NCBI GenBank assembly: GCA_002368175.1
Contig: AP018172.1
Location: 221,599-285,598, forward strand
Direction of reading: 5' to 3'
Length of the DNA stretch: 64,000 nt
Source of the DNA: Calothrix sp. NIES-2098
Lineage (GTDB): Bacteria > Cyanobacteriota > Cyanobacteriia > Cyanobacteriales > Nostocaceae
Part shown: positions 1 through 64,000 of the stretch, piece after piece
Position numbering within the stretch: the stretch's first letter is position 1
How the letters are laid out: each line of letters opens with the position of its first letter
The notes under the pieces: generated by a model
What the model was told of the DNA's origin: nothing
Databases searched by the model: none
The model's input: only the letters and a program-made list of their open reading frames with translations
Program-made: the position numbers and the translations under genes

Positions 1-479
1 AGGCCAACAATATTTAAAGCCGTCAAAAGTGCGATCGCAACTGCTGCATAAATAGATGGTGAAAATGTACCTAGCCGCCATATCTGAGAAGCATAATCAC
101 CAAAAACAAATGCTAACAATGCAATGGAACCAGTTTGAATTACTGTCATTCGTGCCCAGGCAAATAAAAAGCCGACTTGCCGCCCAAAAGCACGCTTCAA
201 GTAATAGTAAACACCTCCCACATCAGGGTAAGTTGTTGCTAACTCTGCATAGCATAATGCTCCTACCAGAGACACTAAACCACCGATCAGCCAGAACAGC
301 AAAACAGCAAGATCGCTATTTGCATAATTCGCCACTAAAGCAGGAGTTTCAAAAATCCCCGCCCCAATCACAATTCCGACTATCAATGCTACAGCATCTG
401 GTAATGTGAGCGATTGCTTTGGTGTTGCTACCGACGATCCTAACTCCTCAATTAAATTGTAAGTTTCGCGTCTACTCAC
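1..479 (-). CDS. APC-family amino acid permease, N-terminal part only; the gene runs off the window start
   Basis: Reverse-strand translation from GTG at 479, with AGGAG 7 nt upstream, reads VSRRETYNLIEELGSSVATPKQSLTLPDAVALIVGIVIGAGIFETPALVANYANS.... This is a typical APC-permease TM1 region (GxGIF). The + strand ORF at 56..409 is its antisense shadow. Confidence 0.7.
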   Translation of the reverse strand, partial: MSRRETYNLIEELGSSVATPKQSLTLPDAVALIVGIVIGAGIFETPALVANYANSDLAVLLFWLIGGLVSLVGALCYAELATTYPDVGGVYYYLKRAFGRQVGFLFAWARMTVIQTGSIALLAFVFGDYASQIWRLGTFSPSIYAAVAIALLTALNIVG

Positions 480-1105
480 TGTAACTCCTAATTGATATTG
501 AGTAATCAATGGGGATTCTGCAATTAAATTGCATCATCTTGGCTGCAACAGAAGAATCCTCCTTTTTGATACTCAAGACTTGAGAAAGCTTTTAGGTTCA
601 GTTAAGGCTCATAGTTATCTTCAAACAATTTTGGATCTGGGATTTTTGATTGATTCCACAAGTAAATCTGTGACTGTTTAGCATCCAGCAATTATTGGCC
701 GCGCTCGAAAAATTAGTATTTTAGTACTGATTTTTTGAGATTACATTCATTTTTTCTGACAGAGATTAATTTAATAATTTGTGCAGATGAAATGAACGAC
801 CTTTATATCTAAAAGTATTTATTTTTGCCAATACATCTATAAAAAGATAGATAAATCGTTTATTTCTCAAGATAGAAAGAAGTCATCTAAATTTTTATTA
901 GGCTTTACCCAGTAAGCACAAATTGGAATTATTGCACAGATATACAATATATTCTGATGCGATATTTTTTGAATAATTAAACTCAAAACTTCAGATAAAT
1001 TACTCTCTATCTTCTGGTTGTGACATTTATCTCAAGCGATAGAAACAATTTTGATTTTTTTTAGATAAATTAATTACAAATCGGATGATAGTTTGTGAGG
1101 AAGTT

Positions 1106-1378
1106 ATGAATATTATTGCTTGGGTTATTTTAGGACTTCTAGCTGGTGCGATCGCGAAAGCAATTTATCCAGGTTATCAGGGTGGCGGAATTCTATCAAC
1201 AATAGTTTTAGGAATTATTGGTGCAATCATTGGTGGAAGTCTGTACACGCTTTTACAAACAGGAACTCTACAACTTACTGCTGCTGGTTTTAGTTTGACA
1301 GGTCTATTTATAGCTGTAATTGGTGCAATTATTGCTATTTACCTCTGGGGACTTTTAAGTAGAAGTAGCAGGGTCTAA
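1106..1378 (+). CDS. GlsB/YeaQ/YmgE-family transglycosylase-associated stress membrane protein
   Basis: MNIIAWVILGLLAGAIAKAIYPGYQGGGILSTIVLGIIGAIIGG... is a Gly-rich two-TM small protein. GAGGAAG RBS lies 4 nt before the ATG at 1106. The ORF track begins at 1085, but the internal start is better supported. Confidence 0.8.
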   Translation: MNIIAWVILGLLAGAIAKAIYPGYQGGGILSTIVLGIIGAIIGGSLYTLLQTGTLQLTAAGFSLTGLFIAVIGAIIAIYLWGLLSRSSRV

Positions 1379-1450
1379 TTCCAGGTGGTAGGTCAAAAAG
1401 TAGAGAAGTAAATTAATTTGACCACATCATTGTTTCAGGAAGAACAAGAC

Positions 1451-2143
1451 ATGTTTTTTCATAAAAAAGAACCAATTCATGCAGTAAATGTTGGTGATGC
1501 CAATCCTCGTTTTGCTCAGTTACTTTTAGAACAGTTTGGCGGAGCGACAGGAGAACTTTCAGCTGCTCTACAATACTGGGTACAATCTTTCCATGTCGAA
1601 AATGCAGGCATTAAAGATATGCTGCAAGACATTGCTATCGAGGAATTTAGCCATTTAGAAATGGTGGGTAAACTCATCGAAGCTCATACAAAAAACGTCG
1701 ATCAAACAGAGGCTTATAAGAGTACTCTATTTGCGATTAGAGGAGTAGGCCCTCACTTTCTAGATAGTCAGGGTAACGCTTGGACTGCAAATTACCTCAA
1801 TGAAGGTGGAGATGTAGTGCGCGATTTGAGAGCTAACATTGCAGCTGAAGCTGGCGCGCGTCAGACTTACGAAGAGTTGATTAAGTTAGCAACAGATGAT
1901 GGAACTAAGAAGACTTTGGTGCATCTGTTAACTAGAGAAATTTCTCATACCCAGATGTTTATGAAAGCATTAGATTCTCTAGGCAAATTGACAGATCCAA
2001 TATTTGGTAATATTCAGCCTGACGAAACTGTTGCTCTCTACTACAACTTATCTACAAATGGTAATGGTCATGATGAGCGCGGCCCTTGGAATTCCGAGCC
2101 AACATTCAAATACATTGCCGATCCGCTACAAAAACACTCCTAA
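1451..2143 (+). CDS. Manganese catalase (ferritin-like di-Mn catalase)
   Basis: MFFHKKEPIHAVNVGDANPRFAQLLLEQFGGATGELSAALQYWVQSFH...EEFSHLEMVGKLIE has the characteristic Mn-catalase N-terminus and EExxH metal ligands. AGGAAG lies upstream of the ATG at 1451. Confidence 0.85.
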   Translation: MFFHKKEPIHAVNVGDANPRFAQLLLEQFGGATGELSAALQYWVQSFHVENAGIKDMLQDIAIEEFSHLEMVGKLIEAHTKNVDQTEAYKSTLFAIRGVGPHFLDSQGNAWTANYLNEGGDVVRDLRANIAAEAGARQTYEELIKLATDDGTKKTLVHLLTREISHTQMFMKALDSLGKLTDPIFGNIQPDETVALYYNLSTNGNGHDERGPWNSEPTFKYIADPLQKHS

Positions 2144-2240
2144 TTAATTGAACTAGGAGGATTAAGTGAGCCAGCTAGAAGTAATTCTCTGGCTCATTTT
2201 TCAGGCAAAAATTAGAATTTAAATTATGGAGAATTAACTA

Positions 2241-2969
2241 GTGATTGTCAATGCTACACCCAATGGTTGGGAAATTATTTATCATCGGGCACATGCTTTA
2301 TTAGCAGCTCAATTAGCGGGACAGTGGCGACGCAAAAATGCTCCACCAAGGTTATATGAAACCCTAGCTGCAATTTCCCACCATGATGATTTAGAAAAAG
2401 AGTGGGAAGAAGATATTTTAACTGAAGCTGGAGCGCCAATGGACTTCACCCTAAGTCAAGATACCGATGTAGAAAAAATTGCGAATCTGGTGAAAAATGC
2501 ACGCTATCGAGGAAGGTGGGTAGCTTTATTAATTTCTAAGCATATGAGTCGGCTACATGAGTCAAAACGCGGCCAGATTCCAGAACTAGACAAATTTTTA
2601 GATGCGCAAATAGAGAACCAAGAACTTTGGACGAAGGAATTGGGTATTGAAAAAAAAGACGTAGATGCTGCTTATGCATTTATGCAATGGTGCGATCGCT
2701 TATCTCTCATTCTCTGCCAACAAGAGCTACCTGCTGATGAGCGATGGTTAGAAATTAGCAAAGGCCCTGAGGAACAACGTTACGACATTATGCAGCGTAG
2801 CGATTCTTTAGTGACTGTTAAACCTTGGCCTTTTGAAGATGAAAAATTCACAGTCAATATCGAAGCCTGCGATGTCTCCCAATTGAAATTTAAAAATAGC
2901 GCAGAACTTTCTCAAGCACTCCAAGAAGCCCCGATCAAAATACTGGAGTGGACATTTGTGAAGAGTTAG
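2241..2969 (+). CDS. Conserved hypothetical protein, probably DUF3891 family
   Basis: GTG start (MIVNATPNGWEIIYHRAHALLAAQLAG...) with GGAG 9 nt upstream. Family recalled from memory and not verifiable here. Confidence 0.5.
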   Translation: MIVNATPNGWEIIYHRAHALLAAQLAGQWRRKNAPPRLYETLAAISHHDDLEKEWEEDILTEAGAPMDFTLSQDTDVEKIANLVKNARYRGRWVALLISKHMSRLHESKRGQIPELDKFLDAQIENQELWTKELGIEKKDVDAAYAFMQWCDRLSLILCQQELPADERWLEISKGPEEQRYDIMQRSDSLVTVKPWPFEDEKFTVNIEACDVSQLKFKNSAELSQALQEAPIKILEWTFVKS

Positions 2970-3133
2970 CTAACAAATTAGTCAGAGAGCAGGAGGCTGA
3001 GGAGCAGGGAGCAGGGGGAACAAACGAGTGTGGGGAGAAATGGGACAAGGGCAAGGAAGCAGAGGAGGAAAGAAATAATTACTGCCTTTTAACTTTGGAC
3101 TCTGGACTAATGACACTTGACCCTTGACTCTCT

Positions 3134-4015
3134 TCAAATATTTTTATGGGATAGCTGGGTAATGCACATTGCAATACCCTTTTCATAATAGGCGGCTTCG
3201 TTAATAAAAACTGGATACACAGTTGAATCCCCTTCATAAACAATTTCTTTACCCTCAAAGGTTAAAAAAATTGGCTCTCCCGGATCGAGTGGTTGATAAT
3301 CTTGAAATTGTAGTTGAGGATGAATCATTGCTTGAATTTCTCCTAACTCATTTCTCGGATAATCAATTGTCTGGATGCTGTGATAAACGCTAATTGTCTC
3401 TTTTCCATCTGGGGAATTGCCTTGATTATAAGCTGCTAAATAATCTAAAATTGCGCGAACAATTTCTTCAGTTTCTTGAAATAAAGCAGCATCTAAAACA
3501 TTTTGAGCCACTGCACCAACTTCAAGGGTGCAGCCAAATTCACAAATTGAATCTAGATGAGGTCTTTCTTGATTTCTACTTGTTGAATAAAGGATTTTGA
3601 CTTTGGAATTTATCGTTGTCAAATAAGCTGCTAATTGCAGATTTAATAAATTCTCATTACTTAAGATAATAGACAGCCCCATATTAGCTGTAGAACTGTG
3701 TAAATCAATCACGAAATCTGCTTGCTGGCTACCTTGAGAGCCAAAAGTCTGATAAATTATCTTTGCTTGTTGCGCTTCATAACTAGACAAATTAGGATTT
3801 TCTAAATCTTGGCGAAGAAAACAGCGATTCAGATCGGTATCAACATATCTTTTACCAATCGCATACGCTTTAGGATTGCCAATCATTGTCAGACTTTCAA
3901 AACTTGAGCGCTGAATCAAATGAGGCGATCGCTCAAATTTTTTCACCAAATAAATTCCTGTCAGTTCATTTCCGTGAGTTCCACCGACAATCACAACACG
4001 CTTGATTTTGCTCAT
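3134..4015 (-). CDS. Aspartoacylase / succinylglutamate desuccinylase family zinc hydrolase
   Basis: MSKIKRVVIVGGTHGNELTGIYLV... is the GGTHGNE zinc-binding motif of the AstE/AspA family. It is divergent from a LysR gene. Confidence 0.8.
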   Translation of the reverse strand: MSKIKRVVIVGGTHGNELTGIYLVKKFERSPHLIQRSSFESLTMIGNPKAYAIGKRYVDTDLNRCFLRQDLENPNLSSYEAQQAKIIYQTFGSQGSQQADFVIDLHSSTANMGLSIILSNENLLNLQLAAYLTTINSKVKILYSTSRNQERPHLDSICEFGCTLEVGAVAQNVLDAALFQETEEIVRAILDYLAAYNQGNSPDGKETISVYHSIQTIDYPRNELGEIQAMIHPQLQFQDYQPLDPGEPIFLTFEGKEIVYEGDSTVYPVFINEAAYYEKGIAMCITQLSHKNI

Positions 4016-4162
4016 AGTTATAGCGATCGCCCCGATAAACCTACACGTTCAATAGATCTTGACAATAGTCTTTATGTGTAACTATAAGCGAAAGCAACTA
4101 TATTAAAGATACTTTTTTAACGAGTACACTATATATAAAAAATATAGTAGTCATAGTCAGCA

Positions 4163-5059
4163 ATGGAACTTCGACATTTGCGCTACTTTATTGTTGTGGC
4201 TGAAGAAAAGAATTTTAGCTACGCAGCTCAACGCTTGCACATAGCGCAACCTCCCCTCAGCCAGCAAATTAGCGCCCTCGAAGATGAAATTGGTGTCAAA
4301 CTGTTCGATCGCAAAAAGCGGCCGCTACAACTCACATCTGCGGGAGAAGTATTTTTAGAAGAAGCGCGGTTAGTTTTAACTCAACTCGAACGTGCAATTG
4401 TGCAAACACAACGAGCCAGTCGCGGTGAAATTGGACAATTGGTAGTTGGTACTAACAGTTCGATTGCGAACAGCCTTCTACCCGATATGCTGCGAACATT
4501 CCGCGATCGCTTTCCTCATGTCAAACTAGTGTTGCGCGAACTTACAGCTTCCGAACAGATTCAAGAACTACACAATCGCCGTCTTGATATTGGATTTGAC
4601 CGCTTACCCCATTCTCATCAACAAGATACTAACTTGAATTATCTGCCGATTGGGCGCGAGTCTTTAGTGATTGCATTACCTAAAACCCATCCCCTCACCG
4701 CCCATGCAGAAATTCCTCTCGAAGCAATGGCTAATGAACCTTTTGTTTTACCTTCGCCAGAAATCGTTCCTTCTTACACTGAGATTATTAATCTCTGTCA
4801 GCAGGCTGGCTTTTTTCCCAAAGTAGTTCAAGAAGCAACTTGGACGATCACAGTTCTTAGCTTAGTTGCTGGTGGTGTAGGAGTCGCACTTCTACCTAGC
4901 AATGTTCAAAATCTGCAACGTACAGGCGTTGTTTACAGACCTATCAAAGGTGCAAATTTCACACGAGAGATTGTAGTTGTTTGGCGACAAGGAGATTCAT
5001 CACCTGTTTTGCAGGAATTTCTCAATGTAATTCGAGAATTAACTCCCTCGGATCTCTAA
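4163..5059 (+). CDS. LysR-family transcriptional regulator
   Basis: MELRHLRYFIVVAEEKNFSYAAQRLHIAQPPLSQQISALEDEIGVKLFDR is the canonical LysR HTH N-terminus. The gene is divergent from the aspartoacylase gene. Confidence 0.9.
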   Translation: MELRHLRYFIVVAEEKNFSYAAQRLHIAQPPLSQQISALEDEIGVKLFDRKKRPLQLTSAGEVFLEEARLVLTQLERAIVQTQRASRGEIGQLVVGTNSSIANSLLPDMLRTFRDRFPHVKLVLRELTASEQIQELHNRRLDIGFDRLPHSHQQDTNLNYLPIGRESLVIALPKTHPLTAHAEIPLEAMANEPFVLPSPEIVPSYTEIINLCQQAGFFPKVVQEATWTITVLSLVAGGVGVALLPSNVQNLQRTGVVYRPIKGANFTREIVVVWRQGDSSPVLQEFLNVIRELTPSDL

Positions 5060-5130
5060 ATTTCAGCCTAAAGATATTGACTTTTGTATATACTTAGTAG
5101 AGCAATTATTTATGTGAATGAAACAAAAAA

Positions 5131-5176
5131 CACCTGGGAGTGTTGCCGTGTTTCCACCCCAGGTGCTTTTCGTTTT
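5131..5176 (+). terminator. Rho-independent terminator after the LysR gene
   Basis: CACCTGGG-(19 nt)-CCCAGGTG stem followed by CTTTTCGTTTT. Confidence 0.6.
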
Positions 5177-5280
5177 AACTTGCTCCTCACACACAAATAA
5201 ACAATATCACCAGTTCTGTTAATATTTGGTATTTTAGATAACAATTTTAGAAAATCTTCAAGTTTTTTACTAAGTTATTA

Positions 5281-5400
5281 GTCATTGGTCAAGAGTCAAA
5301 AGTCCAAAGTCCAGAGTCAAAAGGCTATAGTCATTGGTTATTTGTTCTTCTCTCCCACACTCCCCACACTTCCTTTCCTCCCTCATCCCTAAGTCCCAGT
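5281..5400. repeat. Dispersed intergenic repeat (AGTCAA-like tandem hexamers, GTCATTGGT(T/C)ATT, CTCCCCACAC(T)TCC...), copy 1
   Basis: Sequence is agtcattggtcaagagtcaaaagtccaaagtccagagtcaaaagg...agtcattggttatttgttcttctctcccacactccccacacttcc. Related copies occur at 7064-7167, 28510-28610 and 52900-52960. Confidence 0.7.
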
Positions 5401-5429
5401 AAGATAAAAAAGGCGCAATATGAGTTCAG

Positions 5430-6233
5430 ATGCATAGCTTTATACCCCCAGAACGCTTTTTTCCCTATCTCAGTTGGACTGACATCCAGGCAATGCCAGA
5501 TAAAGAAAATGTGGTAATTATTCAACCAGTAGGAGCAATTGAACAACATGGCCCCCATTTACCACTAATTGTCGATGCAGCGATTGGCGTTGGGGTATTA
5601 GGAAAAGCCTTGGCAAAACTTGACTCTAGTATTCCGGCTTATGCTTTGCCGAGTATTAACTATGGTAAATCCAACGAACACTGGCATTTTCCCGGCACGA
5701 TTACCCTGAGTACGGAAACCCTCACGGCAACAATTATGGAGGTGGGAGATAGTATTTACCGCGCTGGGTTTAGAAAATTAGTGTTGATGAACTCCCACGG
5801 CGGACAGCCTCAAGTTATGCAAATGGCAGCGCGGGATTTACACGTTAAGTATGGTGACTTTTCAGTATTTCCATTATTTACATGGCGTGTGCCTAATATT
5901 ACTAAAGAATTGCTAACGCCAAAGGAAGCAAAATTAGGTATGCACGCCGGAGATGCTGAAACTAGTATTATGTTGGCACTTTTACCGGAGCAGGTAAAAC
6001 TAGATAAAGCTGTAGCTGAGTATCCACCAGAACAATCACAAAGTACTTTGCTGAGTTGGGAAGGTCAACTACCTGTGGCTTGGGTAACACGAGATATCAG
6101 TAAAAGCGGAGTCATTGGTGATGCGACAACTGCTACCAAAGAAAAAGGCGATCGCATTCTCGAATCTGTCTCCGATGGCTGGGTACAAGTGATTCATGAT
6201 ATCTATCACTTCCAACCACCTCAAATCGCTTAA
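5430..6233 (+). CDS. Creatininase-family amidohydrolase
   Basis: ...VVIIQPVGAIEQHGPHLPLIVDAAIG...LVLMNSHGGQ... carries the EQHGPHLP and NSHGG motifs of the creatininase fold. Confidence 0.8.
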   Translation: MHSFIPPERFFPYLSWTDIQAMPDKENVVIIQPVGAIEQHGPHLPLIVDAAIGVGVLGKALAKLDSSIPAYALPSINYGKSNEHWHFPGTITLSTETLTATIMEVGDSIYRAGFRKLVLMNSHGGQPQVMQMAARDLHVKYGDFSVFPLFTWRVPNITKELLTPKEAKLGMHAGDAETSIMLALLPEQVKLDKAVAEYPPEQSQSTLLSWEGQLPVAWVTRDISKSGVIGDATTATKEKGDRILESVSDGWVQVIHDIYHFQPPQIA

Positions 6234-6248
6234 TCGCTAAATCTCAGC

Positions 6249-6599
6249 CTAAACTTTCGAGGCTGTTTGTTTATCAGCCGACGCACAAATATTTAGTGGT
6301 TGAGCCGATCGCAAAACTGCATCCAACAATCCCGGAAATAGCGCTTCTAAATCCTCACGCCGCAATTGGTTGATGTGCTGCGTTCCTTCTTTATGAGTCA
6401 ATACAACTCCCGACTCTCGCAAAATCTTAAAATGGTTTGACATTGTGGATTTGGCGATCGCAAAATCAAACCCCGCACAGCATTGTTCTCCCTTAGTCGC
6501 TAACAGCCGCACAATCTCTAGCCTTACTGGGTCGCCTAAAGCATATAGCACCCCCGCTAAAGATATATCTTTTCGATCTGGATGATACAAAAATCTCAT
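6249..6599 (-). CDS. ArsR/SmtB-family (HTH) transcriptional regulator
   Basis: GDPVRLEIVRLLATKGEQCCAGFDFAIAKSTMSNHFKILRESGVV is an ArsR-type winged HTH with a Cys pair. It is divergent from thioredoxin. Confidence 0.75.
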   Translation of the reverse strand: MRFLYHPDRKDISLAGVLYALGDPVRLEIVRLLATKGEQCCAGFDFAIAKSTMSNHFKILRESGVVLTHKEGTQHINQLRREDLEALFPGLLDAVLRSAQPLNICASADKQTASKV

Positions 6600-6636
6600 A
6601 GTTGCACTATCTCATAAAATGGCATATATTTTACTT

Positions 6637-6653
6637 ATTCGATATTATCGAAT
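6637..6653. promoter_or_regulatory. Perfect 17-bp palindrome ATTCGATATTATCGAAT in the shared ArsR/thioredoxin promoter; candidate ArsR operator
   Basis: ATTCGATA-T-TATCGAAT is a perfect inverted repeat about 27 nt upstream of the trx ATG and about 38 nt upstream of the ArsR start. Confidence 0.45.
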
Positions 6654-6679
6654 AATAGAATTAAATTGGGAGGACAATT

Positions 6680-7012
6680 ATGTCATCCGTTACAAATGTC
6701 ACGGAAGCCACATTTAAGCAAGAAGTCCTTGAAAGCCAAGTTCCCGTCTTAGTAGACTTTTGGGCACCTTGGTGTGGCCCTTGCAGAATGGTCGCTCCGG
6801 TTATCGATGAGGTCGCTACCGAATACGATGGCCAGGTGAAAGTGGTGAAACTGAACACAGATCAAAATCCCACCGTTGCCAGTCACTATGGTATTCGGAG
6901 TATTCCTACACTAATGGTATTTAAGGGAGGCCGACAAGTCGATACGGTCGTGGGAGCCGTGCCCAAAACCACTTTAGCTAAGACTTTATCACAGCATATT
7001 TCCCAAAGTTAA
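6680..7012 (+). CDS. trxA: Thioredoxin
   Basis: [22 protein letters not shown] has the WCGPC active site. GGGAGG RBS precedes the start. Length 110 aa. Confidence 0.92.
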
Positions 7013-7063
7013 CCGCCTAGAGTGGGCTAATTATACGACTTGAGATAGGGGAGTCTTTGTTTC

Positions 7064-7167
7064 TTCAAAGTCAAGGGTCAAGGGTCAAAGGTCAATAGTC
7101 ATTGGTCATTTGTCATTGGTTATTTCTCCCTTGTCTCCCTTGCCTCCCCACACTCTCTTCTCTCCCA
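7064..7167. repeat. Dispersed intergenic repeat, copy 2 (same family as 5281-5400)
   Basis: Sequence is caaagtcaagggtcaagggtcaaaggtcaatagtcattggtcatttgtcattggttatttctcccttgtctcccttgcctccccacactc. Confidence 0.7.
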
Positions 7168-7177
7168 GGAGAATCAA

Positions 7178-7972
7178 ATGGACTTAAAATTACAAGGTAA
7201 ATCAGCGCTGGTGAGTGGTTCAACCGCAGGTATTGGTTTAGCCATTGCCCAAGCGTTAGTAAAAGAAGATGCATCAGTCATAGTTAATGGACGATCTGCT
7301 GCACGAGTGACAGAAGCGATCGCCAAAATTCAGCACAGTCATCCAGAAGCAAAAGTTTCGGGTGTAGTTGCGGATTTAGGGACACAAGAAGGAATCAAGC
7401 AACTATTTGCGGAAGTCCCTCACGTCGATATCTTGATTAACAATCTCGGCATTTACGAGCCAAAAGGATTTTTTGATATCGCTGACGAAGACTGGTTGAA
7501 CATATTTGAAGTTAACGTACTCAGTGGTGTTCGTTTAAGTCGGCAATATCTGCAAAAGATGCAGCAGCAGAATTGGGGGCGAATAATTTTTATTTCCAGT
7601 GAGTCTGCGGTGCAGATTCCTGTAGAAATGATTCACTATGGCATGACTAAGACATCTCAGCTAGCGATCGCCAGAGGTCTAGCAGAAATCAGTGTTGGTA
7701 CTGGCGTAACGGTGAACTCTGTATTACCAGGGCCGACTCGCTCAGAAGGTGTGGAAGAATTTATCACCCAGATAGCGCAAGAACGAGGCGTTACTCCCAG
7801 CGAAGCCGAGGCAGAGTTTTTCCGGACTCTGCGCCCCACTTCCCTGCTCAAACGCTTTGCAACTTGTGAAGAAGTCGCTGCGATCGTCGTTTACCTAGCC
7901 AGTCCTCTGGCTTCGGCAACTAATGGCGCAGCTTTGCGGGTAGATGGTGGCGTGATTCGGTCGATTATTTAG
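7178..7972 (+). CDS. SDR-family oxidoreductase
   Basis: MDLKLQGKSALVSGSTAGIGLAIAQAL is the TGxxxGxG Rossmann motif. Length 264 aa. Confidence 0.85.
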   Translation: MDLKLQGKSALVSGSTAGIGLAIAQALVKEDASVIVNGRSAARVTEAIAKIQHSHPEAKVSGVVADLGTQEGIKQLFAEVPHVDILINNLGIYEPKGFFDIADEDWLNIFEVNVLSGVRLSRQYLQKMQQQNWGRIIFISSESAVQIPVEMIHYGMTKTSQLAIARGLAEISVGTGVTVNSVLPGPTRSEGVEEFITQIAQERGVTPSEAEAEFFRTLRPTSLLKRFATCEEVAAIVVYLASPLASATNGAALRVDGGVIRSII

Positions 7973-8006
7973 TCTATTTTTCCCCATTATTTTAGAGATC
8001 TGACCA

Positions 8007-9119
8007 ATGAATAATAGTATTAACTTGTTTTCTCCCTACCAATTAGGTGACTTAGAACTGCCCAACCGCATAGTCATGGCTCCTTTAACTAGACAAAGAG
8101 CAGGTAAGGGAAACGTACCGCACTCACTAAATGCTACATACTACGCTCAACGTGCTTCTGCTGGACTGATTATTGCAGAAGCAACTCAAGTTTCTCCTCA
8201 AGGACAAGGGTATCCTAATACACCAGGTATTTATTCAGCTGAACAAGTAGCGGGCTGGAAATTAGTCACCGATGCCGTGCATCAACAGGGAGGAAGAATT
8301 TTTTTGCAACTGTGGCACGTAGGCAGAATTTCTCACCCTGACTTTCAACCAGATGGAGCATTGCCTGTAGCACCTTCTGCGATCGCACCCAAAGGTGAAG
8401 CATTCACCTACGATGGGCCTAAACCTTTTGTCACTCCCCGCGCTTTGGAAACCTCAGAGATTCCAAAGATTGTCGAACAATACCGTCAAGCAGCAAGCAA
8501 TGCTCTAGCAGCTGGGTTTGATGGCATAGAAATTCACGCAGCTAATGGTTATTTAATTGACCAATTCCTCCGGGATGGTACGAATCAACGTACAGATGAG
8601 TATGGGGGCAGTATTGAGAACCGCGTCCGATTTTTACTAGAAATAATAGAGGCAGTAACTAGCGTCTGGGATGCTAACCGGGTAGGGGTACGCCTTTCTC
8701 CTAGCGGCACATTTAACGATATGCGTGACTCCAATCCCTTGGAGATATTTGGTTACACAGCGCAAGTACTGAACCAATTTAATTTAGCCTATCTACATAT
8801 TGTTGATTCCACAGACGCAGATATCAAATATGGTGGGACAGCAGTACCAACCAAGTATTTGCGAGAAAAGTATACGGGTACGCTGATTGCCAGTGCTGGT
8901 TATACCCGTGAGAAGGGTAATGCTGTCTTAGCTAACAAACAAGCCGATTTAGTAGCCTTTGGCACGCTATTTATAGCAAATCCGGATTTACCCCGACGCT
9001 TTGCTTTAAATGCACCGTTGAATCAACCAGATCCAGAAACTTTTTATGGTGGTGGCGAACAAGGATATACAGACTATCCGTTTTGGTCGGCTACTGGCGA
9101 ACAAGTAGTTAGTCTATAA
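8007..9119 (+). CDS. Old Yellow Enzyme family NADH:flavin oxidoreductase (alkene reductase, NemA/OPR-like)
   Basis: LFSPYQLGDLELPNRIVMAPLTRQRA...HAANGYLIDQFL is the OYE TIM-barrel signature. Confidence 0.88.
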   Translation: MNNSINLFSPYQLGDLELPNRIVMAPLTRQRAGKGNVPHSLNATYYAQRASAGLIIAEATQVSPQGQGYPNTPGIYSAEQVAGWKLVTDAVHQQGGRIFLQLWHVGRISHPDFQPDGALPVAPSAIAPKGEAFTYDGPKPFVTPRALETSEIPKIVEQYRQAASNALAAGFDGIEIHAANGYLIDQFLRDGTNQRTDEYGGSIENRVRFLLEIIEAVTSVWDANRVGVRLSPSGTFNDMRDSNPLEIFGYTAQVLNQFNLAYLHIVDSTDADIKYGGTAVPTKYLREKYTGTLIASAGYTREKGNAVLANKQADLVAFGTLFIANPDLPRRFALNAPLNQPDPETFYGGGEQGYTDYPFWSATGEQVVSL

Positions 9120-9224
9120 TGACTGCGATGTAATGGGAAGCAACCTTTTACACCGAAAAAGTATTTAGTCCGAGAACAAAAAGCGCTATAACAGCGTAGG
9201 AACCTAAACAATTCGGAGAATCTC

Positions 9225-9890
9225 ATGAGTGTAATTACACAAACTCAAGCCTTAGATGTACCTACCGCCATTCTCAAGCGTCGGTCGATTAAAACTTTCA
9301 AATCAGATCCCATAGCCCCAGAACTACTCAAGCAACTAGTAGAGTTAACCGTAGCCGCACCCAGCAGTTTTAATATCCAAGATTGGCAAATTATCCTCGT
9401 GCAAGATGAGGGACAAAAGGCAGCATTATCAGCAGCATCTTGGAATCAACAACAAATTATCCAAGCACCTGTAACATTTGTGTTTGCTGCCAATCCCAAA
9501 GCTGGAGAACAAGACTTAACTCCAATTTATGAAAAGGCGCTGGAAACTGGTGCATGGAATGAAGGTACAATCAACTACTTTAAGAATGCCATACCGCAAT
9601 TTCAAGCTTCTCTAGGAGACAAGCAACGCGAATATGCAATCAAAGATGCAATTATTGCTGCCACTCATTTGGTACTTGCAGCCGAAAGTTTAGGTTTATC
9701 TACCTGCTTTATGAATGGTTGGATTGAGGAGCAAGTGAAGGCGGTAATTGGTGCAGCAGACGATCCAGATTTAGCGATCGCAGTTGTAGTACCTGTTGGT
9801 TATGCCGCAGAACCACGCCTCAATCCCGGTCGCTTGCCGTTATCTGCTAACGTTTCTGTAGATAGAATAGGCAACCCATATCAGGGGTAA
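9225..9890 (+). CDS. Nitroreductase-family protein
   Basis: ILKRRSIKTFKSDPIAPELLKQLVELTVAAPSSFNIQDWQIILV is the nitroreductase N-terminal motif. Confidence 0.8.
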   Translation: MSVITQTQALDVPTAILKRRSIKTFKSDPIAPELLKQLVELTVAAPSSFNIQDWQIILVQDEGQKAALSAASWNQQQIIQAPVTFVFAANPKAGEQDLTPIYEKALETGAWNEGTINYFKNAIPQFQASLGDKQREYAIKDAIIAATHLVLAAESLGLSTCFMNGWIEEQVKAVIGAADDPDLAIAVVVPVGYAAEPRLNPGRLPLSANVSVDRIGNPYQG

Positions 9891-9975
9891 TTCTTAGTTG
9901 TAGAAATTCAACGACAGATAAACACCGATAAACATTTCTGTGTTTATCTGCTCCCTTCCCAAATCCCTTAAAACC

Positions 9976-11274
9976 ATGTCCCTAGCCTCGTTTTTAGCAC
10001 GTCGTTCGCTTCACTATGGCTGGCTTGTCGCAGGTTTAACATTCTTAGCGTTATTAGTAGCAGCCGGAATTCGTTCTGCACCAGGAGTTCTGATTGTACC
10101 CTTAGAGCAGGAGTTTGGCTGGAGCAGAGCTACTATCTCCTTGGCAATTTCCCTGAATTTAGTACTGTATGGACTGATTGGCCCGTTTGCGGCTGCGGTT
10201 ATGGAACGCATCGGTATTCGCCGGACGATGGTATTTGCGCTGGCTTTTATCGCTCTTGGTGTTGGTTTAACCACTTTCATGTCAGCTTCCTGGCAGTTAG
10301 TCTTGCTTTGGGGAATCATTGTCGGTAGTGGTAGCGGAGTCATCGCCTTAGTATTAGGTGCGGTTGTTGTCAATCGTTGGTTTGTGGAACGGCGGGGTTT
10401 GGTTCTGGGAATTCTGACGGCCAGCACAGCTACCGGACAACTAGTGTTTCTGCCGATATTGGCGTCGGTCGTGGAAAGGTTGGGATGGCGAACAGCTACC
10501 TTAGCTTTAGCTGGTATTGCACTTGTAGTTACTCCCGCGATCGCCTTATTCATGCGCGATCGCCCTGCGGAAGTTGGCTTGCGGCCTTTTGGCGATTACA
10601 GCGAAACTGTGGAAGTAATACCGCCAAAAGTCAATTCCATCACTTCAACACTCAGTAAAATTTGGCAGGGCTTCAAATCTCGTGACTTTTGGTTGTTATG
10701 TAGCAGTTTTTTTATCTGTGGTGCCAGCACTAACGGACTCATTGGTACTCATCTAATTCCCGCTTGTATCGATCATGGTATCCCTGAAGTTAAGGCTGCG
10801 GGACTGTTGGCGATTATGGGAATTTTTGATTTTATCGGCACAACTATTTCCGGTTGGTTGTCCGATCGCTGGAACAATCGCTACTTGCTTTGCTGGTACT
10901 ACGGTCTGCGGGGTATATCCCTAATTTTTCTACCCTTCAGTTTTCACTTCTCATTCTACGGACTTTCAATCTTTGCAATCTTCTACGGACTCGACTGGAT
11001 TGCCACAGTACCGCCCACAGTTCGTCTTGTAGCTAACGTCTTCGGCAAAGAGAATGTCGGCGTCATGTTCGGCTGGATTGTCGCCGGACATCAACTCGGC
11101 GCAGCTACAGCCGCCTTCGGAGCCGGAGCGCTGAGAACCTGGCAGGGTAGTTACCTTCAGGCGTTTATTTTTTCGGGTGTTCTGTGTCTGATAGCCGCAG
11201 TCTTAGTGCTACGAATTGGTCAAAGCCCTACTAAGAATAATTCTCAGCTTTCTTCAGCCACCATTAATCCCTAG
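9976..11274 (+). CDS. MFS transporter
   Basis: About 12 predicted TM segments; GxxxDRxGRR-like motif (MERIGIRRTM). Start chosen at MSLASFLARR; the ORF track begins at 9940. Confidence 0.8.
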   Translation: MSLASFLARRSLHYGWLVAGLTFLALLVAAGIRSAPGVLIVPLEQEFGWSRATISLAISLNLVLYGLIGPFAAAVMERIGIRRTMVFALAFIALGVGLTTFMSASWQLVLLWGIIVGSGSGVIALVLGAVVVNRWFVERRGLVLGILTASTATGQLVFLPILASVVERLGWRTATLALAGIALVVTPAIALFMRDRPAEVGLRPFGDYSETVEVIPPKVNSITSTLSKIWQGFKSRDFWLLCSSFFICGASTNGLIGTHLIPACIDHGIPEVKAAGLLAIMGIFDFIGTTISGWLSDRWNNRYLLCWYYGLRGISLIFLPFSFHFSFYGLSIFAIFYGLDWIATVPPTVRLVANVFGKENVGVMFGWIVAGHQLGAATAAFGAGALRTWQGSYLQAFIFSGVLCLIAAVLVLRIGQSPTKNNSQLSSATINP

Positions 11275-11296
11275 TCAGCAAAAGGAAATCGCACCT

Positions 11297-11986
11297 ATGC
11301 CAAAAACAGCTTTAATAGTTGGAGCAGGTAATGGATTAAGTGCCTCTATCGCTCGTTTATTTGCCAAAGAAGGACTGAACATAGCCTTAGCTGCTCGCAG
11401 CATTGAGAAACTGACTCAGCTGAGTAGTGAAATTGGAGCGGTTAGCTTTGCTGCTGATGCTTCCAAACCAGAGGAGGTAGATCGGTTATTTGTCGATGTC
11501 GAAAATAAACTCAGTGCCCCGACAGTTGTTGTTTACAATCCTAGTTTTCGAGTCCGCGGGGCTTTAATTGATTTAGATCCTAATGAAGTTGCAAAAACTT
11601 TAGACATCACTGCCTACGGAGGCTTTCTGGTTGCCCAAGCTGCCGCTAGAAGGATGTTACAGCAGGGAGGCGGTGCTATCTTTTTTACTGGAGCCTCAGC
11701 AAGCGTTAAAGGTTATGCACAATCTGCACCTTTTGCGATGGGAAAATTTGCACTCAGGGGTTTAGCTCAAAGCATCGCCAGGGAACTAGCACCCAAGAAT
11801 ATCCATGTGGCGCATTTTGTAATCGATGGAGCCATTCGTTCCACAGAACGCCAAGATCCAAAAGACAACCCTGATAGTACTCTCGATCCTGATGCGATCG
11901 CCCAAACTTATCTCAACATCTTAAATCAACCCCGCAGCGCTTGGACTTGGGAAGTAGAATTGCGCCCTTGGGTCGAGCGTTTTTAA
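11297..11986 (+). CDS. SDR-family oxidoreductase
   Basis: MPKTALIVGAGNGLSASIARLFAKEGLNIALAARS with AAGGAAA RBS upstream. The ORF track begins at 11216 and overlaps the MFS gene; the internal start is preferred. Confidence 0.8.
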   Translation: MPKTALIVGAGNGLSASIARLFAKEGLNIALAARSIEKLTQLSSEIGAVSFAADASKPEEVDRLFVDVENKLSAPTVVVYNPSFRVRGALIDLDPNEVAKTLDITAYGGFLVAQAAARRMLQQGGGAIFFTGASASVKGYAQSAPFAMGKFALRGLAQSIARELAPKNIHVAHFVIDGAIRSTERQDPKDNPDSTLDPDAIAQTYLNILNQPRSAWTWEVELRPWVERF

Positions 11987-12020
11987 TCAAGTTTCCCAGA
12001 TTTTTACCGAGCTACTAAAG

Positions 12021-12791
12021 ATGAAAATAGATTTCGGTATAACTGCCAATGATTACGCCAAACACCGCGCTGGTTTTCCTAATTCCTTATTTGACAGACT
12101 ATCTAAATACGGTATTGGTTTACCAGGGCAAAACATTGTTGACCTCGGTACAGGAACAGGAACCTTAGCACGAGGCTTTGCTACTAGAGGGGCGAAGGTG
12201 ATTGGCATAGACCCATCAGTATCACTTGTAGAACAAGCGAAGCAATTAGACCAAGCCGCCCAGGTTCAGGTAGAGTATCGCATAGCAACTGCGGAAAATA
12301 CTGGCTTACCAGATGCTAGCGTTGATGTGGTGACTGCTGGGCAATGCTGGCATTGGTTCGACCGTCCCCGCGCTGTGCAGGAAGTCAAGCGGATTTTGAG
12401 AGCTGATGGTTACATTGCGATCGCTCATTTTGATTGGATACCTTTAAAAGCTAATGTAGTTGAAGCTACAGAAAAACTGATAGAAGCTCACAATCCCCAA
12501 TGGAAAATGGGCGGCGGAAGTGGTTTGCATCCCCAGTGGTTACAAGACACTGCCGAGGGAGGATTCCAAGAAATTCAAACCTTCTCCTATGATATCTTTG
12601 TACCTTACACTCACGAAGATTGGCGCGGACGGATACGTGCTAGCGCTGGTGTAGGAGCCAGTCTCACTACAGAACAAGTAGAAGTATTTGACCAGGAATT
12701 AGCAACATTATTGCAAGAAAAATATCCTACACCAATTTTGCAGGTTCACCATAGAGTTTGGGCTGCAATTGCTAAATTACCACATTCATAA
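12021..12791 (+). CDS. Class I SAM-dependent methyltransferase
   Basis: NIVDLGTGTGTLARGFATRGAKVIGIDPS is SAM-binding motif I. Confidence 0.8.
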   Translation: MKIDFGITANDYAKHRAGFPNSLFDRLSKYGIGLPGQNIVDLGTGTGTLARGFATRGAKVIGIDPSVSLVEQAKQLDQAAQVQVEYRIATAENTGLPDASVDVVTAGQCWHWFDRPRAVQEVKRILRADGYIAIAHFDWIPLKANVVEATEKLIEAHNPQWKMGGGSGLHPQWLQDTAEGGFQEIQTFSYDIFVPYTHEDWRGRIRASAGVGASLTTEQVEVFDQELATLLQEKYPTPILQVHHRVWAAIAKLPHS

Positions 12792-12915
12792 ACTACATCA
12801 GTTGGCAGCACGAGATACGTCAGACTAAGTAGAGATAATTCAAATTGCTCAAAAATTAAATTTTTCCTTCCGCCTTCTGCCTTTTACTTAATCACAAAAT
12901 TCAGGAGAAATAAGC

Positions 12916-13614
12916 ATGATTGACCTTTACTATTGGACAACTCCGAACGGTCATAAAATCACAATTTTCTTAGAAGAAGTTGGGCTTCCATACAACATTA
13001 TTCCAGTAAATATTGGTGCTGGCGATCAATTCAAGCCAGAGTTTCTCAAGATTGCGCCTAACAATCGCATTCCAGCAATTGTTGATAACGAACCTGTTGG
13101 TGGAGGTGAACCAATCTCGGTTTTTGAGTCTGGTGCAATTCTGCTGTATTTAGCAGAAAAAACCGGGAAGTTAATTCCGCAAGATGTGCGTAAACGCGTA
13201 GAGGTTTTACAATGGCTATTCTGGCAGATGGCAGGTTTAGGGCCAATGGCGGGACAGAACCACCACTTTAGCCAATACGCACCAGAAAAAATTGACTATG
13301 CTATTAACCGCTACGTCAAAGAAACAGGACGCTTGTATGCAGTCTTAAATAAGAGACTAGCAGATAGAGAATTTGTGGCTGGCGAATATTCGATTGCTGA
13401 TATTGCCGCTTATCCCTGGATTGTACCTTATGAAAATCAACGTCAAAACTTAGAAGATTTTCCTAATTTAAAGCGCTGGTTTGAGGCAATAAAAGCACGT
13501 CCGGCAACAATTCGCGCTTACGAAAAAGCAGAAGCATTTAAAAATCAGGCATTAGATATTGAAAAGTCACAGGATTTATTATTTAATCAATCTGCCCAGA
13601 CTATTCAACGTTGA
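12916..13614 (+). CDS. yfcG: YfcG-like glutathione S-transferase / GSH-dependent disulfide-bond oxidoreductase
   Basis: MIDLYYWTTPNGHKITIFLEEVGLPYNIIPVNIGAGDQFKPEFLKIAPNNRIPAIVD...ESGAILLYLAEKTG aligns nearly colinearly with E. coli YfcG, recalled from memory. AGGAGA RBS upstream. Confidence 0.8.
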   Translation: MIDLYYWTTPNGHKITIFLEEVGLPYNIIPVNIGAGDQFKPEFLKIAPNNRIPAIVDNEPVGGGEPISVFESGAILLYLAEKTGKLIPQDVRKRVEVLQWLFWQMAGLGPMAGQNHHFSQYAPEKIDYAINRYVKETGRLYAVLNKRLADREFVAGEYSIADIAAYPWIVPYENQRQNLEDFPNLKRWFEAIKARPATIRAYEKAEAFKNQALDIEKSQDLLFNQSAQTIQR

Positions 13615-13663
13615 ACCTGATACCTTAATCCCAATTATTCGCAATTAATAATTGTGTAGGGTG

Positions 13664-13864
13664 GGCATTGCCTAAGCTGTTGACTCTGTGCCTTTTTAGG
13701 AGTTAAAAAATCATGCAAAATCTGTGCCGTCATTGCGAGGAGGAACGACGAAGCAATCCCAGAATATTTGCGATTGCGTCGCTTCGCTCGCAATGACAGT
13801 AGACAAAAATAGCATGAACCAAAAACGCCGAAATTCCATCAAAGTGAACAGCCTAGGCATTGCC
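13664..13864. mobile_element. MITE-like insertion (about 183-bp body with a 9-bp direct repeat GGCATTGCC) inside a palindromic repeat
   Basis: Left junction is GTAGGGTG|GGCATTGCC|TAAGCTGTTGACTCTGTG.... Right junction is ...CAAAGTGAACAGCCTA|GGCATTGCC|CACCTA. Removing the body and one TSD restores GTAGGGTGGGCATTGCCCACCTA, whose intact relative is at 36071-36093. Imperfect terminal inverted repeats are TAAGCTGTTGACTCTG / CAAAGTGAACAGCCTA. Internal hairpin GTCATTGCGAG...CTCGCAATGAC. No coding capacity. Confidence 0.65.
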
Positions 13865-13883
13865 CACCTATAAATTTTAGCTA

Positions 13884-14381
13884 CTACGTAGAAACATCAC
13901 CAGTAGGAATAAGAATCTGGATACCGTACTTAGGAGCAACTGTGATAATTTTCTCAATAGCTTCAGGAGTAATAGGTGGAGGAGGAGCCAGGGGACTCGC
14001 TACTTTAGTACCCACTTCTGCAAAGAATTTTTCAATACCTGCTGGTGTTGTCCAACATAACAATTTCCCGGTTGTTGAACCAATATTTTTAAAGTAGTGA
14101 AGTTGACCTTTGGGGGAGTGAAGAAAAGTGCCAACATTAGCAACAATCGTTTCTTCGTCTAGGTGAAATTCAAACGTGCCTTCTTGAATATAAAAAGCTT
14201 CGTCTTCCTGAGTATGAATGTGTGGTGGCGGCCCTATCTGTGGCTCTACAAAAATTTCAAACAAGGCATATTTCCCATCTGTATCTTCGCTGACTGCTTT
14301 AAAAGTAACTACATCACCAGCTACTGAGTAAGCATCACCTTGACCGGGTTGCATTAATAAACCATTTTGATTGATAGTCAT
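13884..14381 (-). CDS. Cupin-domain protein
   Basis: PPPHIHTQEDEAFYIQEGTFEFHLDEE is the cupin motif G(X)5HXH(X)3,4E(X)6G-like core. Confidence 0.7.
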   Translation of the reverse strand: MTINQNGLLMQPGQGDAYSVAGDVVTFKAVSEDTDGKYALFEIFVEPQIGPPPHIHTQEDEAFYIQEGTFEFHLDEETIVANVGTFLHSPKGQLHYFKNIGSTTGKLLCWTTPAGIEKFFAEVGTKVASPLAPPPPITPEAIEKIITVAPKYGIQILIPTGDVST

Positions 14382-14598
14382 GTTGATAATATTGCTTGAA
14401 TTGAATAGTCATAATATTGACTTGATTTAAGTTAATAAACAAGTGAAAACATCTGTCTATTACAGAGCTTGAAAAATTTTTGTATAACTTATAGATTTGA
14501 AATAAAACTCAAGATGGCTACGAATATATTTCGTTAGTTATGTTTCTAATTATTATTCATCTGCTGCTCCAATGATGTTAAAGAACTTCATTTCAAAC

Positions 14599-15742
14599 TA
14601 ATACCAATTCACGAAAAGCCTGATACAAATAAAGCATCCAGAATAAAACCCCAACCTGTAATAGAAGCAACAATGAAGTTGTTTAATTGCTCAAGGCGTT
14701 GCCAGATAGCTGTTCTTAACTCGTCTAAATTGGCAAAGCATTCCCAACTTAAATTTCTTTTAACTTCTTCCCATAACCTTTCAATGGGATTGACCTGGGG
14801 AGTATGTGGAGGTTGAAATAAGAAAATAATATTTTCGGGAATTTGAAGTGTCTGGCTTAAATGAAAAGCACCATTATCTAATTGAAGAATATGTATATCG
14901 TCTGGATATGTAGCCGCAAATTGTTCTAGAAAGATATTGAAACAAGCTGTGTTGAGATGAGAAAATTCCCAAATATAATACTCCCCAGTTAATGGTTCTA
15001 CTAAACCGTATAAATAGAAATTTTCTCTTCTCCATTGCATGATGCCGATAGGTTTAATGCCACAAAGCGTAATCAGTCTTCCTAATTCTGTTTTTAATCC
15101 TACACGGCTTTCATCACCACACCAGTATCTAATTCTTTTGTGTTTATCCTTTGGCTCTATAACGTGTTTTTTAATGACTTCTAGGTATTGTGGCAGTTTT
15201 TTTTAAATTCTGATTCTGCTTCTTCGTGATGTTTTATCCCTACTGCTCTTGGCACTTTTAATTTGGCTTTCATTCGATAACGTACTGTATCATGTACTAC
15301 TTTATATGATGCTTCTATTCCCTCCACTGCTTTTAGCCATGTTCGGATTTCTTCATAACTTTTAAATCCTTCTGGTTGTTCTAGTTCTTTTAAAAGTTGC
15401 TCTTTTGCTTCTGACTTAATAATTGGCGGTCGTCCTGTACTTTTTTTTATTACTAACAGACCTGTAATTCCTGATTGTGTATAAGCCTTTAACCATCGCT
15501 GTACTGTTACTCTTCCTCTGCCCAGAACAACACCTACATCCTGTATTGTTTTTACTTGTCCCATTTTCAGCAAATACAAAGCTTGTATTCTTTCACGGCT
15601 TGATGCGGTTTTTTGTTTTAACAGCAGTTCATGTAACTCTTCGACTGACTCTTTTATTTCAACTTTAGTTACTCCAGCCATTTTTATTGTTCATATTTAT
15701 TCCTTAATTATTTGTATCATACTTTTAGTTAATTGGTATAAC
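14599..15742 (-). mobile_element. IS630-family insertion sequence, about 1.14 kb
   Basis: Terminal inverted repeats: left TAATACCAATTCACGAAAAGCCTGATACAAAT, and right (reverse complement) TTATACCAATTAACTAAAAGTATGATACAAAT. A TA lies at the left junction. Encodes orfA (HTH) and orfB (DDE) in a -1 relationship. Confidence 0.8.
14609..15681 (-). CDS. IS630-family transposase. orfA (15181..15681, HTH) and orfB (14609..about 15211, DDE) are joined by a putative programmed -1 ribosomal frameshift at A_AAA_AAC
   Basis: orfA ends ...ESEFKKNCHNT*. The heptamer A AAA AAC (minus-strand, complement of 15197..15205) sits 12 nt before the orfA stop. The -1 frame is open from exactly this point and reads KLPQYLEVIKKH...CGDESRVGL...LQLDNGAFH...NPIERLWEE, a DD(~32)E motif. 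Confidence 0.75.
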
Positions 15743-15838
15743 TTTAATCAAACCTAATGTTAAAAAATCTCCGCGTCATCAATTCGATGACACGAAGTTG
15801 GACAAGCGACATCAATTTGCAAATGTAGAGTTCAGAAA

Positions 15839-18025
15839 TTAACTGACTGTAATCACAGTTGCTAAACTCTCGTTCGCTAACCTGTTAATTGCGGAGACTG
15901 CATAGGTTCCCGTCCCTACAGTGGCAAAGTTTGTCCCAGCAGATAAAACTCGTTGAATTACCCAGTTATCCCCAGTTTGGCGATAAAGCGCCCAAGAACG
16001 AACTGGTTGGTTATCACCAGGTTGCCAATTGAGTTTACCGTTAACATATTGCAATCCTGTGGGGGGTGCTGGTGGTGTTGTATCATGCCAAGGCAAAATA
16101 GGAGTTAGGGCGGGTTTGTTATAAAGCAGACTTTGGAATTTATCAGCAATTCCCTGGCTATTTTCCATCAATACACCCAAATTAAAGAAAATATTCCCCA
16201 AAGATAAAAGTCCAGCTTGGCTACGACTAATTATTACCTGCTTTTCAATCTCTTCACTCTCCCGACTCTTGTTGCTGGGTTCCGTTAAATTGTTACCAGC
16301 GTAAACGTGTTTTTGTTTTGTGTTTACTTGTGTCCACCACTTGAGTAAGGCAGAATAACTTTGTTGTGTTTGGTCGGTACGCCAGTAAAGTTGAGGTGCA
16401 ATGTAATCAATCCAACCTTGTTCTAGCCATTTTTTCGAGTCAGCGTAGAGTACATCGTAAGCATCTAAGCCAGTAATTCCTGATGGTTGTCCGGGGCGAT
16501 AAATACCAAAGGGACTAATGCCAAATTTAACGTAGGGTTTTGCAGCTTTAATTCCTTCAGCTAGACGCACCACCATGAGATTGACATTTTCTCTACGCCA
16601 GTCACCCAAGCTGAGTCCGCCACCAGCGTTTTTATAAGCTGCGTAGGTTTTGTTATCGGGGAAAGTTTGACCTGATATGGGATAGGGATAAAAATAATCA
16701 TCTAAGTGTACGCCATCGATGTCATAACGGCGCACAACATCAAGAATAACGTTGTAAGCCCGATCTTGAACAACTTTCAATCCTGGGTCCATCCACAGCT
16801 GATTACCCCATTTATAAACAACTTCGGGATTAGTTACAGCTATATGGGGGCTGACATTTGAACCTTGCTGGATTGAAGTTTTAGCGCGATAGGGGTTGAA
16901 CCAAGCATGAAGTTCAATATTGCGCTTGTGACATTCTACGATCGCAAACTCTAAGGGGTCATAAAATGGTTCTGGTGCTTTACCCTGAGTTCCTGTCAGC
17001 CAAGCACTCCAAGGTTCTAATGATGAAGCATACAAAGCATCGCCTTCTGGCCGTACCTGCAAAATTAAAGCATTAAAGTTCAGCTGCTGTAATTTGGTGA
17101 TAATTGCCAGTAGTTCCGATTTCTGCTGTGCAGCAGGTAGTCCAGCTTTGGAAGGCCAGTCACTATTCCAGACTGATGCTACCCAAGCCCCGCGAAACTC
17201 CCGTTGATGGCTTACCCTGACTGTATTAGATGGTACTGGGGTTGGTGTTGGCGTCGGCGTCGGTGTTGGCGTTGGTACTGGAATGGGTATAGGTGTTGGT
17301 GTTGGAATGGGAGTGGGTGTCGGCGTTGGGGTTGGTATTGGAATCGGTATCGGCGTTGGTGTAGGTGTCGGTGTTGGACTCGGTGTTGGAGTGGGTGCTG
17401 GCGTCGGTGGAATCACTAAGTAGGCAGAGGAAATTTTATCTGCTTGCCCTAGATACACCAAAGCTTGATAGACTATTACTGCGACATCAGCACGAGTCGC
17501 TGCGATATTTGGGTTAAGTAATTTAATATTTGGATAGCTAGCGACTAAACCTGCACTTGTGGCAATAGCTACCTGATTTTTAGCATAGTCTGCGATCGCA
17601 TTTGCATCTTGATAGAATTGCGACAATTTACTAACCAAGTCAGGTTTGATTTTAGTAGCAAGATCCAAGCCGTTGACTATCGCAACAAAAACATCTCCTC
17701 TAGAAATTCTATTGTCAGGACGAAAAGTGCGATCGGGATATCCACTAATAAATCCTGTCTCATAAGTTTTTTGAATAGCATTAAAAGCCCAGTGTTTAGC
17801 AGGTACATCGCTAAAAGGGACATATTGCCGCTTTGGAGGTACTGTAAAGACTGCCCCAATAATGGCAGCAAATTCCGCACGAGTTACTGAGTTATCTGGG
17901 CGAAAAGTCCCGTTAGGATATCCATTTATAATGCGACGCGCTGATAAAGCTTGAATAAATAAGCGTGCCCAATGGTTTTTAATATCCGAGAAAGGTGTAG
18001 AACTAGATACCATTGTGGATTGCAC
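15839..18025 (-). CDS. SLH-domain cell-surface protein with a GHL10 (DUF187/YddW-DigH-like) glycoside-hydrolase-like domain
   Basis: N-terminal region has three SLH-like repeats ([20 protein letters not shown]; [20 protein letters not shown]; ...). A Pro/Thr/Ile linker ([11 protein letters not shown]...) is encoded by tandem DNA repeats at about 17225-17410. Then [18 protein letters not shown]... and an (alpha/beta)8-like region typical of PF02638. Confidence 0.75.
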
Positions 18026-18230
18026 CTAGATGTGATTTTGATTGTCCTATGTTAATTTAGCAACATAAGTGCGATCGCTGCCGACATATAAGCCCACAGC
18101 TAGAAACTAGTTGCTCAAACACACAGAGGAGAGGAGTTTTGAGGCTTTTATAGTAGTCAAACAAGGGAGTTGATGACTATCCTTTGTATTTATATCAGTT
18201 GATTTGATAAAAGTTATGCTTTTAACTGGT

Positions 18231-19340
18231 TTACTTTTCTTTTAAGATTTGAGTACCAGATATACTAGAGCATCCCCACACCTCAACGGTATTTTCTCCA
18301 CTCCAAATGAATAGTTTCTGCCCATCTGAGCTAATTGCAAGACCAGTAATTAACGATGAATGACTGGTGAGACTACAAAGTTCATGTCCTGTCCGAACGT
18401 TCCCCACTTTAATGCTTCCATTTTCTCGACTACCACTAAGTAAAAATTGTCGATCGCGGCTGACCGTAATTACAGGCATATACCCTGAAAGGCTGAAGGT
18501 GCAAATTATTTGTTCTGTTTGCCAATCCCATATTTTATATTTTTGGTCAAAATTTTTATCTTCAGTTACTAAAACTTGGGAATTTGAATAGATAAAATTA
18601 TGACCTCGATCCGACATATAAATATAGGAAATTACTCCTTGTACTTGTATATTCCATAATTCAAAAATTTCTCCGTCAACAGCATTTAAAAATGATTGAC
18701 CATCTAAACTCAAGGCAACATAGCAAAACCAATCTGAGCGTCGATGGGTAGTGAAGATTTTTTCCTTTGTTTTTAGATTCCACACTTCAGCATAATCGTT
18801 ACAATTCCAAAGCCTTAAAACACAATTGTCGGGTGTGATAGCGATTTGATCGAATTTCTTCGTTGCTTCTGATTGGAATGTGCATATTACTTGTTGTGTT
18901 CGCATATTCCAAACTTGAATTGTGTTGTTATAGTTACAAGTAACTAAGGTTTGCCAGTCTGAGCTTACATCTACACAAGTTATCTTGCGAACTTCATCTG
19001 TGTACCTCTCAATAGTAAAAAGATACTCCAACAATAAATAGGAGTTATATTGTTGTAATGCCAATTTAGCTTTTGGCTCTGTACTTTCCTGAAGTAGCCA
19101 ATAAGCTGCTTCTTGAACATCAACTTCTGAGTTCTGTAAAGCTTGAATAATCAAGTCTAAGCCAGCTTCTCCATACTCAAAAGCATCTAGAAGGGCATCA
19201 ATTTTTTGTTCAACCCTTCCATCTGCTAGCAATTGCTTAACTCTTTCAATCTCTCCCAAAACTGCATTATTTGCTGGGAGATTAGAACTATTACTTATAA
19301 AAACATCGGAGTTTCCGGGCTGATACGAATTTGTGGTCAT
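18231..19340 (-). CDS. Degenerate WD40-repeat protein (hypothetical)
   Basis: Repeated ...TIQVWN..., ...LRLWN..., ...YKIWDW..., ...TVEVWG... beta-propeller blades. Start is uncertain between MTTNSYQ at 19340 and 19364. Confidence 0.55.
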   Translation of the reverse strand: MTTNSYQPGNSDVFISNSSNLPANNAVLGEIERVKQLLADGRVEQKIDALLDAFEYGEAGLDLIIQALQNSEVDVQEAAYWLLQESTEPKAKLALQQYNSYLLLEYLFTIERYTDEVRKITCVDVSSDWQTLVTCNYNNTIQVWNMRTQQVICTFQSEATKKFDQIAITPDNCVLRLWNCNDYAEVWNLKTKEKIFTTHRRSDWFCYVALSLDGQSFLNAVDGEIFELWNIQVQGVISYIYMSDRGHNFIYSNSQVLVTEDKNFDQKYKIWDWQTEQIICTFSLSGYMPVITVSRDRQFLLSGSRENGSIKVGNVRTGHELCSLTSHSSLITGLAISSDGQKLFIWSGENTVEVWGCSSISGTQILKEK

Positions 19341-19356
19341 AAGGAATCTGATATAT

Positions 19357-20196
19357 ATGAGCAAAATACTAGAAACTAAAATTCTTAACTATCTCTCATA
19401 CTTAGGCGATTCAGAGTACATGGTTGAGATTGTTACATCACCTGGTGCAGTTGATAGCCTCATTAAGTTACTTCATAGCGATAATCCAGAAATTGTTAGC
19501 TACGCTTCTCTTTTTATTACAGATTTTGTTCTTAGCGGTTCTCGGAACAATATTTGCAAAGAATCCTGGGAAACTCAGCTACGGTCGAAAATTATTGCGG
19601 AACTAGAGCATCTTGTACTTATAAATAACCACTTCATACGTAAACAAGTAATCTATACCCTAGGAAAAATATGCAGTTATGATAGCGTACCTGTTCTGCT
19701 TCAAGCATTTCATGAACTACGCGATCGCGATCCAATTTTATTACCCCGACTTGTAGGAGAGTTATTTTGGCTGGGAGTAGAAAATCGTTTTGATATACTT
19801 GAGATTGCGATCGCCAGCAAACACTACACAACTCGCTGGGCTGTCTTAGAACTTTTAGGTGAATTTATTTATCGCGTTCCAGATGAAGAGGATGAAACGT
19901 TTTTAATGCAGTACAAGTTTTATGAACAGCTACGTCATGACTCACATAGATTTGTGAAGACGGAGGCAGAGTATAAATATCAAATTTCAGAATTGAATCA
20001 TCGTAAACATCAAGAAAATATGTCTAAATCCGAGTACAAAAAATTATACAGGGAATTAAATAAATTAAAACCCTCGCTGACTTTTTTTGGAATTAGTCTT
20101 CAATTTTGTAATTATATGTCGAGGAATAATCTATCTATATACACCATAGAAGAGCTAGAAAATTTTATTGATAACAAACTTAAACAAGAACTGTGA
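19357..20196 (+). CDS. Hypothetical alpha-helical (HEAT/ARM-like) protein
   Basis: Predicted helical repeats (...LIKLLHSDNPEIVSYASLFI..., ...VPVLLQAFHELRDRDPILLPRLV...). Divergent from the WD40 gene with near-overlapping 5' ends. Start is uncertain (19333, 19357 or 19420). Confidence 0.45.
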   Translation: MSKILETKILNYLSYLGDSEYMVEIVTSPGAVDSLIKLLHSDNPEIVSYASLFITDFVLSGSRNNICKESWETQLRSKIIAELEHLVLINNHFIRKQVIYTLGKICSYDSVPVLLQAFHELRDRDPILLPRLVGELFWLGVENRFDILEIAIASKHYTTRWAVLELLGEFIYRVPDEEDETFLMQYKFYEQLRHDSHRFVKTEAEYKYQISELNHRKHQENMSKSEYKKLYRELNKLKPSLTFFGISLQFCNYMSRNNLSIYTIEELENFIDNKLKQEL

Positions 20197-20293
20197 CCAG
20201 AACTAGCCAAGATTTGTTGTTGGGGTTACGTTGTCGAAATTGTCTTAGATATAATTTATCAACATTTTCATCAAGAATAAATTTGAGAGTCAT
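20177..20293 (-). pseudogene. Truncated remnant (38 codons) of a DUF5615 (Mut7-C/PIN-like) toxin gene
   Basis: The minus-strand ATG overlaps the DUF433 stop in another frame: MTLKFILDENVDKLYLRQFRQRNPNNKSWLVLVTVLV*. The N-terminal M.K..LDEN motif is typical of DUF5615, but the gene stops after 38 aa where about 110 aa are expected. Confidence 0.45.
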
Positions 20294-20621
20294 CTGTTTT
20301 GTTCATGGCTTCTCTTTCAGCTTTGAATTTTATCAGCTTGGCAACAACTGGCGGGGGGTTGCGGCGCTGTTCTTCCCGCACTTTATGACTCCACTCTAAC
20401 CAATCAGTCAGGTAGGCGCTGACAGCTTCTTTGTTATGCAGGTAATAAAGAATAGTTGCATATACTTGCTCTAAAGTCACCGAGGGATAGCTTTCAGCAA
20501 TTTCTTCTGGAGTACGACTGCGATGGATAAATTCATAAAGAATAGTTTCAATGCCTACTCTTGTACCTTTGAGTCGAATATCATCAGGACGCTGAAAATC
20601 AAAGTAATCTTCTAGAAGCAT
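20271..20621 (-). CDS. DUF433-family protein (antitoxin-like partner of DUF5615)
   Basis: MLLEDYFDFQRPDDIRLKGTRVGIETILYEFIHRSRTPEEIAESYPSVTLEQVYATILYY fits the characteristic DUF433 pattern. Confidence 0.7.
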   Translation of the reverse strand: MLLEDYFDFQRPDDIRLKGTRVGIETILYEFIHRSRTPEEIAESYPSVTLEQVYATILYYLHNKEAVSAYLTDWLEWSHKVREEQRRNPPPVVAKLIKFKAEREAMNKTDDSQIYS

Positions 20622-20961
20622 AATTTACCTTATTATTTATTGGGCTAAATATAATTTTACAGAGTTGCAAAATGTGTCTATAACATTCTGTTGAAAATTA
20701 GTTTATAAAATTTCATTGCTGCTAACACTTATTTTTCAAACATGATATAAGTAAGACTGCTATATTGACGCTAGTACAAATGTTCGGCACAAGCATCAAG
20801 AGAATGGCTAAGAATTACCAATTCCCCATAACCCATGCTATTTACCTGATTTCTCTGCGCTGGGAGTTGTTGGATAAATCCGAAATTCTCTGGCTGAACT
20901 AGTAGACAATCTATATTTCCTTGCTACACTTTTACTTCATTAGCCCAGCAAAAGAGCGCCT

Positions 20962-23900
20962 ATGGTTCATGTAAAGCGCGTCGAACTTACCAATTTTAAG
21001 TCCTTCGGTGGTACTACCCAAGTTCCTTTGCTGGGGGGGTTTACTGTCATATCTGGGCCGAATGGTTCTGGTAAATCGAATATTCTTGATGCGCTGCTGT
21101 TTTGTCTCGGACTCGCCAGTTCTAAGGGAATGCGAGCCGATCGCTTACCAGATTTGGTAAATAATACTCAAACAGCTAAAAGTCGTGCGACTGTGGAAGC
21201 TAGCGTCACGGTGACATTTGATATTACTGATGCAGTCTCCCTTAACGATACTAAGGCGCAAATTCAAGACAGCCTGGAAGAAATAGAAGTAATAGAAGTT
21301 GAGGAAACCGAGGAAACTGAGGAAGACAAGTCAAACTCAAAACTTCCTAATCCCGAAACGTCGAATGAGTGGAGTGTCACCAGAAAGCTGCGGGTGACGC
21401 ACCAGGGAACTTATACGTCAAATTACTATATCAATGGCGCATCTTGCACTCTCACAGAATTACATGAAGCCTTGGAGTCGCTGCGGATTTATCCCGAAGG
21501 CTACAACGTTGTCCTTCAAGGGGATGTCACCAGCATTATCTCGATGAACGCCAGAGAACGGCGGGAAATTATTGATGAATTGGCGGGGGTAGCAGCGTTC
21601 GATCGCAAGATTAACCAAGCCAAGGATACTTTAGATGAGGTGAAGGAGAAGGAAGATAGTTGTCGGATTATTGAGACAGAATTAACTGTACAACGCGATC
21701 GCCTTTCTCAAGACCGAGCCAAAGCCGAAAAATATCAAAAACTCCGCGCAGAATATCTATCTAAACAATCCTGGGAAGCTGTGTTATCGTGGCGTTCTCT
21801 ACAAGCACAGCAAGAAAAATTAGCTAACCAAATTCAAAATGGCGATCGCAAATCTCAAGAACTTTCGGCGGAACTGACAACTCTTAACACTACAATCGAG
21901 CAAACAACCGTTGAACTCGATCAACTCAATGCTCATGTGAAAGCTTTAGGGGAAGAAGAACTTTTAGCCGTACAATCTAACCTCGCCACCCAAGAAGCCG
22001 AACACAAACAACTCCAGCGTCAGCGCAGCGAATTAGAAACAGCTACCCAAGAAACTGCGAAACGTCAGGCGCAAAACCAGCAAGAAATTCAACAGCACCA
22101 ACGTTCCTTAGAACAAATTGCGGAAACCCAGGTTGTCGAAAAGCAATCGATTGTTTACTGTCAGCAACAAAGAGATGAAGCACAACAAGCTTTAGAAACT
22201 TCTCGCCAAGCAGCAGCAGAAATTGCTTCGGCTTCGGAAGCTTGGGTACAGCAACAAACGGCGTTAAACCGTCAAATAGAAACTCTGCTGCAAACTCTCG
22301 AACCGCAACGCACCGAACAAGCACAGCTAAGAGAACGTAACGATCAGCTACAGCAGCAAATTCAAGAGCAAACCCAGCTAGTTGCCACTTTAGAACCAGA
22401 ATTAGCCACAAAACAAGCTGAGTGTAGTCGTTTAGAAACAGAATTTAACACCTCTAGCGAACCAATCCAAAACTTAGCGCAAAATCTCGCCGCTACCGAA
22501 CAAGAACTGCAAATTCAACAAGATACGCAAAAGCGGCTTTTACAAGAACAACGGGAAAAACAACGACAATTAGATAAACTAGAAGCGCAAGCGCAAGCAC
22601 AGCAAGAAGTTCAAGGAACGCAAGCTAGCAAAGTCATCATGCAATCGGGAATGCCGGGACTTTGTGGCTTAGTGGTACAGTTAGGCAGAGTCGAACCCCG
22701 CTTTCAACTGGCTTTGGAAATTGCTGCGGGTGGACGTTTGGGACATATAGTGGTGGAAGATGATGGGGTCGCCGCTGCGGGAATTGAACTTTTAAAGCAG
22801 AAACGCGCCGGGAGAGCTACCTTTTTACCCTTAAATAAAATTAACGCTCCCAGATTTACCCAAGATGCCACACTGCGTTTAGCTGGTGGTTTCGTTAACT
22901 ATGCTGTTAACTTAGTTGAATGCGATCGCCGTTATAAAGATGTCTTTAGCTATGTTTTTGGTAACACCGTAGTATTTTCCACCCTCGAACAGGCGCGGAA
23001 AAACTTAGGCTTATACCGCATCGTCACTCTCGACGGGGAATTATTAGAAACTAGTGGCGCAATGACTGGTGGTAGTAACAACCAGCGTTCATCGTTGCGG
23101 TTTGGGAACGTGGAAGCCGCAGAACCGGAGGAAGTAGCCGCTTTAAGAAACCGCTTAGGGGAAATTGAACGAGTTTTAGAACGTTGTACTGAAGCCATCA
23201 ATAAGCTGTCAATCAAAACCAAAGCCTTGGCGCAAGAAGTCACAGAAGCACGTCAAGCACGGCGAGAACAGCAGTTGCAATTAGAACAATTGCAAAAAGA
23301 AATTAAAACTTTGACAGCGCAGTTAGAAAATACGCGATCGCAATTAGCGCAAAATAGTGAAAAATTCGCCACTGCGCAATCGCGCTTGGAGGTTCTGGCT
23401 CGGGAATTACCAGGACAAGAAACGCAGTTGCAACAATTGCGACAAACTTTAGCAGAATTAGAAGCATCGCAAACCCCCAGCGAATGGCAACAAATTCAAG
23501 CAACTATTAAAAACCAAGAGCAACAATTACAACAAAGAGAAACAGCATTACGCGAAGCCGAACAAAGATTAAAAAATCTCGAAAATCAGCAACAGCGCTT
23601 GCAAGAAAAAATCCAAGAAGCAGAGGAACGAATTACTCAATACCAGCAAGAACAAGAGACACAACAAAATCAATTAACAGCACTCAGCACTCAGCACTCA
23701 GCACTCAGCACGCAAATTGCTGAAACCCGTGTAAGGTTGAGTCAGATGGAACTTAATTTAGGCGAAGAAAAACAAAAACGCGATCGCACCGAACAAGAAT
23801 TGCGATCGCATCTCCTGCGTCAGCAACAATTAGAATGGGAATTGCAAAAACTCCAAGAAACTCTCGTAGCACGGCGAGAGGAATTAGTTAACGTCAAAGA

Positions 23901-24624
23901 GCAACTGCAAACCTTAGCACCAGAACTGCCCGATCCCTTACCAGAAGTCCCAGATCAAGTAGACTTAGAAGAATTGCAGAAAGAATTGCGATCGCTTGCC
24001 AAACGCCTGCAAGCAATGGAACCAGTAAATATGCTGGCTTTGGAAGAATACGAACGCACCCAAAACCGCCTGCAAGAACTGACACAAAAACTGGAAACCC
24101 TAGAAGCAGAGCGCACAGAATTACTTTTGCGGATTGAAAACTTTACTACCTTACGTCAACGCGCCTTTAAAGAAGCCTTCGACGCAGTTAACGAAAACTT
24201 CCAATCAATTTTCGCCACCCTTTCCGACGGTGACGGCTACCTGCAACTAGACGATCCCGAAGATCCCTTTAGCAGTGGGTTGAATTTAGTTGCACACCCC
24301 AAAGGTAAACCAGTGCAGCGATTAGCTTCCATGTCTGGGGGTGAAAAATCTCTGACAGCTTTAAGCTTTATCTTTTCCCTGCAACGCTATCGCCCTTCAC
24401 CCTTCTATGCCTTTGACGAAGTAGATATGTTTTTGGATGGGGCAAACGTAGAGCGATTAGCTAAAATGATTAAACAACAGGCAAAGCAAGCACAATTTAT
24501 AGTTGTGAGTTTGCGCCGCCCGATGATAGAATCAGCCGAACGCACAATTGGCGTTACTCAAGCACGGGGAGCGTATACCCAAGTTTTGGGAATTAAATTG
24601 CAAACCGACCATACATCTGCTTGA
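20962..24624 (+). CDS. smc: Chromosome segregation protein SMC
   Basis: Walker A in the N-terminal head (FTVISGPNGSGKSNILDALLFCLG). About 900 aa of coiled coil with a hinge (GMPGLCGLVVQLGRVEPRFQLALEIAAGGRLGHIVVED). C-terminal signature and Walker B (LSGGEKSLTALSFIFSLQRYRPSPFYAFDEVDMFLD). Length 1220 aa. Confidence 0.95.
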   Translation: MVHVKRVELTNFKSFGGTTQVPLLGGFTVISGPNGSGKSNILDALLFCLGLASSKGMRADRLPDLVNNTQTAKSRATVEASVTVTFDITDAVSLNDTKAQIQDSLEEIEVIEVEETEETEEDKSNSKLPNPETSNEWSVTRKLRVTHQGTYTSNYYINGASCTLTELHEALESLRIYPEGYNVVLQGDVTSIISMNARERREIIDELAGVAAFDRKINQAKDTLDEVKEKEDSCRIIETELTVQRDRLSQDRAKAEKYQKLRAEYLSKQSWEAVLSWRSLQAQQEKLANQIQNGDRKSQELSAELTTLNTTIEQTTVELDQLNAHVKALGEEELLAVQSNLATQEAEHKQLQRQRSELETATQETAKRQAQNQQEIQQHQRSLEQIAETQVVEKQSIVYCQQQRDEAQQALETSRQAAAEIASASEAWVQQQTALNRQIETLLQTLEPQRTEQAQLRERNDQLQQQIQEQTQLVATLEPELATKQAECSRLETEFNTSSEPIQNLAQNLAATEQELQIQQDTQKRLLQEQREKQRQLDKLEAQAQAQQEVQGTQASKVIMQSGMPGLCGLVVQLGRVEPRFQLALEIAAGGRLGHIVVEDDGVAAAGIELLKQKRAGRATFLPLNKINAPRFTQDATLRLAGGFVNYAVNLVECDRRYKDVFSYVFGNTVVFSTLEQARKNLGLYRIVTLDGELLETSGAMTGGSNNQRSSLRFGNVEAAEPEEVAALRNRLGEIERVLERCTEAINKLSIKTKALAQEVTEARQARREQQLQLEQLQKEIKTLTAQLENTRSQLAQNSEKFATAQSRLEVLARELPGQETQLQQLRQTLAELEASQTPSEWQQIQATIKNQEQQLQQRETALREAEQRLKNLENQQQRLQEKIQEAEERITQYQQEQETQQNQLTALSTQHSALSTQIAETRVRLSQMELNLGEEKQKRDRTEQELRSHLLRQQQLEWELQKLQETLVARREELVNVKEQLQTLAPELPDPLPEVPDQVDLEELQKELRSLAKRLQAMEPVNMLALEEYERTQNRLQELTQKLETLEAERTELLLRIENFTTLRQRAFKEAFDAVNENFQSIFATLSDGDGYLQLDDPEDPFSSGLNLVAHPKGKPVQRLASMSGGEKSLTALSFIFSLQRYRPSPFYAFDEVDMFLDGANVERLAKMIKQQAKQAQFIVVSLRRPMIESAERTIGVTQARGAYTQVLGIKLQTDHTSA

Positions 24625-24682
24625 GTTTTTGTTAATAATAGTGTATAGATTAACCGGATTCGAGATCAGGACTCGGTATAGA

Positions 24683-25669
24683 ATGACCTCTGAACAGATA
24701 ATTAGGCGTTCCGACATATTAAATACTCAGGTGATTACCCGCGATAACGGTAAGCGAGTAGGCATCGTCAGTCAAGTCTGGGTGGATATTGACCAGCGAG
24801 AGGTTGTGGCTCTTGGCTTGAGAGACAGCCTGATCTCTATTTCTGGTATACCGCGCAATATGTACCTTAGCAGTATCAGCCAGATTGGTGATGTCATCCT
24901 GGTAGATAACGAGGACGTAATTGAAGATATTGAAGTTGAAACTTTAAGCAACCTGATTAACTGGGAAGTAATTACAGAAACCGGCGAAGTACTAGGTAGA
25001 GTGCGGGGCTTCAAATTCAATGGTGAAAATGGCAAACTTCATTCCATAGTCATCGCTTCTTTGGGATTGCCACAAATACCTGAGCAAGTCTTGAGTACTT
25101 ACGAACTATCAATTGAAGAAATCGTCAGCACAGGCCCCAGCAGATTAATTGTATTTGAAGGAGCCGAAGAACGCGCCAACCAGTTGACAGTTGGCTTGCT
25201 AGAACGCTTAGGTATTGGTAAAGCACCTTGGGAACGCGATGTTGATGAAGAATACGGCTATAGCGCCCCTCGCACCGTCGCACCCGCGAATCAACTACCC
25301 AGCGGTGTACCATTACAACCACCCAAGCCCAAAGTTCGCACCCCCGAACCCGTAGCACGGGAAGAATGGGATGAGGACTATGTGGAAGAAGAAAGACCCC
25401 AGCGCCAAGTAATGCAGGCGCGTCAATACGAATCGATTCAATACGAAGAAGACGACGAAGAAGACAATTGGAGTGAGGCGACAGATAAAGACAGGTATCA
25501 ACAACCTGCTAAATTTGAAGCTCAACCCTACAAAAAACCATACGCCGACGAATACGACAATTATGACGATGTAGATGGCGATGCTTGGGACGATGCACCA
25601 AAGCCCGTCAACATTCCGAAGAAAGTCAAAGAAAAACAACCCGAATACGAAGAAGAAGGCGGATATTAA
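24683..25669 (+). CDS. PRC-barrel domain protein with an acidic C-terminal tail (hypothetical)
   Basis: MTSEQIIRRSDILNTQVITRDNGKRVGIVSQVWVDIDQREVVALGL contains two PRC-barrel-like segments, then a Glu/Asp/Tyr-rich tail. It lies directly downstream of smc and starts at the ATG at 24683. Confidence 0.65.
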   Translation: MTSEQIIRRSDILNTQVITRDNGKRVGIVSQVWVDIDQREVVALGLRDSLISISGIPRNMYLSSISQIGDVILVDNEDVIEDIEVETLSNLINWEVITETGEVLGRVRGFKFNGENGKLHSIVIASLGLPQIPEQVLSTYELSIEEIVSTGPSRLIVFEGAEERANQLTVGLLERLGIGKAPWERDVDEEYGYSAPRTVAPANQLPSGVPLQPPKPKVRTPEPVAREEWDEDYVEEERPQRQVMQARQYESIQYEEDDEEDNWSEATDKDRYQQPAKFEAQPYKKPYADEYDNYDDVDGDAWDDAPKPVNIPKKVKEKQPEYEEEGGY

Positions 25670-25685
25670 ACTTATCCCTAACTCC

Positions 25686-25725
25686 AAACCCCTCCTTGCT
25701 CACGAGTAAGGAGGGGTTTTATTTT
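25686..25725 (+). terminator. Rho-independent terminator of the smc/PRC-barrel operon
   Basis: AAACCCCTCCTT-(10 nt loop)-AAGGAGGGGTTT followed by TATTTT. Confidence 0.85.
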
Positions 25726-25790
25726 GACTTGATTTTAAAATTTGCCGACTACACTACAAAAACCTTATTTCTCGGTCTTCTTCATCTCAA

Positions 25791-26549
25791 TTAACTACAG
25801 GTAGGTGCTGAAGCCGAGTTCATCTTTGTTAAATCGCCAGTAAATACAGCTGTGTATTGATAAGGTGATGAACCAGAACAATTCATTGCACTTGTATTAG
25901 TGCGGCGGGGAGTCCACCAGGATTTTGCCCCTACAGTTAAATTTGCACCATTCCATAATAAACTGTTGACTAGTAAAGAATTAGTTTTACCATCATTTGG
26001 TCTTTTAGCAGTTAGAAATGTGGCATATCTAACGTTACCATTGGTTGGATCGATCCGGGCGATAATTGCTACTTTGGGCCCGCCACCACTACCATAACTA
26101 GTTAGCCAACGACCAATAGCAAAGCGCCCAAAATTATTTCCTGATTGGGTTCCGGTGGAGGAGAAAACACCATATAAAACGCTTCCTCCATCCCAAAGCA
26201 AGCCATAGCCTGAACCATCATCACCAGTTGTTTCATAATCGCTACGACACCATCTTTTAACACCATTATCAAAACGGACGATGCGAGGATCTTTGTTACT
26301 AGATGATACTTGCTGATAACCTATGTAGATTGTTGTCGAGCCAATAGTTACTTTGGGGCCATTTTTAGCTTTGATTGTTGCTTCACTGTCATTACAAGTA
26401 AATGTCACTGCACTACCAACAGATGACTGTACAGCAGTAGTTTGAGCAACTGCGAAAGGAGCTATTCCTGCGATCGCTAAATCAGCTCCTAATATCACTG
26501 ATAGAGATAGGAAAGCCAAATTTTTTGGCAATTTGTGATTATAACTCAT
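25791..26549 (-). CDS. Secreted hypothetical protein (signal peptide, Gly/Ser/Thr-rich)
   Basis: N-terminus MSYNHKLPKNLAFLSLSVILGADLAIAGIAPFAVAQ is a signal peptide. No recognisable catalytic motif. Confidence 0.5.
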   Translation of the reverse strand: MSYNHKLPKNLAFLSLSVILGADLAIAGIAPFAVAQTTAVQSSVGSAVTFTCNDSEATIKAKNGPKVTIGSTTIYIGYQQVSSSNKDPRIVRFDNGVKRWCRSDYETTGDDGSGYGLLWDGGSVLYGVFSSTGTQSGNNFGRFAIGRWLTSYGSGGGPKVAIIARIDPTNGNVRYATFLTAKRPNDGKTNSLLVNSLLWNGANLTVGAKSWWTPRRTNTSAMNCSGSSPYQYTAVFTGDLTKMNSASAPTCS

Positions 26550-26821
26550 TGAATTGAGTTGATTAGATTACTTGATGTTTAAAAAATTAAAATACCATAA
26601 AGTTTAAGAAATATTTCAGTAAAGCTAAATTTTTGTTAGATTTTTTGAGCGTGTGTTGTTATTAAGCATCAAGTTGAATGTTAAAATCCTAGCTTCTTTG
26701 TATTTTTCTAGTTACAGATTTCTTACTAAAAAGACACAAAGTATTTTCAAGTTAGTTCTTCACTGAAAAATCCTACAACCCTCTTCTCCGTTTCCTATTG
26801 TTAAGATAGAGATTTTACTTC

Positions 26822-28453
26822 TTAGAAATTTAAAATGTCTAAAGACTTTTCAATTTCCAAATCTAGAATTCTTTCCCTTGCATCATTGTGTTCTGCTATC
26901 TTGCCTTCTTTCCAATAAATCTCGGCTGCTTTTTGAAAATCCTCAAGTGCGCCTTGCTTATCTCCTAAACTGAAACGAGCATGACCGCGGTTATAATAAG
27001 CATCTACATAATTAGTGTTAAGCTTAATTGCCTGAGTGTAATCTATGATTGCAGCCTGATAATTTCCTAAGTCAAAATGAGTGTTACCTCGGCTGTAATA
27101 AGCATCAACATAGTTAGGATTAATTTTGATTGCCTGAGTATAATCGGCAATTGTTCCTTCATAATCTCCTAAGTCTGCACGCGCTTGACCGCGGTTATAG
27201 TAAGCAACAGCATCATGAGGATCTATCTTAATTGCTTGCGTAAATTTTTGCTGTTCTAATAATAAATAACGAGAAATATTACTGTTTTTATTAGTAATGG
27301 CATAATGAGGATTAATTTTGATTGCCTGCGTGTAATCTTCAATTGCTCCTTGAGCATCTCCTAGATGGGAACGAGCATCAGCACGGTTTTTATAAGTAAC
27401 AGCAACATGGGGATTAATTCTGATAGCTTGCGTATAATCTTCAATTGCTGCTTGATATTCTCCAAGCTGATAACGAGCTAAACCACGCTGATTATAAGCT
27501 TTGCTGTGATTAAGATTAATTTGGATAACTTGAGTATAGTCTGCGATCGCACCTTCGTAATCTCCTAGGTGATAGCGCACCATACCGCGTTTGTAATATA
27601 CCTCAGCATTATGCGGATTCAGTTGCAAGGCTTGATTATAGTTAACAATCGCTGTATCAGATTCACCTTGCTCGAAAGATTTATCGCCTAGATTCTCATA
27701 AAACTGATTTAAGTCGGGTTCATACTCAAAGAAAATCTCTTCTTTTGCCGGATATTCTAATAGCTTGGTTAGTTGATTATTATTTTGATTACTTGGTATA
27801 ACTTGCTGGCGATCGTAAGTATAAATTGCAGATTCTTTTTGATTAGGTGTAGCAGCCAGTAACTGTTCCAAATAACACTGCAAACCCCCACCATACAGCA
27901 ATTGATTAATACCAAAGGAAATTCTTCCAGTTTTTAACTTAATCATTTTTGTAGGCAAAAAGCCAGCCAAAAAAAGGTGATATTCGCTCTGCGCTTCATG
28001 CACTTCTTCTTGAATGAGAACACAGACTACAACTGCATTTTTCTCAACTTCTTCGGAACTCACAGACCATCTAACTTTATCAAGACTGCCATGACGGGAT
28101 TTGACCTCAACACCAATTGATGGGTCAGAAGTTAGGGTGAAATCAATTTTTCCATCCCCACCAAATCGCTTTTCATAATCTACTTCTGTAATAAAATCAG
28201 CTAACCGTTCTTTAACAACTTCTTCGCCAAGTTTGCCTTTTAAGTTGCTAATAAAAACGTCACGAACTAGCGAAGTACGTTTATATTTTTCTGCCATCTG
28301 CCAGCAAAATTCTCTGAGTGCTTTTAACCTCTCTCCAGAGATTATAGTTAGTTCGCTATATTGACCTTCTGTTTCACAATGAAGCAGACAACCAGTTGTT
28401 AACCTCTTAATAAAATCAGACTGTAGCGATCGCAGTAAGGTAATCCAATCCAT
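26822..28453 (-). CDS. Two-domain protein: N-terminal PD-(D/E)xK nuclease-like domain plus C-terminal TPR repeats
   Basis: N-terminal about 230 aa contain ...EEVVKERLADFITEV...GDGKIDFTLTSDPSIGVEVKSR, a D-x12-E-x-K arrangement. The C-terminus has about 7 tandem 34-aa TPR units (A..Y..AI.DYTQAI.INP...AY.NRG.AR..LGDY.GAI). One unit is degenerate (YAITNKNSNISRYLLLEQQKFTQAIKIDPHD). Confidence 0.6.
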   Translation of the reverse strand: MDWITLLRSLQSDFIKRLTTGCLLHCETEGQYSELTIISGERLKALREFCWQMAEKYKRTSLVRDVFISNLKGKLGEEVVKERLADFITEVDYEKRFGGDGKIDFTLTSDPSIGVEVKSRHGSLDKVRWSVSSEEVEKNAVVVCVLIQEEVHEAQSEYHLFLAGFLPTKMIKLKTGRISFGINQLLYGGGLQCYLEQLLAATPNQKESAIYTYDRQQVIPSNQNNNQLTKLLEYPAKEEIFFEYEPDLNQFYENLGDKSFEQGESDTAIVNYNQALQLNPHNAEVYYKRGMVRYHLGDYEGAIADYTQVIQINLNHSKAYNQRGLARYQLGEYQAAIEDYTQAIRINPHVAVTYKNRADARSHLGDAQGAIEDYTQAIKINPHYAITNKNSNISRYLLLEQQKFTQAIKIDPHDAVAYYNRGQARADLGDYEGTIADYTQAIKINPNYVDAYYSRGNTHFDLGNYQAAIIDYTQAIKLNTNYVDAYYNRGHARFSLGDKQGALEDFQKAAEIYWKEGKIAEHNDARERILDLEIEKSLDILNF

Positions 28454-28509
28454 TGATATTTCTGCGAGTCTTTTGATGAGATTATTTTATAAAAATATCG
28501 AATTGGCGT

Positions 28510-28610
28510 AAACCAATGTCATTGGTCATTATTCATTAGTTATTAGCCATTTCTCCCCACACCCCCCACACTTCCCACACTTCCCACACTCCCTCATCCT
28601 TTGCCTAATT
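28510..28610. repeat. Dispersed intergenic repeat, copy 3 (GTCATTGGTCATT...CCCCACACTTCCCACACTTCCCACAC)
   Basis: Sequence is caatgtcattggtcattattcattagttattagccatttctccccacaccccccacacttcccacacttcccacactccctcatcc. Confidence 0.7.
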
Positions 28611-28777
28611 ACAATCGATCCTCCCCGGCCAGCCTGAACAAGGTAAGCTAGGGAGGATCTGTGAGAGATGAAACAACAAAATGCGATCGCAAGGGCAATT
28701 CGCTAAGCTAGGGTGTACTCTCATCCCTCAAGAGTACGCCTCACTGCTAACTCTGGGATATCTTGACGATTAAGTAA

Positions 28778-29035
28778 TTAAAACACCTCATCTTCAATAC
28801 CGCGCCACCATTCTCCCAACTTCATCAAATCTTCGTGAATATCTTGTAATTCGGTGTCGTATTCATTGTCCGAAAGCATGGCGCGACGTTCTTGAAGTTT
28901 TTTGAGGCGTAGTTGCACTAATAGCCAAGGTTTCGAGATGCTATTGGTTGCTTCCATGTATTGAGCCAACTGTTTACTATTCATAATATTTATATTTTCA
29001 ATGCCATTACTTTTTAAGATACATGAGACAGCCAC
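28778..29035 (-). CDS. Small hypothetical protein (68-85 aa)
   Basis: ORF only. Internal candidate start MNSKQLAQYMEATNS at 28984. No recognisable domain. Confidence 0.3.
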   Translation of the reverse strand: MAVSCILKSNGIENINIMNSKQLAQYMEATNSISKPWLLVQLRLKKLQERRAMLSDNEYDTELQDIHEDLMKLGEWWRGIEDEVF

Positions 29036-29177
29036 GAGTGGCCACTTTTCTTCAACAGAACTACTGTGTTAATTTCTCCGGCAAATCAAAAGCAGCCACG
29101 ATGCAATATCTGTGACTGCTAGCAAGATTAATAAACCCAATTAATTTTTCTGGCTTTACTAGCTATTTTTCAGCCAG

Positions 29178-29780
29178 TTAGGCTTTAGCTAAATTTTCAG
29201 CAGCAAAGTCCCAGTTAACTAATTGATCGAGGAAGTTTTTGATAAATGCAGGACGGGCATTTCTGTAATCAATGTAGTAGGCGTGTTCCCAAACATCTAG
29301 GGTTAATAATGCCTTTTGTCCATGAGCTAGAGGGTTCTCTGCATTTGGTGTCTTGATGACTTTCAAAGTACCACCATCATCAATCAGCCAAGCCCATCCA
29401 CTGCCAAACTGAGTTGCTGCGGCGTTAGAGAACTCTTCTTTAAATTTATCGAAGCTACCAAAAGCTTGATCGATTTTATTGGCTAGTTCGCCCGAAGGTT
29501 GACCGCCACCTGCTGGTTTCAGCGAATTCCAGAAGAAGGTGTGGTTCCAAACTTGAGCAGCATTGTTAAAGATTCCAACTTTAGAGGCATCTTTAAAAGA
29601 AGCTTTGATTACTTCTTCTAGTGACTTATCAGCAAGTTCTGTACCATCGACTAGCTTGTTAAGGTTGTCTACATAAGCTTTGTGGTGCTTGCCATAGTGA
29701 TACTCGAAAGTCTCACCTTTCATGCCATACGGCTCTAGAGCATTAAAGTCGTAGGGTAGGGGGGGCTGTTGAAATGCCAT
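29178..29780 (-). CDS. sodB: Fe superoxide dismutase
   Basis: MAFQQPPLPYDFNALEPYGMKGETFEYHYGKHHKAYVDNLN...DVWEHAYYIDYRN has the Fe/Mn-SOD metal ligands H, H, D, H and the AxxQ... pattern of Fe-SOD. Confidence 0.92.
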   Translation of the reverse strand: MAFQQPPLPYDFNALEPYGMKGETFEYHYGKHHKAYVDNLNKLVDGTELADKSLEEVIKASFKDASKVGIFNNAAQVWNHTFFWNSLKPAGGGQPSGELANKIDQAFGSFDKFKEEFSNAAATQFGSGWAWLIDDGGTLKVIKTPNAENPLAHGQKALLTLDVWEHAYYIDYRNARPAFIKNFLDQLVNWDFAAENLAKA

Positions 29781-30492
29781 TGTGTGAAATCCTCTCTTTA
29801 CCGTTTTCCAGTTTAAAGCTATTCAGTAGCTTAGGAAATTACAGCTTTCGTTTTGACAAGTTTTATGACCTTCTTAGTGAAACATAAAACTTAACATCGT
29901 CATTTTACTACCAAAGTGAAAATTAAAACACAGGATTTTTAAAATTAGTTAAATCCCCAGTAGCGTTATGGGAATTGCAAAATTTCTCTAGAAAATTTTA
30001 TTAACTTAGGAAAGCATCTCGGCAAGTTTTCGCCAAATTCAAAACCTTCTTAATTTGCATCAGATCTGTATGCCGATCTCATTTTGGAGCATGAAAATTT
30101 TATCTATGCCTCCAGCTTTTAACCTAGTCTTAACTTAGGTTTTTTTAGCTAGTCATAGTAGTCGCAGCGATGAGTTGCCTAGGTGAAGGCGACGGATGCA
30201 GGCGAATAGTTTGGTCAATTATCTAAATTTTAAATTTTATTTCTGATTATATATATAGCTAAATGCCATACCTGCAAAACTTCTAACCCAGGTAGGAGCA
30301 ATTAAATTATTTAAAATCAGTCTTTAGCTAGATGAATTAATTACACAATCAGTTATTATTCACATACATAAAAGCTGGCTGCAAATTTATTTTCAGTCAA
30401 TTATTTAATTTTTAAATTTTCAGAGAGGTGAGTGAGTGGTAGATCGCTCACCTCTGTATATCCAGTCTGTCATTAATAGGAAACTATTCAAA

Positions 30493-32097
30493 TTACCATT
30501 GCAATAACTGCTCTTGGCAATAGCTAACGATTTTGGCTGTGACTTCAGATACGCTGAGACCATCAGTTTGAATTTCAATCGCATCTGTTGCTTTTTGTAA
30601 GGGTGAAACTTTGCGCGTGCTATCTTTCCAGTCACGTTCGGCAATATCTCGTTCTAGCTGCTCAAGACTCACTTCAGGTTGATTTTGTTTTTTAAAGTCT
30701 TGCTGTCGGCGACGCGCGCGTTCGCTGACTGAGGCTGTTAAGAAGATTTTGACTTCAGCATCAGGAAATACATGGGTGCCAATGTCTCTGCCTTCAGCGA
30801 CTAAACCACCTCTTTTGCCCCAGCTTTGCTGTTGTTTTACCAAAGCTTTACGTACAGCGCTTTGGGCTGCGATCGCCGATACGTTAGATGTGACTTCAAG
30901 AGTCCGAATTTCTTGAGTGACATTAGTATTATTAATCCAAACTTGCACAGGAGATTGTAAATCCTGACTGGGAGTTAGTTGGATTTCACAAGAATTGGCT
31001 AATTCAGCGATCGCACACTCATCATCAATGGCAATACCCTTTTGCAGCACCAGCCATGTAACAGCACGATACATAGATCCGGTGTCTAAATACACTAGAC
31101 CTAGCTTGTCTGCTACTTGACGAGCTACTGTAGATTTTCCAGCGCCGGCTGGGCCATCAATAGCGATGATTGGTAAGCGATCGCTCAAGAGAATATTGTC
31201 AATCAAACGTGTAGAACCAAGACGAGCTGCGATCGCGAGCATTCCTTCCTCCTGAACTTGTACTAAAGACATTAATGTAGTCGGCTCAACCAATTCAATA
31301 TATTCCACTAAGACAGTACTGACCATTGCTACTTCTTGCCGTACCGCCGCAATCAGCTCTTTGCTGTCGCGAACCCCTGACTTGAAAATAGCCTCAGCTT
31401 GCTGCAAGCCGCGATATAACACCGCGGCCTGTTCTTTTTCCGTTGCAGTCAAATATTGATTGCGAGAACTTAAGGCTAGACCAGACGCTTCCCGCACCGT
31501 TGGACAAGCAACAATCTCTACGGGAAAATTCAAATCAGCTACCAAGCGTTTAATAATTGCTAGTTGCTGACCATCCTTTTGCCCGAAGTAGGCTCGGTCA
31601 GGCTGTACCAAGTTGAAAAGCTTGGTCACAATCGTGGCCACACCTTGGAAGTGCCCTTGCCGAGTCCCACCACACAAGCCTGTTATCATAGCAGATGGAG
31701 GGATTACTTGTGTAACCTTCGCTTCTTGTATACTCTTCTGCGGAACTCCCATTTCTTCCGGAGTGGGCGCGAAAATTAGGTCTACCCCAGCTTGTTCGCA
31801 AAGTTGCATATCTAGCTCTAAAGTCCGGGGGTAGCGTTGAAAATCTTCATTTGGCGAAAATTGTAGCGGATTGACGAAAATACTGACAATAACCGTAGAA
31901 TTTTCTTGCCTAGCTCGTTGAATCAAGCTTAAATGACCTTCATGTAATCCTCCCATTGTGGGGACTAGACCGACAGCCGTTCGATCCCAGCTAGTCATCT
32001 CATCTAGTACCACGTCTTCTAGAACCGCACACTTGTTTTCCGCGCGGCGTTTAGTTAAATAGCAGCTTAAAGCTGCGACTGTTGTGAGCAGGCGCAC
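30493..32097 (-). CDS. panC/cmk: Bifunctional pantoate--beta-alanine ligase / cytidylate kinase (PanC-Cmk fusion)
   Basis: N-terminal half has VGLVPTMGGLHEGHLSLIQRAR (PanC HIGH motif). C-terminal half has IIAIDGPAGAGKSTVARQVADKLGLVYLDTGSMYRA (Cmk P-loop). This fusion is characteristic of cyanobacteria. Confidence 0.9.
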   Translation of the reverse strand: MRLLTTVAALSCYLTKRRAENKCAVLEDVVLDEMTSWDRTAVGLVPTMGGLHEGHLSLIQRARQENSTVIVSIFVNPLQFSPNEDFQRYPRTLELDMQLCEQAGVDLIFAPTPEEMGVPQKSIQEAKVTQVIPPSAMITGLCGGTRQGHFQGVATIVTKLFNLVQPDRAYFGQKDGQQLAIIKRLVADLNFPVEIVACPTVREASGLALSSRNQYLTATEKEQAAVLYRGLQQAEAIFKSGVRDSKELIAAVRQEVAMVSTVLVEYIELVEPTTLMSLVQVQEEGMLAIAARLGSTRLIDNILLSDRLPIIAIDGPAGAGKSTVARQVADKLGLVYLDTGSMYRAVTWLVLQKGIAIDDECAIAELANSCEIQLTPSQDLQSPVQVWINNTNVTQEIRTLEVTSNVSAIAAQSAVRKALVKQQQSWGKRGGLVAEGRDIGTHVFPDAEVKIFLTASVSERARRRQQDFKKQNQPEVSLEQLERDIAERDWKDSTRKVSPLQKATDAIEIQTDGLSVSEVTAKIVSYCQEQLLQW

Positions 32098-32311
32098 AAA
32101 ATACCCCTAGTTTTTCTTGATCCCTCCCCCGTTAGTTTATATCTGAAATAGGGGGAAGAAATGTTTAACTAGGGGAATTTAAGTGATAACTAATGAAAAC
32201 TAAAGAGTAGGGAGTCGAAAGCGGATAGGAAATTGGCTAAAGAAGTGTTAAGGATGAATTATGAAGTAATTTCATACCTCAGCCTTAAGTTGTCAGCCAT
32301 GAAGATTATGT

Positions 32312-33413
32312 TTATCTGCCTAAAACCTCAATCTTCACGGGTGCAACGCCACTACCCATCATGCCTAAAATTCGAGCTGCGCCAGCAGAAAGGTCAAGAA
32401 TTCGACCTCGAATGTACGGGCCGCGATCGGTAATCGACACCACTACAGAACGACCATTGCGGGTGTTAGTTACACGAACTCTTGTACCAAAAGGTAGGCT
32501 CCTATGGGCAGCAGTCATTCCTTCTGGATGAAATCTCTTACCGCTAGCAGTACGGCTGTCAGAACCATCATAACCGTACCAAGAGGCTATACCACGGAGT
32601 GTAATTTTTACCGGGCCAATGGCAACTTCTTGTGGCAACTTTGGTATCGATAATGGGGAACGAACTGGTAAATTAGCAATCTCCTTAACAGGGGCTGCAT
32701 TGCCGATGAGTCTGCGCATCCGATTAGTGGCTTGCAATGCATCTTGTGCCAGATCGTTGGTGGGATTTGCTAATCGTGTATTTTCGTTGATTTCCACCAG
32801 TTCTTCGCCGTTTACCTTGATGGTATAGCGATCGCCTTTTTGCTGGGTGGAAGCGGCTTTATTTTGGTCTTGATTGGCAACTTTCGCTTCGCCGCCTCCC
32901 TTCCAACTGACACTAATCTTGCTGGCGTCTACATTGTCCCGATACAACTGGTTAATTTTTGCTGCTATTACACCAGCTTTTTGTACTGGGTCGTTTTGAG
33001 CCGCAGTAATTTGGTTACTTACATCCGAGATATTTCCAATGCTGGCTACCTTAGTAGCGTTGTTAGCAATAGGGGCGTACATTTGCACGCCCCCAGAATT
33101 TCCAATTACGCCGACCTTACTATCAGCACTAGCTGATGGTAAAGAACTCAAAAAGGTAAGAACAGGAATATTTCGGATAAAAAGGGTTGCCGCCTGACGA
33201 CCTTGAATGCTGTGCGAATGAATTTCTGCGATCGCAACATCAGAGGTCGGTTTCCCTGCTGGGGATTGATACTCTCCTACCTTAACCACATCACCTGCTG
33301 GTGATGCTTGGGAAGCTAGCGCAGTTCCCTTGGTAGTTTGAGTGCGACCGACTGAGGGCATCCCTAAAACAGTCAGAAACAGGGCGACAATAGTCCACAA
33401 ATGTCTTTGATTC
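32312..33413 (-). CDS. rlpA: Septal ring lytic transglycosylase RlpA-family protein (DPBB domain)
   Basis: C-terminal IASWYGYDGSDSRTASGKRFHPEGMTAAHRSLPFGTRVRVTNTRNGRSVVVSITDRGPYIRGRILDLSAGAARIL is the double-psi beta-barrel. N-terminal signal peptide MNQRHLWTIVALFLTVLGMPSVG. The ORF track extends to 33553; the internal start at 33413 is preferred. Confidence 0.8.
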
Positions 33414-34181
33414 ATGCGTCCGATTTTAAAGCGACTGTAGAACAGAAGTTTTACGGTTCGTGGGATTTTGCACCACTGAAATAAAGTGACGACCCCTACA
33501 ACTTGAACTCGTTCCGCTTTCACTTTTTGTTCATAACTGCAACAGACTAACACGAACCTTTGAGCTTGGGGATCAGGGTTTTAGCGTAAGTCTTGGTAAC
33601 TTTAGCAAATTTTAAATCGGTTTTCAAGCCTCAAACCTTTCTCAAATGCGGATTTCAACTGTGTAACGTTTTTTTTGGGAAGTAGGGCTTTTCTTATGAA
33701 AAATTAACATTTTCGCAGTCTTAAATTGACTCAGCCAACTGCAAATTTTTCCCTTAATATTAACACTGTTGGTAAATTTATATGCCCAATAATTATCTAT
33801 ATAAATTTAAAAAAAATAATAACTTGTTAAACTAAATCTTGCGAATATATACTGATAAAGACTCATTTTATCAAAGCTTTGTATTTCATTTTAACTATTT
33901 TGTAGCAAGAGTTACAGCTTTAGTGCCTGAAATATAAAATAAATTAGTTGAAAAGCTATAATGTAAAAAATAATACATTTATTGTATGAATCTTGCGCTT
34001 GTAAGCGTTACATAAGTTACTGATTTCAACAGTATTACTAAGGAATAAAAATTAAATTAACAATATGTAATATTTTTTACAAGTAGAGAAAATATATCAA
34101 GATTAATAGCACAAAAGTCATCAGTATATGTAGATTAATTTGCCAACTGAGAAAATAGAATCACATTTCTGCTTACAGTAA

Positions 34182-35228
34182 TTGAACGAGTATGATTTTT
34201 TAGAGCAAGCTGTAAGCCTCATGGTCACTCAAGGAGATTTAGAAACAGTTCCATTGCCTTATCTAGATGTTCTCAAGGACTTGCATTCCAGGTACAAGTC
34301 ACTTAGAGATGGTGCAGTAGCAAACTACATTCCAGAATTGGCAAAGGTAAATCCCGACTTGTTTAGCATCTGCATTGTCACTGTAGATGGTCAGATTTAT
34401 GAAGTTGGGGATTTTGAGCAACTATTTACCATTCAGTCGATTTCTAAAGTATTTGCCTACGGACTGGCACTTGAGGATCATGGAAGAGATTATGTTTTGA
34501 CCAGAGTTGGCGTAGAACCGACAGGAGATGCATTCAATGCCATTATCCTTGATGAACAATCAAATCGACCATTAAACCCAATGGTAAATGCCGGGGCGAT
34601 CGCTACCACTAGTTTAATCAAAGGTGCGGGTGCAACCGAACGCCTCAACCGGATGCTGGATATGTTTAAACGATACATCGGTCATGATGTATTCGTTGAT
34701 ATTTCTGTATTCACCTCAGAACGCAGCACGGGACATCGCAACCGTGCAATGGCGCATCTCATGCTCAACTTTGGCATGATTGACCAGAACATTGAGGAGT
34801 CCTTAGATCTATACTTTCAGCAGTGTGCGGTCATGGTCAATTGTCGTGACTTAGCAGTCATGGCGGCGACTTTAGCCAACAAAGGTATCAATCCTATTAC
34901 TCAGGAACAAGCGGTAAAGAAAAGTTACATTAAAGACATTTTGAGCGTAATGTACACTTGCGGGATGTATAACTTTGCTGGCGAATGGGCTTATAAAGTC
35001 GGTATTCCTGCGAAAAGCGGTGTTTGTGGCGGAATTATGGCTGTTGTCCCCCATCAGATGGGAATTGCTGTATTTTCGCCACCCTTGGATAAACGGGGTA
35101 ACAGCGTGCGGGGGGTTAAAGTATGCGAAGAACTTTCCCAGCAGCTTGGTTTACATCTATTTGAGTGTTCTGGGAAAGGGTCAAAGTTTGGATGTCAGGA
35201 AACTGAGGGGAATTTGAAAATTATTTAA
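34182..35228 (+). CDS. glsA: Glutaminase A
   Basis: [29 protein letters not shown]...[12 protein letters not shown]... has the serine-dependent glutaminase signature. Apparent TTG start. Confidence 0.88.
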
Positions 35229-35477
35229 AGGATGGGGCGCTCGCACAGTTTAGGACTCACACAACTAACTATATTATTTACTTTTTGAGTGGGCAGAGGC
35301 TAGTAGTGATCCGCCTACTTCAGACTTTATTTTTTATATGTCACATAATTTACATATTTTTAAATTTGTCATAGACAGTGGAAGTGATTGTTTATGTATA
35401 AATTTATAGATTCTATTTAGTAGGAATTTTTTGAATTTTATTCCCCAATACATTTTCTTTGTAGCAGTTTTAAAATT

Positions 35478-36020
35478 ATGCCCCAGCAAACAGAAGTATT
35501 AGTTCAGCAGGGAGTAATCAAGGCTTCTAGGAACAATTTACTTAGTTCTATTGATGAAGCCATAGAGCATTTTGAAGATTATGAAACGCAGATAATCCTC
35601 AAAAAATATGGTTTTGATGTAAACTCTCTGCTTGACGATTTGAATGATTCTAAGGATTGGATATCTCAACTAATCAACGATCAGCAAAGCTGTCATGCTG
35701 CTGTAGCAGAATACATACATAGCAACAGGAGTTTGGGTTGGATGTCAGAAGATTGTGAAGCAATCATTCAGCAATGTCGAGAAGAAATTATTGCCTCAAT
35801 AGAATTCGGCGGTGAATATAATTCTAAACTAGAAAATTTTGCTTTTGAATTAAAATCTCATCTATCTAAATATCCGGAAAAGCACAAACAAGTTATTCAG
35901 GAATTAAAAAATGATAAACAAAAAGAGATAAATGCAGAAAATGAGTATTCAGACAAAGTACTTTTGTATGAAAAATATGATGTTATACTCCGAAGAATAG
36001 ATGATATTCCTGAAAAATAG
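35478..36020 (+). CDS. Hypothetical acidic cytoplasmic protein (AT-rich island)
   Basis: 180 aa with no recognisable motif. Lies at the edge of a low-GC region. Confidence 0.4.
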   Translation: MPQQTEVLVQQGVIKASRNNLLSSIDEAIEHFEDYETQIILKKYGFDVNSLLDDLNDSKDWISQLINDQQSCHAAVAEYIHSNRSLGWMSEDCEAIIQQCREEIIASIEFGGEYNSKLENFAFELKSHLSKYPEKHKQVIQELKNDKQKEINAENEYSDKVLLYEKYDVILRRIDDIPEK

Positions 36021-36070
36021 TTTTCGGGAGTTGCTCTAAAAGTTTAAGCCATTTGATTTTTGAAATATAG

Positions 36071-36093
36071 GTAGGGTGGGCAATGCCCACCTA
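36071..36093. repeat. Intact copy of the palindromic repeat GTAGGGTGGGCAATGCCCACCTA
   Basis: Near-perfect palindrome (GGTGGGCA A TGCCCACC) in the convergent intergenic gap. It is the same sequence that is split by the MITE at 13656-13870. Confidence 0.8.
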
Positions 36094-36181
36094 AACTTCA
36101 GCTTCAATCATAAGAAAATTTTTGATCAAAAAACACACGTAATTACTATACTTCGTCTAAGTATACTAAGGACAAACTAAG

Positions 36182-36763
36182 CTATTGAGAAATTAAGGGT
36201 TTCCGATTTCTATCACGCATACGTTTTGCTAGTTGAGGGTTAGGTCTGGTAAATTGTTCACCTGTAAAAATTTCAATGCTTGCCAGGATTTCTTTTAATT
36301 TTTTTGTTGACAATTCAATTTTTTCTATTTCTTTACTAAGATTGTTAATTTCTTCACTTAGTAATTGATATGTCGTACTCTGGGAATTCAAATTTACTAG
36401 TTCATGTTCTATTTGTTTTTTTCTATGTCTACTTTGTTCTAATTGGTTTTCTAATCTGTGAATATCTCTACTAAACCTGAGAATTTTTCTAGGCAGATTT
36501 CTATTAATAATATCTTGTTTTATACGTTTTTCTTCTTCCAAAATATCCTGTGACTTTTTATGTAATTGCTCTGTTTCCCTGTCTGTAATCTGTGTTAACC
36601 CTTGAAGTAATTCTGGTTTTGGATTTTTTGTGATTTCATTTGTGTGTTTATTCAAGGTTTGTTGATCTAAATAAAAAACTTTATGTTTTGTCACAAGCAA
36701 AGCAGCAAAAATACCACTAACAAAGGCTATTACTATAAATAATACTTGACTAATAATTATCAT
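36182..36763 (-). CDS. Hypothetical membrane-anchored coiled-coil protein
   Basis: N-terminal TM helix (IIISQVLFIVIAFVSGIFAALLV), then a charged heptad-rich region (EEEKRIKQDIINRNLP...LENQLEQSRHRKKQIEHELVNL). Very AT-rich coding sequence. Confidence 0.5.
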   Translation of the reverse strand: MIIISQVLFIVIAFVSGIFAALLVTKHKVFYLDQQTLNKHTNEITKNPKPELLQGLTQITDRETEQLHKKSQDILEEEKRIKQDIINRNLPRKILRFSRDIHRLENQLEQSRHRKKQIEHELVNLNSQSTTYQLLSEEINNLSKEIEKIELSTKKLKEILASIEIFTGEQFTRPNPQLAKRMRDRNRKPLISQ

Positions 36764-36943
36764 ATTTTATTTATTTTAATACTAAAAAATATCTTTGGGA
36801 TTTACAGATCAATACATGAACATATACAGCATTCTATCTTTTAAGTTATGTGCAACTAGATACTTGCATACCTGCTAAATAAATAATTCTAAACTTTATA
36901 ATTATTAAATCTCATGATCTTAAATCACTCTATACATAACTTG

Positions 36944-37816
36944 TTAAGAGTTTTCTAACAAATGTATTCGCTCTTCAATCTCTTGCATTTGTTCGCTATC
37001 ATAGTTACTATGAAGTTCTCGTAATATATTTTTCATTTGTTCTAATTGTATCTTCAAATTTGGATTTGCATTTAAGCTATGATTGTTTAAACTATAAAAA
37101 ATATATTTAATTGCTCCTAATTCTTCCTCTAAACACTCTAGAATTGCACTTCCTTGATAATCATATTGTAAATTTTGCAGAATCCGAATTGCTCTAAGAC
37201 GTTCTTGCAAAGCAATTGGCTGATTAAACGTCTGGTATTCTTTAAAATAAAAAGGTTGTTGAACTTGCTGTTGTATATCTATCTGTTCTGCAGATAGAAC
37301 AGAAACTTGATATTCTAGCCATTTAAGCTTTACCTCAATTCTATATAGTTTTTCCTCTGTTGCAGTCCACAAATTTTCCTGTAAGTTATTCTGAATTTTA
37401 ACTAATTCTTCTTTTTCTAGCCAATCTTGTAATTTTCTTGTAATAGCCTCTTTATCTTGTTCACGAGATAAAACACTTGTGAACCATTGATATCCAAAAA
37501 AAGTTAGTGAGATAGTTACTACCGTACCTACAAGTGATAAAAAAATCGTATCCAAAAGGCTCTTGTTGTACTCTTTCATCAACTCTAAAGCATCTTGGGT
37601 ATCCTCTTTAGGAGAATTTGAACTTTGAGGGAGTGGGGTATTAATTTTACTGTTAGTCGATGGGATAGCGATCGCAGTTAAAGGTTCTTGAGCATAAAGC
37701 GGTTTATTAAGACTTTGCGTACCTAAAAAATATCCGATGGATAAAGATAAACAAATTAAGAAAATTAATATAAGATTATGTTTGTGAAAAAATAATCGAT
37801 AATTATGTTTTTGCAT
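36944..37816 (-). CDS. Hypothetical membrane coiled-coil protein (2 TM)
   Basis: TM1 LILIFLICLSLSIGYFL and TM2 IFLSLVGTVVTISLTFFGY, then a long coiled-coil/Gln-rich C-terminal region. Very AT-rich. Confidence 0.5.
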   Translation of the reverse strand: MQKHNYRLFFHKHNLILIFLICLSLSIGYFLGTQSLNKPLYAQEPLTAIAIPSTNSKINTPLPQSSNSPKEDTQDALELMKEYNKSLLDTIFLSLVGTVVTISLTFFGYQWFTSVLSREQDKEAITRKLQDWLEKEELVKIQNNLQENLWTATEEKLYRIEVKLKWLEYQVSVLSAEQIDIQQQVQQPFYFKEYQTFNQPIALQERLRAIRILQNLQYDYQGSAILECLEEELGAIKYIFYSLNNHSLNANPNLKIQLEQMKNILRELHSNYDSEQMQEIEERIHLLENS

Positions 37817-37985
37817 GAGTCTACGTAATTGTTAAACTTCAGAAATATTAGTCTGAAATTGCAATAACACTTGAAAATCAGTCCGAGAGCCGTTCAAATT
37901 ATGACAATAAACTTGGGATGCTTGATGCATTTTACATTAGTATCAAACATCTCAAGCCATTTTGAAAACTAAAGTTACTTCTGCT

Positions 37986-38396
37986 TTACAAGCGATCGCA
38001 CTCCACAATACTCTGCAATAGTTTCTGCTCTTCAATCATGGCGCGACGGATACGATTAATCATATAGCAAGCTGTATTTCTATTTACCTCTATTTTGGAA
38101 GCTAGAGCGCGTACTGTGATTGTGTTTGGTGACTTTATCACAAGCTCAATCGCCAAAAACCACTTATGTAAATCTACATAAGTTTTATGAAAGAGAGTTC
38201 CAACTGTAACGCTATAGGAATTAAAGCATGTGTTGCAATGATACCTGCGTTCTCGCTTGATTGCTGTAGAATTAATTGACTCGCAATAGGGGCATTTTGG
38301 TGTTCCACTCCAGCGGATTTTTTCTAAGTAAGCTAGGCAATCTTCGTGAGTGCGTGTCATTTTTAAACCCAGAGTTACTGAGTTAAAAAGACGCAC
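37986..38396 (-). pseudogene. Fragment of an IS1595/ISXO2-like transposase: N-terminal zinc-ribbon/HTH only, DDE domain absent
   Basis: EDCLAYLEKIRWSGTPKCPYCESINSTAIKRERRYHCNTCFNSYSVTVGTLFHKTYVDLHKWFLAIELVIKSPNTITVRALASKIEVNRNTACYMINRIRRAM matches the N-terminal Zn-ribbon of IS1595-family transposases. Length is 136 aa against about 300 aa for a full transposase. Confidence 0.6.
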
Positions 38397-38669
38397 AGTT
38401 TGACTGTATAAGTTACGTAAAGCTTAATTTAGCCAATAACAGCGAAAATTCAAGGCTGTTTGCCTAGGAATATAAGTTTTTATAAAAAAGCTACAGTTAA
38501 TTTATGCTACCAATACTCAATGCCACGATCGCTTTTAATACAGCAATACATACTGATACCTCTGGATTGTAATTCAAAGCGATCGCCATTATTCGACATT
38601 TAACCAAGGTAGCAGTTAGAACAAAGTAAGAATTGTTACTTTTAAATTTTGTTTTAACGAGAAAATATT

Positions 38670-40091
38670 ATGACTGAAGAAAAGACATACTTAGAGCTTT
38701 CAGAAGCTAGTGGCGGCTCCCATAAATTTTATGAAGTTATCGTCAAAGATACGCAAGTGACCATACGCTATGGTCGCATTGGTGACACAGGACAAACCCA
38801 GACTAAAACTTACCCCACCCCAGACAAAGCTAAAGCAGACGCTAACAAAAAGATCAAAGAAAAACTGGCGAAAGGTTACGAACACGCCGTTATGGGCGTG
38901 CGCCAGAAGCGTCCTGTTACCCGACGTGCAGTTACGAGTACCCAATCGACAGCCCAACAAGCGCCAATTTTGTGGAAATTTAATTCTAATTCTGCCGCCT
39001 TTGGCATTTTTGTTGACAGTAATCGCTGTTGGGTGGGTAATCAAGCAGGTCAAGTTTTTGCGCTAAATCACCAAGGTCAAGTTATCAATCAGTTTAAGCT
39101 TCCCGATGGCGTTAAATGTTTAGTTGCTGATGATATTTGGATTTATGCTGGCTGCGATAACGGCAACGTCTACGACCTCACAGGCAAATTACCACGTATT
39201 GCCTATGAAATTGATGAAAATGTTGATATTTTCTGGCTGGATATCAAAAACGGTTTATTAGCAGTCTCCGATGCCAACGGTGGTGTCACCACCATCGATC
39301 ATGATGATGAGTCACAATGGACTCGTTTAAGTCAAGGTGATTCTGGCTGGATGGTACGTTGCGACGAAGTTGGTGTTTATCACGGTCATAGTCAAGGCGT
39401 GACTATGTACGATAACAAAGAAGGTCGGATGCTTTGGCATCAAAAGACTGCTGGCGGTGTACTATTTGGTTGGCAAGAAGCATCAGCTGTTTATGCGGGT
39501 GCAAGCGATCAAAAGATTTACTGCTTTAGCAAGAAGGGTGAGGCTGGCGCAGTTTACAAATGTGATGCTGCTGTCTACTCTTGCGCTACAGCCTTAGATG
39601 GAAAGTATGTTTTTGCTGGTGACAATAGTTCTTCGATTTACTGCTTCAACAAATCAGGAGAACGCCTTTGGAAACTTGGAACTGGTTGCGGTTCTGCTTT
39701 ATCTATGCAATTTTTTGAGCATCGCATTTATATTGTCACCACCGATGGTTCTCTGGCTTGTATAGATACTAGTGAAGCTGCTATCCAAGCCGCCCAAGTG
39801 GGTACAATTCCGCAAGCAGCTATTATTAAAGCACCAGCCGGAGAAGGTGCAGCACCTTCCGCAGTGGTGGAAACTACAACAGATACCAGCCAAGGAGTAA
39901 TTGTTGAGTGCTTCCGGGAAGGGAGTAAACTCAGGGTGCGGGTTGTCTCGCTAGGATATAACCCTAACTGGAAAGTACAGTTTCCTAAAGATATCCGCCA
40001 AGAAGGACAGCGTTATCTTGTCCAAGAAATACGCGAATCAGCTAGTGGAGGTTTTTACCGCGCTTATGGTGATATTAAAAAGTTAGTCTAG
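38670..40091 (+). CDS. WGR-domain protein fused to a PQQ/BamB-like beta-propeller
   Basis: N-terminal SHKFYEVIVKDTQVTIRYGRIGDTGQTQTKTYPTPDKAKADANKKIKEKLAKGYE is the WGR fold. Repeated ...G.VYA..../...IYCF... blades follow. Hypothetical function. Confidence 0.6.
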   Translation: MTEEKTYLELSEASGGSHKFYEVIVKDTQVTIRYGRIGDTGQTQTKTYPTPDKAKADANKKIKEKLAKGYEHAVMGVRQKRPVTRRAVTSTQSTAQQAPILWKFNSNSAAFGIFVDSNRCWVGNQAGQVFALNHQGQVINQFKLPDGVKCLVADDIWIYAGCDNGNVYDLTGKLPRIAYEIDENVDIFWLDIKNGLLAVSDANGGVTTIDHDDESQWTRLSQGDSGWMVRCDEVGVYHGHSQGVTMYDNKEGRMLWHQKTAGGVLFGWQEASAVYAGASDQKIYCFSKKGEAGAVYKCDAAVYSCATALDGKYVFAGDNSSSIYCFNKSGERLWKLGTGCGSALSMQFFEHRIYIVTTDGSLACIDTSEAAIQAAQVGTIPQAAIIKAPAGEGAAPSAVVETTTDTSQGVIVECFREGSKLRVRVVSLGYNPNWKVQFPKDIRQEGQRYLVQEIRESASGGFYRAYGDIKKLV

Positions 40092-40493
40092 CAATTTGAA
40101 TAAGTTCGTAGTTATTTGTAATTCGTAATTACGAATTAACTAAGTCGGTGAGAAAAAACCAAACTATGTAAGGAAAAGTAAAATCTATGTATTTTGCTCG
40201 TAGTTGCGCTTTAGCGCTATAAACGCAACGCAGCTTCTCGCAGAGTAGCGTGACTACAAACAAGTGATGATTATTGCACCAACTTATACCGATTCTCTAT
40301 GAAGATGCATAGAATAAAGCTTCATAGAGAATTGGTATTATGCTTGCTAATTTTAGTATAGGACTCTTATTTGTAGGAATTATGCATTAAGAGGAAATAT
40401 TGTATGTCTATGATTAAAAAATTATATTTTTCCTAGGGGTTTCGCAATGCGAAACCCCTACTTGCTCTCAGGACAAATTACGCTCAAAAAATG

Positions 40494-42404
40494 CTAACGA
40501 GTATATTTAAGACTTTCCATCTTCCCTAAAAACTTATCTGTGAAGATACTTATAACAGTGCGTTTGCGAACGTTAATATTAGCACTTAAAGACATTCCAG
40601 ATTGTAGTGGTACTTCTGCACCATTAATATTCATTGATTGCTTTGTTAGCCGAATTTCTGCTGGGAAACGATAGTATTGATGGGTTTGATCGGGTGGTAA
40701 AGCATCAGAACCGACACGAATTAATTCTCCTTTAATATCGCTAAATTCAGTGTAAGGAAAAGAATCAAGTCTGACATCAACAGGCATTCCCGCTTTGACA
40801 AAGCCAATATCATTATTGGTGATGAAAACTTGTGCAACTAAATTTTCTGGAGGCACAATTTTGAGAATAGATTCGCTGCTGTTATAAACGTATCCCGGAC
40901 TACGAGGCTTTAAATCAAAAACAATACCATCATTTGCAGCTCGCAGTTCTTGGTATTTCATATTTAACTGGAGTTCGCTGATTTGACTGTTAATTTCTTG
41001 GATTTTTTTATTGTTTTCGACAATAACTTTGGTAAGTTGACTATCTATTTCAGTGATGCGCTTTTCGTTATCGGCGATTTTGCTAAGTAATTCTTCTTTA
41101 GAAAGGGCGATCGCATTTTGTAATTTCTTTTGTCCTTGGGCGATCGCTAATCTTAAACGTTCTTCTTCTTGCACCAAGCGGTTTACCTCAGCTTGGCTAG
41201 CATCTGCTGCTTGTCTTCGTTCTAGATAAGGTAAGCGCGCAAATGCTCCCTTTTGCACGAGAGTTTCTAAGTTATTGGCAATCTCTAAATTTGTCTTCAG
41301 ACTACTTCTAGCGTTAATCAGTTGGACTTGCACCTGATTTAGCTGCCGAGTTAACTGTTCTCTATCCAACCTGACTGACTCAATGCGAGACTCTCTTTCT
41401 AATTGCCTAGTTAGTAAGCGTTGGCGAAATCTTGGATTTAAGTCGCGTATTCCCTGCCCTTCGTTTAATTCTGCCTGAAACAGTTGATTTTCCTGCACCA
41501 ATGCTGCACGATTTTCTGTTAGCGCTGCTAATTCGGGTAAATTCTGTAACTGCTTGGGACTAGAATTAGCTGTGAGCGATCGCATCTGCGTTTTGTAAAA
41601 CTCATTTTCTGCCATTAAGCTGGCGCGAACTGCTTGCAAAGAAGCTAATTTCGCCTGACTGGTGGTGCGATCGAAGCTAACTAACAAATCGCCTTTTTTG
41701 ACTCTTTGCCCTTCCTGCACGTGAATTTGGGCAATTACCCCGCCAACTGGTGCTTGAACTTCTTTCACAAAACCTTTCGGTTCGAGTTTACCTTGCACGG
41801 CAACAGATTCGTCAATCTTGGCATTACAAGCCCAGATGACTGCAAAAGTTGTGACTCCAACTATGCTCCAGACAATAGCATGAGACCAAGCACGAGATTG
41901 TTTGAGGATGACAGGCTGATCGAATTCCTCTTTCTCCTCAGGTAAAGTCAGTCCGGAACCACCGAAAACACCTACATCTCCTTGTAGAAGCAGTTGCCAT
42001 TGACGCTGGGCTTGTGGGAACCGCTTCCAGATTAAAAATATTCCTCCAACGGCAAACAAGAATAAAAATCCGCCCGTAGGTAGAAGCATTTCCAGATGAA
42101 AAGGGCGATATTCAACAGCATCAACATAATTTTTCTGATAATCGCTCTTTTGTTGTAAAAACGGTTGATTTTGGGATTGGGCTTGCGCCACCGTTGAGTC
42201 GATTTTACGCTCGCTTCGCGAATCTTCACGAGCGATAGGTGATGAAAGTGCTAACTCCATGCTTTCTGGTTGACTAACACAAGCACTTGGATCGGATGTT
42301 ACTGGAGTTTTATCATCAGCACGAATTTCTTGGCAAGAATTAGCAGGTGTTTGAGAGATTTTGGAACATTGTGTGCAAGCTAGCAGCAAAGATAAATCTG
42401 GCAT
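40494..42404 (-). CDS. HlyD-family membrane fusion protein of a type I secretion system, with a long N-terminal extension
   Basis: TM anchor (FLFLFAVGGIFLIW), long coiled coils, and the C-terminal beta-barrel/lipoyl region (VQGKLEPKGFVKEVQAPVGGVIAQIHVQEGQRVKKGDLLVSFD ... VRLDSFPYTEFSDIKGELIRVGSDA). N-terminal 120 aa are Ser/Gln-rich. The true start is uncertain. Confidence 0.8.
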   Translation of the reverse strand: MPDLSLLLACTQCSKISQTPANSCQEIRADDKTPVTSDPSACVSQPESMELALSSPIAREDSRSERKIDSTVAQAQSQNQPFLQQKSDYQKNYVDAVEYRPFHLEMLLPTGGFLFLFAVGGIFLIWKRFPQAQRQWQLLLQGDVGVFGGSGLTLPEEKEEFDQPVILKQSRAWSHAIVWSIVGVTTFAVIWACNAKIDESVAVQGKLEPKGFVKEVQAPVGGVIAQIHVQEGQRVKKGDLLVSFDRTTSQAKLASLQAVRASLMAENEFYKTQMRSLTANSSPKQLQNLPELAALTENRAALVQENQLFQAELNEGQGIRDLNPRFRQRLLTRQLERESRIESVRLDREQLTRQLNQVQVQLINARSSLKTNLEIANNLETLVQKGAFARLPYLERRQAADASQAEVNRLVQEEERLRLAIAQGQKKLQNAIALSKEELLSKIADNEKRITEIDSQLTKVIVENNKKIQEINSQISELQLNMKYQELRAANDGIVFDLKPRSPGYVYNSSESILKIVPPENLVAQVFITNNDIGFVKAGMPVDVRLDSFPYTEFSDIKGELIRVGSDALPPDQTHQYYRFPAEIRLTKQSMNINGAEVPLQSGMSLSANINVRKRTVISIFTDKFLGKMESLKYTR

Positions 42405-42506
42405 AGTTCTACTGGGTCGTTGTCCTTTGTCAGTTGTCAGTTGTCAGCCATTTATTTGTCCTTTGTCCTTCGTCAGTTGTCCTCCGCGTCTCTGCGTCTC
42501 AGTTAT

Positions 42507-45428
42507 TCATAACTGTGATTCCTGTTGTTGAAACAGACAGTAATAGCGTCCTTTCATTGCCATGAGTTCGGCGTGGGTTCCTTGCTCGGCAATTACACCC
42601 CGATCCATAATGATGATGGTGTCGGCATTTCTAACAGTGTTGAGTCGGTGGGTAATAAATAAAACAGTACGACCTTGAAAAAACTCCATCAGATTGCGAC
42701 AGACTTGTTGTTCTAATTCGTAATCTAAAGCACTAGTAGCTTCATCAAGAATCAGTAATCTAGGATTTTGCAAAACGGTACGAGCGATCGCAATGCGTTG
42801 GCGTTGTCCTCCAGAAAGGGCAGAACCTCGTTCCCCAACAATGGTGTTGTAGCCGTTGGGTAAGGCCATGATGAAATCGTGCGCTGCTGCAACTTTGGCG
42901 GCGGCGATGATTTCCTCGGTAGTGGCATCCGGACGAATTAAAGCAATATTATCTTGAATTGTCCCTTCAAATAAAAGGGTATCTTGTAACACTATCCCAA
43001 TTTGGCGGCGTAAGGAGTTTAACTCTACTTTCCTTATATCATAACCATCTATTTGGATGTGTCCGGCTACAGGTTCGTACAGACGCGGTAATAATTTTGT
43101 CAAAGTGCTTTTACCAGAGCCGCTTTGACCGACAATACCAACAAAAGTTCCTGGGGCAATTTCTAAATTGATATTGATCAGTTTTAAACTATCTTCTGGG
43201 TTAAATCCAAAGGAAACTCCATTGTATTTAATTGCACCTGCAATTTCTGGTAGTGCAATATTGTTGCGATCGCTTGGCTGAACTTCTGGTGCTGTATCTA
43301 AAATGTCACTAAGGCGTTCGATAGACAATGCTACTTCTTGGAAATTCTGTGATAGTTGAATTAACCGCAGCAAGGGACTAGTAACATAACCAGCAATGAT
43401 CCGAAAGGCAATCAATTGTCCTAAAGTGAGTTGATTGGAGATGACTAAATGCGCGCCTACCCACAACAACACAAAACTCGAAAATTGATTTAAAAATCCA
43501 CTGATAGAATTAGCAGTACTGGAAGTTAGGACATTTTTAAAGCCAGCACTGATGTAACGAGTATAGCGATCGCGCCATTGCCAACGAGATTTTAATTCAA
43601 TATTCTGTGCCTTGACTGTTTGAATGCCAGTGAGAATCTCCACTAAATAGGATTGAGTATCGGCGTGGCGTTCGGCTTTTGTGCGTAACTGTCTCTGCAC
43701 AATCGGCACCACAAAGGTTGTCAAGATGGCAAACAATGGCACAGTAGCTAAGGCAACGAGGGTGAGCATCCAGCTGTAAAACAGCATAATGCCGATATAA
43801 ATCACAGAGAACACAGCATCTAGTACCACTGTCAATGCTGTTCCTGTGAGAAAAGAACGAATATTTTCTAGTTCGTTAATTCGTCCTGCTAATTCTCCGA
43901 CGCGACGACGTTCAAAATAACTCAGAGGTAATTTGAGTAAATGCTCAATAACTTCTGAACCCAAACGGATATCAATACGGTTGGTAGTGTCGGCAAATAG
44001 ATAAATCCGCAGGCTCGTTAAAGCCGCCTCAAACACTCCAATTACCAACAAGAAAATGCCCAAAATATCGAGGGTATCCAGACTTTTCTGAATTAATACA
44101 GTGTCGATGATGATTTGGGTAACGATCGGATTTGCCAAACCAAATATCTGCACAAAAAAGGAAGCCACCAGGACTTCAACCAACACCAGACGATATTTAT
44201 AGATGGAAGGTAGGAACCAACGCAGACTAAATTTTTCGGGGCGATCGCCTTCTGCCTTTTCCACCGTCAATACTTGTCCAGACTCTCCCCAAATTTGGGC
44301 AAATTCCGCAGGAGAATATTGGCATACTCCTGTTTCAGGAGCCGCAACAACCAATTCCCGTTCGGTAATTTTGTATAGCAAAGCAAGATTGTCTCGCCAA
44401 TAAATCAAGGCTGGCGCAGTCAACCGATTAATTACATGAGCCGGAACTGTAACTAACTGGGCTTGCAAACCCATCATTTCGATAACTGCACCAGCCACTG
44501 GTAAGGAAATCTGCTTGTGCGTTTTTAGTTGATTGGTTAAGACTTTGCGAATTAAATCGCGGCGGAAAGAACCCCCCAATATCTGATTCAACATCTGGAA
44601 ACAGGCTAAAGGAGCATCAATAACTCCGTTTCCCGATACAAATATCGTTTGTGCTGGTGCTAGATTTTCGACAATGGGGTCTGGGGGATATTCTGGAGCC
44701 GGAGTAATAGTTAAACTAGCACCATATTCATTAGGAGACTGCCAGGGAATACCAATTAATCGGACTGCGGCTGTATTTTCCCAAATCTCTTGAGAGCCAT
44801 CCAACGCTAATCTATAGCCAACAGTCATACCCTCTATACTGCCAGCACTAACTAGCCACAAATGCCGTTTGTTAAACTGCTGGGAATTAACTGGCCCCGG
44901 AACTAAATTTACTACCTGCGTTTGTTGCCAAACTTCACGTGCTAAATCTTTAATATCGGTGGTTGCATCTGCATGACGCTGAATTTCCAGACTTAAGAGT
45001 TCAAAAACTTCGCTAATGTGGGGACGCGATCGCACTGCTTCGGCAAACTCTGGTTCTGTATCCATCAATTGTAGAAATTCTGCGGCTTCTAGAGTTATCG
45101 CGATCGCATCTGTGGAGGCCATAACAGCCTCGCAACTGAATCCCCGCAACAATCCCAACCAACCAAGAAACTCTCCTTCTTCTACTACAGCCAAACTAAT
45201 TTGTGAGTTTGTCCATTGGTCGTAACCTAATACCCGCGCCTGTCCTTGATAAATCACCATGACTTGTGCTGGCATTCTTTCTTTAACCAACATCCATTGT
45301 CCGGTGCGATATTGCAATAGTTGGCAGTTAAAGGCGATGTTTTTTAAGGTATTAAATGGCAGTGTATTAAACGGGGGAGTGTCAATAAGGAAGGCTAAAA
45401 TTTCGGTCTGGGTGATAGCTGGCTTCAT
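42507..45428 (-). CDS. T1SS ABC exporter with an N-terminal cyclic-nucleotide-binding domain and a degenerate C39-like peptidase domain
   Basis: The cNMP-binding-like region is FNCQLLQYRTGQWMLVKERMPAQVMVIYQGQARVL...EEGEFLGWLGLL. The C39-like region DAPLACFQMLNQILG has Ala where the catalytic Cys is expected. Six TM helices follow. NBD has Walker A GQSGSGKST, signature LSGGQRQRIAIAR and Walker B LLILDEATSALD. Confidence 0.85.
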   Translation of the reverse strand: MKPAITQTEILAFLIDTPPFNTLPFNTLKNIAFNCQLLQYRTGQWMLVKERMPAQVMVIYQGQARVLGYDQWTNSQISLAVVEEGEFLGWLGLLRGFSCEAVMASTDAIAITLEAAEFLQLMDTEPEFAEAVRSRPHISEVFELLSLEIQRHADATTDIKDLAREVWQQTQVVNLVPGPVNSQQFNKRHLWLVSAGSIEGMTVGYRLALDGSQEIWENTAAVRLIGIPWQSPNEYGASLTITPAPEYPPDPIVENLAPAQTIFVSGNGVIDAPLACFQMLNQILGGSFRRDLIRKVLTNQLKTHKQISLPVAGAVIEMMGLQAQLVTVPAHVINRLTAPALIYWRDNLALLYKITERELVVAAPETGVCQYSPAEFAQIWGESGQVLTVEKAEGDRPEKFSLRWFLPSIYKYRLVLVEVLVASFFVQIFGLANPIVTQIIIDTVLIQKSLDTLDILGIFLLVIGVFEAALTSLRIYLFADTTNRIDIRLGSEVIEHLLKLPLSYFERRRVGELAGRINELENIRSFLTGTALTVVLDAVFSVIYIGIMLFYSWMLTLVALATVPLFAILTTFVVPIVQRQLRTKAERHADTQSYLVEILTGIQTVKAQNIELKSRWQWRDRYTRYISAGFKNVLTSSTANSISGFLNQFSSFVLLWVGAHLVISNQLTLGQLIAFRIIAGYVTSPLLRLIQLSQNFQEVALSIERLSDILDTAPEVQPSDRNNIALPEIAGAIKYNGVSFGFNPEDSLKLININLEIAPGTFVGIVGQSGSGKSTLTKLLPRLYEPVAGHIQIDGYDIRKVELNSLRRQIGIVLQDTLLFEGTIQDNIALIRPDATTEEIIAAAKVAAAHDFIMALPNGYNTIVGERGSALSGGQRQRIAIARTVLQNPRLLILDEATSALDYELEQQVCRNLMEFFQGRTVLFITHRLNTVRNADTIIIMDRGVIAEQGTHAELMAMKGRYYCLFQQQESQL

Positions 45429-46177
45429 GCCAAGAGATACTCCACACAATGGTTAGCAGATGGTAAATGAGTTTGAATTTGTGTTTGTATCCAAGCTTCA
45501 AAAAGTTCGTCTAGCAAGTACTGCTGCATATTTTCATCTAACTGAGCAGGTAGTAATTGCTCTAAGCGAATAATTACATACCAATCGGCTATTAAATGCG
45601 GTTTCCAGATTTGACCTGGTTGACTGACATATAGAATTTGCTGAATTATCGGATGTGGTTGAGATAGAGGAACAGGCCCAATTACCCCACCTGTCTGTGC
45701 TTCGCCACCTTGGGAATATTGCTGCGCTATGGTTGCAAAAGGATGTTCTCCCTCTACAATCCGAAAATATAGCTCTTGGGCTAACCCTTCATCTTGGGTA
45801 CGAATCATGGAATATATTACCCGGTCTAAATCTGCTTTGCGGTGCAGAAAGTAAGACTCTAGTTTATTGCCCCAGATTGCAAGCTGAAATTTTCGGATTA
45901 ATAGAGGACGGATGGCTATTTCCTGCATAGTTTCTTGAGTTAGCTGATTCTTTTGCAACCATGCTTGTTCTAACTCTGGTGAAGTCAGTTGGTGACGTTC
46001 GCGAAACTTGGCGATCGCTGTTTGATGTTCTGCTTCCGTGCATGAAAAAGATGCGATCGCCTCTTCGATCGCTTTAGCACGTAATACCTGTGGTAACAAC
46101 TGATAACGATTTAGCAAAGACAGTAATTTTTCTGCCTGAAGAATTTCGTTACCCACTTGTAATGTTTGTGTCGTCAT
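45425..46177 (-). CDS. Cytoplasmic parvulin-like (PpiC-type) peptidyl-prolyl isomerase domain protein, co-transcribed with the T1SS ABC
   Basis: RVIYSMIRTQDEGLAQELYFRIVEGEHPFATIAQQYSQGGEAQTGGVIGPVPLSQ...GQIWKPHLIADWYVIIRLEQ has the rotamase motif. No signal peptide. Its stop overlaps the ABC start (ATGA). Confidence 0.65.
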   Translation of the reverse strand: MTTQTLQVGNEILQAEKLLSLLNRYQLLPQVLRAKAIEEAIASFSCTEAEHQTAIAKFRERHQLTSPELEQAWLQKNQLTQETMQEIAIRPLLIRKFQLAIWGNKLESYFLHRKADLDRVIYSMIRTQDEGLAQELYFRIVEGEHPFATIAQQYSQGGEAQTGGVIGPVPLSQPHPIIQQILYVSQPGQIWKPHLIADWYVIIRLEQLLPAQLDENMQQYLLDELFEAWIQTQIQTHLPSANHCVEYLLA

Positions 46178-46961
46178 AATTCCTGACTAGCACGTTTGGC
46201 ATTCTAAGATTTGGGCAGAAATCTGTACATCTCACGCCGTGAGAGTGTTGAAAGAGACTAGGGAATAAAAAGCCTATCTCTATTTTCTGTTCAGGCATTT
46301 TCTAGCGTATCCGGATTTTTTTCAATAAGCCTTTGTAAAATTTTTTCGCCTCAATTTTTGCCAACTTCGCGAAAACTTTACATTATATCCGGTTTTTAGA
46401 GTAATTTGTTACTAGTTAATATTGATAATACTGATTTTTGTATAAAATTTTAGTATTATTTTACACTTTAAAAAATTAAATCATTAGTTCTGTTTTGCAT
46501 ATAAATAGAGACTTTTATTAGTATAAAGAGGCAATATATACAGAAAATTAGAATTTATAATTTTGGTATAAATTGTATTTTGGCTGCTATGTGACGGTTT
46601 ATCGACCGCCACAAGGCAAGGGTGAAAAAAGCTACTGAATCTTTTATCCTGAGGGGAAGCGATTGATGTATTACTACTTACATCGTTTTCCTTTTAATCT
46701 ACGGGGTCGTCATTCAACTGCCAGAAGCTCAGGCAGATAAAAACCCCTAAATCTGGAAGTCGCATCATCAGGAGAAATATTTCTCTCATACGTAACTTTG
46801 ATGTATCGAACATAAGACTTCACAGTACTTATAAGCTTGTGACAGCTTTACTCTAACTACTCTTTATTTACCCCTCTCCAGGTTTGCTTCTACCAATAAG
46901 TTGCAGCAGAATTTTTCTTGCTGCTGAGTTCATGTGAAGAAATCTTTAAGAGGACGGATCG

Positions 46962-48395
46962 ATGGCAACAACTACTACCCCGACATTTGAACAACAGGTT
47001 CTAGATTTAACCAATCAACAACGAATTAAGAATGGTCTTCAACCACTGCAAGCAAATGCAGAACTCAATTATGCTGCTGACAGCTATGCAGAATTTATGG
47101 CGCAGAACAACTATTTTAGCCATACAGGAAAAGATGGTTCTACTCCCAGAACTAGAGTTAATGCCGTGGGCTTTGATGCTCAAATAGTTGGAGAGAACAT
47201 CGCTTTTGGTCAACAAACACCAAAAGATGTTGTGGATGCTTGGATGAAAAGCCCAGGACATAGAGCTAATATCCTCAATGCCAAATATACTCAAATTGGT
47301 ATAGGTTTTGATAACAAGAATCCGAATAATAGACCGTATTGGGTTCAAGACTTTGGCAGCAATGATACCAACCCAGCGACTAAGATTCCCACTTCAGGTT
47401 CGCAACCAACCCCAACACCAACCCCAACCCCAACCCCAACACCAACCCCAACCCCAACCCCAACCCCAACACCAACCCCAACGCCTACTGGCACATTTGA
47501 ACAGCAAGTTCTGCAACTCACTAATCAAAAACGCGCCGAGAAGGGACTTGCGCCACTCAAAGCTAATGCAGAACTCAATTATGCTGCTGACCGATATGCA
47601 GAATTTATGGCGCAGAACAGCTATTTTAGTCATACAGGGAAAGATGGTTCTACTCCCAGAACTAGAGCTAACGCCGTGGGCTTTGATGCTCAAATAATTG
47701 GAGAGAACATCGCTTTTGGTCAAAAAACACCAAAAGATGTTGTGGATGCTTGGATGAATAGTCCAGGACATAGAGCTAATATCCTCAATGCCAAATTTAC
47801 TCAAATTGGTATAGGTTTTGATAACAAGAATCCGAATAATAGACCATATTGGGTTCAAGACTTTGGCAGCAATGATACCGACCCCACGACCAAGATACCA
47901 ACCGGTGTAAAGGGTTCAGTTTCTGAACTTCCACCTTCAACTACTCCTATCCCTGGTAAAGAACTCAAAGGTAGGAATGGCAATGATATCCTCACTGGCG
48001 GCGCAGGTGATGACACATTGTGGGGTGGTAGAGGTAAAGATACCCTGAATGGAGGCGATGGTAACGATCGCTTGATTGGTGGGTTAGGCAAAGATAAGTT
48101 AACTGGTGGTGGTAACAGCGATACCTTCGTTTATGAAAAACTCCAAGATAGAGGAGATACCATCACTGATTTTGCCGTTAATCAAGATAAAATCGACCTG
48201 CAAAAGATTTTGGCAGGCCCTTCTTACACTGGCACAAATAAATTCGCTGATTACCTAAAGTTTGAACAACTTGGTAGCGATACTGTTGTTCGTCTTGATG
48301 TCGACGGAAAAGCAAAAGCTGGTGGCTTTGAGAAGTTTGTGCTGTTGGAAAATGTCAAGGCCTCTAGCCTAACCGCTAACAACTTTGTTGTCTAA
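46962..48395 (+). CDS. Secreted T1SS substrate: two tandem CAP (SCP/PR-1-like) domains, a PT linker, RTX calcium-binding repeats and a C-terminal secretion signal
   Basis: No N-terminal signal peptide. CAP domain 1 (about 46983-47400) and CAP domain 2 (about 47490-47904) are about 90% identical (HTGKDGSTPRTR...SPGHRANILN...YWVQDFG). Linker is (PT)n. Five nonapeptide repeats: LTGGAGDDT LWGGRGKDT LNGGDGNDR LIGGLGKDK LTGGGNSDT. AAGAGGA RBS upstream. Confidence 0.8.
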   Translation: MATTTTPTFEQQVLDLTNQQRIKNGLQPLQANAELNYAADSYAEFMAQNNYFSHTGKDGSTPRTRVNAVGFDAQIVGENIAFGQQTPKDVVDAWMKSPGHRANILNAKYTQIGIGFDNKNPNNRPYWVQDFGSNDTNPATKIPTSGSQPTPTPTPTPTPTPTPTPTPTPTPTPTPTGTFEQQVLQLTNQKRAEKGLAPLKANAELNYAADRYAEFMAQNSYFSHTGKDGSTPRTRANAVGFDAQIIGENIAFGQKTPKDVVDAWMNSPGHRANILNAKFTQIGIGFDNKNPNNRPYWVQDFGSNDTDPTTKIPTGVKGSVSELPPSTTPIPGKELKGRNGNDILTGGAGDDTLWGGRGKDTLNGGDGNDRLIGGLGKDKLTGGGNSDTFVYEKLQDRGDTITDFAVNQDKIDLQKILAGPSYTGTNKFADYLKFEQLGSDTVVRLDVDGKAKAGGFEKFVLLENVKASSLTANNFVV

Positions 48396-48428
48396 TTAAT
48401 TGAGTTTCCCATCTCCGCTTTGCCATTA

Positions 48429-48455
48429 GGGCGCGATCGCCGCGCCCTTTCTTAA
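48429..48455 (+). terminator. Hairpin terminator after the CAP-RTX gene
   Basis: GGGCGCG-ATCGC-CGCGCCC followed by TTTCTT. The loop contains a HIP1 site. Confidence 0.6.
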
Positions 48456-48458
48456 ATA

Positions 48459-50036
48459 TTATTGAGCAGTACTGGCAATCTGATTCCAAGCTTGCACAAC
48501 TTGCTGTAAGTTTTTCGGCAATTTATTTTGCGAAATATCGTTATATCTCACCGTACCCTCTTTGCTAGTCAGAGTGTAGGTAATATAATCAGCCGAGCCT
48601 TGTGGTGCTGGGTAACTCAAATTTTTGAATTCACCAAATCGCGATCGCTCTACTAACCTCTCAAATTGTTGCACTTGTTGGCGGGAAATCCGGCGAACAC
48701 TCCGTTCCGAATCATTAGCATCGCCAACTCGCACCCGAATCAAAGTGCCATCATTAAGTAAAACAGTTTCATAGGTTCTGCCAATAAAGCCACCACTAGA
48801 AATCTGCCGAAATACCACATTTCTATCTAAAGGTAATGGCATTTCATTTGCGGGAATGGGTACTGCACCAGTGGTATTTCTATCAGAAACTTGGTTACTA
48901 CGCAGTCGGTTCCAAGCTTTGACTACAGTTCGCAAATTGCTTGGTAGTTGAGCTTGAGAAATATTGTTGTACTTAACTGTACCTTCTGGGCTGGTGAGAG
49001 TGTAGGTAATGTAATCAGCTGCTCCCCTAGGTGCTGGGTAATTTAAATTCTTAAATTGTGCAAATCTGGTGCTGGCTAACAATTGTTGAAATTGTTGGAC
49101 TTGTTGGGGAGAAACTTGCCAAACTCTTCTTTCCGAATCGTTAGCATCGCCAACTTTAACTCGAATCAAGCTGCCATCATTGAGTAGAACAGTTTCATAA
49201 GTAGTCCCAGCCAAGCCACCACTAGATATTTGCCGAAACACCACATTTCGATCTAAAGATGGCGGTAATTCATTACTAGGAATTGGAACTGGTCTAAGAT
49301 TGCTAGGGTTACGATTAGGTCTGTCACTATTAGCAAGCTGGATTTGAGAACCACTTTCATCACTGAGAAAAACCCAAGGACTAATCCTATTAGTCGCTCT
49401 CACAAATACTTCCCAACCCTGTACTAATATTTGGTCGCAAGCATTGGGTAAAGTGGAACTTTCGCAACCTCTGGCGAATTTTTTCTGTTTAAATGCAACG
49501 ATATTTAGGGTGCTAATTGGTAATCCTGAAACTTGGGAAGCTTGACGTAAAACTCCATCCCTAACGTTTTGAGGCAATGTCTGACTATTAGTTTGGTTAG
49601 CTCTTTCATTTAATCTGATTGCGGAACCTGTTTGATCGGTGTGATAAACCAAGGTTTGTCCAACTGCACCCACAACTATTCGCCAACCTGGTACTATTGC
49701 TCTCAGACAACTTTCATTAGCATTACCTAATTCTAAACAGCCATCTGCCCAATTTTGTTGTTGAGCTTGAATAATATTTAGCCGAGAAATTGGCTGCTGC
49801 AAACGTGTAGACGCAGCTTGTAAAACCCGATTTCTCAAAGATTGTGGTAATTGGTTTTGTTTAAAATTTTGTTTCAGAACTTCGTTTGTTGTCTCTGGCG
49901 AAGGCCTAAGAGAAGCAGCACTACTGCTTTTGATTAATGTTAACCCACTACCAACAGATAAAATGCCAGTTAAAACTAAGGCAGTGAAAATCCGTCCTTG
50001 ATTGCTGGTAGAATAATTACCCAAAGAGCCTTTCAT
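48459..50036 (-). CDS. Secreted hypothetical protein built from two pairs of tandem repeat domains
   Basis: Signal peptide MKGSLGNYSTSNQGRIFTALVLTGILSVGSGLTLIKSSSAAS. Repeat A occurs twice, about 100 aa each (..LPQ.(L/V)R..VL..AS.....PIS.LNI......(W/F)A.GC......C...V.GW...V.A......). Repeat B occurs twice, about 115 aa each (DRNVVFRQISSGG..G.TYETVLLNDG.LIRV.VGDANDSER.V...S.QQVQQF..L......F.EFKNL.YPAP.G.ADYITYTLTS.EGTV.YN.ISQ..LP.NL..VV.AWN). Confidence 0.6.
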   Translation of the reverse strand: MKGSLGNYSTSNQGRIFTALVLTGILSVGSGLTLIKSSSAASLRPSPETTNEVLKQNFKQNQLPQSLRNRVLQAASTRLQQPISRLNIIQAQQQNWADGCLELGNANESCLRAIVPGWRIVVGAVGQTLVYHTDQTGSAIRLNERANQTNSQTLPQNVRDGVLRQASQVSGLPISTLNIVAFKQKKFARGCESSTLPNACDQILVQGWEVFVRATNRISPWVFLSDESGSQIQLANSDRPNRNPSNLRPVPIPSNELPPSLDRNVVFRQISSGGLAGTTYETVLLNDGSLIRVKVGDANDSERRVWQVSPQQVQQFQQLLASTRFAQFKNLNYPAPRGAADYITYTLTSPEGTVKYNNISQAQLPSNLRTVVKAWNRLRSNQVSDRNTTGAVPIPANEMPLPLDRNVVFRQISSGGFIGRTYETVLLNDGTLIRVRVGDANDSERSVRRISRQQVQQFERLVERSRFGEFKNLSYPAPQGSADYITYTLTSKEGTVRYNDISQNKLPKNLQQVVQAWNQIASTAQ

Positions 50037-50429
50037 ATTAATAGTAATAGTTTAGTTACTAGTCAAATAATTGCTACTCTGCAAATAAATACCAAAGAGT
50101 ATAAAATCCTAAAGTTAAACAGCTTGAAATTAAACAAGCGTCAATCTTCTGATGCAGATGTGAAGATAGACGCCTATATGTTTATTATTTGTTCCTGAAT
50201 CTTTACAGCTAGATTGATACAAGATGAAATACTTCAACCTATTAGCTTTGCTGAGTGGCTTTAGGTATACCCTACCATTAGCCTCAGCCTCTATAAAACA
50301 GAAAATCCAAAATAGTATTAAGCACTGAATGTTTATCGATCGTTTGGTGCATCAAATCTAGGAGTATAAGTTTTCCAACCTTTGAAAACTGGTGCAAACA
50401 AGGCATTTATATCGCTATGGGCAATAGTC

Positions 50430-50927
50430 TCAAGCACTGAGAGCCTGCTGTTCAATCGACTGATTTGGCAAATCAAATCTAATAGTACTAGCTGCCCAAT
50501 CTTTTAGATCGGGTGCTAGCCAAACTAGCTTGCGAAGAATTTCATCATTTACCCACAATACTAAAGGGCAATGGAACTGTTTGCGGAACTCATCGCGCAT
50601 CAAATTGGTACTAATGATGAGTTCGTTGATATCGATTACAGATTCTAAACCTCTGATCATCAAAACATCAGGTTGGTCAACACCAACTGTAGTTGAGATG
50701 GTTGTATACAGGGTTTCAGTCCCAGGGGGTAGCACAATCTCTTGGATATGCACTGATGAGAATTCTGTTAGCAGATTCAGTACCTGCTGTTGCCTATTAG
50801 CAGAGTTACAAGATGCCAAAATTAATGAAAATGCACCAGCAGAGACCATCATCGCTCTTGCGAGTCGTTTGGTGGCTGCAACGGTATTCCCCATACCGTC
50901 TTGTGAATTGTTTAAGCTGCTGATCAT
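50430..50927 (-). CDS. Hypothetical protein
   Basis: 165-aa ORF with plausible codon usage. The opposite-strand ORF at 50530..50964 looks unnatural (Cys/Ser-rich). No motif recognised. Confidence 0.35.
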   Translation of the reverse strand: MISSLNNSQDGMGNTVAATKRLARAMMVSAGAFSLILASCNSANRQQQVLNLLTEFSSVHIQEIVLPPGTETLYTTISTTVGVDQPDVLMIRGLESVIDINELIISTNLMRDEFRKQFHCPLVLWVNDEILRKLVWLAPDLKDWAASTIRFDLPNQSIEQQALSA

Positions 50928-51552
50928 TATAGAGTCCTGCCTTTGGTCTTTAAAAGTACCTTAGCCTTTTCAGTTTAATTCGTTCATCAACTCGTTATCC
51001 AAAGTATTTTTGGGTAAAATTTGATAACACTTTATTTGATGACCTACAGTAATCTTACGCATGATTTAATAATTGAGGATGCAGTGTTTGACCCCGCATT
51101 TCCGAGAATATAGATAGTAGGCAGTGTAATCCAAATAACAAACAAGTGAAATTTACAAATTTGTTGAGTTGCGTGTACCTAATATTTAGGTTTAGAAGAT
51201 TAGCTGCTGATTATTAAGTGATGGGAAGTTTGGGAATAAGGAAAGGCTATATTCCTAAATTAACATTATCAACGTAAATTAATAACAAAAATCGGTATAA
51301 ATGTTTAGCCAGCAGGCGATAATGCAACTTCTGTCTGGCTATATCAGTCAAGATTCATATTTAACGATGCTTGTAACAAATGATGAAAAAGCTAGTCGGT
51401 CTTTCGGGTCAGCGAGGGGTCACACCCTTTGCTAATTTGCTAACAGCATCACTGATGGAGATGATTAATTTTGAGTTTTGAATTCGGAGCGAAGTGACGT
51501 GACTTTTTTGAGATGGAATTTTTACCAGAGCAGAAAGCGGGCATTCTTTGCA

Positions 51553-52725
51553 ATGATGGTTGCCTTGAGCTTGATAGCTACTGTGATGTTTTCATTACCT
51601 TTAAACGCACAAAATCCACCTTTGCGATCGCCTGTATCGGAATTAAGAGGTGTATGGTTAACAAATATTGATAGCGATATGCTATTTGAGCAGAATCGTC
51701 TTAAACAATCTTTACAACGATTGAGCGAACTTAACTTTAATACTGTATATCCCACAGTTTGGAATTGGGGCTATACTCTGTATCCTAGCAAAGTTGCAGC
51801 CAAAGAAATTGGGCGATCGCTCGACCCCACACCCGGACTGCAAGGACGAGATATGCTCAAAGAAGTTGTCGACGAAGGGCATAAAAAAGGTTTAACAGTT
51901 ATTCCTTGGTTTGAATTTGGCTTTATGGCTCCTGCTGATTCCCAATTAGCTAAACGTCATCCCCAATGGCTAACTAATCGTAGTAACGGTACGCGAATTG
52001 TCAAAGAAGGTACACATGACCGAGTGTGGCTGAGTCCCTTTCGCCCAGATGTCCAAAAATTTATCCAAGATTTAATAGTTGAAATTGTTAAAAACTATAA
52101 TATCGACGGTATTCAATTTGATGACCATTTTGGTTTACCCTCAGAATTAGGCTACGATCCTTACACAGTAGCGCTCTATAGAAAAGAACATGGCGGTCGT
52201 GCACCTTCTGCTAACTTTAAAGATCCAGAGTGGGTGGCTTGGAGAGCAAATAAAATTACTGACTACATGAAGCGGGTATTTACAGCTATCAAAGCTGTGA
52301 AAAAAGACTGTATTGTATCCGTTGCACCTAATCCTCAACGTTTTTCCTACGATTTCTTTTTAGCAGATTGGCAAAAATGGGAACGTATGGGACTGGTAGA
52401 AGACTTAGTTTTGCAGATCTATCGCGATGACCTGAGCGTTTTTCTCAGCGAATTAGAGTACCCAGAAGTGAAAGCCGCAAAGAGCCATATTCCTGTAAGT
52501 ATTGGCATTTTATCCGGGCTAAAAGGCAAATCTATACCCATGCAACAAATTCAAACACAAGTGCAAAAAGTACGCGATCGCAATTTTGCCGGAGTAGCGT
52601 TCTTTTTCTACGAAACTCTATGGAACCTTAGCAAAGAAAAACCCTTAGACCGTCAAACCAGCTTTCAGCAAATCTTCCCCATACGCACCGCGTATCCAAA
52701 TTTATTAACAGGCTGGAAACCTTAG
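51553..52725 (+). CDS. GHL10 (DUF187/YddW-like) glycoside-hydrolase-like family protein, secreted
   Basis: Signal peptide MMVALSLIATVMFSLPLNAQ, then LRGVWLTNIDSDMLFEQNRLKQSLQRLSELNFNTVYPTVWNWGYTLYPS...GIQFDDHFG. It is a paralogue of the catalytic region of the 15839..18025 gene. An alternative TTG start lies at 51478. Confidence 0.7.
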   Translation: MMVALSLIATVMFSLPLNAQNPPLRSPVSELRGVWLTNIDSDMLFEQNRLKQSLQRLSELNFNTVYPTVWNWGYTLYPSKVAAKEIGRSLDPTPGLQGRDMLKEVVDEGHKKGLTVIPWFEFGFMAPADSQLAKRHPQWLTNRSNGTRIVKEGTHDRVWLSPFRPDVQKFIQDLIVEIVKNYNIDGIQFDDHFGLPSELGYDPYTVALYRKEHGGRAPSANFKDPEWVAWRANKITDYMKRVFTAIKAVKKDCIVSVAPNPQRFSYDFFLADWQKWERMGLVEDLVLQIYRDDLSVFLSELEYPEVKAAKSHIPVSIGILSGLKGKSIPMQQIQTQVQKVRDRNFAGVAFFFYETLWNLSKEKPLDRQTSFQQIFPIRTAYPNLLTGWKP

Positions 52726-52960
52726 GGAAGCAGAGGGGCAGGGAGCAGGTGAGACCAGCCCCCGTCTACAGCCCTTCGGGCATCCTTCGGCGAGCGGTCT
52801 CCGTCACGATGGGGGACTGGCGAACTCGTTCGACGAAGTTGTTCCCGTTCCCTCGAAGAGGGTTCCCGCAGGGTAGGGTAGGGGAGCAAATTAACAATGA
52901 TTCCTCCTTGTCTCCTTTCTCCCCACACTTCCCACACTCCCCACACTCCCTTACTCTTAC
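52726..52960. repeat. GC-rich intergenic insert (about 60% GC) carrying a GGGCAGGGAGCAGG motif, then dispersed-repeat copy 4 (CTCCCCACACTTCCCACACTCCCCACACTCCC)
   Basis: Sequence is gggaagcagaggggcagggagcaggtgagacc...cgaactcgttcgacgaagttgttcccgttccc...tctccccacacttcccacactccccacactccc. Related G-rich motifs are at 2990-3060 and, as reverse complement, at 55595-55625. Confidence 0.6.
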
Positions 52961-54462
52961 CCGCCGATTCCCAAACGCCCAGCCAAAGCGGGAGTTAAAG
53001 GTAGGAGAGTAGCGATCGTTAAAAAGAGTGCTAAAAGACCTAAACCAGCCCTAGCATCATCCGGTTCAGTAATTTCATTCAAGCTAGGGCGTTCTAAGTC
53101 CCGTTGTAAAAACAGAATCAAAATTGCCCAGTACATAGCTAAAGGATTAGCTAGGGATACAATACCCAGCAAAATTAAAGTGGCAAAGGTTGCTCTGCCT
53201 GCGGTTTTGCGTCCATAAATCGCTTGCACAATCCGACCACCATCTAATTGTCCGGCTGGCATTAAATTCAAGGCAGTAATTACTAACCCCAGCCAACCAA
53301 TCACTACTAGGGGATGAACATTGACTAAAGGTGACTGTAAGGCGGAACCGAGAACAACTCGCGCCAAGCTACCGACCAAAATCGATCCTTGGAAAAACTG
53401 ATTTGGGATTTGAAATAAACTGCCTGGATGAGAAAGCAACAAACCCACAATCAGCATCAATAAAGAAACTATACCGCCAGCCGCCGGCCCTGCCAAAGCT
53501 ATATCAAATAGTACGGTGCGGTTAGGCAATAATGACTCAAAGCGAGTAATAGCACCAAAAGAACCAATTTGCACAGCAGGTAGGAAGAAAGGCCAGCTCA
53601 GACGAACTTGGTGACGTTTAGCCAGTAACCAATGACCGATTTCATGTGCTACCAAAATCGTCAATATCCCCAAACCGATAGGCAAAGTTTCTGCCAACCT
53701 TTGTGGTTGGGCAAATAAATCAAAACTCAGCAGTAACCCCGCAGCTTCTAAACTCGTAGCAATCGTGGCGATGAGTAGGATACCCGCAAATGCTTTTTGG
53801 GGTAACGACATGGGGCGCGGGTCATTGCGACTCGGTAGGACAATTACTACAGGTTTACCGTCTGTATTCTCTACTAAGAATAAACGATAGCGATCGCTCA
53901 GACGTTCCTGTAAACTTGCACTCAAACGAGTGTGAACTTCCTGCGCTTCTCCCCGCAGATTGCCTTTAAAAATTACGCCTTCTTGGTAGGGTATCGTTTC
54001 TGTAGTAAAAAATGTGTCAATTCCAAAAATACCTTTAATGGCATTCAAATCATCTTCTGGAATCGACATTACCGCAATTTTTTGCTCTGCCACTCCTGTG
54101 GAAGCATTAGCATCTGGTGCGGTATTTAGTTCAGTTGAAGCATTAGCAGCCAGCCTTTGGGTTGCTTTTTGCTTGAGTAGCGCATCTTGTCCAGCGGAGC
54201 GTAGCTGCTTGCCTAAGAATATATATAAGCCAGCGGATGCTACTACTAAAAACAATATACCCACTATGTTGATGTAAATTCCGGCTGCAAACAAACCAAA
54301 GAACAACAGCCAAGGAGCCATCAACACCACCGACTGTAACCAGGCCAAGACTCCCAGTTTACCAAAAGGTCTGGCGCGATAAAAGCCCCAGCCCAAAATG
54401 GCAAAAGCTACCAGCACAATTGTTGCAACGATAGAAGTTTCCGATAGAGTAAACATCTCCAA
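52957..54462 (-). CDS. Site-2 protease (M50) family metalloprotease
   Basis: Multiple TM helices; HEXXH as LVAHEIGHWLLAKRH; a second conserved region LNLMPAGQLDGGRIV. Length 501 aa. Confidence 0.85.
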   Translation of the reverse strand: MEMFTLSETSIVATIVLVAFAILGWGFYRARPFGKLGVLAWLQSVVLMAPWLLFFGLFAAGIYINIVGILFLVVASAGLYIFLGKQLRSAGQDALLKQKATQRLAANASTELNTAPDANASTGVAEQKIAVMSIPEDDLNAIKGIFGIDTFFTTETIPYQEGVIFKGNLRGEAQEVHTRLSASLQERLSDRYRLFLVENTDGKPVVIVLPSRNDPRPMSLPQKAFAGILLIATIATSLEAAGLLLSFDLFAQPQRLAETLPIGLGILTILVAHEIGHWLLAKRHQVRLSWPFFLPAVQIGSFGAITRFESLLPNRTVLFDIALAGPAAGGIVSLLMLIVGLLLSHPGSLFQIPNQFFQGSILVGSLARVVLGSALQSPLVNVHPLVVIGWLGLVITALNLMPAGQLDGGRIVQAIYGRKTAGRATFATLILLGIVSLANPLAMYWAILILFLQRDLERPSLNEITEPDDARAGLGLLALFLTIATLLPLTPALAGRLGIGG

Positions 54463-54851
54463 ACCTTTGCTTTTGAGGCCGAGCTAGTACAAGTCCGGCA
54501 TTGCAGATACATTATTTAATCTATAACGTCGCCTGTAGCTTACCCAAATTTTAGTCATAATTTCTGGAGTGGCAGAAAATCGGGATAAAATTATCAACTA
54601 CCAGACTTGACGTTTTACGCAACCTATCGTTACGACTATTGAAACTTTGCGTTCTTTGCTGACTAAGATCTTAAGTAAATTGGGTTACGAGGAACACACC
54701 CTAATGGTGTGGCAATAATAGCAAAAAATGTAAATTTAAGAAAAACTAAAATACAAAAAAAGGCAAAAATCAAAAGATATTATTTTGATTTTGCCTTCTA
54801 TTTTTAGGTAATAGATGTGTTAGTTAATCTAAAAATATTCTTTATACAAAT

Positions 54852-55235
54852 CTAGACTGGTAATCCTGGTAGTCCTCGCAAATTGCGTAAAGCGCTAACG
54901 CAAGCCGGGCAATCGCAACCAAATAATTGGATGGCAGCATTACTTTCTTCATCAGTAAATTCTAGTTTGGCAGGATCGCTGGGTGTGCCTTGATTTGAGG
55001 CAACAACTTGTGTTGAATTAGAAGCAATAGGAGTACTCTTGCTCCGCCGAATACAGACTAAAGGTGTGGGATACGCGCCGTGTGGAGAATGTACGCAAGC
55101 ACGACCATCTGGAGTATAAATTACTTCAGTTGAGCGCAGAGATGCATGAGCAGGCTGTGTCAGCATCACCATAGACAGCATAGATGTAAATACTGTTGGG
55201 GTGGAGAGCAAATGCAACAGAAATTTTTTGTTCAT
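54852..55235 (-). CDS. Small secreted hypothetical protein with a C-terminal CxCPxC motif
   Basis: MNKKFLLHLLSTPTVFTSMLSMVMLTQPAHA is a signal peptide. ...AAIQLFGCDCPACVSALRNLRGLPGLPV. Confidence 0.45.
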   Translation of the reverse strand: MNKKFLLHLLSTPTVFTSMLSMVMLTQPAHASLRSTEVIYTPDGRACVHSPHGAYPTPLVCIRRSKSTPIASNSTQVVASNQGTPSDPAKLEFTDEESNAAIQLFGCDCPACVSALRNLRGLPGLPV

Positions 55236-55705
55236 ATTATCGAGAGCCTTTTTCAATTAAGTAAAACTAAACGAGTAAGTTTGTAGCATCATTTTTGATA
55301 AATCTTTTAGGTTTTTATCCAAGACTTTTTAACACTTGGCAGTTAAACCTAAAAGATTTAAGAAGGATTTTACCAGAAGCAATTTATCAAATATATATCT
55401 GTGGAAGTATTATCTATATGAAATTGGTATGTCATTTGTGTGTCGCTCATGACACATAGTTAAAACAATGAATTCAGGTAGGGTTATTGGGTTTGGGAAA
55501 ACATACAGTTCTCATTAAATAATGACTTTAATAAGTTAAATTTCAAAATCTGAGAAATTATCCCATTTCTCTAAATTCTGAGTCCAGATAATTCTCCGCC
55601 CTGCTCCCTGCCCCCTATGTGTAGCCTTATTTTGGAGAATCGGTATTATCCACCCCTAATCTCTTGCTATTTGGTAGTAAGAGTTGAGGTGGGTTGGATT
55701 TGATA

Positions 55706-56773
55706 TTACAGCCAAGCGCGGTCATATTGAACTGGCCAGAGTTTCTCGTATCCTAACTGTTTAGCTGCCATGTGCGGCCAGTAAGGATTGCGAAGCAACT
55801 CACGTCCCAACAATACTATGTCAGCGCTTCCTGAACTAATAATTTGGTCTGCTTGTTCGGGAGAGGTAATTAAGCCTACGGCTCCTGTGTCAATATTCGC
55901 TTCACGACGGATGCGTTCGGCAAACTGAGTTTGATAACCTGGCTTGAGTGGTATGTTAATGCCTGGGATAATGCCACCGGAAGAGCAGTCAATCAAATCT
56001 ACACCTAAAGACTTAAGTTTGTCACTTAAAGCGATACTTTGCTCAATATCCCAACCCTTGTCTACCCAATCTGTAGCAGAGAGGCGTACAAATAATGGAT
56101 GTGTTTGTGGCCAAACTTCTCGCACGCCTTGAACGACTTCCCTCAGCAGCCGAGTACGGTTTTCAAAGCTACCACCATAATCATCTGTACGAGTGTTAGC
56201 TAGCGGTGAGAGGAACTGGTGCAGCAGATAACCGTGAGCAGCATGGATTTCAATTACTTTGAATCCAGCTTTTAAAGAACGTTGAGCAGCTTGGACAAAA
56301 GCATCGGTAACTTGTTGAATACCTTCAATGGTGAGGGCTTCTGGTATGGGGCTATCTTTGCTAAAAGCGATCGCACTACTGGAAACTAGAGGACGCCAAC
56401 CTTCTTGAGATTCATCTAAGAACTTTCCGCCCTTGCTTGGTTTGGCTGTGCTGGCTTTTCTTCCTGCGTGAGCGAGTTGAATACCAGCAACCGCACCAAA
56501 GTTATGAATTAATTCCACAATCTGGGCTAAATTCTCAACGTGTTCGTCTAACCAAATTCCTAAATCTTGGGGGCTAATGCGTCCCCGCGGCTCTACGGCT
56601 GCTGCTTCTGTTAACACTAAACCAGAACCACCAACTGCACGCGAAGCTAGATGAACCTTGTGCCAGTCATTAGCATAACCATCGGTACTGGAATATTGAC
56701 ACATTGGTGAAACGGCAATGCGGTTGCGAAAGCTGACTTCACGAATACTATATGGTTCAAACAGGTGTGCCAT
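55706..56773 (-). CDS. YqjM-type Old Yellow Enzyme NADH:flavin oxidoreductase
   Basis: MAHLFEPYSIREVSFRNRIAVSPMCQYSS...HAAHGYLLHQFLSPLANTRTDDYGGS. Second OYE paralogue in the window. Confidence 0.88.
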   Translation of the reverse strand: MAHLFEPYSIREVSFRNRIAVSPMCQYSSTDGYANDWHKVHLASRAVGGSGLVLTEAAAVEPRGRISPQDLGIWLDEHVENLAQIVELIHNFGAVAGIQLAHAGRKASTAKPSKGGKFLDESQEGWRPLVSSSAIAFSKDSPIPEALTIEGIQQVTDAFVQAAQRSLKAGFKVIEIHAAHGYLLHQFLSPLANTRTDDYGGSFENRTRLLREVVQGVREVWPQTHPLFVRLSATDWVDKGWDIEQSIALSDKLKSLGVDLIDCSSGGIIPGINIPLKPGYQTQFAERIRREANIDTGAVGLITSPEQADQIISSGSADIVLLGRELLRNPYWPHMAAKQLGYEKLWPVQYDRAWL

Positions 56774-57273
56774 TGGTATTGATTCCTTCTCTTGCTAGGT
56801 GAAAGAAATAAGTCAAAAAGTTACGCAGTAGACTTCGGTTACTGAAACATTTGTAGATGTTTTCCTAAACACACTTAATTTAGGCAGGAAAGCAACAATC
56901 ACCAGGAATAATTTGAAAGCATAAACATGAATACACAGCTACACTCCACATCTATAAGTATCAGTAAAACAGTTAAGTTCGCCACAGATGAAGTTAGCCG
57001 TTATCCAAGACTTAGCCAATCAGCTTTTGACATTTGATACCCATCTGAAAATGTGGATTTAGTTTCAGAGTTCAGCTGTATGCATCTCTAAATCAATAAT
57101 CAGCACTCCAGCTACTAACTCATGAAATGAGTCCCATATCATCAAAGTATGATAAAAGCTGAGAGTCAGAGAGAAATAGAGTATGTAACTGGAATACCCA
57201 CCTTTTGTAGGGGTGATTCCTGAGAGGCAAGGCAATAGTAATTGCTCTAAATATTACTATAAATTATAAGCTA

Positions 57274-57507
57274 TTACTGACTAGAATAAATCCAGCGATC
57301 GCTAGCTTTTCGATAGCTGGGTTTTTTACTACAATTATAATTATTTTGTTCTTCCCAAATATCGCCTTGTTCCATCTCTCGATTCACCAATAACTGTAAT
57401 TTCTCTGGTAATCTAGCCCTGTAATCTAGCGACCAAAGTTCTATATCTAGTAATTCTCTCTCAATTTTCCCAAAAATCATTTGCTGACCCTTCCTTAGTC
57501 TTAGCAT
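57274..57507 (-). CDS. Small hypothetical ORF (77 aa)
   Basis: ORF only, no motif. Confidence 0.2.
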   Translation of the reverse strand: MLRLRKGQQMIFGKIERELLDIELWSLDYRARLPEKLQLLVNREMEQGDIWEEQNNYNCSKKPSYRKASDRWIYSSQ

Positions 57508-57843
57508 TTCTTCCTACTAGTTTTGTAAGTAGAATTTGTCCAAGTTTCATAGCTCAAGACATGGATGAATACCAAGAATTCAAGTCTTGCATATTCGTAA
57601 TCTGTTCATAACTTATTTATAATTGCTATAATTTTTGAATTAACTTAAAACTTTTGGAAGTTTGAAATTATTAAAAAAATAAGTATTTGGATATGTAATG
57701 ATATCAGTATGCTTGCAGTATGAAAAAATACAAATTCACCAAGGAAGCGATCGCATTTAAATTACAATCCTTTTATAGGGTTTTCTCGCAAACTTTATTA
57801 CATCTAAGCCAGTAGCAATATATCTTCAGAGAAATAGTTATTT

Positions 57844-58206
57844 ATGATTGGTAAGAAAATTCTTGTAGTTGACGACGATCCGCCAGTAAGGAACCTAATC
57901 CAACGGTTTTTAACTAAACTAAATTATCAAGTAGAAGCTGCCGCCGATGGAAAAACGGCAAGAGCTATATTCCAAAATTTTCATCCAGATCTAGTGATTT
58001 TAGATGTAACTTTACCAAACGAGAATATCTCCGATATCTGCGAAGAAATACAAGTTATCGGTGAAGCCTTTGTACTTCTGCTAACTAAAAATTTAGATGC
58101 AGGTATAAAGGCTGATGACTATCTCGCCAAGCCATTTGATTTAGGACAACTGGAAGCTAAAGTAACAAAGATTTTGCAGGGCAGAAATGATAATAACTGG
58201 GGTTAA
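57844..58206 (+). CDS. Single-domain response regulator (CheY-like receiver)
   Basis: ILVVDDDPPVRNLI...DLVILDVTLP...LLLTKN...YLAKPF carries the D-D / D / T / K receiver residues. There is no output domain. Confidence 0.75.
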   Translation: MIGKKILVVDDDPPVRNLIQRFLTKLNYQVEAAADGKTARAIFQNFHPDLVILDVTLPNENISDICEEIQVIGEAFVLLLTKNLDAGIKADDYLAKPFDLGQLEAKVTKILQGRNDNNWG

Positions 58207-58412
58207 GATGATATTTAGAGTATTTCGTTACTCTAGACAGATCTAACGCTAAAATATTTGATTTAAGCACGCATCAGCAGAATAAACTTAATCTTAAGTA
58301 ATTTGAGTGGGCACTTCAGCAAAGTTAAATACGTCATCATGACACATGATAGATAAATCTAAATTTTCTATCAAACTAATTAAAATGTGACAAGTAATTT
58401 TAGGAGAATAAC

Positions 58413-58802
58413 GTGAAAACATCTGTAATTGCTAAAACACTCATAGCATCACTGGGATTTTTAACTTTGTTTAGCCCAAATCAGGCTTCAGCGCAGCTAG
58501 TACCCCAACCTTGGGTGTCGGTGGGTGGAAATGATGGTGATGTCACCTATGCTGTGGGAGCTAGAGCTTTGAATTTGGGCGTTGAACTCGGAGCAGGCCC
58601 GGACGGATCTACTGGAGTTGATGTTTTAAAATTTTTCAGTCTACCAGTAATTTCACCTTATGTAGGACTGGGATATTATTCAGAAGATAAGGGTGTTGCG
58701 GTCTCTGGAGGCGTTCAGGTAGGTGCTACAGACCACATTTTTGTAGGTGCTGGTTACAACTCTGTTCGCGGCTTTAATGGGCAACTGGGAGTAAGATTTT
58801 AA
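58413..58802 (+). CDS. Small secreted Gly/Val-rich hypothetical protein
   Basis: Signal peptide MKTSVIAKTLIASLGFLTLFSPNQASAQ. Beta-rich composition and a C-terminal aromatic F. Confidence 0.45.
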   Translation: MKTSVIAKTLIASLGFLTLFSPNQASAQLVPQPWVSVGGNDGDVTYAVGARALNLGVELGAGPDGSTGVDVLKFFSLPVISPYVGLGYYSEDKGVAVSGGVQVGATDHIFVGAGYNSVRGFNGQLGVRF

Positions 58803-59046
58803 TTGTGATTCTGCAATTCAAATTTAGGAATAACAATCAACACGGCTAGTTGGTGTAAGTAATTTGGTATATATAAATATTGAATAGCCTGGAATTTTGA
58901 TGTATTGTACAACCTTGTGTAGGTGCTTTCTGTTTGTATAGCTGCACTCTGGAATCGCCAGCTACTTATTTTAACTTAATTAATGGCAGCAATAGTGAAA
59001 GAATTAAATTAGCTTTTACTATTATGGGTTGAACAGGAAACTCCTT

Positions 59047-61380
59047 ATGGAGCAAGGAATCCGATTACTTATACAGTTAGTCATAGAGTTTGCACCCGTT
59101 ATTGTATCTTTCATCCAAAAGCGGATGGAGACCAGTGTAAATGCTACTAATTACGAAATTCCCCTGACAATTTCTGAATCAGATCCATCCTTAAATATAG
59201 TCGCGTCAAATTTTAACTATGAAGTAGGATTGGCGCAAGGAAAACGTCTGCAACATCAATTAGCTGTTTATCAACATCAAACTTTATTAGAAATAACTCA
59301 AAAAGAGCGAGAAACTGCACTTAAGTTACCAGAAGTTCACAAAATTCTAGAAAGCTGGCCTTTAAGGTTATATCCTTCTCAGATTTTAGAATCTTACAGT
59401 AATTATGGACGTGTCCCGTTAAAAATTTTTATTGCTCCTCCACAACTGGAATATGACAGATTTGCTAAAAAAAATGAAGTAATTCCAGAAGTTGAGTTAA
59501 TGTTAGCTGAAGGTTTAAGAGACTTTATTACCAAGCATTACTCGCTCCACAATTCAGTTAGACCAACAGAATTTTTAGCAGGTGCATGGGATAGTAAACG
59601 TTTTCATAGTGAGTCCAGTATTAAGGCTCTGTTTAGTATGTTGAAAACAGAGCCTATTTTAATATTAGAATCAGAGCATGATGGAGATTATCTGAATTGT
59701 CGGATTGCTTATTGGGGATTAGGACAAGGCAATTATTACTATAAAACTATTTCAAGATTGCCTTATAAGCAAATTTTAGAAGATTCTGCGAAAAGCCGAG
59801 CTTTAGAATGGCAGAAAATTAGAGATGAATTGTTATTGCTTGGAGAAGATTTAGAGGAAATCAATAATATTGGTAGAGATAACGTCAGAAATTTAGCAAT
59901 TTTAGAAAAAGCAGAAAAATGGCAAAAACAAGGTATTGATATTAATAAATTATCGCTGGAATATGAAATCAATCATCAGGATTTTGAAAGACTTTGCCAA
60001 GTATTAATCAAATGTCATTGTTTGATTGCTAGCTGGGTGGCGGATATTTATCATCTAATTCATCACGATGTACCTCCCCTACTACCAGGATTACTGATGA
60101 ATTTGGTTGACGATACTTTGGATTTACAATCGGTAGCAACAATAGCTACAGGCTATCAACAAGTTTACCAAGCACTAGAGCAGGAGCGACGTTACTGGAT
60201 TCCAGAGTTAGCTTTGCAATTAGCTGTAAGTTTATCTTACTTAAGCGATCGCTCTTGGGCAAAGGAACAGGTTGAGTATTCGATCGAGACATGGTTGCAA
60301 CTGCGCCAAGTTTCACTACCAGAGGGAAAACATCCCTTAGAGGTAATGCAATCTGCACTGAGAATCGAAGATCGGGAATATTTGACCAAGTTAAAAGAAT
60401 ATTTTACAGCTGTTGACGATCGCCAAAGTCTTCTGGAAGTTGAAAAGATGTTACAAGCGATCGCTAATCTCAATTCCCAACCTAGCCTAGAATCTGCAAC
60501 TCTTCTTCATACCCTCACCGGACATACAGGGGATATATCATCAATTGCCATCGCTCCAGATGGAGAAATGTTAGTCAGTGGTGGTGCAGATAAAACTATC
60601 AAGGTATGGAATCTTCAGAAAGGCGAACTTATTCGCACTCTCACAGAGAATTTAGGAGAAATTTCCTCTGTAGCTGTGAGTTGTGATGGTAATTACTTGG
60701 CTGTCGGTAGCTGTCAACATCCTAAAAGTAATGTCAAAGTATGGCATTTAAAAACAGGTAAACTACTGCATACGCTTTTAGGGCATCAAAAACCTGTTAA
60801 AGTTGTAGTCATTAGCCCAGATGGCCAGCTGCTTGCTAGTGGCAGTCATAAAATCAAGATTTGGCATTTGCATAAAGGCGATCGCATTTGTACTCTTTGG
60901 CATTCATCCGCAGTTGATGCTGCTGCTATCAGCCCTGATGGTACTATCCTTGCGAGTGGCAGTTCTGATAGTAAAATCAGGCTATGGAATCCACGTACTG
61001 GCGATCCATTACGCACGCTCATCGGTCACAGTGGTGGGATAAAATCTTTAGCTATCAGCCCTGATGGTACAATGCTCTTTAGCGGTAGTGTGGATACAAC
61101 CATCAAAATTTGGCATTTGATTACCGGGAAATTATTAGATACCTTGGCTGGACACTCCGATGAGGTAAAATCCATCGCTGTTAGTTCTGATGGAGAAATA
61201 CTTTGGAGTAGTAGTGCAGATACAACTATTAAAATGTGGCGACTTTCCACAGGCGAACTGCTGTATACACTTACCGGACATTCACAAGAAGTCAATTCTA
61301 TTGCTTTAAGTGCAAATGGTAAATTTCTAGCTAGTGGTAGTGCCGATCGCACAATTAAAATCTGGCAGATAACTGCGTGA
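59047..61380 (+). CDS. WD40-repeat protein (7 blades) with an uncharacterised N-terminal domain of about 480 aa
   Basis: C-terminal LHTLTGHTGDISSIAIAPDGEMLVSGGADKTIKVWNL... x7 are canonical WD40 units. The N-terminal region has no P-loop or other recognisable motif. AGGAAA RBS before the ATG at 59047. The ORF track starts at TTG 59029. Confidence 0.7.
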   Translation: MEQGIRLLIQLVIEFAPVIVSFIQKRMETSVNATNYEIPLTISESDPSLNIVASNFNYEVGLAQGKRLQHQLAVYQHQTLLEITQKERETALKLPEVHKILESWPLRLYPSQILESYSNYGRVPLKIFIAPPQLEYDRFAKKNEVIPEVELMLAEGLRDFITKHYSLHNSVRPTEFLAGAWDSKRFHSESSIKALFSMLKTEPILILESEHDGDYLNCRIAYWGLGQGNYYYKTISRLPYKQILEDSAKSRALEWQKIRDELLLLGEDLEEINNIGRDNVRNLAILEKAEKWQKQGIDINKLSLEYEINHQDFERLCQVLIKCHCLIASWVADIYHLIHHDVPPLLPGLLMNLVDDTLDLQSVATIATGYQQVYQALEQERRYWIPELALQLAVSLSYLSDRSWAKEQVEYSIETWLQLRQVSLPEGKHPLEVMQSALRIEDREYLTKLKEYFTAVDDRQSLLEVEKMLQAIANLNSQPSLESATLLHTLTGHTGDISSIAIAPDGEMLVSGGADKTIKVWNLQKGELIRTLTENLGEISSVAVSCDGNYLAVGSCQHPKSNVKVWHLKTGKLLHTLLGHQKPVKVVVISPDGQLLASGSHKIKIWHLHKGDRICTLWHSSAVDAAAISPDGTILASGSSDSKIRLWNPRTGDPLRTLIGHSGGIKSLAISPDGTMLFSGSVDTTIKIWHLITGKLLDTLAGHSDEVKSIAVSSDGEILWSSSADTTIKMWRLSTGELLYTLTGHSQEVNSIALSANGKFLASGSADRTIKIWQITA

Positions 61381-61395
61381 AGCAATAAATTAATA

Positions 61396-61641
61396 TTATT
61401 GTAGATTTTCAATGCCAATAATCTCGCGATCGCCTGAAATCTCGTTGCGAGTGTGAAAAGTGAAATGTCGTTGCTGTTGTAATTGTTGCCACTCTTGTTG
61501 CAATTCTGCATGAGGATACGTACCAGCATTGAGCATTTCTAGCATTGGCGGCCATACTACTTTAAGAATGTGTAAATCGCCAACAAAGAGTTTAAAACGA
61601 CCGATGTTAGCGATCGCATAAATTCTATAACTCATAAACAA
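61396..61641 (-). CDS. Small hypothetical ORF (81 aa)
   Basis: ORF only. Confidence 0.2.
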   Translation of the reverse strand: MFMSYRIYAIANIGRFKLFVGDLHILKVVWPPMLEMLNAGTYPHAELQQEWQQLQQQRHFTFHTRNEISGDREIIGIENLQ

Positions 61642-61790
61642 GGCAAAATTAATAACTCTTGTTTTGGCTGAAAAATATTCATAAATATGATAATTTTTGG
61701 CTAAAAATAAAACTCAGTAGTTAATTGCAAACATCCATATCTATATTAATTTGTAGGGTAAGGCAATACCTACCCTACTGCTGACGATGC

Positions 61791-63827
61791 TTACCCTTCA
61801 AGCGTTCGCGAATATACTGGTTTACCTTGAGAATCGTAGACAAACAAAGATAGTTGAGCATTATCACTAATTACTCCCAGCGCTTGCTGTAACATTTGTA
61901 GGTGTTGATTACCATCAGCAATTACATTTGATTTTGGAGGATTAGCATTAGCTGAAGTACTTTGTCGTGCTAGGTCATATTCACGAGTTAACTGCACAGT
62001 AATTCCGCGATTATCTATAGTAAAAGTACAAATCCGCATTCCATTAGTACAAAGTTTATTGAGATCGGTGCGGGTTTGCTGCAAACTATTGACAGTTTCT
62101 AATTTTGCTTGTGCTTGTTTCAGGGCAGCAGAGTAGGGTTCGATTAGAGGTTGAGTCAAACGATATTGAAAGCTATCTTCAGAAATTTGTTTAGCAGACT
62201 GCACAGCTTGTTCCCATTGAAGTACAGCTGGTTGCCATTGTTGCTTTTGCTCGTAAGCCTTAGCTTGCTTGGCAGCGTTAATAGCTTGTTGGTAAGTTTT
62301 AAAAGCTAATTGTTCTTTTGTAGCGCGATCGCGTGCTGCTGCTAATTTTGGTTTATATTCTCCTAATAGAGCTTGTGCTTCTTGGTATGCTGAACTGGTA
62401 CGGGGAATAATATTCAATGCATTAACCGCTACCTGCCAAGTAGCCTGCAACTTTTGTAAATCACGCAAGGATTTTATATTGGCTTCTTGCTGGCTAGCTG
62501 CATTAGCTACAGCTTTAGAAGCATTCAGTTTTTTTAACCATTTTTCTGCCCCTAGCAATTGCTGGTTCACAGCGTTTAACTCAGCACGATAGCCAAGTAA
62601 TCTTACTTGAGCCAAATTGTATAATTCGCTATTAGTACCAATAGCTTCTAATGGTGTAATCGCTTGTCGCCAAAGTTTTTGTCTAGCTTGTAATTCCTCT
62701 AGGCTGTTGCTAGGGGTTTTACCTTTACTCATCGCCAAGGATGCTGCTTGTAAAGCTTTTACCACTCGATCGATTTTTTCTGATGACCCAGATAAACTTG
62801 CTTTTAGTTCCTCGGCTTTTTGGTATTGAGGAGACCAAGAAGGAATCTGTTCTAAGTCTAAGCTAGACGCTTCTAATTGCTGTTGCACTGTTACTAATTC
62901 TTTTTCAGATTTAGCCTTGCGCATCAATTGTCTAGATTCCGTTTTTAATTGCTCGGCAGTTTGGATTGCTTTACACTCTGAGAGGACACAAGGAGTAGCC
63001 AAAAGGTAAGCTCCGCCAGCTAACACGACAATTCCGACACAAGCTGCACCAATCAACATTGCTTTGATTGGTTTTGCTGGTTTAGTAGTTAATAAATCTG
63101 GTGAGCCAGCAAAGGGATCGAACGGTTCTTCATGCTCAGTTTCATCAGATGAAGCAGCTGATTTAGAAGATGCGAAGGGTGACTCAGCTTCATCCATAAA
63201 AGAAGTAGCTGATTTAGAAGATGCGAATGGTGACTCAGCCTCATCCATGAACGAAGTAGCTGATTTAGAAGATGCGAATGGTGATTCAGCCTCATCGATT
63301 GATACTTCTGAGAAAGGACGCGCGAATGGCGAATCAAGCTCATTGCTTGATGGAGTTGCTGGGATGCTTTGTGCAAATGCTGACTCAGCCTCGTTGCTTG
63401 ATGCTGCTGAGGTAGGGAGAGAGAAGGGAGGAAAAATTAATTTTTTACCAGAGGATTTATCGGTAGATTCTTCTAAGTCAGGCGCTTGTAAAGTCGGGTA
63501 GAGATTAATTTCATCGATTTCTACCCTCTGACTAATATAGAGGGAACGTTTGGTATAAGGACGTTTTTCACCCAATACTCTTAGAAAGCATTCTACAGTT
63601 TGCTCTCCTTGAGTTGACAGCGACCGGATTGTGTCTTCAATTACTTGAAAGACTATTTGTGTGTCAACTGTTAAACCTACTGGATGTTGAATTAGTACCA
63701 TTAGTCCGTCATTATTGACGGCACACTTCACTTGGAAGACTCCGCCAGATGGAACTTCGGCCAGGAATATTTCCTGCAAAGTTTTGGTTAACAGCTGTAA
63801 GTCTTCCTGCTGAACTGCTACTGTCAT
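61791..63827 (-). CDS. Hypothetical membrane protein: cytoplasmic N-domain, Ser/Ala/Glu-rich tandem 17-aa repeats, one TM, and a large extracytoplasmic coiled-coil/helical domain
   Basis: MTVAVQQEDLQLLTKTLQEIF.... FMDEAESPFASSKSATS occurs three times. TM is AMLIGAACVGIVVLAGGAYLLA. About 400 aa of Ala/Gln/Lys-rich helical repeats follow. Start assumed at 63827; the ORF track extends to 63914. Confidence 0.5.
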   Translation of the reverse strand: MTVAVQQEDLQLLTKTLQEIFLAEVPSGGVFQVKCAVNNDGLMVLIQHPVGLTVDTQIVFQVIEDTIRSLSTQGEQTVECFLRVLGEKRPYTKRSLYISQRVEIDEINLYPTLQAPDLEESTDKSSGKKLIFPPFSLPTSAASSNEAESAFAQSIPATPSSNELDSPFARPFSEVSIDEAESPFASSKSATSFMDEAESPFASSKSATSFMDEAESPFASSKSAASSDETEHEEPFDPFAGSPDLLTTKPAKPIKAMLIGAACVGIVVLAGGAYLLATPCVLSECKAIQTAEQLKTESRQLMRKAKSEKELVTVQQQLEASSLDLEQIPSWSPQYQKAEELKASLSGSSEKIDRVVKALQAASLAMSKGKTPSNSLEELQARQKLWRQAITPLEAIGTNSELYNLAQVRLLGYRAELNAVNQQLLGAEKWLKKLNASKAVANAASQQEANIKSLRDLQKLQATWQVAVNALNIIPRTSSAYQEAQALLGEYKPKLAAARDRATKEQLAFKTYQQAINAAKQAKAYEQKQQWQPAVLQWEQAVQSAKQISEDSFQYRLTQPLIEPYSAALKQAQAKLETVNSLQQTRTDLNKLCTNGMRICTFTIDNRGITVQLTREYDLARQSTSANANPPKSNVIADGNQHLQMLQQALGVISDNAQLSLFVYDSQGKPVYSRTLEG

Positions 63828-64000
63828 AGAGCGTTCCCGCTGTTCTTCTATATTGTTTTTCTTATCTTCGAGACTGGGAAAGGTAGGACTTTCGTTTGTT
63901 GAATGCAGATGCACAGTTTAACCAACCAGAGCCAGATAATCAGATTGACCAACTTTCTAACACAAATTCTGAGTTTTCACCAAAAATCAAAAAAGCAGAG

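Follow-up and report, generated by a model that had tools for sequence, protein, structure and literature searches.

Insertion sequences (ISs) in which orfA and orfB are fused at a conserved poly(A) run, with a length of 8, 9 or 10 between homologues, have been described in Deinococcus radiodurans and Nostoc PCC 7120. According to that study (Baranov et al., 2005, PMC1088944), the D. radiodurans elements have 9 or 8 A's at one location, and the Nostoc PCC 7120 elements differ only in the poly(A) run (8–10). Its authors assign the fusion to transcriptional slippage, which they give as productive on eight A's. The D. radiodurans elements are members of the IS630 family according to ISfinder (PMC11219805); they are ISDra3 (A9) and ISDra6 (A8) (PMC1088944, PMC11219805). 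The element analysed here has the same organisation, although the likeness is one of description rather than of sequence comparison.

The insA/insB' genes of IS1 contain the same heptamer as our element, A_AAA_AAC, with no established stimulator, and their fusion joins a DNA-binding regulator to a catalytic part (PMC4066793). IS1 differs in that it belongs to another IS family and in that ribosomal slippage has been demonstrated there. Its run also has six A's, compared with eight in the element described below. Closer in family is ISHsp2 of Halomonas sp. ZM3, an IS630 element in which two ORFs, encoding HTH and DDE parts, are joined at a G-A9 motif (PMC3606827). ISHsp2 was captured in a trap plasmid, so that in the IS630 family a split transposase gene is compatible with mobility (PMC3606827). 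However, ISHsp2 is distant from our element, generates a 4-bp TTAA duplication and has its motif in the loop of a predicted stem-loop; no such structure is present here. An IS630-family element of Roseiflexus resembles what we propose, since its transposase is described as the product of programmed transcriptional realignment (Penno et al., 2015, as reviewed in PMC5009743). The Roseiflexus site differs in being heteropolymeric (T5C5) and in its dependence on a nascent-RNA hairpin immediately upstream, which drives loss of one C (PMC5009743); our element has no such hairpin. Of the IS clusters classified by Sharma et al. (2011), as summarised in PMC4066793, transcriptional realignment accounts for 22, ribosomal frameshifting for 12, and a further 9 were assigned both mechanisms.

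The window, a 64,000-nucleotide stretch of a Calothrix sp. NIES-2098 contig (AP018172.1), carries a complete IS630-family insertion sequence of 1137 bp on the minus strand (positions 14602–15738). To set the ends, we aligned the element with relatives at 29 independent insertions, which share the termini TACCAWTTCAC...GTGAAWTGGTA. An earlier span of 14599–15742, from a reading of the sequence only, had the location right but placed the ends too far out, so that the target duplication was taken in. The left terminal inverted repeat (IRL, 15708–15738, minus strand) reads TACCAATTAACTAAAAGTATGATACAAATAA, and its position 9 (window position 15730) is A where relatives have C. The right repeat (IRR, 14602–14632, plus strand) reads TACCAATTCACGAAAAGCCTGATACAAATAA and agrees with the family consensus. 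The two repeats are 31 nt long and match at 27/31 positions; a search for inverted repeats returned arms of 38 nt with 84% identity, flanks included. The sequence TACCAWTTCAC is common to 45 left and 37 right ends of relatives. Hence, alignment with relatives bears out the sequence-only reading that terminal inverted repeats (TIRs) are recognisable at both ends. No further copies or solo ends were found within the 64-kb window by blastn, tblastn or a TIR pattern search.

The element is flanked by direct repeats of TAA (plus strand), one beside the transposase-proximal end (15739–15741) and one beside the distal end (14599–14601). Among the 29 insertions of relatives, all of the flanks examined have the form T-N-A (58/58), and in 20 insertions the two flanks agree at the middle base (chance 0.25 each; p ~8e-7). 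The matching middle bases imply that this clade duplicates 3 bp (TNA) and not the TA that is canonical for IS630. Thus, insertion at TA with duplication of TA, as used to define IS630 elements, does not describe the clade. This does not exclude membership of the family, since deviations are known within it, such as the TTAA of ISHsp2. A literature search for a TNA duplication in the IS630 family found nothing.

Assignment to the IS630 family (IS630/Tc1/mariner superfamily) is secure. By standard decoding, orfA (15181–15681, minus strand) encodes a DNA-binding HTH part of 166 aa and ends at a TAG codon (15183–15181). The orfB frame (14609–15202, minus strand) is −1 with respect to orfA and has 197 sense codons, encoding the DDE catalytic part, followed by a stop at 14611–14609. 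A −1 shift gives a product of 357 aa, where about 350 had been anticipated, with HTH_23/HTH_29/HTH_32 matches (residues 26–130) followed by DDE_3. The Pfam DDE_3 profile scores 60.1 bits on the fusion, and the NCBIfam model NF033545 (transpos_IS630), for which the cut-off is 100, gives 204.7 bits. The latter match runs unbroken across the junction, with fusion residues 31–334 aligned to model positions 2–299 of 299. The catalytic triad, in fusion numbering, is D190 (15115–15113), D269 (14878–14876) and E301 (14782–14780). The D-to-E spacing is 32, in agreement with the DD(~32)E signature that had been read from the sequence, and the three residues are conserved in every homologue that covers them. 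Besides the profile match and a DD3xE triad downstream of an N-terminal HTH, the element has the TIRs and the size (1137 bp, where about 1.0–1.4 kb is expected) of an IS630 element. A sequence search of solved structures gave no match.

The junction, in the zero frame, is GAA TTT AAA AAA AAC TGC CAC AAT ACC TAG. In the −1 frame the same DNA reads ATT TAA AAA AAA CTG. Hence, the −1 frame opens at 15202, right after the TAA and inside the A run. The recoding site (15196–15207, minus strand) is TTT AAA AAA AAC; it includes a run of eight A's (15204–15197) and the in-frame heptamer A_AAA_AAC (15202–15196). The heptamer lies exactly 12 nt ahead of the orfA stop, and orfA and orfB overlap by 21 nt. 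The coordinates therefore confirm where the sequence-only reading had put the opening of the −1 frame. The site has the arrangement looked for in ribosomal −1 frameshifting, namely an X_XXY_YYZ heptamer in the zero frame and within the overlap. It also has the arrangement of the Baranov-type elements, for which at least 8–9 A or T are expected at the ORF junction; here the run is A8, and its position is conserved in about 30 relatives. Among homologues the length of the run varies, and this alters ORF organisation with no other indels.

A downstream stimulatory structure had been suggested as something to look for. We found none. The best fold of the 120 nt downstream has a free energy of −10.2 kcal/mol and is no better than those of shuffled sequences (z = +1.29). 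The same is true of the 86 nt upstream (z = +1.71). A consensus fold of 11 relatives reaches only −3.15 kcal/mol and shows no covariation; a single recurrent pairing begins ~41 nt away, where 5–9 nt would be expected of a stimulatory hairpin or pseudoknot. An Rfam scan gave no match. Taken together, single-sequence folds, the consensus fold and Rfam reveal no stimulatory hairpin, pseudoknot or SD-like element at the site. Such a stimulator is not obligatory, since IS1 does without one.

Of 23 full-length relatives, 20 carry the sequence TTTAAAAAAAAC without a change, even where nucleotide identity falls to 67%, and adjacent codons vary freely. As an internal control, a Lys-Lys site elsewhere in orfA shows AAA, AAG and other codons across the same relatives. 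When further loci are included, the elements that retain T3A8C number about 30 and come from many genera. Carriers found by scanning genomes and metagenomes include Nostoc, Trichormus, Aliinostoc, Fischerella, Calothrix, Brasilonema, Iphinoe and others. Of the 22 full-length relatives from genome contigs, 12 have A8 with both ORFs intact. The dN/dS ratios of intact relatives, at dS of up to 1–2, have medians of 0.16 (orfA) and 0.09 (orfB). Conservation of T3A8C, and purifying selection on both frames, uphold the view that the two ORFs are not mutational fragments.

Elements with other run lengths also occur. The nearest database proteins are single ORFs of 357 aa with 68% identity, and most of the more distant homologues are single ORFs of 352–365 aa. 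The fusion aligns to single-ORF homologues with no gaps, and the consensus of these proteins at the junction is FKKKLP. At the DNA level the single-ORF relatives have A9 at the site (GAA TTY AAA AAA AAA CTG). Single-ORF elements with A9 are L045, L046 and L047; L053 and L060 also have A9, and in L060 the downstream frame is truncated. These A9 relatives form a distinct subclade with 68–71% amino acid identity, and none was found in the clade of the window element itself. Neighbour joining groups the A9 elements as a single subclade and places A8 elements both as its sister and as outgroups. Two relatives (L010 and L016) have A7, with both ORFs otherwise intact, in a +1 arrangement. The A7 elements may be recently dead copies, which would count against polymerase slippage.

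The closest copy is on plasmid C of Trichormus variabilis ATCC 29413 (NC_007412.1, 114182–115321). It is a full-length IS630-family element, 96.2% identical to ours, and consists of genes AVA_RS28365 and AVA_RS28360. The TIRs, T3A8C, the 166-aa orfA, an orfB of 195 codons and the TAA duplication are all the same. The copies differ by ~45 substitutions and, in the 5' UTR, by a single 1-nt indel, and their genomic locations are different. Of the differences in coding DNA, 28 are synonymous and 9 non-synonymous. Unlike the Trichormus element, the window copy has A for C at position 9 of the IRL, and its orfA contains a second A8 run that is private to it. The usual 95% rule would make the two copies isoforms of one IS. 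RefSeq annotates the Trichormus copy as two genes, with orfB starting from CTG. We regard this start as an annotation convenience and not as evidence of independent initiation. A search of the Nostoc sp. PCC 7120 plasmids gave no match to the window element.

Independent translation of orfB was considered and rejected. Only two open sense codons precede the CTG, and the first ATG in the frame (15040) comes after D190. Hence, initiation there cannot give an active enzyme.

Production of the transposase by programmed recoding, of one kind or the other, is very probable. We infer this because the orfB frame has no start of its own, yet is under strong purifying selection in dozens of transposing elements. 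In the mechanism that we propose, standard decoding would yield OrfA only, an HTH protein of 166 aa that is probably a TIR-binding regulator. A minority of expression events would enter the −1 frame within the 21-nt overlap. The OrfAB product of 357 aa, in which the HTH is combined with the DDE domain (D190/D269/E301), would be the active transposase. It is predicted to cut at the TACCA...TGGTA ends and to insert at T-N-A, with a 3-bp duplication. As to the shift itself, RNA polymerase would slip on A8 and add one untemplated A, so that the mRNA would have A9 and the protein would read FKKK-LPQ at the junction. The ribosome is a possible contributor, through −1 slippage on the A_AAA_AAC within this run, in which case the junction would be FKKN-LPQ. 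Residue 162 is thus predicted to be Lys if the polymerase slips and Asn if the ribosome shifts.

Which machine is responsible is a finer question, and we consider it an even bet that RNA polymerase slippage is the main route. Slippage by the polymerase is favoured by the occurrence of A9, A8 and A7 at one position among homologues, and by the lack of RNA structure either upstream or downstream of the site. It is also favoured by the published precedent at eight A's together with the weakness of A_AAA_AAC in Escherichia coli. A point against it is that slippage is efficient from nine A's in most bacteria studied, and a run of eight is below this length. Conservation cannot separate the mechanisms, because A8 is explicable as a conserved Lys codon plus the heptamer. 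The alternative, that OrfAB is made mainly by −1 ribosomal frameshifting with tRNA-Lys (P site) and tRNA-Asn (A site) slipping back on A_AAA_AAC, has a real but less than even chance of being correct. The ribosome would then shift inefficiently and unaided by a stimulator, in the manner of IS1, for which frameshifting at A_AAA_AAC with no established stimulator is proven (PMC4066793). Consistent with this, the heptamer is invariant in relatives and sits in the zero-frame register, inside a short overlap, 12 nt ahead of the orfA stop. In addition, the IS630 family is among those with recognised frameshifting (PMC5009743), and ISFtu1 and ISHsp2 are described as requiring it. Conversely, there is no hairpin, pseudoknot or SD-like element to assist the ribosome, and A_AAA_AAC is weak in E. 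coli, where it is much less shift-prone than A_AAA_AAG (PMC5009743). Relatives with A7 need a +1 or −2 shift, so a −1 event cannot rescue them. Furthermore, published work assigns A8/A9 IS630-family elements to transcriptional slippage (PMC1088944, PMC11219805). Hence, of the "textbook" ribosomal −1 site named in the sequence-only reading, the heptamer and its register stand; the mechanism is not established by them, as the site is equally an A8 homopolymer with no stimulator.

Explanations that dispense with recoding fare worse. If an A9-to-A8 deletion had inactivated a single-ORF element, the window copy and its relatives would be dead or dying. The closest single-ORF relatives do have exactly A9 at the site, and the prevalence of single ORFs (352–365 aa) among more distant homologues points the same way. 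The 96% identical copy is annotated by RefSeq as two genes rather than as a recoded one, and a TIR substitution is private to the window copy. Even so, we consider decay very unlikely. A8 is common to ~30 elements from many genera, with dS to 1–2 and an orfB dN/dS of 0.09. The placement of A8 elements inside (or sister to) and also outside the A9 subclade indicates that A8 is old. Intact TIRs, with matching duplications in 20/29 insertions, indicate that A8 elements kept transposing. Single-ORF copies had been put forward as a sign that this is a decayed copy. Such relatives exist, with A9, but they are confined to a distinct subclade and the split architecture is itself conserved. A miscalled homopolymer, with a true A9 read as A8 in sequencing or assembly, can practically be dismissed. 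Errors in homopolymer length are frequent on some sequencing platforms, but A8 recurs in assemblies made independently by many projects, some of which are complete genome or plasmid records. In particular, the complete RefSeq record of the Trichormus plasmid also has A8, which rules out an assembly error. We therefore return to programmed recoding as the preferred reading, with polymerase slippage as the favoured route. Two further readings are in our view unlikely. In one, poly(A) length (A7/A8/A9) would be a heritable dial of transposase output through polymerase slippage, and even the A7 elements would be functional. In the other, the TNA duplication of the clade, in place of the canonical TA, would reflect a different stagger of target cleavage within the IS630/Tc1/mariner superfamily.

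The coding capacity of the window copy is intact. Several changes are nevertheless private to it. At IRL position 9 (15730) it has A, where C is found in 79 of 82 ends of relatives, and 1 nt is deleted 6–7 nt before the ATG. K218R and S336F are its only private substitutions at otherwise conserved residues. These changes could impair mobility. The second A8 run in orfA (15448–15441, register A_AAA_AAA) arose from two substitutions; under either mechanism, part of the expression would be lost to a dead frame there. Thus, it is possible that the window copy is active and mobile, but the earlier suggestion of activity is not supported and stays uncertain, given a private substitution at a near-invariant TIR position.

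The SLH/GHL10 gene (18025 to 15839), the IS and the cupin gene (14381 to 13884) are all on the minus strand. The IS lies ~100 nt downstream of the SLH/GHL10 stop codon and 220 nt upstream of the cupin start codon. An intrinsic-terminator-like sequence of the SLH/GHL10 gene, a 13-bp hairpin with a T-tract (15759–15797, minus strand), is 18 nt before the insertion point. The IS had been read as being directly upstream of the SLH/GHL10 gene, which is wrong; it is downstream, past the terminator-like hairpin of that gene. Read-out into 15839–18025, proposed earlier as a check, is impossible in the sense direction since all of the genes are on the minus strand. An effect of the IS on SLH/GHL10 is unlikely because this gene has its own terminator, which comes before the insertion point. 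Hence, the suggested influence on neighbours does not hold for SLH/GHL10, and any read-out would reach the cupin gene instead. A search for an outward or hybrid promoter directed towards the cupin gene gave 6 promoter-like matches, against 6.6 expected in shuffled sequences.

Nostoc sp. RF31YmG has the nearest chromosome among those compared. It is ~90% identical and syntenic for the SLH/GHL10, cupin and GST genes, and is without the insertion. No clean empty site could be read in RF31YmG, owing to rearrangement of the intergenic region and a scaffold gap within it. This region includes ~240 nt and a 186-aa ORF that are missing from the window.

We conclude that this is an ordinary, structurally intact IS630 element, in effect an isoform of one that sequenced Anabaena and Nostoc genomes already contain, with probable recoding at poly(A) of the already known kind described in 2005. 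For wider biology there is nothing new beyond a well-sampled A7/A8/A9 series and an IS630 clade with a TNA duplication. Polar or read-out effects on the host's genes, if any, would fall on the cupin gene. For the dynamics of the genome, the copy is coding-intact and may be mobile. For annotation, the two ORFs would be best described as one recoded transposase gene, and should be labelled neither a pseudogene nor a pair of independent genes.

Poly(A) run length at the orfA/orfB junction, eight residues (A8) in the window copy, differs in some related elements. In two relatives A8 is replaced by A7: L010, from Chlorogloeopsis sp. ULAP02, and L016/L057, from Trichormus sp. M33_DOE_039. Both ORFs of these elements are otherwise fully intact, at 161 and 195 codons, and comparison of L010 with L016/L057 gives dS of ~0.45 and dN/dS of 0.07-0.10. 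Either the A7 elements died recently or their expression mechanism tolerates a change in run length. A7 also occurs in L051, a more distant split IS630-family element with 10 matching places on plasmid pP742401 of Gloeothece citriformis PCC 7424. In the one copy read on this plasmid, the homologous junction is TTT AAA AAA ACT TG; the canonical heptamer is absent in register, yet orfB lies in the -1 frame.

Longer runs are found in a subclade (68-71% amino acid identity) comprising L045, L046, L047, L053 and L060, all with A9. For L045, L046 and L047, A9 generates one continuous ORF of 357 aa. The frame downstream of the run is complete in L053 (195 codons) and truncated in L060 (86 codons). 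In a neighbour-joining tree, A8 elements surround the L045/L047 pair. A more distant single-ORF relative, L050 from Chroococcidiopsis, is without any run and reads AAA AAA GAA. The closest copy, L048 (NC_007412.1), is 96% identical and is entered in RefSeq as two separate genes, AVA_RS28365 and AVA_RS28360, rather than as one recoded gene; the RefSeq 'IS630 family transposase' begins at the CTG immediately 3' of the A run.

The window copy also carries private changes. A second A8 run is located within orfA (15441-15448, minus strand), where the sequence is GTA ATA AAA AAA AGT and the register is A_AAA_AAA. This run is unique to the window copy and may be an additional slippery site. It is interrupted in all relatives, the closest copy reading ACA AAA AAG at this position, and the site provides an internal control against which conservation of the junction run can be judged. 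Another private change lies in the left inverted repeat, where C at position 9 (15730; coding orientation) is replaced by A. Because C occupies this position in 79 of 82 ends among related elements, the substitution might impair binding or cleavage by transposase at the left end.

The element inserted 18 nt past a hairpin resembling an intrinsic terminator (15759-15797, minus strand), which lies 3' of the SLH/GHL10 stop codon and has 13 pairs, 6 of them GC, followed by a T-tract. At 17200-17420, the SLH/GHL10 protein's Pro/Thr-rich linker (TPTPTP...) causes long spurious ORFs to appear on the other strand, where they encode GVGVG and WRW repeats. In the closest syntenic genome, Nostoc sp. RF31YmG (L073, MTAX01000017.1, 1600-1930), a sequence resembling the end of the IS, TAATACCAATTTGAAAAATGAT, is found directly 3' of the SLH/GHL10 stop codon and is followed by a scaffold gap of Ns. 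An additional 186-aa ORF precedes the cupin gene at this locus; a Pfam search with it returned no match. The intergenic region between SLH/GHL10 and cupin is a variable spot.

Insertions of this IS630 clade have T-N-A on either side (14599-14601 and 15739-15741 in the window; loci L001-L067). The N is identical left and right in 20 of 29 insertions. Judged from these flanks, this implies that the target duplication in the clade of the window copy is a 3-bp TNA, as opposed to the canonical TA of IS630.

What the first reader, a model, noticed from the sequence alone, without database searches (positions are those of the whole stretch)
35230..38450. AT-rich island with two membrane-anchored coiled-coil proteins next to a transposase fragment
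Local GC content is visibly far below the flanks. The region is bounded by the palindromic repeat at 36071-36093 and by an IS1595-like transposase N-terminal fragment (37986-38396). It encodes three uncharacterised proteins. One is an acidic cytoplasmic 180-aa protein. Two are adjacent minus-strand proteins with N-terminal TM helices and long charged or Gln-rich coiled coils. The architecture (membrane anchor plus coiled coil, compositional island, IS remnant) is typical of horizontally acquired accessory modules such as phage-defence or abortive-infection candidates. No known defence domains are present, so any system here would be novel.
Basis: partly seen in the sequence, partly recalled or inferred. 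Interest (0 to 1): 0.6.

Follow-up and report, generated by a model that had tools for sequence, protein, structure and literature searches.

The report
Mobile four-gene cyanobacterial membrane cassette
The AT-rich patch is a 3.3-kb piece of acquired DNA carrying a four-gene cassette that recurs in at least eleven cyanobacterial genomes and one plasmid; its "transposase fragment" is really a conserved small DNA-binding protein that always heads an operon for two membrane proteins of unknown, possibly defensive, function.

Summary
Window 35232-38569 is the most AT-rich 3.3 kb of the window (31.8% GC, against 41.3 ± 2.5% elsewhere). It is absent from the same glsA|WGR intergenic site in 14 related Nostocales genomes. 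The host is Calothrix sp. NIES-2098.

The interpretation needs one major correction. The "IS1595 transposase fragment" (D, 124 aa, 37986-38360) is not a remnant.
- In 11 of 11 independent loci that encode a relative of the 290-aa protein (C), the gene order is the same: D, then C, then B, with A convergent.
- D is always 121-130 aa and never has a DDE domain.
- The cassette D proteins form one clade apart from full-length transposases (bootstrap 193/200).
- D is under strong purifying selection (dN/dS about 0.1) and co-diverges with C (Mantel r = 0.59, p = 0.0005).

A, B and C match no Pfam, NCBIfam, PADLOC, PHROG or PDB family.

The cassette is 8-16 GC points below its flanks in every host. 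One copy lies on a conjugative Nostoc plasmid. In a Nostoc FACHB-152 relative it occupies the same hot spot. In other strains that site carries a Septu PtuA fragment, an AAA-wHTH-TPR protein or an ISL3 element.

Best reading: a horizontally exchanged accessory module made of a domesticated transposase DNA-binding regulator, a membrane complex and an acidic partner. A conflict or defence role is plausible but unproven.

The parts
35232..38569 (.). Strain-specific inserted segment (about 3.34 kb) between glsA (34182-35228, +) and the WGR/beta-propeller gene (38670-40091, +).
   Evidence: Homology to the empty sites of relatives stops at 35231 (L004) and resumes at 38570 (L005, L056). In 14 relatives the glsA stop lies 46-331 bp from the WGR start, with no A, B, C or D. 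GC is 31.8%, z = -3.8.
35330..35477 (+). Conserved non-coding region upstream of gene A. It contains an invariant GGAAGTGATT box (35380-35389) and an inverted repeat AGGAAT...ATTCC (35422-35444).
   Evidence: 73% DNA identity to L003. The box is invariant and the inverted repeat is kept in four cassettes (alignment A9). Function is inferred (promoter or operator), not tested.
35478..36020 (+). Gene A: 180-aa acidic (pI 4.7, net charge -15), soluble, all-helical protein, convergent with the D-C-B operon.
   Evidence: Homologues sit at the same position in L003 (37% identity), L059, L073, L075 and L069. In L062, L066, L072 and L077 the gene is split into two genes of 82-109 aa. No family match. 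The single-sequence model is of low confidence (pLDDT 62).
36071..36093 (.). GC-rich palindrome (7-bp stem, 3-nt loop) between the 3' ends of A and B. It is a copy of a dispersed cyanobacterial repeat and may act as a bidirectional terminator.
   Evidence: The same 22-mer occurs in Aerosakkonema (L046), and 20 of 21 bases match in Aphanothece (L057). It forms the terminal inverted repeats of a MITE-like element at window 13656-13872. It is absent from the A-B spacer of L003. The terminator scan did not call it, because there is no T run.
36182..36763 (-). Gene B: 193-aa protein with an N-terminal TM anchor (residues about 3-25), a long charged helical region and a basic C-terminal tail.
   Evidence: A gene of 132-222 aa sits at this position in all 11 cassettes. 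An N-terminal TM segment is present in 8 of the 10 aligned copies; L059 and L069, as called, lack it, and L077 was not aligned. The copies share an RN[LI]xR[KR]I motif. 31% identity to L003. Only coiled-coil noise in the family libraries.
36944..37816 (-). Gene C: 290-aa membrane protein. It has an N-terminal signal peptide or TM1 (about 12-32), a variable P/S/T/N/Q-rich extracytoplasmic linker (33-73), a highly conserved TM helix (about 86-110) and a cytoplasmic helical domain carrying a WLEYQ motif.
   Evidence: The AlphaFold model has pLDDT 77, with values above 85 for most of residues 110-290. The profile search found 62 relatives at E<1e-3 and 18 at E<1e-10, all 225-340 aa apart from one 79-aa fragment. 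There is no Pfam, PDB or viral structural match.
37986..38360 (-). Gene D: 124-aa basic (pI 9.2) Zn-ribbon (CPYC...HCNxC) plus HTH protein. It is homologous to the N-terminal DNA-binding domain of IS1595-family transposases, lacks a DDE domain, and is the first gene of the D-C-B operon.
   Evidence: PF12760 E = 6e-11. D is conserved at 47-71% identity with the window copy, and is 121-130 aa long, in every cassette. Full-length transposases of 276-290 aa (counted from the aligned start) share at most 55% identity with residues 4-122. The cassette D proteins form one clade, bootstrap 193/200. dN/dS is 0.09-0.12.
38356..38392 (-). Leader hairpin or palindrome that encloses the start codon of D.
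   Evidence: RNA fold of -12.3 kcal/mol, z = -3.5, in the window. The equivalent position gives z = -5.9 in L003, -4.3 in L059, -7.2 in L061 and -6.8 in L069, with different sequences and G-U or compensatory changes. It was not found in 7 other loci (six cassettes and the solo D of L070), so it is specific to some clades.

Best explanation
Window 35232-38569 is a horizontally exchanged four-gene accessory cassette, not a decayed insertion sequence with passengers.

Shown:
- D is a small Zn-ribbon/HTH protein derived from the DNA-binding N-terminus of an IS1595-type transposase.
- D was fixed as a stand-alone gene before the cassette diversified.
- D is always followed by C and B, with A convergent.
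- The four genes travel together between chromosomal hot spots and plasmids of filamentous cyanobacteria.

Inferred:
- D is the sequence-specific regulator of the cassette. Its own synthesis is throttled by a hairpin or palindrome over its start codon.
- C and B assemble in the inner membrane through their TM helices. The conserved TM helix of C carries a Thr/Ser/Gly stripe (T90, S94, G97, T98, T101) on one helical face. That pattern fits helix packing or a pore lining.
- The variable extracytoplasmic linker of C faces outward. The conserved cytoplasmic helical domains of C and B offer docking surfaces.
- Acidic A (net charge -15) is a cytosolic partner or antagonist of basic D (+7) or B (+8).

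Most likely role: a conflict module, meaning phage or mobile-element defence of the abortive-infection or exclusion type, in which the membrane pair is the effector.

My confidence in each step:
- conserved mobile cassette with a domesticated D: about 0.9
- D as regulator: about 0.6
- C-B membrane complex: about 0.6
- defence or exclusion role: about 0.35

The overall figure of 0.45 is for the whole chain taken together.
For: Acquisition.
- The site is empty in 14 relatives and the breakpoints are mapped.
- The cassette is 8-16 GC points below its flanks in the 9 hosts with enough flanking sequence to compare.

Cassette unity.
- The order D, C, B, with A convergent, holds at 11 independent loci with different flanks.
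- D and C co-diverge (Mantel r = 0.59, p = 0.0005).

Domestication of D.
- Length is constant at 121-130 aa.
- The cassette D clade has bootstrap 193/200 against full-length transposases.
- dN/dS is about 0.1.

Membrane architecture.

Regulatory elements.

Conflict-type context.
- The same glsA|WGR site carries a Septu PtuA fragment plus an ISL3 element in Cylindrospermum, an AAA_16-wHTH-TPR protein in a Nostocaceae MAG, and a DUF4058 gene in Nostoc FACHB-152.
- A second, diverged cassette occupies the same hot spot in a FACHB-152 relative.
- Neighbours elsewhere include Uma2/PDC-S03, a TIR protein, a mad2-like NTPase on the plasmid copy, and a BrnA antitoxin.
- A and B evolve fast (dN/dS 0.5-0.8).
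- GC3 of C and B is lower than that of D in all 11 cassettes.
Against: - There is no functional evidence of any kind.
- A, B and C match no PADLOC, PHROG, Pfam or PDB family, so the role rests on context only.
- In the window itself both flanks are housekeeping genes.
- Uma2 genes are very abundant in cyanobacteria (my own knowledge), so their proximity is weak evidence.
- No integrase, terminal repeats or target duplication explain mobility.
- The leader hairpin is present in only 5 of the 12 D-carrying loci examined.
- The high dN/dS of A and B may reflect weak constraint on helical, coiled-coil-like sequence, and dS is near saturation.
- Binding between the proteins, and of D to DNA, is inferred from charge and position only.
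- PADLOC-DB dates from 2023, so newer systems were not screened.
Confidence: 0.45

Rival explanations
1. Decayed IS1595 element with passenger genes. D is a truncated, non-functional transposase relic that marks how the island arrived.
For: D carries only the N-terminal Zn-ribbon/HTH part of an IS1595-type transposase. It shares 42-55% identity with full-length transposases.
Against: D has the same 121-130 aa length in 11 of 11 cassettes. Its dN/dS is 0.09-0.12. The cassette copies form a single clade (193/200). D co-diverges with C. There is no room for a DDE remnant: the D-C spacer is 169 bp in the window and 28-210 bp in the other cassettes. No terminal inverted repeats or target duplication were found.
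Confidence: 0.03
2. An envelope-stress or signalling module that works like the Psp system or a membrane-anchored anti-regulator switch. C and B sense a membrane or periplasmic cue. They capture or release the acidic protein A, which controls the DNA-binding protein D. The output is transcription of host or cassette genes, not defence.
For: The component logic fits: a DNA-binding protein, two bitopic membrane proteins with cytoplasmic helical domains, and a soluble acidic helical protein. There are conserved putative operators. The extracytoplasmic linker of C is variable.
Against: No similarity to PspA/B/C or to anti-sigma factors was found. The distribution is patchy and strain-specific. The low GC3 and the plasmid copy suit a selfish or conflict module better than a physiological regulator. 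No target regulon is evident.
Confidence: 0.2
3. A maintenance or exclusion module that serves mobile elements. For example, an addiction (toxin-antitoxin-like) pair, with a membrane toxin (B or C) and the acidic protein A as antidote. Or an entry or superinfection exclusion system of plasmid origin that has landed in chromosomes.
For: One copy lies on a conjugative MOBF/MPF_T plasmid, and a solo D lies on a mobilizable Calothrix plasmid. The 3' ends of A and B are convergent and abut or overlap in L062, L066 and L075, as in some antisense-controlled toxin systems. The codon usage of C and B is persistently AT-rich. Charges are complementary.
Against: Most copies are chromosomal, between housekeeping genes. 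No relative of C was found by tblastn in plasmids or phages, or in the single viral-contig scan, which used only two N-terminal peptide patterns. Four genes are more than a typical toxin-antitoxin pair needs. Toxicity is untested.
Confidence: 0.2
4. Not a recent acquisition. The cassette is an old resident of the glsA|WGR locus in Nostocaceae, inherited vertically and deleted many times. Its AT-richness is then intrinsic (Lys/Glu/Asn/Ile/Gln-rich helices) rather than foreign.
For: A diverged cassette sits at the same hot spot, in the same orientation, in a Nostoc FACHB-152 relative. HIP1 sites occur inside the island. The GC3 of D is host-like.
Against: This reading needs independent clean losses in at least 14 lineages, including the closest relatives at 94-95% WGR identity. 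FACHB-152 and the L003 host differ by presence or absence at 92-97% flank identity. Other cassettes lie in unrelated loci and on a plasmid. GC3 of 0.19-0.26 is a synonymous-site signal that amino-acid composition does not explain.
Confidence: 0.1

Closest known systems
IS1595-family transposases (Zn_ribbon_IS1595, PF12760, plus HTH plus DDE_Tnp_IS1595)
   Same: D aligns over its whole length (residues 4-122) with the N-terminal DNA-binding region of full-length transposases of 276-290 aa (counted from the aligned start), at 42-55% identity. The Zn-ribbon cysteines and the HTH are conserved.
   Different: D has no DDE catalytic domain in any of the 11 cassettes. No terminal inverted repeats or target duplication were found. 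There is a single copy in the window. D is always the first gene of an operon with two membrane proteins. The cassette D proteins form a separate clade.
Truncated transposase-derived DNA-binding regulators inside IS elements (IS1 InsA, IS911 OrfA, Tn5 inhibitor). This comparison rests on my own knowledge.
   Same: The principle is the same: the N-terminal DNA-binding part of a transposase, made as a separate small protein, acts as a sequence-specific binder or repressor.
   Different: Those proteins are encoded within an active IS and regulate its transposition. D is not associated with a transposase or IS ends, and it is linked to unrelated cargo genes. DNA binding by D is untested.
Variable cargo at chromosomal hot spots between conserved core genes (defence-islet hot spots described in enterobacteria and Pseudomonas; my own knowledge)
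   Same: The glsA|WGR intergenic site is empty in 14 relatives. In others it is occupied by different cargo: this cassette twice, a Septu PtuA fragment plus ISL3, an AAA_16-wHTH-TPR protein, and DUF4058. The cargo is compositionally deviant and lacks its own integrase.
   Different: The hot spot is small, holding one to four genes. Only part of its cargo is recognisably defence-related. The cassette itself matches no known defence protein.
Membrane-acting abortive-infection or exclusion proteins and phage i-spanins (architectural analogy only)
   Same: B has the i-spanin or Sie-like layout of an N-terminal TM anchor plus a long helical region. C has a conserved polar stripe in its TM helix, as pore-forming effectors do.
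   Different: There is no sequence or structural match to any such family. No holin, endolysin or o-spanin is nearby. By the positive-inside rule, the helical parts are predicted to be cytoplasmic, not periplasmic.
Psp envelope-stress system (PspF/PspA/PspB/PspC; analogy in logic only)
   Same: The component logic is similar: a DNA-binding regulator, a soluble helical antagonist and two small bitopic membrane proteins.
   Different: There is no homology to PspA/IM30, PspB, PspC or PspF. D is not an AAA+ enhancer-binding protein. The cassette is strain-specific and mobile.

Membership tests
IS1595-family insertion sequence | A transposase with an N-terminal Zn-ribbon/HTH and a C-terminal DDE catalytic domain (PF12762) | tested here: not met
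   Only PF12760 matches, and the ORF ends at residue 124. The NF033547 match covers only profile positions 4-67 of 215. D is 121-130 aa in 11 of 11 cassettes, whereas full-length relatives are 276-290 aa from the aligned start. The 169-bp D-C spacer cannot hold a DDE remnant.
IS1595-family insertion sequence | Terminal inverted repeats at both ends of the element | tested here: not met
   No credible inverted repeat pairs the two ends of 35232-38569 or of the conserved core 35330-38394. The best end-to-end pair is 20 nt at 70%. The end segments are unique.
IS1595-family insertion sequence | A short (about 8 bp) target-site duplication flanking the insertion | tested here: inconclusive
   No direct repeat was seen at the junctions. 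The ancestral spacer is itself hypervariable among relatives (A2), so the junctions cannot be placed to the base.
IS1595-family insertion sequence | Multiple copies per genome | not testable with these tools
   There is only one copy of A-D in the 64-kb window. Each of the three protein searches (A, B, C) returned one 100% cluster named Calothrix sp. NIES-2098. The whole genome was not available for a copy count of D.
Known anti-phage defence systems (PADLOC-DB 2.0) | At least one protein matching a model of a known or candidate system | tested here: not met
   A, C and D give no hits. B gives only weak coiled-coil matches: LmuB E = 4e-4, PD-Lambda-1 E = 1.5e-3. The library dates from 2023.
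Known anti-phage defence systems (guilt by association) | Enrichment next to known defence genes across many genomes | tested here: inconclusive
   Alternative cargo at the same hot spot includes a PtuA fragment (E = 5e-41) and an AAA-wHTH-TPR protein. Neighbours of other cassettes include Uma2/PDC-S03, a TIR protein and a mad2-like NTPase. Only about 10 loci were examined, there is no background statistic, and the flanks in the window are housekeeping genes.
Phage lysis cassette (spanin/holin) | An i-spanin-like TM/coiled-coil protein next to an o-spanin lipoprotein, a holin and an endolysin, in a prophage | tested here: not met
   There are no PHROG lysis families. No phage genes lie within 10 kb. 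C is absent from the phage records; the one viral-contig scan used only two N-terminal peptide patterns. There is no viral structural match.
Psp / IM30 envelope-stress system | A PspA/IM30-fold protein with PspB/PspC-type partners and a PspF-type regulator | tested here: not met
Horizontally acquired genomic islet at a chromosomal hot spot | Presence/absence polymorphism between conserved flanking genes | tested here: met
   14 empty sites, 2 sites with the cassette and 3 with other cargo.
Horizontally acquired genomic islet at a chromosomal hot spot | Composition that deviates from the host genome | tested here: met
   z = -3.8 for GC, and GC3 of 0.19-0.26 against 0.33-0.42. The same offset is seen in the 9 hosts with enough flanking sequence to compare.
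Conserved multi-gene module (operon-level family) | The same gene order and co-divergence of components in independent genomic contexts | tested here: met
   11 of 11 loci keep the order D, C, B, with A convergent, in different flanks. The D-C Mantel test gives r = 0.59, p = 0.0005. The D-B correlation is weak (r = 0.23, p = 0.11).

The most novel reading that the evidence does not exclude
The cassette is a previously undescribed anti-phage or anti-plasmid immune system of filamentous cyanobacteria. A domesticated IS1595 transposase DNA-binding domain (D) recognises or regulates in response to invading DNA. The C-B membrane pair is the effector, acting by pore formation, depolarisation or exclusion. 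Acidic A holds the effector in check. The cassette is exchanged between strains at chromosomal defence hot spots without an integrase of its own.
Probability: 0.3. Interest if true: 0.75.

Novelty: categorically new. Interest (0 to 1): 0.58.

Why it matters
- Three of the four proteins define families with no annotation in any library searched. The fourth is routinely annotated as "transposase", and PF12760 is used in the literature as a marker of mobile elements (PMC13639185). This cassette shows that at least one clade of PF12760 proteins is a domesticated stand-alone DNA-binding protein tied to a fixed set of partner genes. That matters for IS annotation and for counts of mobile elements in cyanobacteria.
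- If the module proves to be a defence or exclusion system, it would add a transposase-derived sensor or regulator coupled to membrane effectors. It would also identify a small, integrase-free hot spot (glsA|WGR) for immune cargo in Nostocales. Few defence systems have been tested experimentally in that group.
- If it proves to be a signalling or addiction module, it would still be a clean example of exaptation of a transposase domain in bacteria.
- "Categorically new" is meant only in the sense that no described family or system covers the cassette. Its function is unproven.

Tried and rejected
Searches that found nothing informative:
- Pfam, NCBIfam, PADLOC and PHROG scans of A, B and C gave only sub-threshold coiled-coil noise: DUF489, DUF724, Rad50/SMC, LmuB. 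Scanning every family member separately found no family hit by more than one member.
- PDB sequence searches with the C and D profiles gave nothing below E = 0.1.
- The structure of A could be predicted only from a single sequence and came out poor (pLDDT 62), so I ran no fold search on it.
- Word-seeded protein searches found one homologue for C and none for A or B. Only the exhaustive profile search revealed the family.
- tblastn of C against plasmids and phages gave no match. A viral-contig scan, limited to two N-terminal peptide patterns, found none. The metagenome scan returned one weak hit.
- The search for terminal inverted repeats, target duplications or repeated end sequences found none.
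- Rfam gave only a chance miRNA-like hit below threshold. The promoter and terminator scan gave no more hits than shuffled sequence.
- Literature searches for PF12760, Zn_ribbon_IS1595, IS1595 domestication, NIES-2098 and cyanobacterial defence found nothing that describes this module.

Ideas rejected:
- Weak profile hit P0023 (L078) lacks D and the partner genes, so I did not count it as a cassette.
- Chance ORFs: rejected, because all four genes are conserved across 11 loci.
- A housekeeping role: rejected, because the genes are absent from the closest relatives.
- A prophage lysis cassette: rejected, because there is no phage context.

Full report

Yes. GC in 500-bp windows falls from 43-47% in the flanks to 26-33% between about 35250 and 38250. 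The 2-kb window 36001-38000 (29.9% GC) is the lowest in the whole 64 kb. The segment 35232-38569 is 31.8% GC. All non-overlapping windows of the same size average 41.3% with sd 2.5% (z = -3.8), and the lowest of them is 35.1%. The signal is at synonymous sites:

| Gene | GC3 |
|---|---|
| A | 0.26 |
| B | 0.19 |
| C | 0.22 |
| rlpA, glsA, WGR, hlyD (flanks) | 0.33-0.42 |
| D (Zn-ribbon gene) | 0.39 |

So the Zn-ribbon gene is host-like in GC3, while A, B and C are not.

The ORFs are as described. I name them as follows:
- A: 35478-36020 (+), 180 aa, pI 4.7, net charge -15, no hydrophobic segment.
- B: 36182-36763 (-), 193 aa, N-terminal TM segment, pI 9.7.
- C: 36944-37816 (-), 290 aa, two hydrophobic segments.
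- D: 37986-38396 (-), matching PF12760 Zn_ribbon_IS1595 (E = 6e-11) and the first part of NCBIfam transpos_IS1595.

A, B and C hit nothing above noise in Pfam, NCBIfam, PADLOC or PHROGs. Exact protein matches name the source as Calothrix sp. NIES-2098.

**2. It is an insertion into a conserved site.**

I fetched 55 loci that encode orthologues of the flanking WGR/beta-propeller gene and mapped the window's proteins onto them.
- In 14 genomes the glutaminase gene ends 46-331 bp before the WGR start, and no trace of A, B, C or D is present. These include Aulosira sp. ZfuVER01 (95% WGR identity), Nostoc spp. 106C and T09, N. carneum NIES-2107, Tolypothrix tenuis PCC 7101 and Calothrix brevissima NIES-22.
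- In the window that gap is 3441 bp.
- DNA homology to the empty sites stops at window 35231 and resumes at 38570.
- The short ancestral spacer is itself hypervariable among relatives, so the junctions cannot be placed to the base.
- I found no terminal inverted repeats, no target duplication and no repeated end sequence.

**3. The key finding: a conserved four-gene cassette.**

Word-seeded searches found only one homologue of C (51% identity) and none of A or B. The contig carrying that homologue (L003) has the same four genes in the same order and orientation. Identities to the window are D 72%, C 51%, B 31% and A 37%.

An exhaustive profile search with C against 1.84 billion representatives then found 62 relatives at E<1e-3 and 18 at E<1e-10. 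Apart from one 79-aa fragment, the 18 strong hits are 225-340 aa long. I looked up the genomic context of nine of them and found one more copy through a plasmid search. The loci are L059, L061, L062, L066, L069 (plasmid), L072, L073, L075 and L077.

At every locus the layout is the same:
- a 121-130-aa Zn_ribbon_IS1595 protein comes first;
- C (275-338 aa) follows;
- B (132-222 aa) follows C. An N-terminal TM segment is present in 8 of the 10 aligned copies. L059 and L069, as called, lack it, perhaps because the start was mis-called. L077 was not aligned;
- a convergent soluble gene A closes the cassette.

In four distant cassettes A is split into two genes of 82-109 aa. The upstream one keeps the conserved motif of A's N-terminal half. 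In L072 and L077 the gene caller had truncated D, but translation shows a full-length D.

The flanking genes differ at every locus, for example hisS, pntB, an aldehyde dehydrogenase gene, a dCMP deaminase gene and Uma2. The named hosts are all cyanobacteria:
- Calothrix sp. MO_167.B12
- Alkalinema pantanalense CENA528
- an Elainellaceae MAG
- Nostoc sp. C057, where the cassette lies on the conjugative plasmid p057_H.

In the nine hosts with enough flanking sequence to compare, the cassette is 8-16 GC points below its flanks. GC3 of C and B is lower than that of D in all 11 cassettes.

**4. D is a domesticated transposase domain, not a remnant.**

- D is the best conserved gene: 47-71% identity with the window copy across cassettes, against 23-53% for C. 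Invariant residues include CPYC, HCN-x-C, the SYSV motif, and T96 and A97 of the near-invariant NKNTA stretch. All copies end at about the same residue.
- Full-length IS1595-family transposases (276-290 aa from the aligned start) in viral contigs share 42-55% identity with D residues 4-122 and continue into the catalytic domain. Plasmid-borne transposases outside cyanobacteria share 31-40% identity with D.
- In a neighbour-joining tree the cassette D proteins form one clade apart from those transposases, with bootstrap 193/200.
- D-D distances correlate with C-C distances (Mantel r = 0.59, p = 0.0005).
- Nei-Gojobori estimates give these dN/dS values:

| Gene | dN/dS |
|---|---|
| D | 0.09-0.12 |
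| C | 0.23-0.36 |
| B | 0.73 |
| A | 0.46-0.79 |

  dS is close to saturation, so these values are rough.
- The D-C spacer is 169 bp in the window and 28-210 bp in the other cassettes. That is too short for a decayed DDE domain.
- All homologues start at the position of the ATG at 38360, so D is 124 aa, not 136.

**5. Anatomy of the other parts.**

*C.* The AlphaFold model built on 17 family members has mean pLDDT 77, with values above 85 for most of residues 110-290. It shows:
- an N-terminal hydrophobic helix (residues 9-32);
- a disordered linker (33-73);
- a single helix (74-186) that contains the second hydrophobic segment and runs on for about 75 residues;
- a compact C-terminal helical bundle.

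In many homologues the N-terminal hydrophobic segment ends in x-A-Q. It may therefore be a cleaved signal peptide. That is an inference; I had no signal-peptide predictor.

The linker is rich in P, S, T, N and Q, and it varies in length and sequence. The most conserved stretch is YNxDLLNTVFxSLLGTVxTI, which is the TM helix. It places T90, S94, G97, T98 and T101 on one helical face. Conserved next are the motifs WLEYQ (W166, E168, Y169), LQERxRAI and QG-x4-C-x3-EL.

*B.* It has an N-terminal anchor followed by basic residues, so the bulk is inferred to be cytoplasmic. It also has a shared RN[LI]xR[KR]I motif and a basic tail.

*A.* It is predicted to be all-helical, but the model is of low confidence.

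**6. Conserved non-coding features.**

*Upstream of D.* The 37 nt ending just after D's start codon (window 38356-38392, minus strand) fold into a hairpin that encloses the AUG:

| Locus | Free energy (kcal/mol) | z against shuffles |
|---|---|---|
| window | -12.3 | -3.5 |
| L003 | -18.7 | -5.9 |
| L059 | -12.4 | -4.3 |
| L061 | -21.8 | -7.2 |
| L069 | -22.6 | -6.8 |

The sequences differ between loci, with G-U and compensatory changes. Seven other loci (six cassettes and the solo D of L070) lack the hairpin. It could be an RNA structure that limits translation of D, or a palindromic operator. I cannot tell which.

*Upstream of A.* An invariant GGAAGTGATT box and an AGGAAT...ATTCC inverted repeat are shared by four cassettes.

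*Between A and B.* The GC-rich palindrome at 36071-36093 is a copy of a dispersed cyanobacterial repeat. The identical 22-mer occurs in Aerosakkonema, and 20 of 21 bases match in Aphanothece. The repeat also forms the ends of a MITE-like element at window 13656-13872. It is absent from the same spacer in L003. It was therefore probably acquired after arrival, and it may serve as a terminator.

**7. The site is a hot spot, and the cassette has used it twice.**

The same glsA|WGR spacer carries other cargo in three genomes:
- a 3.3-kb insert encoding an 889-aa AAA_16 + winged-helix + TPR protein, in a Nostocaceae MAG (L040);
- a 158-aa fragment matching the N-terminus of the Septu ATPase PtuA (E = 5e-41), cut by an ISL3 transposase, in Cylindrospermum NIES-4074 (L038);
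- a DUF4058 gene, in Nostoc FACHB-152 (L039).

The two ends of contig L003 match L039 at 97% and 92% identity. One end matches the region just downstream of the WGR gene, and the other matches the DUF4058 gene. So in a near relative of FACHB-152 the diverged cassette sits in this same hot spot, in the same orientation as in the window, and replaces the WGR gene.

Two explanations fit: exchange by homologous recombination in the conserved flanks, or an old resident that was lost many times. I favour exchange, for three reasons:
- The closest relatives lack the cassette.
- FACHB-152 and the L003 host differ by presence or absence despite near-identical flanks.
- Other cassettes lie in unrelated loci and on a plasmid.

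Exchange by flanking recombination would also explain the lack of IS ends and of an integrase.

**8. How it most likely works.**

*Shown.* This is a co-inherited, horizontally exchanged module of four genes. D is a transposase-derived Zn-ribbon/HTH protein under strong constraint. C and B are membrane proteins with large helical parts. A is acidic and soluble.

*Inferred.*
- D is the DNA-binding regulator (or DNA sensor) of the module, and its synthesis is limited by the leader structure.
- C and B form an inner-membrane complex through the conserved polar-striped TM helix of C.
- A (net charge -15) pairs with basic D (+7) or B (+8) as an antagonist.

*Role.* Several features point to a conflict module, meaning abortive infection, exclusion or addiction:
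- hot-spot cargo of defence type at the same site;
- neighbours such as Uma2/PDC-S03, a TIR protein, a mad2-like NTPase on the plasmid, and BrnA;
- patchy distribution;
- persistently AT-rich codons in the membrane genes;
- fast evolution of A and B.

I put defence or exclusion at about 0.35, a selfish maintenance module at about 0.2, and a Psp-like signalling module at about 0.2. None has been tested. The evidence is circumstantial: about 10 loci, no background statistics, housekeeping flanks in this window, and a PADLOC library from 2023.

**9. Comparison with known systems.**

- D is homologous to the DNA-binding domain of IS1595 transposases, but the locus fails the defining tests for an IS. 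It has no DDE domain and no terminal repeats, and the test for a target duplication was inconclusive.
- In principle D resembles InsA- or OrfA-type truncated transposase regulators (my own knowledge), but it is not inside an IS.
- The cassette matches no PADLOC system, no phage lysis cassette and no Psp component.
- The literature held here uses PF12760 only as a transposase marker. I found no description of such a cassette.

**10. Verdict.**

The horizontal-acquisition reading is supported. The IS-remnant reading is refuted and replaced by domestication. The defence reading remains a reasonable but untested hypothesis. By homology the module lies outside every described family or system. Its function is unknown, which limits how surprising it can be called today.

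Noticed in passing
window 34182-40091; L038:7290-10000, L039:8973-10000, L040:1582-4904: The glsA|WGR intergenic spacer is a recurrent insertion hot spot in Nostocales. It is empty in 14 genomes. Elsewhere it holds an AAA_16-wHTH-TPR protein with an 86-aa TM ORF (L040), a Septu PtuA N-terminal fragment cut by an ISL3 transposase (L038), or a DUF4058 gene (L039).
   Followed up: partly
L003:1-179 and 3359-3959 versus L039:11559-11737 and 9240-9840: In a close relative of Nostoc sp. FACHB-152 (92-97% flank identity), a diverged copy of the cassette occupies the same hot spot, in the same orientation, and replaces the WGR/beta-propeller gene.
   Followed up: partly
window 13656-13872: A MITE-like element of about 217 bp. 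Its terminal inverted repeats (GTAGGGTGGGCATTGCC... / ...GGCATTGCCCACCTA) carry the same sequence as the palindrome at 36071-36093. That palindrome looks like the two ends joined without the middle.
   Followed up: partly
window 38356-38392 (-); L003:244-279, L059:6100-6137, L061:188-227, L069:4967-5006: Strong hairpins or perfect palindromes (arms up to 17 bp) enclose the start codon of D in 5 of the 12 D-carrying loci examined. The sequences differ but the position is the same. Whether this is an RNA occlusion structure or a DNA operator is unresolved.
   Followed up: partly
window 35478-38360 and the ten other cassettes: Codon bias is asymmetric within the cassette. GC3 of D is host-like (0.39 in the window), while C, B and A are far lower (0.19-0.26). 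D exceeds C and B in all 11 cassettes. I have no tested explanation; low-expression tuning of toxic membrane genes is one possibility.
   Followed up: partly
L062:9503-10041, L066:9429-9996, L072:9583-10146, L077:9465-10067: In the more distant cassettes gene A is split into two adjacent genes of 82-109 aa. The 3' ends of A and B abut or overlap (by 16 bp in L066), which hints at convergent-transcription control.
   Followed up: no
L070:4989-8133 (Calothrix sp. PCC 6303 plasmid pCAL6303.02): A solo cassette-clade D gene (64% identity) with no C, B or A. It is followed by about 0.9 kb without a long ORF, then a serine recombinase gene and a large ORF that I took by eye for an rve-type (Mu-like) transposase but did not scan. 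This is probably a disrupted cassette.
   Followed up: no
L048:10001-12915; L056:10569-10594; L058:10001-10282: The WGR/beta-propeller gene is itself unstable in some relatives. It is split by about 1.5 kb in Calothrix sp. NIES-4101, shows a frameshift-like overlap in Nostoc sp. T09, and has only its last 94 residues next to glsA in Aulosira sp. DedQUE10.
   Followed up: no
window about 14000-16000, 18000-21000, 26000-28000, 57000-60000: Other AT-rich stretches (35-37% GC in 2-kb windows) in the same window that I did not examine. The genome appears to be mosaic.
   Followed up: no
window 38670-40091: The conserved flanking WGR + PQQ-like beta-propeller protein gives a weak PADLOC match to WGR_XIII (E = 3e-5). 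It is present in 55 genomes, including two actinomycetes at 61-62% identity, which is unusually high conservation across phyla.
   Followed up: no

What the first reader, a model, noticed from the sequence alone, without database searches (positions are those of the whole stretch)
38670..40091. WGR domain fused to a beta-propeller in a bacterial protein
The WGR domain is best known from PARPs and a few poorly characterised bacterial proteins, where it is proposed to bind nucleic acids or ADP-ribose polymers. Here it heads a PQQ/BamB-like propeller and a roughly 70-aa C-terminal domain, with no signal peptide. The gene sits between an AT-rich acquired island and the T1SS locus. Function is unknown, and the architecture merits structural prediction.
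Basis: partly seen in the sequence, partly recalled or inferred. Interest (0 to 1): 0.5.

Follow-up and report, generated by a model that had tools for sequence, protein, structure and literature searches.

The report
Conserved WGR-propeller protein linked to retrons
This gene encodes a real, highly conserved cytoplasmic protein (a DNA-binding WGR head, a seven-bladed propeller and a small barrel tail) whose relatives in other bacteria sit in one operon with the classic myxobacterial-type retron and often a DNA ligase, a link I did not find in the papers I could search.

Summary
ORF 38670..40091 (+) encodes 473 aa: a WGR domain (Pfam E=9e-20, residues 5-73), a conserved basic linker, a 7-bladed PQQ_2/BamB-like propeller (100-366) and a ~70-aa beta-barrel tail with no Pfam match. 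Fold matches for the tail are weak but are mostly OB folds. The N-terminus is acidic, with no signal peptide.

The architecture is not rare. More than 1,700 homologues were found, 57-95% identical over the full length in at least seven phyla.

In 24 of 81 genome loci and 22 of 80 metagenome loci, the orthologue lies with the type XIII (Mx162-type) retron module: a WGR-HEAT protein, a SWIM protein, msr-msd and the RT. An ATP-dependent DNA ligase is often there too. Gene orders vary. Apparently eukaryotic relatives replace WGR with BRCT, SAP or histone-H1 heads.

I read the protein as a DNA- or msDNA-tethered adaptor. In this window the gene stands alone. It lies in a housekeeping block, next to a 3.4-kb AT-rich insertion and an unrelated T1SS, and no retron gene occurs within 64 kb. 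Whether it serves a retron encoded elsewhere or acts alone is unresolved.

The BamB and "molybdenum regulator" annotations are not supported. Interest 0.6.

The parts
38670..40091 (+). Complete ORF, 473 aa plus stop: WGR-propeller-tail protein
   Evidence: ORF list. 95% identical to Aulosira sp. ZfuVER01 and 91% to Nostoc carneum orthologues of the same length.
38682..38888 (+). WGR domain, residues 5-73. The motif is Y34-G35-R36-I37-G38, with G35, R36, I37 and G38 invariant.
   Evidence: Pfam PF05406 E=9.3e-20. Matches PDB 2ra8 (B. fragilis WGR protein) at E=2e-7 and PARP3 WGR 2eoc at E=0.13. Invariant columns in A1. 37% identical to the WGR head of the retron XIII WGR-HEAT protein.
38889..38966 (+). 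Conserved basic linker, residues 74-99 (GVRQKRPVTRR...)
   Evidence: G76, R78, K80, R81, T84, R86, S90, S93 and P99 are invariant in A1. pLDDT is lower here, 66-77.
38967..39767 (+). Seven-bladed PQQ_2/BamB-like beta-propeller, residues 100-366
   Evidence: Pfam PQQ_2 above cut-off. 28 strands in the AF2 model, pLDDT about 90. Foldseek finds only generic propellers.
39768..39881 (+). Short helix (369-376) and a variable, low-complexity connector, residues 367-404
   Evidence: AF2 secondary structure. This is the least conserved stretch of A1.
39882..40088 (+). C-terminal beta-barrel tail, residues 405-473. Conserved motifs are LRxR, VQFP, RYxV and GxFYRxxGxI. Possibly OB-like.
38594..38622 (+). 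Promoter-like element TCGACA-N17-TTAGAA, conserved upstream of close orthologues
   Evidence: Alignment of upstream regions from WIN, L001, L002, L011 and L008; sequence read. The consensus scan did not call it, so this is tentative.

Best explanation
The gene encodes a cytoplasmic adaptor tethered to nucleic acid. The N-terminal WGR domain docks on DNA. By analogy with PARP WGR domains, the target would be a structure-specific feature such as an end, a nick or a branched or hybrid junction. The small C-terminal barrel probably adds a single-strand contact. The seven-bladed propeller between them is the platform that binds partner proteins.

The protein is an orthologue of a strongly constrained family. 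In Myxococcota, Acidobacteriota, several non-heterocystous cyanobacteria and some uncultured lineages, that family is encoded in one operon with the type XIII (Mx162/Mx65-type) retron. The operon holds a WGR-HEAT protein, a SWIM protein, msr-msd and the RT, and frequently also an ATP-dependent DNA ligase that carries a SWIM-like finger. The most likely ligand in those systems is therefore the retron's msDNA, or DNA ends handled together with it.

In this genome the gene is detached and has its own promoter-like element inside a housekeeping block. It keeps 90% of the positions that are constrained in the operon-encoded members, so it should have the same biochemical activity. It may act in trans with a retron XIII module elsewhere in the chromosome, as in the Nostocales species Aetokthonos, or on chromosomal DNA.

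Shown: the domain architecture, the conservation, the gene linkage and the domain swaps. Inferred: DNA or msDNA binding, the adaptor role and action in trans.
For: Architecture.

Conservation: the best 120 of 1,725 hits are all at least 67% identical. Identity is 57-66% over the full length in Myxococcota, Actinomycetota, Acidobacteriota, Chloroflexota and Beggiatoa, and 51-52% in Deinococcus and Hymenobacter.

Linkage: the only widely recurrent neighbours are three families. PADLOC calls them WGR_XIII (E=0), SWIM_XIII (7e-235) and RT_XIII (3e-188). The usual order is target, WGR-HEAT, SWIM, 280-bp gap, RT, with 1-12 nt gaps or 4-nt overlaps between genes. The gap carries 33-nt flanking inverted repeats plus an internal hairpin, as a retron msr-msd does. 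The RT's best PDB relatives are retron RTs (Ec86, 4e-46).

Counts: Myxococcota 15/17, Acidobacteriota 2/3, non-Nostocales cyanobacteria 5/15, one Actinomycetota MAG. An independent metagenome set gives 22/80.

Proximity survives rearrangement. The gene is convergent with the RT in Pseudanabaena and Acaryochloris, lies 5 kb away in Coleofasciculus, and follows the RT in L124 and L133.

The operon moves as a unit. The target from the Actinomycetota MAG L057 groups with Acidobacteria and not with other actinomycetes, and so does its SWIM protein. Pairwise-identity matrices of the target against WGR-HEAT, RT and SWIM correlate at r=0.94-0.98, as tightly as the retron proteins correlate with each other.

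Ligase: an ATP-dependent ligase (PF01068 + PF14743, E about 1e-27) is adjacent in 6 genome loci and 13 metagenome loci, in at least 4 gene orders.

Head swaps: the same propeller and tail carry BRCT x2, BRCT+SAP or linker-histone H1 heads in relatives.

Same constraints: 187 of the 207 positions that are at least 90% conserved in retron-linked members are conserved to the same residue in Nostocales.

Action in trans is plausible. Aetokthonos, Synechocystis PCC 7509 and UBA11149 carry both the target and SWIM_XIII. In Aetokthonos and PCC 7509 they are unlinked.
Against: No WGR-HEAT, SWIM, RT or ligase homologue occurs anywhere in the 64-kb window, and no retron RNA was found.

None of 11 Nostocales loci, and only 1 of 25 Actinomycetota loci, has a retron gene within 10 kb.

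None of six loci anchored on SWIM_XIII has the target adjacent, so the retron core does not need it in cis.

A SWIM_XIII query from the one actinomycete operon returned no cultured actinomycetes among its 120 best hits. Many solo carriers may therefore lack the retron altogether.

Co-occurrence could not be tested for this genome or its closest relatives.

The OB assignment of the tail rests on non-significant matches.

No binding or interaction has been measured. The mirror-tree sample is dominated by myxobacteria.
Confidence: 0.55

Rival explanations
1. In this lineage (Nostocales, and likewise cultured actinomycetes and Chloroflexota) the protein is a DNA-break or DNA-nick scaffold that works without any retron. 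It would be a prokaryotic analogue of WGR/BRCT-based damage sensors, and retron XIII operons would have recruited it secondarily.
For: A 'solo' clade contains WIN, the other Nostocales, the cultured actinomycetes and the Chloroflexota. The local synteny is housekeeping and there is no defence island. Protist-like homologues carry BRCT, SAP or H1 heads, where retrons are not expected. The family is linked to a DNA ligase. It occurs in Deinococcus and Hymenobacter without retron neighbours. No cultured actinomycete appears among the best SWIM_XIII hits.
Against: The ligase was seen only in loci that also hold retron genes, apart from one contig that ends inside the ligase. Solo and operon copies share 90% of their constrained positions. 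At least some Nostocales carry retron XIII elsewhere. No repair genes are conserved next to the solo copies.
Confidence: 0.3
2. It reads ADP-ribose or poly(ADP-ribose), or otherwise acts in PARP-like signalling, using the WGR domain.
For: WGR is a PARP signature domain. BRCT-headed relatives recall the PARP1 and XRCC1 domain sets.
Against: No PARP catalytic, macro or ADP-ribosyl-transferase domain is in the protein or among the conserved neighbours. In PARPs the WGR domain contacts DNA, not PAR (established structural knowledge, not tested here).
Confidence: 0.05
3. It is a BamB-like outer-membrane assembly factor or a PQQ-dependent periplasmic enzyme, as some pipelines annotate it ('outer membrane protein assembly factor BamB').
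For: It hits PQQ_2 and weakly hits the BamB models TIGR03300 and PRK11138. JGI names some homologues BamB.
Against: It scores 38 bits against the BamB equivalog cut-off of 285. It has no signal peptide or lipobox (read from the sequence), 7 blades rather than 8, and an N-terminal WGR domain. PDB sequence matches to BamB are only E about 1e-3.
Confidence: 0.02
4. It is a MolR-type 'molybdenum metabolism regulator', as some NCBI records name it.
For: The name appears on several homologues. It is shared only through the WGR domain of E. coli MolR.
Against: There is no HEAT or DUF4132 region and no DNA-binding HTH. No molybdate transport or cofactor genes are conserved nearby. The name is transferred from a single shared domain.
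Confidence: 0.02

Closest known systems
Type XIII retron systems (Retron-Mxa1/Mx162, Mxa2/Mx65, Sau1/Sa163, Nex2/Ne144; Mestre et al. 2020, PMC7736814)
   Same: Orthologues of this protein are encoded in the same operon as the defining type XIII genes: RT clade 10, the SWIM protein (cluster 114) and the WGR-HEAT/ARM protein (cluster 216). They co-vary with those genes. The target shares a WGR head with the WGR-HEAT protein.
   Different: The main text of the classification paper mentions neither 'propeller' nor 'ligase'. The protein matches no PADLOC type XIII model beyond its WGR domain. The retron core often occurs without it. The window copy has no retron gene within 64 kb.
PARP1/2/3 WGR domain (Pfam PF05406)
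   Same: The same domain family, with the G-R-I-G core invariant. In PARPs this domain contacts DNA breaks, and relatives of this protein carry other PARP- or repair-type heads (BRCT, SAP).
   Different: There is no catalytic ART domain, helical domain or zinc fingers. W is replaced by Y. Sequence similarity to PARP3 WGR is marginal (E=0.13).
E. coli MolR/YehI-type WGR-HEAT(-DUF4132) proteins, encoded next to the SWIM protein YehQ
   Same: A WGR head in a bacterial cytoplasmic protein. WGR proteins and SWIM proteins are partners in both settings. The E. coli gene order is from my own knowledge and was not tested here.
   Different: The body is a beta-propeller plus barrel, not alpha-solenoid repeats. 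No MoxR or vWA genes lie nearby in the window.
BamB / PQQ_2 beta-propellers
   Same: The same repeat family at the sequence level and generic propeller fold matches.
   Different: Cytoplasmic, 7 blades, far below the BamB equivalog cut-off, and flanked by nucleic-acid-type domains.
Scaffolds of eukaryotic single-strand-break repair (PARP1-XRCC1-Lig3)
   Same: Conceptually similar: a break-sensing head (WGR or BRCT), a protein-interaction body and a partner ATP-dependent ligase.
   Different: This is an analogy only. There is no homology of the body, and no evidence here for repair activity.

Membership tests
WGR domain (PF05406) | Profile match above the Pfam gathering score | tested here: met
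   71 bits against a cut-off of 22, E=9.3e-20, residues 5-73.
WGR domain (PF05406) | Conserved W-G-R core motif | tested here: met
   Y34-G35-R36-I37-G38. G, R, I and G are invariant and Y is nearly invariant in 31 orthologues. W is replaced by Y.
PARP family | ADP-ribosyltransferase catalytic domain C-terminal to WGR | tested here: not met
   No PARP, ART or helical-domain hit. The rest of the protein is a propeller plus a barrel.
PQQ_2 / BamB-like propeller repeat (PF13360) | Profile match above the gathering score | tested here: met
   37.8 bits against 27.6, three stretches.
BamB (TIGR03300 / PRK11138 equivalogs) | Score above the equivalog cut-off, lipoprotein signal peptide, eight blades | tested here: not met
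   38.2 bits against 285.2 and 26.6 against 423. Acidic N-terminus without a signal peptide (sequence). Seven blades.
MolR-type 'molybdenum metabolism regulator' | WGR followed by HEAT-like repeats and DUF4132 | tested here: not met
   Only WGR is shared; there are no HEAT or DUF4132 hits.
Type XIII retron system (component) | Encoded next to RT_XIII, SWIM_XIII and WGR_XIII/HEAT-ARM_XIII in this genome region | tested here: not met
   tblastn with these proteins finds nothing in the 64-kb window at E<=1.
Type XIII retron system (component) | Family-level conserved linkage with RT_XIII, SWIM_XIII and WGR_XIII across lineages | tested here: met
   24 of 81 genome loci and 22 of 80 metagenome loci, from several phyla, in varied gene orders. 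Co-variation r=0.94-0.98.
Type XIII retron system (component) | Full-length match to a curated type XIII accessory-protein model (PADLOC) | tested here: not met
   Only the WGR head matches WGR_XIII (E=3e-5, residues 10-103). There is also a marginal propeller match to one HEAT-ARM_XIII model (E=1.3e-3).
Type XIII retron system (component) | Retron XIII present elsewhere in the same genome (partner in trans) | not testable with these tools
   Only 64 kb of this genome is available, and the exact protein is not on record. Co-occurrence is shown for Aetokthonos, PCC 7509 and UBA11149 only.
OB-fold nucleic-acid-binding domains (for the C-terminal tail) | Significant structural match to OB folds | tested here: inconclusive

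The most novel reading that the evidence does not exclude
The WGR-propeller-barrel protein is an unrecognised, highly conserved subunit of the oldest known retrons (type XIII, Mx162-like). Together with the WGR-HEAT and SWIM proteins and a dedicated SWIM-type ATP-dependent DNA ligase, it forms a machine that processes msDNA or DNA ends. That machine would have a housekeeping role rather than a purely anti-phage one. The propeller-barrel body would be an ancient DNA-lesion or DNA-end adaptor, which also exists in protists with BRCT, SAP or H1 heads, so solo copies such as this one act on chromosomal DNA.
Probability: 0.3. Interest if true: 0.8.

Novelty: new variant of a known kind. Interest (0 to 1): 0.6.

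Why it matters
Type XIII retrons include Mx162, the first retron discovered. Their accessory proteins have no solved relatives in the PDB, and I found no paper that assigns them a function. Mestre et al. 2020 (PMC7736814) suggested that vertically inherited retrons such as type XIII may have been domesticated for cellular functions other than defence.

This work gives concrete candidates for pull-downs, structures and genetics: a further, unusually constrained partner with a break-sensor-type head, plus a linked ATP-dependent ligase.

For annotation, it shows that the names 'BamB' and 'molybdenum metabolism regulator' on this family are unsupported domain-level transfers.

The BRCT-, SAP- and H1-headed homologues in protist data suggest the propeller-barrel body is a general DNA-associated module. 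That would be of interest beyond retron biology.

Tried and rejected
- Rfam on the window and four retron loci found only Cyano-1 in the window and no retron msr family hit. I therefore identified the msr-msd by its inverted repeats.
- Foldseek of the full model against the PDB gave only generic propellers.
- afdb50 was unavailable.
- A tail-only model and two fold searches gave sub-threshold, OB-themed matches.
- No relatives were found in viral contigs.
- The exact window protein is not on record, so the source genome could not be identified.
- Two rounds of cluster-member look-ups did not reveal strains named for both the target and SWIM_XIII beyond those already seen.
- The first ORF-based neighbourhood clustering failed in high-GC genomes because of antisense ORFs. 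I redid it with a GC3 filter (then 37).
- I looked for a LexA-box-like element upstream. Only a sigma-70-like promoter is conserved among close relatives.
- A C-terminal WGR-like stretch in the ligase, which I suspected by eye, was confirmed neither by an HMM built from the target's WGR domains nor by Pfam.
- Literature searches for WGR plus propeller, WGR plus retron, and retron plus ligase returned nothing relevant beyond Mestre 2020. Its supplementary tables are not held, so a mention there cannot be excluded.

Full report
**The observation.** The window has a 473-codon ORF at exactly 38670..40091 on the + strand. Pfam places a WGR domain at residues 5-73 (71 bits against a cut-off of 22, E=9.3e-20). 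It also finds BamB-type PQQ_2 repeats above threshold in the middle of the protein. NCBIfam's BamB equivalogs are missed by a wide margin: 38 bits against 285. The last ~100 residues match no Pfam family even at E<=10. An AlphaFold2 model built on 31 orthologues is confident (pLDDT 89.4, pTM 0.79). It shows a WGR fold, a conserved basic linker and 28 strands forming seven four-stranded blades (residues 100-366). A short helix and a separate four-strand beta domain at about 405-473 follow. The N-terminus is acidic, with no hydrophobic segment, so the protein is cytoplasmic.

**The local context.** Upstream lie sodB, a panC-cmk fusion, an RlpA-like gene and glutaminase. In Nostoc carneum NIES-2107, Calothrix anomala and Cylindrospermum NIES-4074 the same four genes precede the orthologue. 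In the first two, glutaminase lies directly in front of it. In the window, a 3.4-kb stretch of 29-31% GC separates them. It holds three coiled-coil or membrane ORFs and an IS1595-type zinc-ribbon fragment. So the 'AT-rich island' is a recent insertion. Downstream is a HlyD/C39-ABC type I secretion pair with a CAP-RTX protein nearby. This is not conserved next to the gene elsewhere. A TCGACA-N17-TTAGAA element just upstream of the start is shared with close orthologues. The immediate neighbourhood therefore says nothing about function.

**How common and how conserved the protein is.** A search of 5.8 billion proteins returned 1,725 hits. The best 120 are all 67-95% identical, cover 95-100% of the query, and nearly all are 472-477 residues long. 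In one genome per species, 525 confirmed relatives were found. The best 80 are 57-91% identical over the full length. They come from Cyanobacteria, Myxococcota, Actinomycetota, Acidobacteriota, Chloroflexota and Beggiatoa-like Gammaproteobacteria. Deinococcus, Hymenobacter and Streptomyces carry copies on megaplasmids. About a quarter of all positions are invariant among 31 diverse orthologues, including nine or ten cysteines and the basic linker. Viral contigs contain no relatives. Databases name the family 'WGR domain-containing protein', 'molybdenum metabolism regulator' or 'BamB'. The last two names are domain-level transfers and fail their membership tests.

**Conserved neighbours: the retron.** I called ORFs in 10-kb flanks of 81 loci, using a GC3 filter for high-GC genomes, and clustered them. 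Only three neighbour families recur widely: a ~1,040-aa WGR plus HEAT-repeat protein, a ~548-aa protein ending in a SWIM finger, and a ~480-520-aa reverse transcriptase. PADLOC identifies them as WGR_XIII (E=0), SWIM_XIII (7e-235) and RT_XIII (3e-188). These are the proteins of type XIII retrons, the clade that holds the classic myxobacterial Mx162, Mx65 and Sa163 elements (Mestre et al. 2020, PMC7736814).

The typical order is target, WGR-HEAT, SWIM, a ~280-bp gap, then RT. Gaps between the genes are 1-12 nt, or the genes overlap by 4 nt. The gap contains 33-nt terminal inverted repeats about 190 nt apart and an internal hairpin. In the Nostocales Aetokthonos locus the repeats are 18 nt. This is the layout of an msr-msd gene. 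The RT's closest solved relatives are retron RTs.

A retron gene lies within the flank in:
- 15 of 17 Myxococcota loci
- 2 of 3 Acidobacteriota loci
- 5 of 15 non-Nostocales cyanobacterial loci
- one Actinomycetota MAG and one unclassified bacterium
- 0 of 11 Nostocales loci, and only that one MAG among 25 Actinomycetota loci

An independent scan of metagenome contigs gave 22 of 80.

Proximity persists through rearrangement. The gene is convergent with the RT in Pseudanabaena and Acaryochloris, 5 kb away on the other strand in Coleofasciculus, and downstream of the RT in two metagenome contigs. In a tree of the 81 proteins, the retron-linked copies form one side. The copy from the actinomycete MAG that has the operon groups with Acidobacteria, not with other actinomycetes. 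Its SWIM protein does the same. So the genes travel together. In 11 complete operons, pairwise identities of the target track those of the three retron proteins at r=0.94-0.98 (0 of 2,000 permutations reach this). That is as tight as the retron proteins track each other, although six of the 11 are myxobacterial.

**A second neighbour: a DNA ligase.** A 470-505-aa ATP-dependent DNA ligase (PF01068 plus PF14743, E about 1e-27) with an N-terminal CxCx(n)CxH SWIM-like motif sits next to the target in six genome loci. Those are Haliangiales, Polyangiaceae and one gammaproteobacterial MAG. It also sits next to the target in 13 of the 22 retron-positive metagenome loci. At least four gene orders occur: before the target, after it, after the RT, and divergent. 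The main text of the retron classification paper mentions neither 'propeller' nor 'ligase'. My other literature searches found nothing on this architecture. The supplementary tables of that paper were not available.

**Interpretation.** The best-supported reading is a nucleic-acid-tethered adaptor. WGR docks on a DNA feature, possibly assisted by the basic linker and the OB-like tail, and the propeller recruits proteins. In the operon-encoded members the obvious ligand is the retron's msDNA, or DNA ends handled with the ligase. The operon then contains two WGR heads and two SWIM-type fingers, which suggests a shared ligand or mutual recognition.

For the window's copy the question is whether it still works with a retron.
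- In favour: 187 of the 207 positions that are at least 90% conserved in retron-linked members are conserved to the same residue in Nostocales, and only five conservative substitutions are fixed. Nostocales such as Aetokthonos and Tolypothrix carry an intact WGR-HEAT/SWIM/RT module elsewhere. Aetokthonos and Synechocystis PCC 7509 have both genes unlinked.
- Against: the window has no retron or ligase gene. Six retron loci anchored on SWIM lack the target nearby. Cultured actinomycetes that carry the target did not appear among the best SWIM_XIII hits. The protist-like relatives argue for a retron-independent, DNA-centred core function.

I put about 0.55 on the adaptor model with a retron XIII connection. 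I put about 0.3 on a retron-independent DNA-break scaffold in this lineage. The PAR-reader, BamB and MolR readings get very little.

**Novelty and interest.** The gene is an ordinary member of a family that databases already name, so the architecture itself is not new. What appears new, within the literature I could search, is threefold. The family is a recurrent operon partner of type XIII retrons. A SWIM-type ATP-dependent ligase joins the same neighbourhood. The propeller-tail body recurs with BRCT, SAP and H1 heads. The type XIII accessory proteins have no solved relatives in the PDB and I found no paper giving them a function, so these are testable leads. I rate interest at 0.6. This is a new variant of a known kind, not a categorically new system, and the window's own copy is detached from any retron.

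Noticed in passing
window 35300-38500: A 3.4-kb insertion with 29-31% GC lies between glutaminase and the WGR gene. It is absent from Nostoc carneum, Calothrix anomala and Cylindrospermum. It holds ORFs 35478-36020(+), 36182-36763(-) and 36944-37816(-), which are coiled-coil or membrane proteins with no family, and 37986-38396(-), a 136-aa fragment with only the IS1595 zinc-ribbon domain.
   Followed up: partly
window 40494-48392: A type I secretion locus. It contains HlyD (40494-42404, -), an ABC exporter with an N-terminal cNMP-binding domain and a C39-like domain (42507-45449, -), a PPIC-type rotamase (45425-46174, -) and a CAP-domain protein with RTX repeats that is a plausible substrate (46962-48392, +).
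   Followed up: partly
window 5122-5196 (-): A Cyano-1 sRNA (Rfam RF01701, 56.9 bits against a gathering score of 41). It is the only Rfam hit in the window.
   Followed up: no
window 38670-40091, residues C120, C150, C162, C231, C298, C305, C325, C340, C364, C414: Ten invariant or nearly invariant cysteines in a cytoplasmic propeller and tail. They are concentrated in blades 1-2 and 6-7, which are neighbours in the ring. This could be a metal or redox site.
   Followed up: no
L041 8449-9957; L040 5030-6544; L043 8476-9984; L058 2177-3598; L037 6891-7757; metagenome loci L121, L134, L137, L153, L156, L163 and others: An ATP-dependent DNA ligase with an N-terminal CxCx(n)CxH SWIM-like motif is encoded next to the WGR-propeller gene and the type XIII retron genes. 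Several gene orders occur. The main text of the retron classification paper does not mention it.
   Followed up: partly
P0177, P0230 (Stenamoeba, EukProt); P0171; P0203 (with an MMETSP cluster member); P0214: Homologues of the propeller plus tail carry BRCT, BRCT+SAP or linker-histone H1 heads in place of WGR. They are apparently from protists. Contamination or gene transfer was not resolved.
   Followed up: partly
L088 (Calothrix brevissima NIES-22 plasmid5) 9001-11721: A 49%-identical paralogue on a 58-kb mobilizable plasmid is followed 13 bp later by a second propeller protein. The pair lies beside RecD/TraA and superfamily-I helicase genes and ParAB. The same strain also has the chromosomal orthologue.
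   Followed up: partly
L083 9498-9967; L084 9295-9760: A HicA/HicB toxin-antitoxin pair is inserted between the WGR-HEAT and SWIM genes of the retron XIII module in Tolypothrix and Kamptonema. In Kamptonema and Synechocystis PCC 7509 no RT lies within 10 kb of the SWIM gene.
   Followed up: no
L024 1691-2770: In a Dictyobacter (Chloroflexota) MAG, a 359-aa protein with no Pfam hit but an N-terminal CDCPSW...CKH SWIM-like motif, resembling that of the ligase, lies directly upstream of the WGR-propeller gene.
   Followed up: no
PADLOC model PDLC02919 (HEAT-ARM_XIII, 1972 positions): Propeller residues 189-366 of the window protein match positions 38-195 of this type XIII accessory model weakly (E=1.3e-3). 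Some type XIII HEAT/ARM proteins may therefore carry an N-terminal propeller.
   Followed up: no

Follow-up and report, generated by a model that had tools for sequence, protein, structure and literature searches.

In Synechocystis, Sll1180 and Sll1181 reportedly export the RTX S-layer protein Sll1951 (Agarwal et al. 2018, doi 10.1016/j.bbamem.2018.04.006). Type I secretion (T1SS) transporters with a C39-like domain (CLD) bind unfolded RTX substrates, according to Lecher 2012 as cited in PMC10986499. HetC of Nostoc PCC 7120 keeps the catalytic Cys and His, has protease activity, and has no adjacent membrane fusion protein (PMC10986499). Its cNMP domain binds ppGpp, and gating of export by ppGpp has been proposed (PMC10986499). 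The group I bacteriocin cluster was reported in nearly all cyanobacterial genomes (PMC3140520; PMC4558948). Among RTX cargos, YP_165496 ("PaxA") is the dominant exoprotein of Ruegeria pomeroyi, and its secretion was shown experimentally (PMC2953401). Here, we describe a Calothrix locus and compare it with these systems.

Organization of the locus

The locus lies in a 64-kb window, which is the whole stretch of Calothrix DNA that was analyzed, and has the following features:

40494..42404, minus strand: HlyD gene (ORF list)
42405..42506: ABC-HlyD spacer (sequence; Tandem Repeats Finder)
42419-42483: repeats of period 7 and 14 in this spacer (Tandem Repeats Finder)
42507..45428, minus strand: ABC gene (ORF list)
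45425..46177, minus strand: gene of a parvulin-like protein with the PrsA/SurA fold, initially called "PPIase" (ORF list)
46178..46961: divergent control region, 784 bp (GC content; 10-species alignment)
46667..46682: perfect TGTA-N8-TACA palindrome (pattern search; 10-species alignment)
46962..48395, plus strand: CAP-CAP-RTX cargo gene (ORF list)

The ORF positions and strands agree with the initial annotation for all four genes. That annotation had also proposed translational coupling of the three minus-strand genes, which holds for one pair. The stop codon of the parvulin-like gene and the start codon of the ABC gene overlap in ATGA, and this start, giving a 973-aa protein and a 4-nt overlap, was also chosen by gene callers in two relatives. 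However, the ABC and HlyD genes do not overlap and are separated by 102 bp, in which heptamers (GTTGTCA / TTTGTCC, plus strand) are repeated in tandem. The classic coupling signature is present at only one of the two operon junctions. In the gene maps of relatives, the Emfourin, GHL10, and M50 neighbors of the locus are likewise conserved.

The divergent spacer, described earlier as a 784-bp AT-rich shared control region, has this length and an AT-rich core (GC 0.285-0.31, compared with approximately 0.40-0.47 in the flanking genes), but it is not uniformly AT-rich. In an alignment of 10 species, strongly conserved blocks at both ends enclose the variable core; long stretches are invariant, and two species have insertions. 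The palindrome precedes the cargo ATG by approximately 280 nt and is invariant in the 10 species. It corresponds to the NtcA-type consensus and is a candidate NtcA site, judging from the published GTAN8TAC. The TGTA-N8-TACA pattern has six matches in the 64-kb window, against 1.02 expected, and inspection by eye found no canonical -10 box at the expected spacing from the palindrome in either direction. Within the spacer, no Rfam family was found, covariation did not support a leader RNA, and promoter-like matches were not above those in shuffled sequences.

The CAP-CAP-RTX protein

The cargo is a 477-aa protein with a pI of 5.9 (less acidic than a typical T1SS substrate) and zero cysteines. 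An RBS-like GAGG is located approximately 10 nt upstream of its ATG. The protein is divided as follows:

46986..47354, plus strand: CAP/SCP domain 1 (residues ~9-131; TIGR02909 YkwD, best stretch 9-131)
47406..47486, plus strand: (TP)13 linker (residues 150-175; regular expression on the translation)
47511..47864, plus strand: CAP/SCP domain 2 (residues ~184-301; Pfam CAP, best stretch 184-301)
47970..48131, plus strand: RTX block (residues 337-390; six in-register nonapeptides)
48156..48392, plus strand: C-terminal type I secretion target domain (residues ~399-477; TIGR03661 T1SS_VCA0849)

The absence of an N-terminal signal peptide, as originally described, is confirmed by the lack of a hydrophobic segment (maximum Kyte-Doolittle value of ~0 for 12-residue windows in the first 50 residues) and of any in-frame start further upstream. 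Both CAP and RTX profiles match the product of 46962..48395. Pfam CAP matches in two stretches (E 8.1e-54) and NCBIfam YkwD scores 234.6 bits (cut-off 171), which bears out the two tandem CAP/SCP domains. The nearest solved relatives of domain 1 are 4ifa (an SCP protein from B. anthracis), BB0689, and GAPR-1, with which its FSH, GEN, and GHR motifs align. Domains 1 and 2 are tandem duplicates that share 87% identity at the protein level and 87-89% at the DNA level, visible as a direct repeat at 46969-47268 / 47479-47778 (87%). The linker between them is encoded by an array of CCAACC hexamers (Tandem Repeats Finder 47406-47482, period 6, 12.8 copies). By analogy with other CAP proteins, the CAP domains would most likely act outside the cell by binding ligands or metals, either on the cell surface or in the medium.

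HemolysinCabind (PF00353) scores 47.4 bits (cut-off 23), and Peptidase_M10_C also matches. The RTX block near the C-terminus had been counted as five GGxGxD repeats; it consists of six consecutive nonapeptides from residue 337, four of which are strict, while the first (GRNGND) and the last (GGGNSD) are degenerate. A six-frame search of the 64-kb window found GGxGxD nowhere else, making the cargo the sole such ORF. The C-terminal region scores 47.4 bits with TIGR03661 (cut-off 17.6). The tail, reported as acidic and hydrophobic, has a hydrophobic end (...LTANNFVV) but is not acidic, with 7 D+E and 7 K+R in the last 60 residues. In sequence, the protein shows all the hallmarks of a T1SS substrate and is a putative one.

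The exporter and the parvulin-like protein

The 973-aa ABC protein, counted from its ATG, has the order CNB, CNB-like module, linker, C39-like domain, TMD, and NBD. Two of its regions are:

44745..45410, minus strand: tandem cyclic-nucleotide-binding-like modules (residues ~7-133 and 138-228; Pfam, AlphaFold, Foldseek)
44256..44627, minus strand: C39-like domain, CLD (residues ~268-391; Pfam Peptidase_C39, 29.7 bits)

The assignment of the operon to type I secretion is supported by TIGR01846 (type_I_sec_HlyB; 737.8 bits, cut-off 725.55) and by the best solved relative, E. coli HlyB (7sgr, 588 bits; the bacteriocin exporter PCAT1 scores 358). Pfam matches include ABC_membrane at 184 bits and ABC_tran at 116 bits, and cNMP_binding falls just short, with 27.3 bits, 0.2 under its cut-off of 27.5 (residues 46-131 of the 980-aa ORF). 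PF00027 is among the precomputed matches of ABC homologs. The N-terminus was modeled by AlphaFold with a pLDDT of 80, and Foldseek ranked the tandem CNB domains of PKA-R and PKG highest, with alignments of ~250 columns; a single CNB superposes with an rmsd of 2.3 Å and a TMt of 0.85. The models present this N-terminus as predicted tandem cyclic-nucleotide-binding folds. In a profile alignment, Cys21, His99, and Asp115 of PCAT1 are opposite Ala272, Asn347, and Ala363. Among 74 orthologs, Cys is present in none (0/74), His occurs once at its position, and Asp twice. Because the entire catalytic triad is lost, and Cys is absent in 74/74 orthologs, we regard this region as a C39-like domain and not as a bacteriocin-processing peptidase.

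The 636-aa HlyD-family membrane fusion protein has a cytoplasmic N-terminal stretch of ~105 aa followed by one TM helix (residues 107-125, from hydropathy). Its assignment is borne out by HlyD_3 (76.7 bits) and Biotin_lipoyl_2; HlyD_D23 also matches, and TIGR01843 (type_I_hlyD) gives 201.3 bits, slightly below the cut-off of 208.65.

The parvulin-like protein (250 aa) matches Pfam Rotamase with 36.2 bits and has 100% identity to a protein from Calothrix sp. NIES-2098. Its structure model (pLDDT 89.1) has PrsA (6vj4, 6vj6, and 4wo7) and SurA as top Foldseek matches (E ~1e-8). The fold expected of the "PPIase" is present, but both canonical parvulin catalytic histidines are missing. Hydropathy and sequence indicated no signal peptide, lipobox, TM segment, or hydrophobic segment.

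Distribution in cyanobacteria

At least 588 cyanobacterial species genomes carry the parvulin-like/ABC/HlyD operon. We surveyed 10 kb around the operon in 80 species loci. The ABC gene is linked to the parvulin-like gene in 78/80 and is followed by HlyD in 74/80. In 21/80 loci, the strand opposite the operon encodes, no more than 10 kb upstream of it, a CAP protein with an RTX or TIGR03661 tail; its gene is directly adjacent and divergent in 15 and ~5 kb away in six from the Fischerella group. The Fischerella loci have a second, unrelated passenger of 628-692 aa beside the operon, which also ends in a TIGR03661 domain.

The RTX neighbor is CAP-RTX in one Nostocales clade, and unrelated RTX proteins take this place in Gloeobacterales, Brasilonema, and others. 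In independent lineages, other RTX genes lie directly upstream of the operon on the same strand, and one Gloeobacterales genome has a tight RTX-parvulin-ABC-HlyD operon. Synteny with a CAP neighbor is found in part of the survey, and elsewhere the neighbor varies or is absent. Linkage is not a general rule, because most Microcoleus loci have no RTX gene within 10 kb and T1SS genes are absent within 8 kb of the CAP-RTX genes in Halotia and Paracoccus. CAP-RTX adjacency is seen only among related Nostocales, where it may reflect inherited synteny.

Discussion

We consider it likely that the locus consists of a cyanobacteria-wide T1SS inner-membrane module and a lineage-specific CAP-CAP-RTX substrate, which is probably one of several and not the sole client of the exporter. 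Of the 120 best homolog clusters of the cargo, 45 combine CAP and RTX, an architecture that is commonly annotated, and an SCP-linker-RTX protein dominates the R. pomeroyi exoproteome (PMC2953401). The initial view of an unusual cargo is thus not supported. The locus is fairly ordinary, since its exporter is cyanobacteria-wide and such cargo is already known.

A self-contained module dedicated to the export of one CAP-RTX effector, as initially annotated, is unlikely. The divergent arrangement across the conserved 784-bp region in ~15 related genomes and the lack of any other RTX ORF in the window fit such a module. The breadth of the operon, with RTX neighbors that vary or are absent, argues against dedication, as do the pairing of the Fischerella operons with two different passengers of identical tail type and the CAP-RTX orphans in Halotia and Paracoccus. 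Self-containment is contradicted by the lack of a TolC-like outer-membrane factor among the large ORFs of the 64-kb window. It is quite unlikely that the CAP-RTX protein leaves by another T1SS, the operon serving S-layer or other RTX substrates and the proximity reflecting shared regulation or chance. Exporters are often unlinked to T1SS substrates, and cyanobacterial genomes encode up to 35 RTX proteins (PMC3034196), so some adjacency would arise by chance; nevertheless, RTX neighbors recur in independent lineages, different passengers with a common C-terminal domain recur beside the operon, and the operon and the cargo gene share a divergent promoter region with conserved blocks.

The gene order and domains also fit a group I bacteriocin cluster (Wang et al. 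2011, PMC3140520; Micallef et al. 2015, PMC4558948), which would cleave and export small double-glycine-leader peptides beside an unrelated CAP-RTX gene. The parvulin-like protein weakly matches TIGR04500 (PpiC_rel_mature, "peptide maturation system protein"; 46 bits, under the cut-off of 180). We find this bacteriocin reading very improbable. The ABC protein passes TIGR01846 but reaches only 441 bits with NHLM_micro_ABC1 (cut-off 853) and 394 with bacteriocin_ABC (cut-off 524), no double-glycine-leader ORF was found within ~8 kb of the operon, and the recurrent neighbors are RTX genes. The original paper itself counted just 0.35 precursors per group I cluster (PMC3140520). Leader cleavage by the C39-like domain is implausible because none of its three catalytic residues (Cys, His, and Asp) is retained.

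For the preferred reading, a cyanobacteria-wide exporter with several substrates, we propose a mechanism modeled on the E. coli HlyA/HlyB/HlyD/TolC paradigm. Made without a signal peptide, the cargo would remain unfolded at the low Ca2+ level of the cytoplasm. The C39-like domain would hold the RTX and C-terminal region of the cargo, possibly assisted by the parvulin-like protein as a holdase rather than an isomerase. The cargo would then pass, with its C-terminus leading, through ABC-HlyD and a TolC-like channel encoded elsewhere. Extracellular Ca2+ would fold the β-roll, and the cysteine-free CAP domains on extended (TP)n spacers would fold afterwards. The CNB-like modules could gate export by a nucleotide ligand, by analogy with the HetC/ppGpp proposal.

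Comparison with known systems

The parvulin-like protein shares the two-module fold of PrsA and SurA, in which a parvulin domain is inserted into a helical chaperone domain. Unlike the lipoprotein PrsA and the periplasmic SurA, it carries neither a signal peptide, a lipobox, nor a TM segment, and both parvulin histidines are missing. YP_165496, compared by its described architecture, resembles the cargo in its N-terminal SCP/CAP domain, proline-rich linker (PEPEPK x18 versus TP x13), serralysin-type RTX region, and lack of a signal peptide; it differs in being alphaproteobacterial, with one SCP domain and no T1SS genes nearby.

In its gene set and domains, the operon matches the group I cluster (rotamase "SurA", a long CAP_ED + C39 + ABC protein, and HlyD), and the two distributions agree. 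However, the group I label presumes a working C39 peptidase and GG-leader precursors, whereas this operon family lacks the C39 triad and has RTX proteins as recurrent neighbors. HetC, also cyanobacterial, has the same succession of N-terminal cNMP-binding domain, C39-type domain, TMD, and NBD, while the Calothrix ABC protein has a degenerate CLD and is encoded next to HlyD. Sll1180 and Sll1181 are likened by description only, as cyanobacterial HlyB and HlyD analogues for RTX export.

Like the Calothrix locus, the E. coli HlyB/HlyD/TolC system has HlyD next to a half-size ABC protein whose N-terminal part includes a noncatalytic C39-like domain. In both, the substrate carries RTX nonapeptides and a C-terminal signal that is not cleaved off. 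Compared with HlyB, the Calothrix protein has an extra N-terminal extension of ~260 aa with two predicted CNB-like folds, and its CLD has lost His and Asp besides Cys; the HlyB CLD is said to keep the catalytic His. Compared with the hemolysin operon, the Calothrix operon has no acyltransferase gene and has an upstream parvulin-like gene joined to the ABC gene by overlap, and its substrate gene is divergent instead of upstream within the operon.

Organization of the secretion locus

The locus consists of a three-gene operon on the minus strand and one divergent gene on the plus strand, all of them ORFs:

40494-42404, minus strand, HlyD-family protein
42507-45428, minus strand, ABC transporter, 973 aa
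45425-46177, minus strand, Rotamase-domain protein (parvulin-like), 250 aa
46962-48395, plus strand, CAP-CAP-RTX protein (putative type I secretion substrate), 477 aa

The coordinates of the four genes in the initial annotation match these ORFs exactly. The longest ABC ORF has a TTG start at 45449. The stop codon of the parvulin-like gene and an ATG of the ABC gene form an ATGA overlap, and the 973-aa start with this 4-nt overlap was also chosen by gene callers in two relatives. The ABC and HlyD genes are 102 bp apart, and the classic coupling signature is therefore present at one junction only. Of the translational coupling proposed for all three genes, the part between the parvulin-like and ABC genes is supported and the part between ABC and HlyD is not. 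The 102-bp spacer is filled with heptamer tandem repeats (GTTGTCA / TTTGTCC, 42419-42483), which look like the STRR (short tandemly repeated repetitive) sequences known from heterocystous cyanobacteria. Elsewhere in the window, two GHL10 glycosyl-hydrolase-like proteins are encoded at 15839-18025 (minus strand) and 51478-52725 (plus strand), one of them with SLH cell-wall anchoring domains.

The CAP-RTX protein

The HMM searches confirmed the two CAP domains and RTX region assigned to 46962-48395. In Pfam, the protein has two CAP stretches (PF00188, 181.9 bits, E 8.1e-54), HemolysinCabind (PF00353, 47.4 bits, cut-off 23), and Peptidase_M10_C. In NCBIfam, it scores 234.6 bits with the YkwD model TIGR02909 (cut-off 171) and 47.4 bits with TIGR03661 (cut-off 17.6), the model for the T1SS C-terminal target domain. 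Between the two CAP copies, which flank a (TP)13 linker, identity is 87% at the protein level and 87-89% at the DNA level. Their nearest solved relatives are the bacterial structures 4ifa and BB0689, together with GAPR-1, and the CAP motifs FSH, GEN, and GHR align with 4ifa. The RTX region, previously described as five GGxGxD repeats, does lie near the C-terminus, but it comprises six in-register nonapeptides (residues 337-390), of which four are strict GGxGxD. The 64 kb window has this motif in no other frame. The protein has no Cys and a pI of 5.9; its tail is hydrophobic, as proposed, but not acidic, and its acidic and basic residues are equal in number. The expected lack of a signal peptide was also confirmed: there is no hydrophobic N-terminus and no in-frame upstream start is possible. 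The orthologs start alike with MA..TFEQQV.

The suggestion that this is an unusual cargo was not borne out, because PF00188 occurs together with PF00353 in 45 of the 120 best homolog clusters, and the most abundant secreted protein of Ruegeria pomeroyi has a similar architecture, with an SCP domain, a PEPEPK-repeat linker, and an RTX C-terminus (PMC2953401). That protein also has no signal peptide, and no T1SS genes are located near its gene (PMC2953401). At the cargo position, the number of CAP copies is one, two, or three depending on the species (loci L001, L003-L014, and L024-L026), and the linkers between them are usually (T/S/K-P)n. The varying copy number suggests that the passenger domain was repeatedly duplicated in tandem or lost. 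Tolypothrix has a second CAP-RTX paralog.

The ABC transporter: exporter or processing peptidase

The ABC protein is a half-transporter (ABC_membrane 184 bits, ABC_tran 116 bits in Pfam). It carries a domain related to the C39 peptidases that remove double-glycine leaders in peptidase-containing ABC transporters, and a processing function has to be weighed against a tethering one. The HlyB-type model TIGR01846 was passed (737.8 bits, cut-off 725.55), while the bacteriocin and NHLP models were failed by wide margins. Among solved structures, E. coli HlyB scores best, at 588 bits, compared with 358 for PCAT1. In a profile alignment of the C39-like region, Cys21, His99, and Asp115 of PCAT1 face Ala272, Asn347, and Ala363, and the Cys-His(-Asp) triad of peptidase-containing ABC transporters is absent from the domain in this alignment. 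Among 74 orthologs, the Cys position holds A/G/S/T/V/I and never Cys (0/74), the His position holds His in one, and the Asp position holds Asp in two. No small coding ORF was found in the spacer or flanks, and a regex motif scan, rather than a profile search, of all small ORFs in 36-52 kb gave 0 candidates with a double-glycine leader. The replaced triad, the match to the HlyB-type model, and the lack of a double-glycine leader ORF together argue for a C39-like domain (CLD, residues 268-391) and against a processing peptidase. Judged from sequence, the domain is of the type defined as tethering unfolded RTX substrates (PMC10986499).

The HlyD gene adjoins the ABC gene (HlyD_3, 76.7 bits in Pfam), and its product scores slightly below the cut-off of TIGR01843 (201.3 bits against 208.65). 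The initial annotation called the module self-contained; this does not hold, as no TolC-like outer-membrane factor was found among the window ORFs scanned with Pfam. A TolC-like partner may have its gene at another site in the genome.

The N-terminus of the ABC protein was modeled with a pLDDT of 80, with modules at residues 7-133 and 138-228 and a disordered linker at 231-259 preceding the CLD. The homolog search for this region gave 17 partial matches, which served only as the alignment for structure prediction. In Foldseek, the first ~230 residues of the model match the tandem cyclic-nucleotide-binding (CNB) domains of PKA-R and PKG, and a single CNB match has an rmsd of 2.3 A and a TMt of 0.85. 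The Pfam model PF00027 is carried by ABC homologs; the protein itself is borderline at 27.3 bits, with a cut-off of 27.5. The family consensus reads ...GEILGW.GL.RGVPCETAIAS where PKA-type cassettes read ...PRAAT, a comparison made by eye with no formal alignment. The phosphate-binding arginine of the PRxA cassette, which would imply cAMP or cGMP as ligand, is not evident in this consensus, again by eye only.

The parvulin-like protein

The 250-aa protein matches Rotamase in Pfam (36.2 bits, cut-off 21.7), and its model is confident (pLDDT 89.1). Foldseek assigns the model to the PrsA/SurA-type foldases: a parvulin domain, which fits Pin1 and PrsA at 1.6-2.4 A on superposition, is inserted into a helical chaperone module. 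The description as a PPIase is therefore right for the fold, but the canonical active-site histidines are missing: in 17 diverse members, no His occupies the positions equivalent to Pin1 His59 and His157 in either alignment register, the active-site alignments being weak (E 1e-4 to 0.03) and the register approximate. The aligned active-site positions fall in an invariant YS[LM]IRT and in [ED]Wx[VI]I. While PrsA/SurA foldases have an export signal (lipoprotein or Sec), the 250-aa protein has neither, nor a TM segment, and its maximum Kyte-Doolittle value over 19 residues is 0.95. We infer a chaperone-like partner located in the cytoplasm, not a proven isomerase. The 250-aa sequence is 100% identical to a protein of Calothrix sp. 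NIES-2098, the likely source of the window, while an exact-match look-up of the cargo protein in public assemblies gave no entry.

The divergent control region

The shared AT-rich region between the operon and the CAP-RTX gene was confirmed at 784 bp (46178-46961), with a core GC of 0.285-0.31. An alignment of 10 species revealed long invariant blocks at both ends and a variable AT-rich core between them. The blocks are conserved at near-coding levels, chiefly in the ~400 nt beside the cargo ATG, and Nostoc carneum and Tolypothrix tenuis have two insertions of ~90-140 nt between them. The perfect TGTA-N8-TACA palindrome found at 46667-46682 does not vary among the 10 species. The window contains six such sites, compared with 1.02 expected by shuffling; three of them (33901-33916, 33962-33977, and 34066-34081) lie just upstream of a glutaminase gene at 34182-35228. 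We take the palindrome to fit the NtcA consensus. No canonical -10 box was seen at the expected spacing from the site at 46667-46682, so that nitrogen-status regulation through an NtcA-type site is only a lead. Scans for sigma-70 promoters and intrinsic terminators gave counts at or under the shuffled expectation.

A structured leader RNA or riboswitch in the cargo-proximal ~400 nt was considered and rejected. Nothing relevant was found in Rfam at E<=1, the RNAalifold covariation term was +1.64, and compensatory changes occurred in 6 of 53 pairs among very similar sequences.

Distribution and neighboring genes

Relatives of the 250-aa protein are present in at least 588 species-representative genomes. 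In the best 80 loci, ABC adjoins in 78 and HlyD is present in 74. In 21 of the 80, a CAP protein is encoded no more than 10 kb away, and each such protein has either RTX repeats or the C-terminal domain of the cargo. In the Calothrix/Tolypothrix/Nostoc/Aulosira clade, the CAP gene sits immediately upstream in divergent orientation. Fischerella loci have a CAP protein and a second passenger, which shares the T1SS-target tail of the cargo (...DTITDF..NQD.IDLRQI..FSDYL..VG.DT.VRLD.DG..GGFE..):

L016-L023, ~5100-7200, minus strand, Fischerella-group second passenger, 628-692 aa, no Pfam domain, no signal peptide

This protein is a second candidate substrate, with a passenger lacking any Pfam domain. 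In Gloeobacterales, Brasilonema, and an uncultured lineage, unrelated RTX proteins are encoded directly upstream on the same strand. A Gloeobacterales MAG (L027, 9272-15125) has the genes RTX(206 aa)-parvulin-ABC-HlyD packed into one operon whose junctions overlap, and its 482-aa HlyD is without the ~150-aa N-terminal extension found in Nostocales. In the majority of Microcoleus loci, RTX genes are absent from the surrounding 10 kb, and the upstream gene there encodes a multi-glycosyltransferase. Conversely, no T1SS genes lie within 8 kb of the CAP-RTX genes of Halotia branconii or a Paracoccus. Given this distribution, these neighbors, and the lack of a TolC gene in the window, the locus is better described as a T1SS plus a neighboring substrate than as a self-contained or dedicated system. 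The core reading of a T1SS with an RTX substrate is supported at the sequence level.

The conserved block ends at HlyD, because the flank beyond it differs from that of syntenic relatives, which have Na+/H+ exchanger or glycosyltransferase genes. In the window, this flank encodes a 136-aa fragment of an IS1595-type zinc-ribbon transposase (37986-38396, minus strand) and a WGR-domain and beta-propeller protein (38670-40091, plus strand). On the other side, convergent with the cargo gene and 63 bp from it, a gene at 48459-50036 (minus strand) encodes a 525-aa protein whose N-terminus resembles a signal peptide and which has two repeats similar to Emfourin/DUF6438, Emfourin being a family of metalloprotease inhibitors. 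Most of the closest relatives share this gene in synteny (L001-L006 and L009-L014); no copy was detected in L007/L008, Fischerella, or Calothrix NIES-4105. A C39-ABC gene is seen near the syntenic L002 locus; the 707-aa ORF at 61791-63914 (minus strand) was considered as its counterpart and discarded, as it matches no Pfam family at E<=1e-4.

Discussion

The operon has the gene set known in the literature as the cyanobacterial group I bacteriocin gene cluster, namely a rotamase 'SurA', a long ABC protein with CAP_ED and C39, and HlyD (PMC3140520; PMC4558948). This cluster occurs in nearly all cyanobacteria, with only 0.35 precursor genes per cluster (PMC3140520, PMC4558948). The genes of the characterized Synechocystis exporter, sll1180/sll1181, have zero occurrences in the supplements of Wang et al. 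(PMC3140520), which thus give no link between that exporter and the group I clusters. From our data, the pan-cyanobacterial cluster resembles an RTX exporter of the CLD type, supplemented by a PrsA-like partner in the cytoplasm and by CNB modules in tandem. This suggests that the most widespread cyanobacterial "bacteriocin" class lacks the implied peptidase chemistry and tracks RTX proteins. Counts of bacteriocin potential in natural-product surveys would be affected, and a likely export route is indicated for the very abundant cyanobacterial RTX proteins.

A fuller reading, to which we give somewhat less than an even chance, is that the group I cluster was misfiled and is the main cyanobacterial RTX T1SS, equipped with a histidine-less parvulin holdase and a CNB export gate. 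The dedicated cytoplasmic PrsA/SurA-fold parvulin, translationally coupled to the ABC gene, could act as a substrate holdase, and the tandem CNB sensor on the ABC protein could gate export by a nucleotide such as ppGpp. If this reading is true, the CAP-RTX locus is a convenient natural substrate-exporter pair for both accessory ideas. Both accessories, the conserved PrsA-like protein and the CNB tandem, give testable handles on the holding of unfolded T1SS substrates and on possible regulation of export.

To our knowledge, neither a parvulin holdase nor a tandem CNB sensor has been described for any characterized T1SS. The locus itself adds little beyond a T1SS inner-membrane pair and a plausible RTX substrate, an architecture for which secretion was already demonstrated in another phylum. 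A related cNMP-C39-ABC layout is present in HetC of Nostoc; unlike the CLD described here, the HetC peptidase is active, and its cNMP domain binds ppGpp (PMC10986499).
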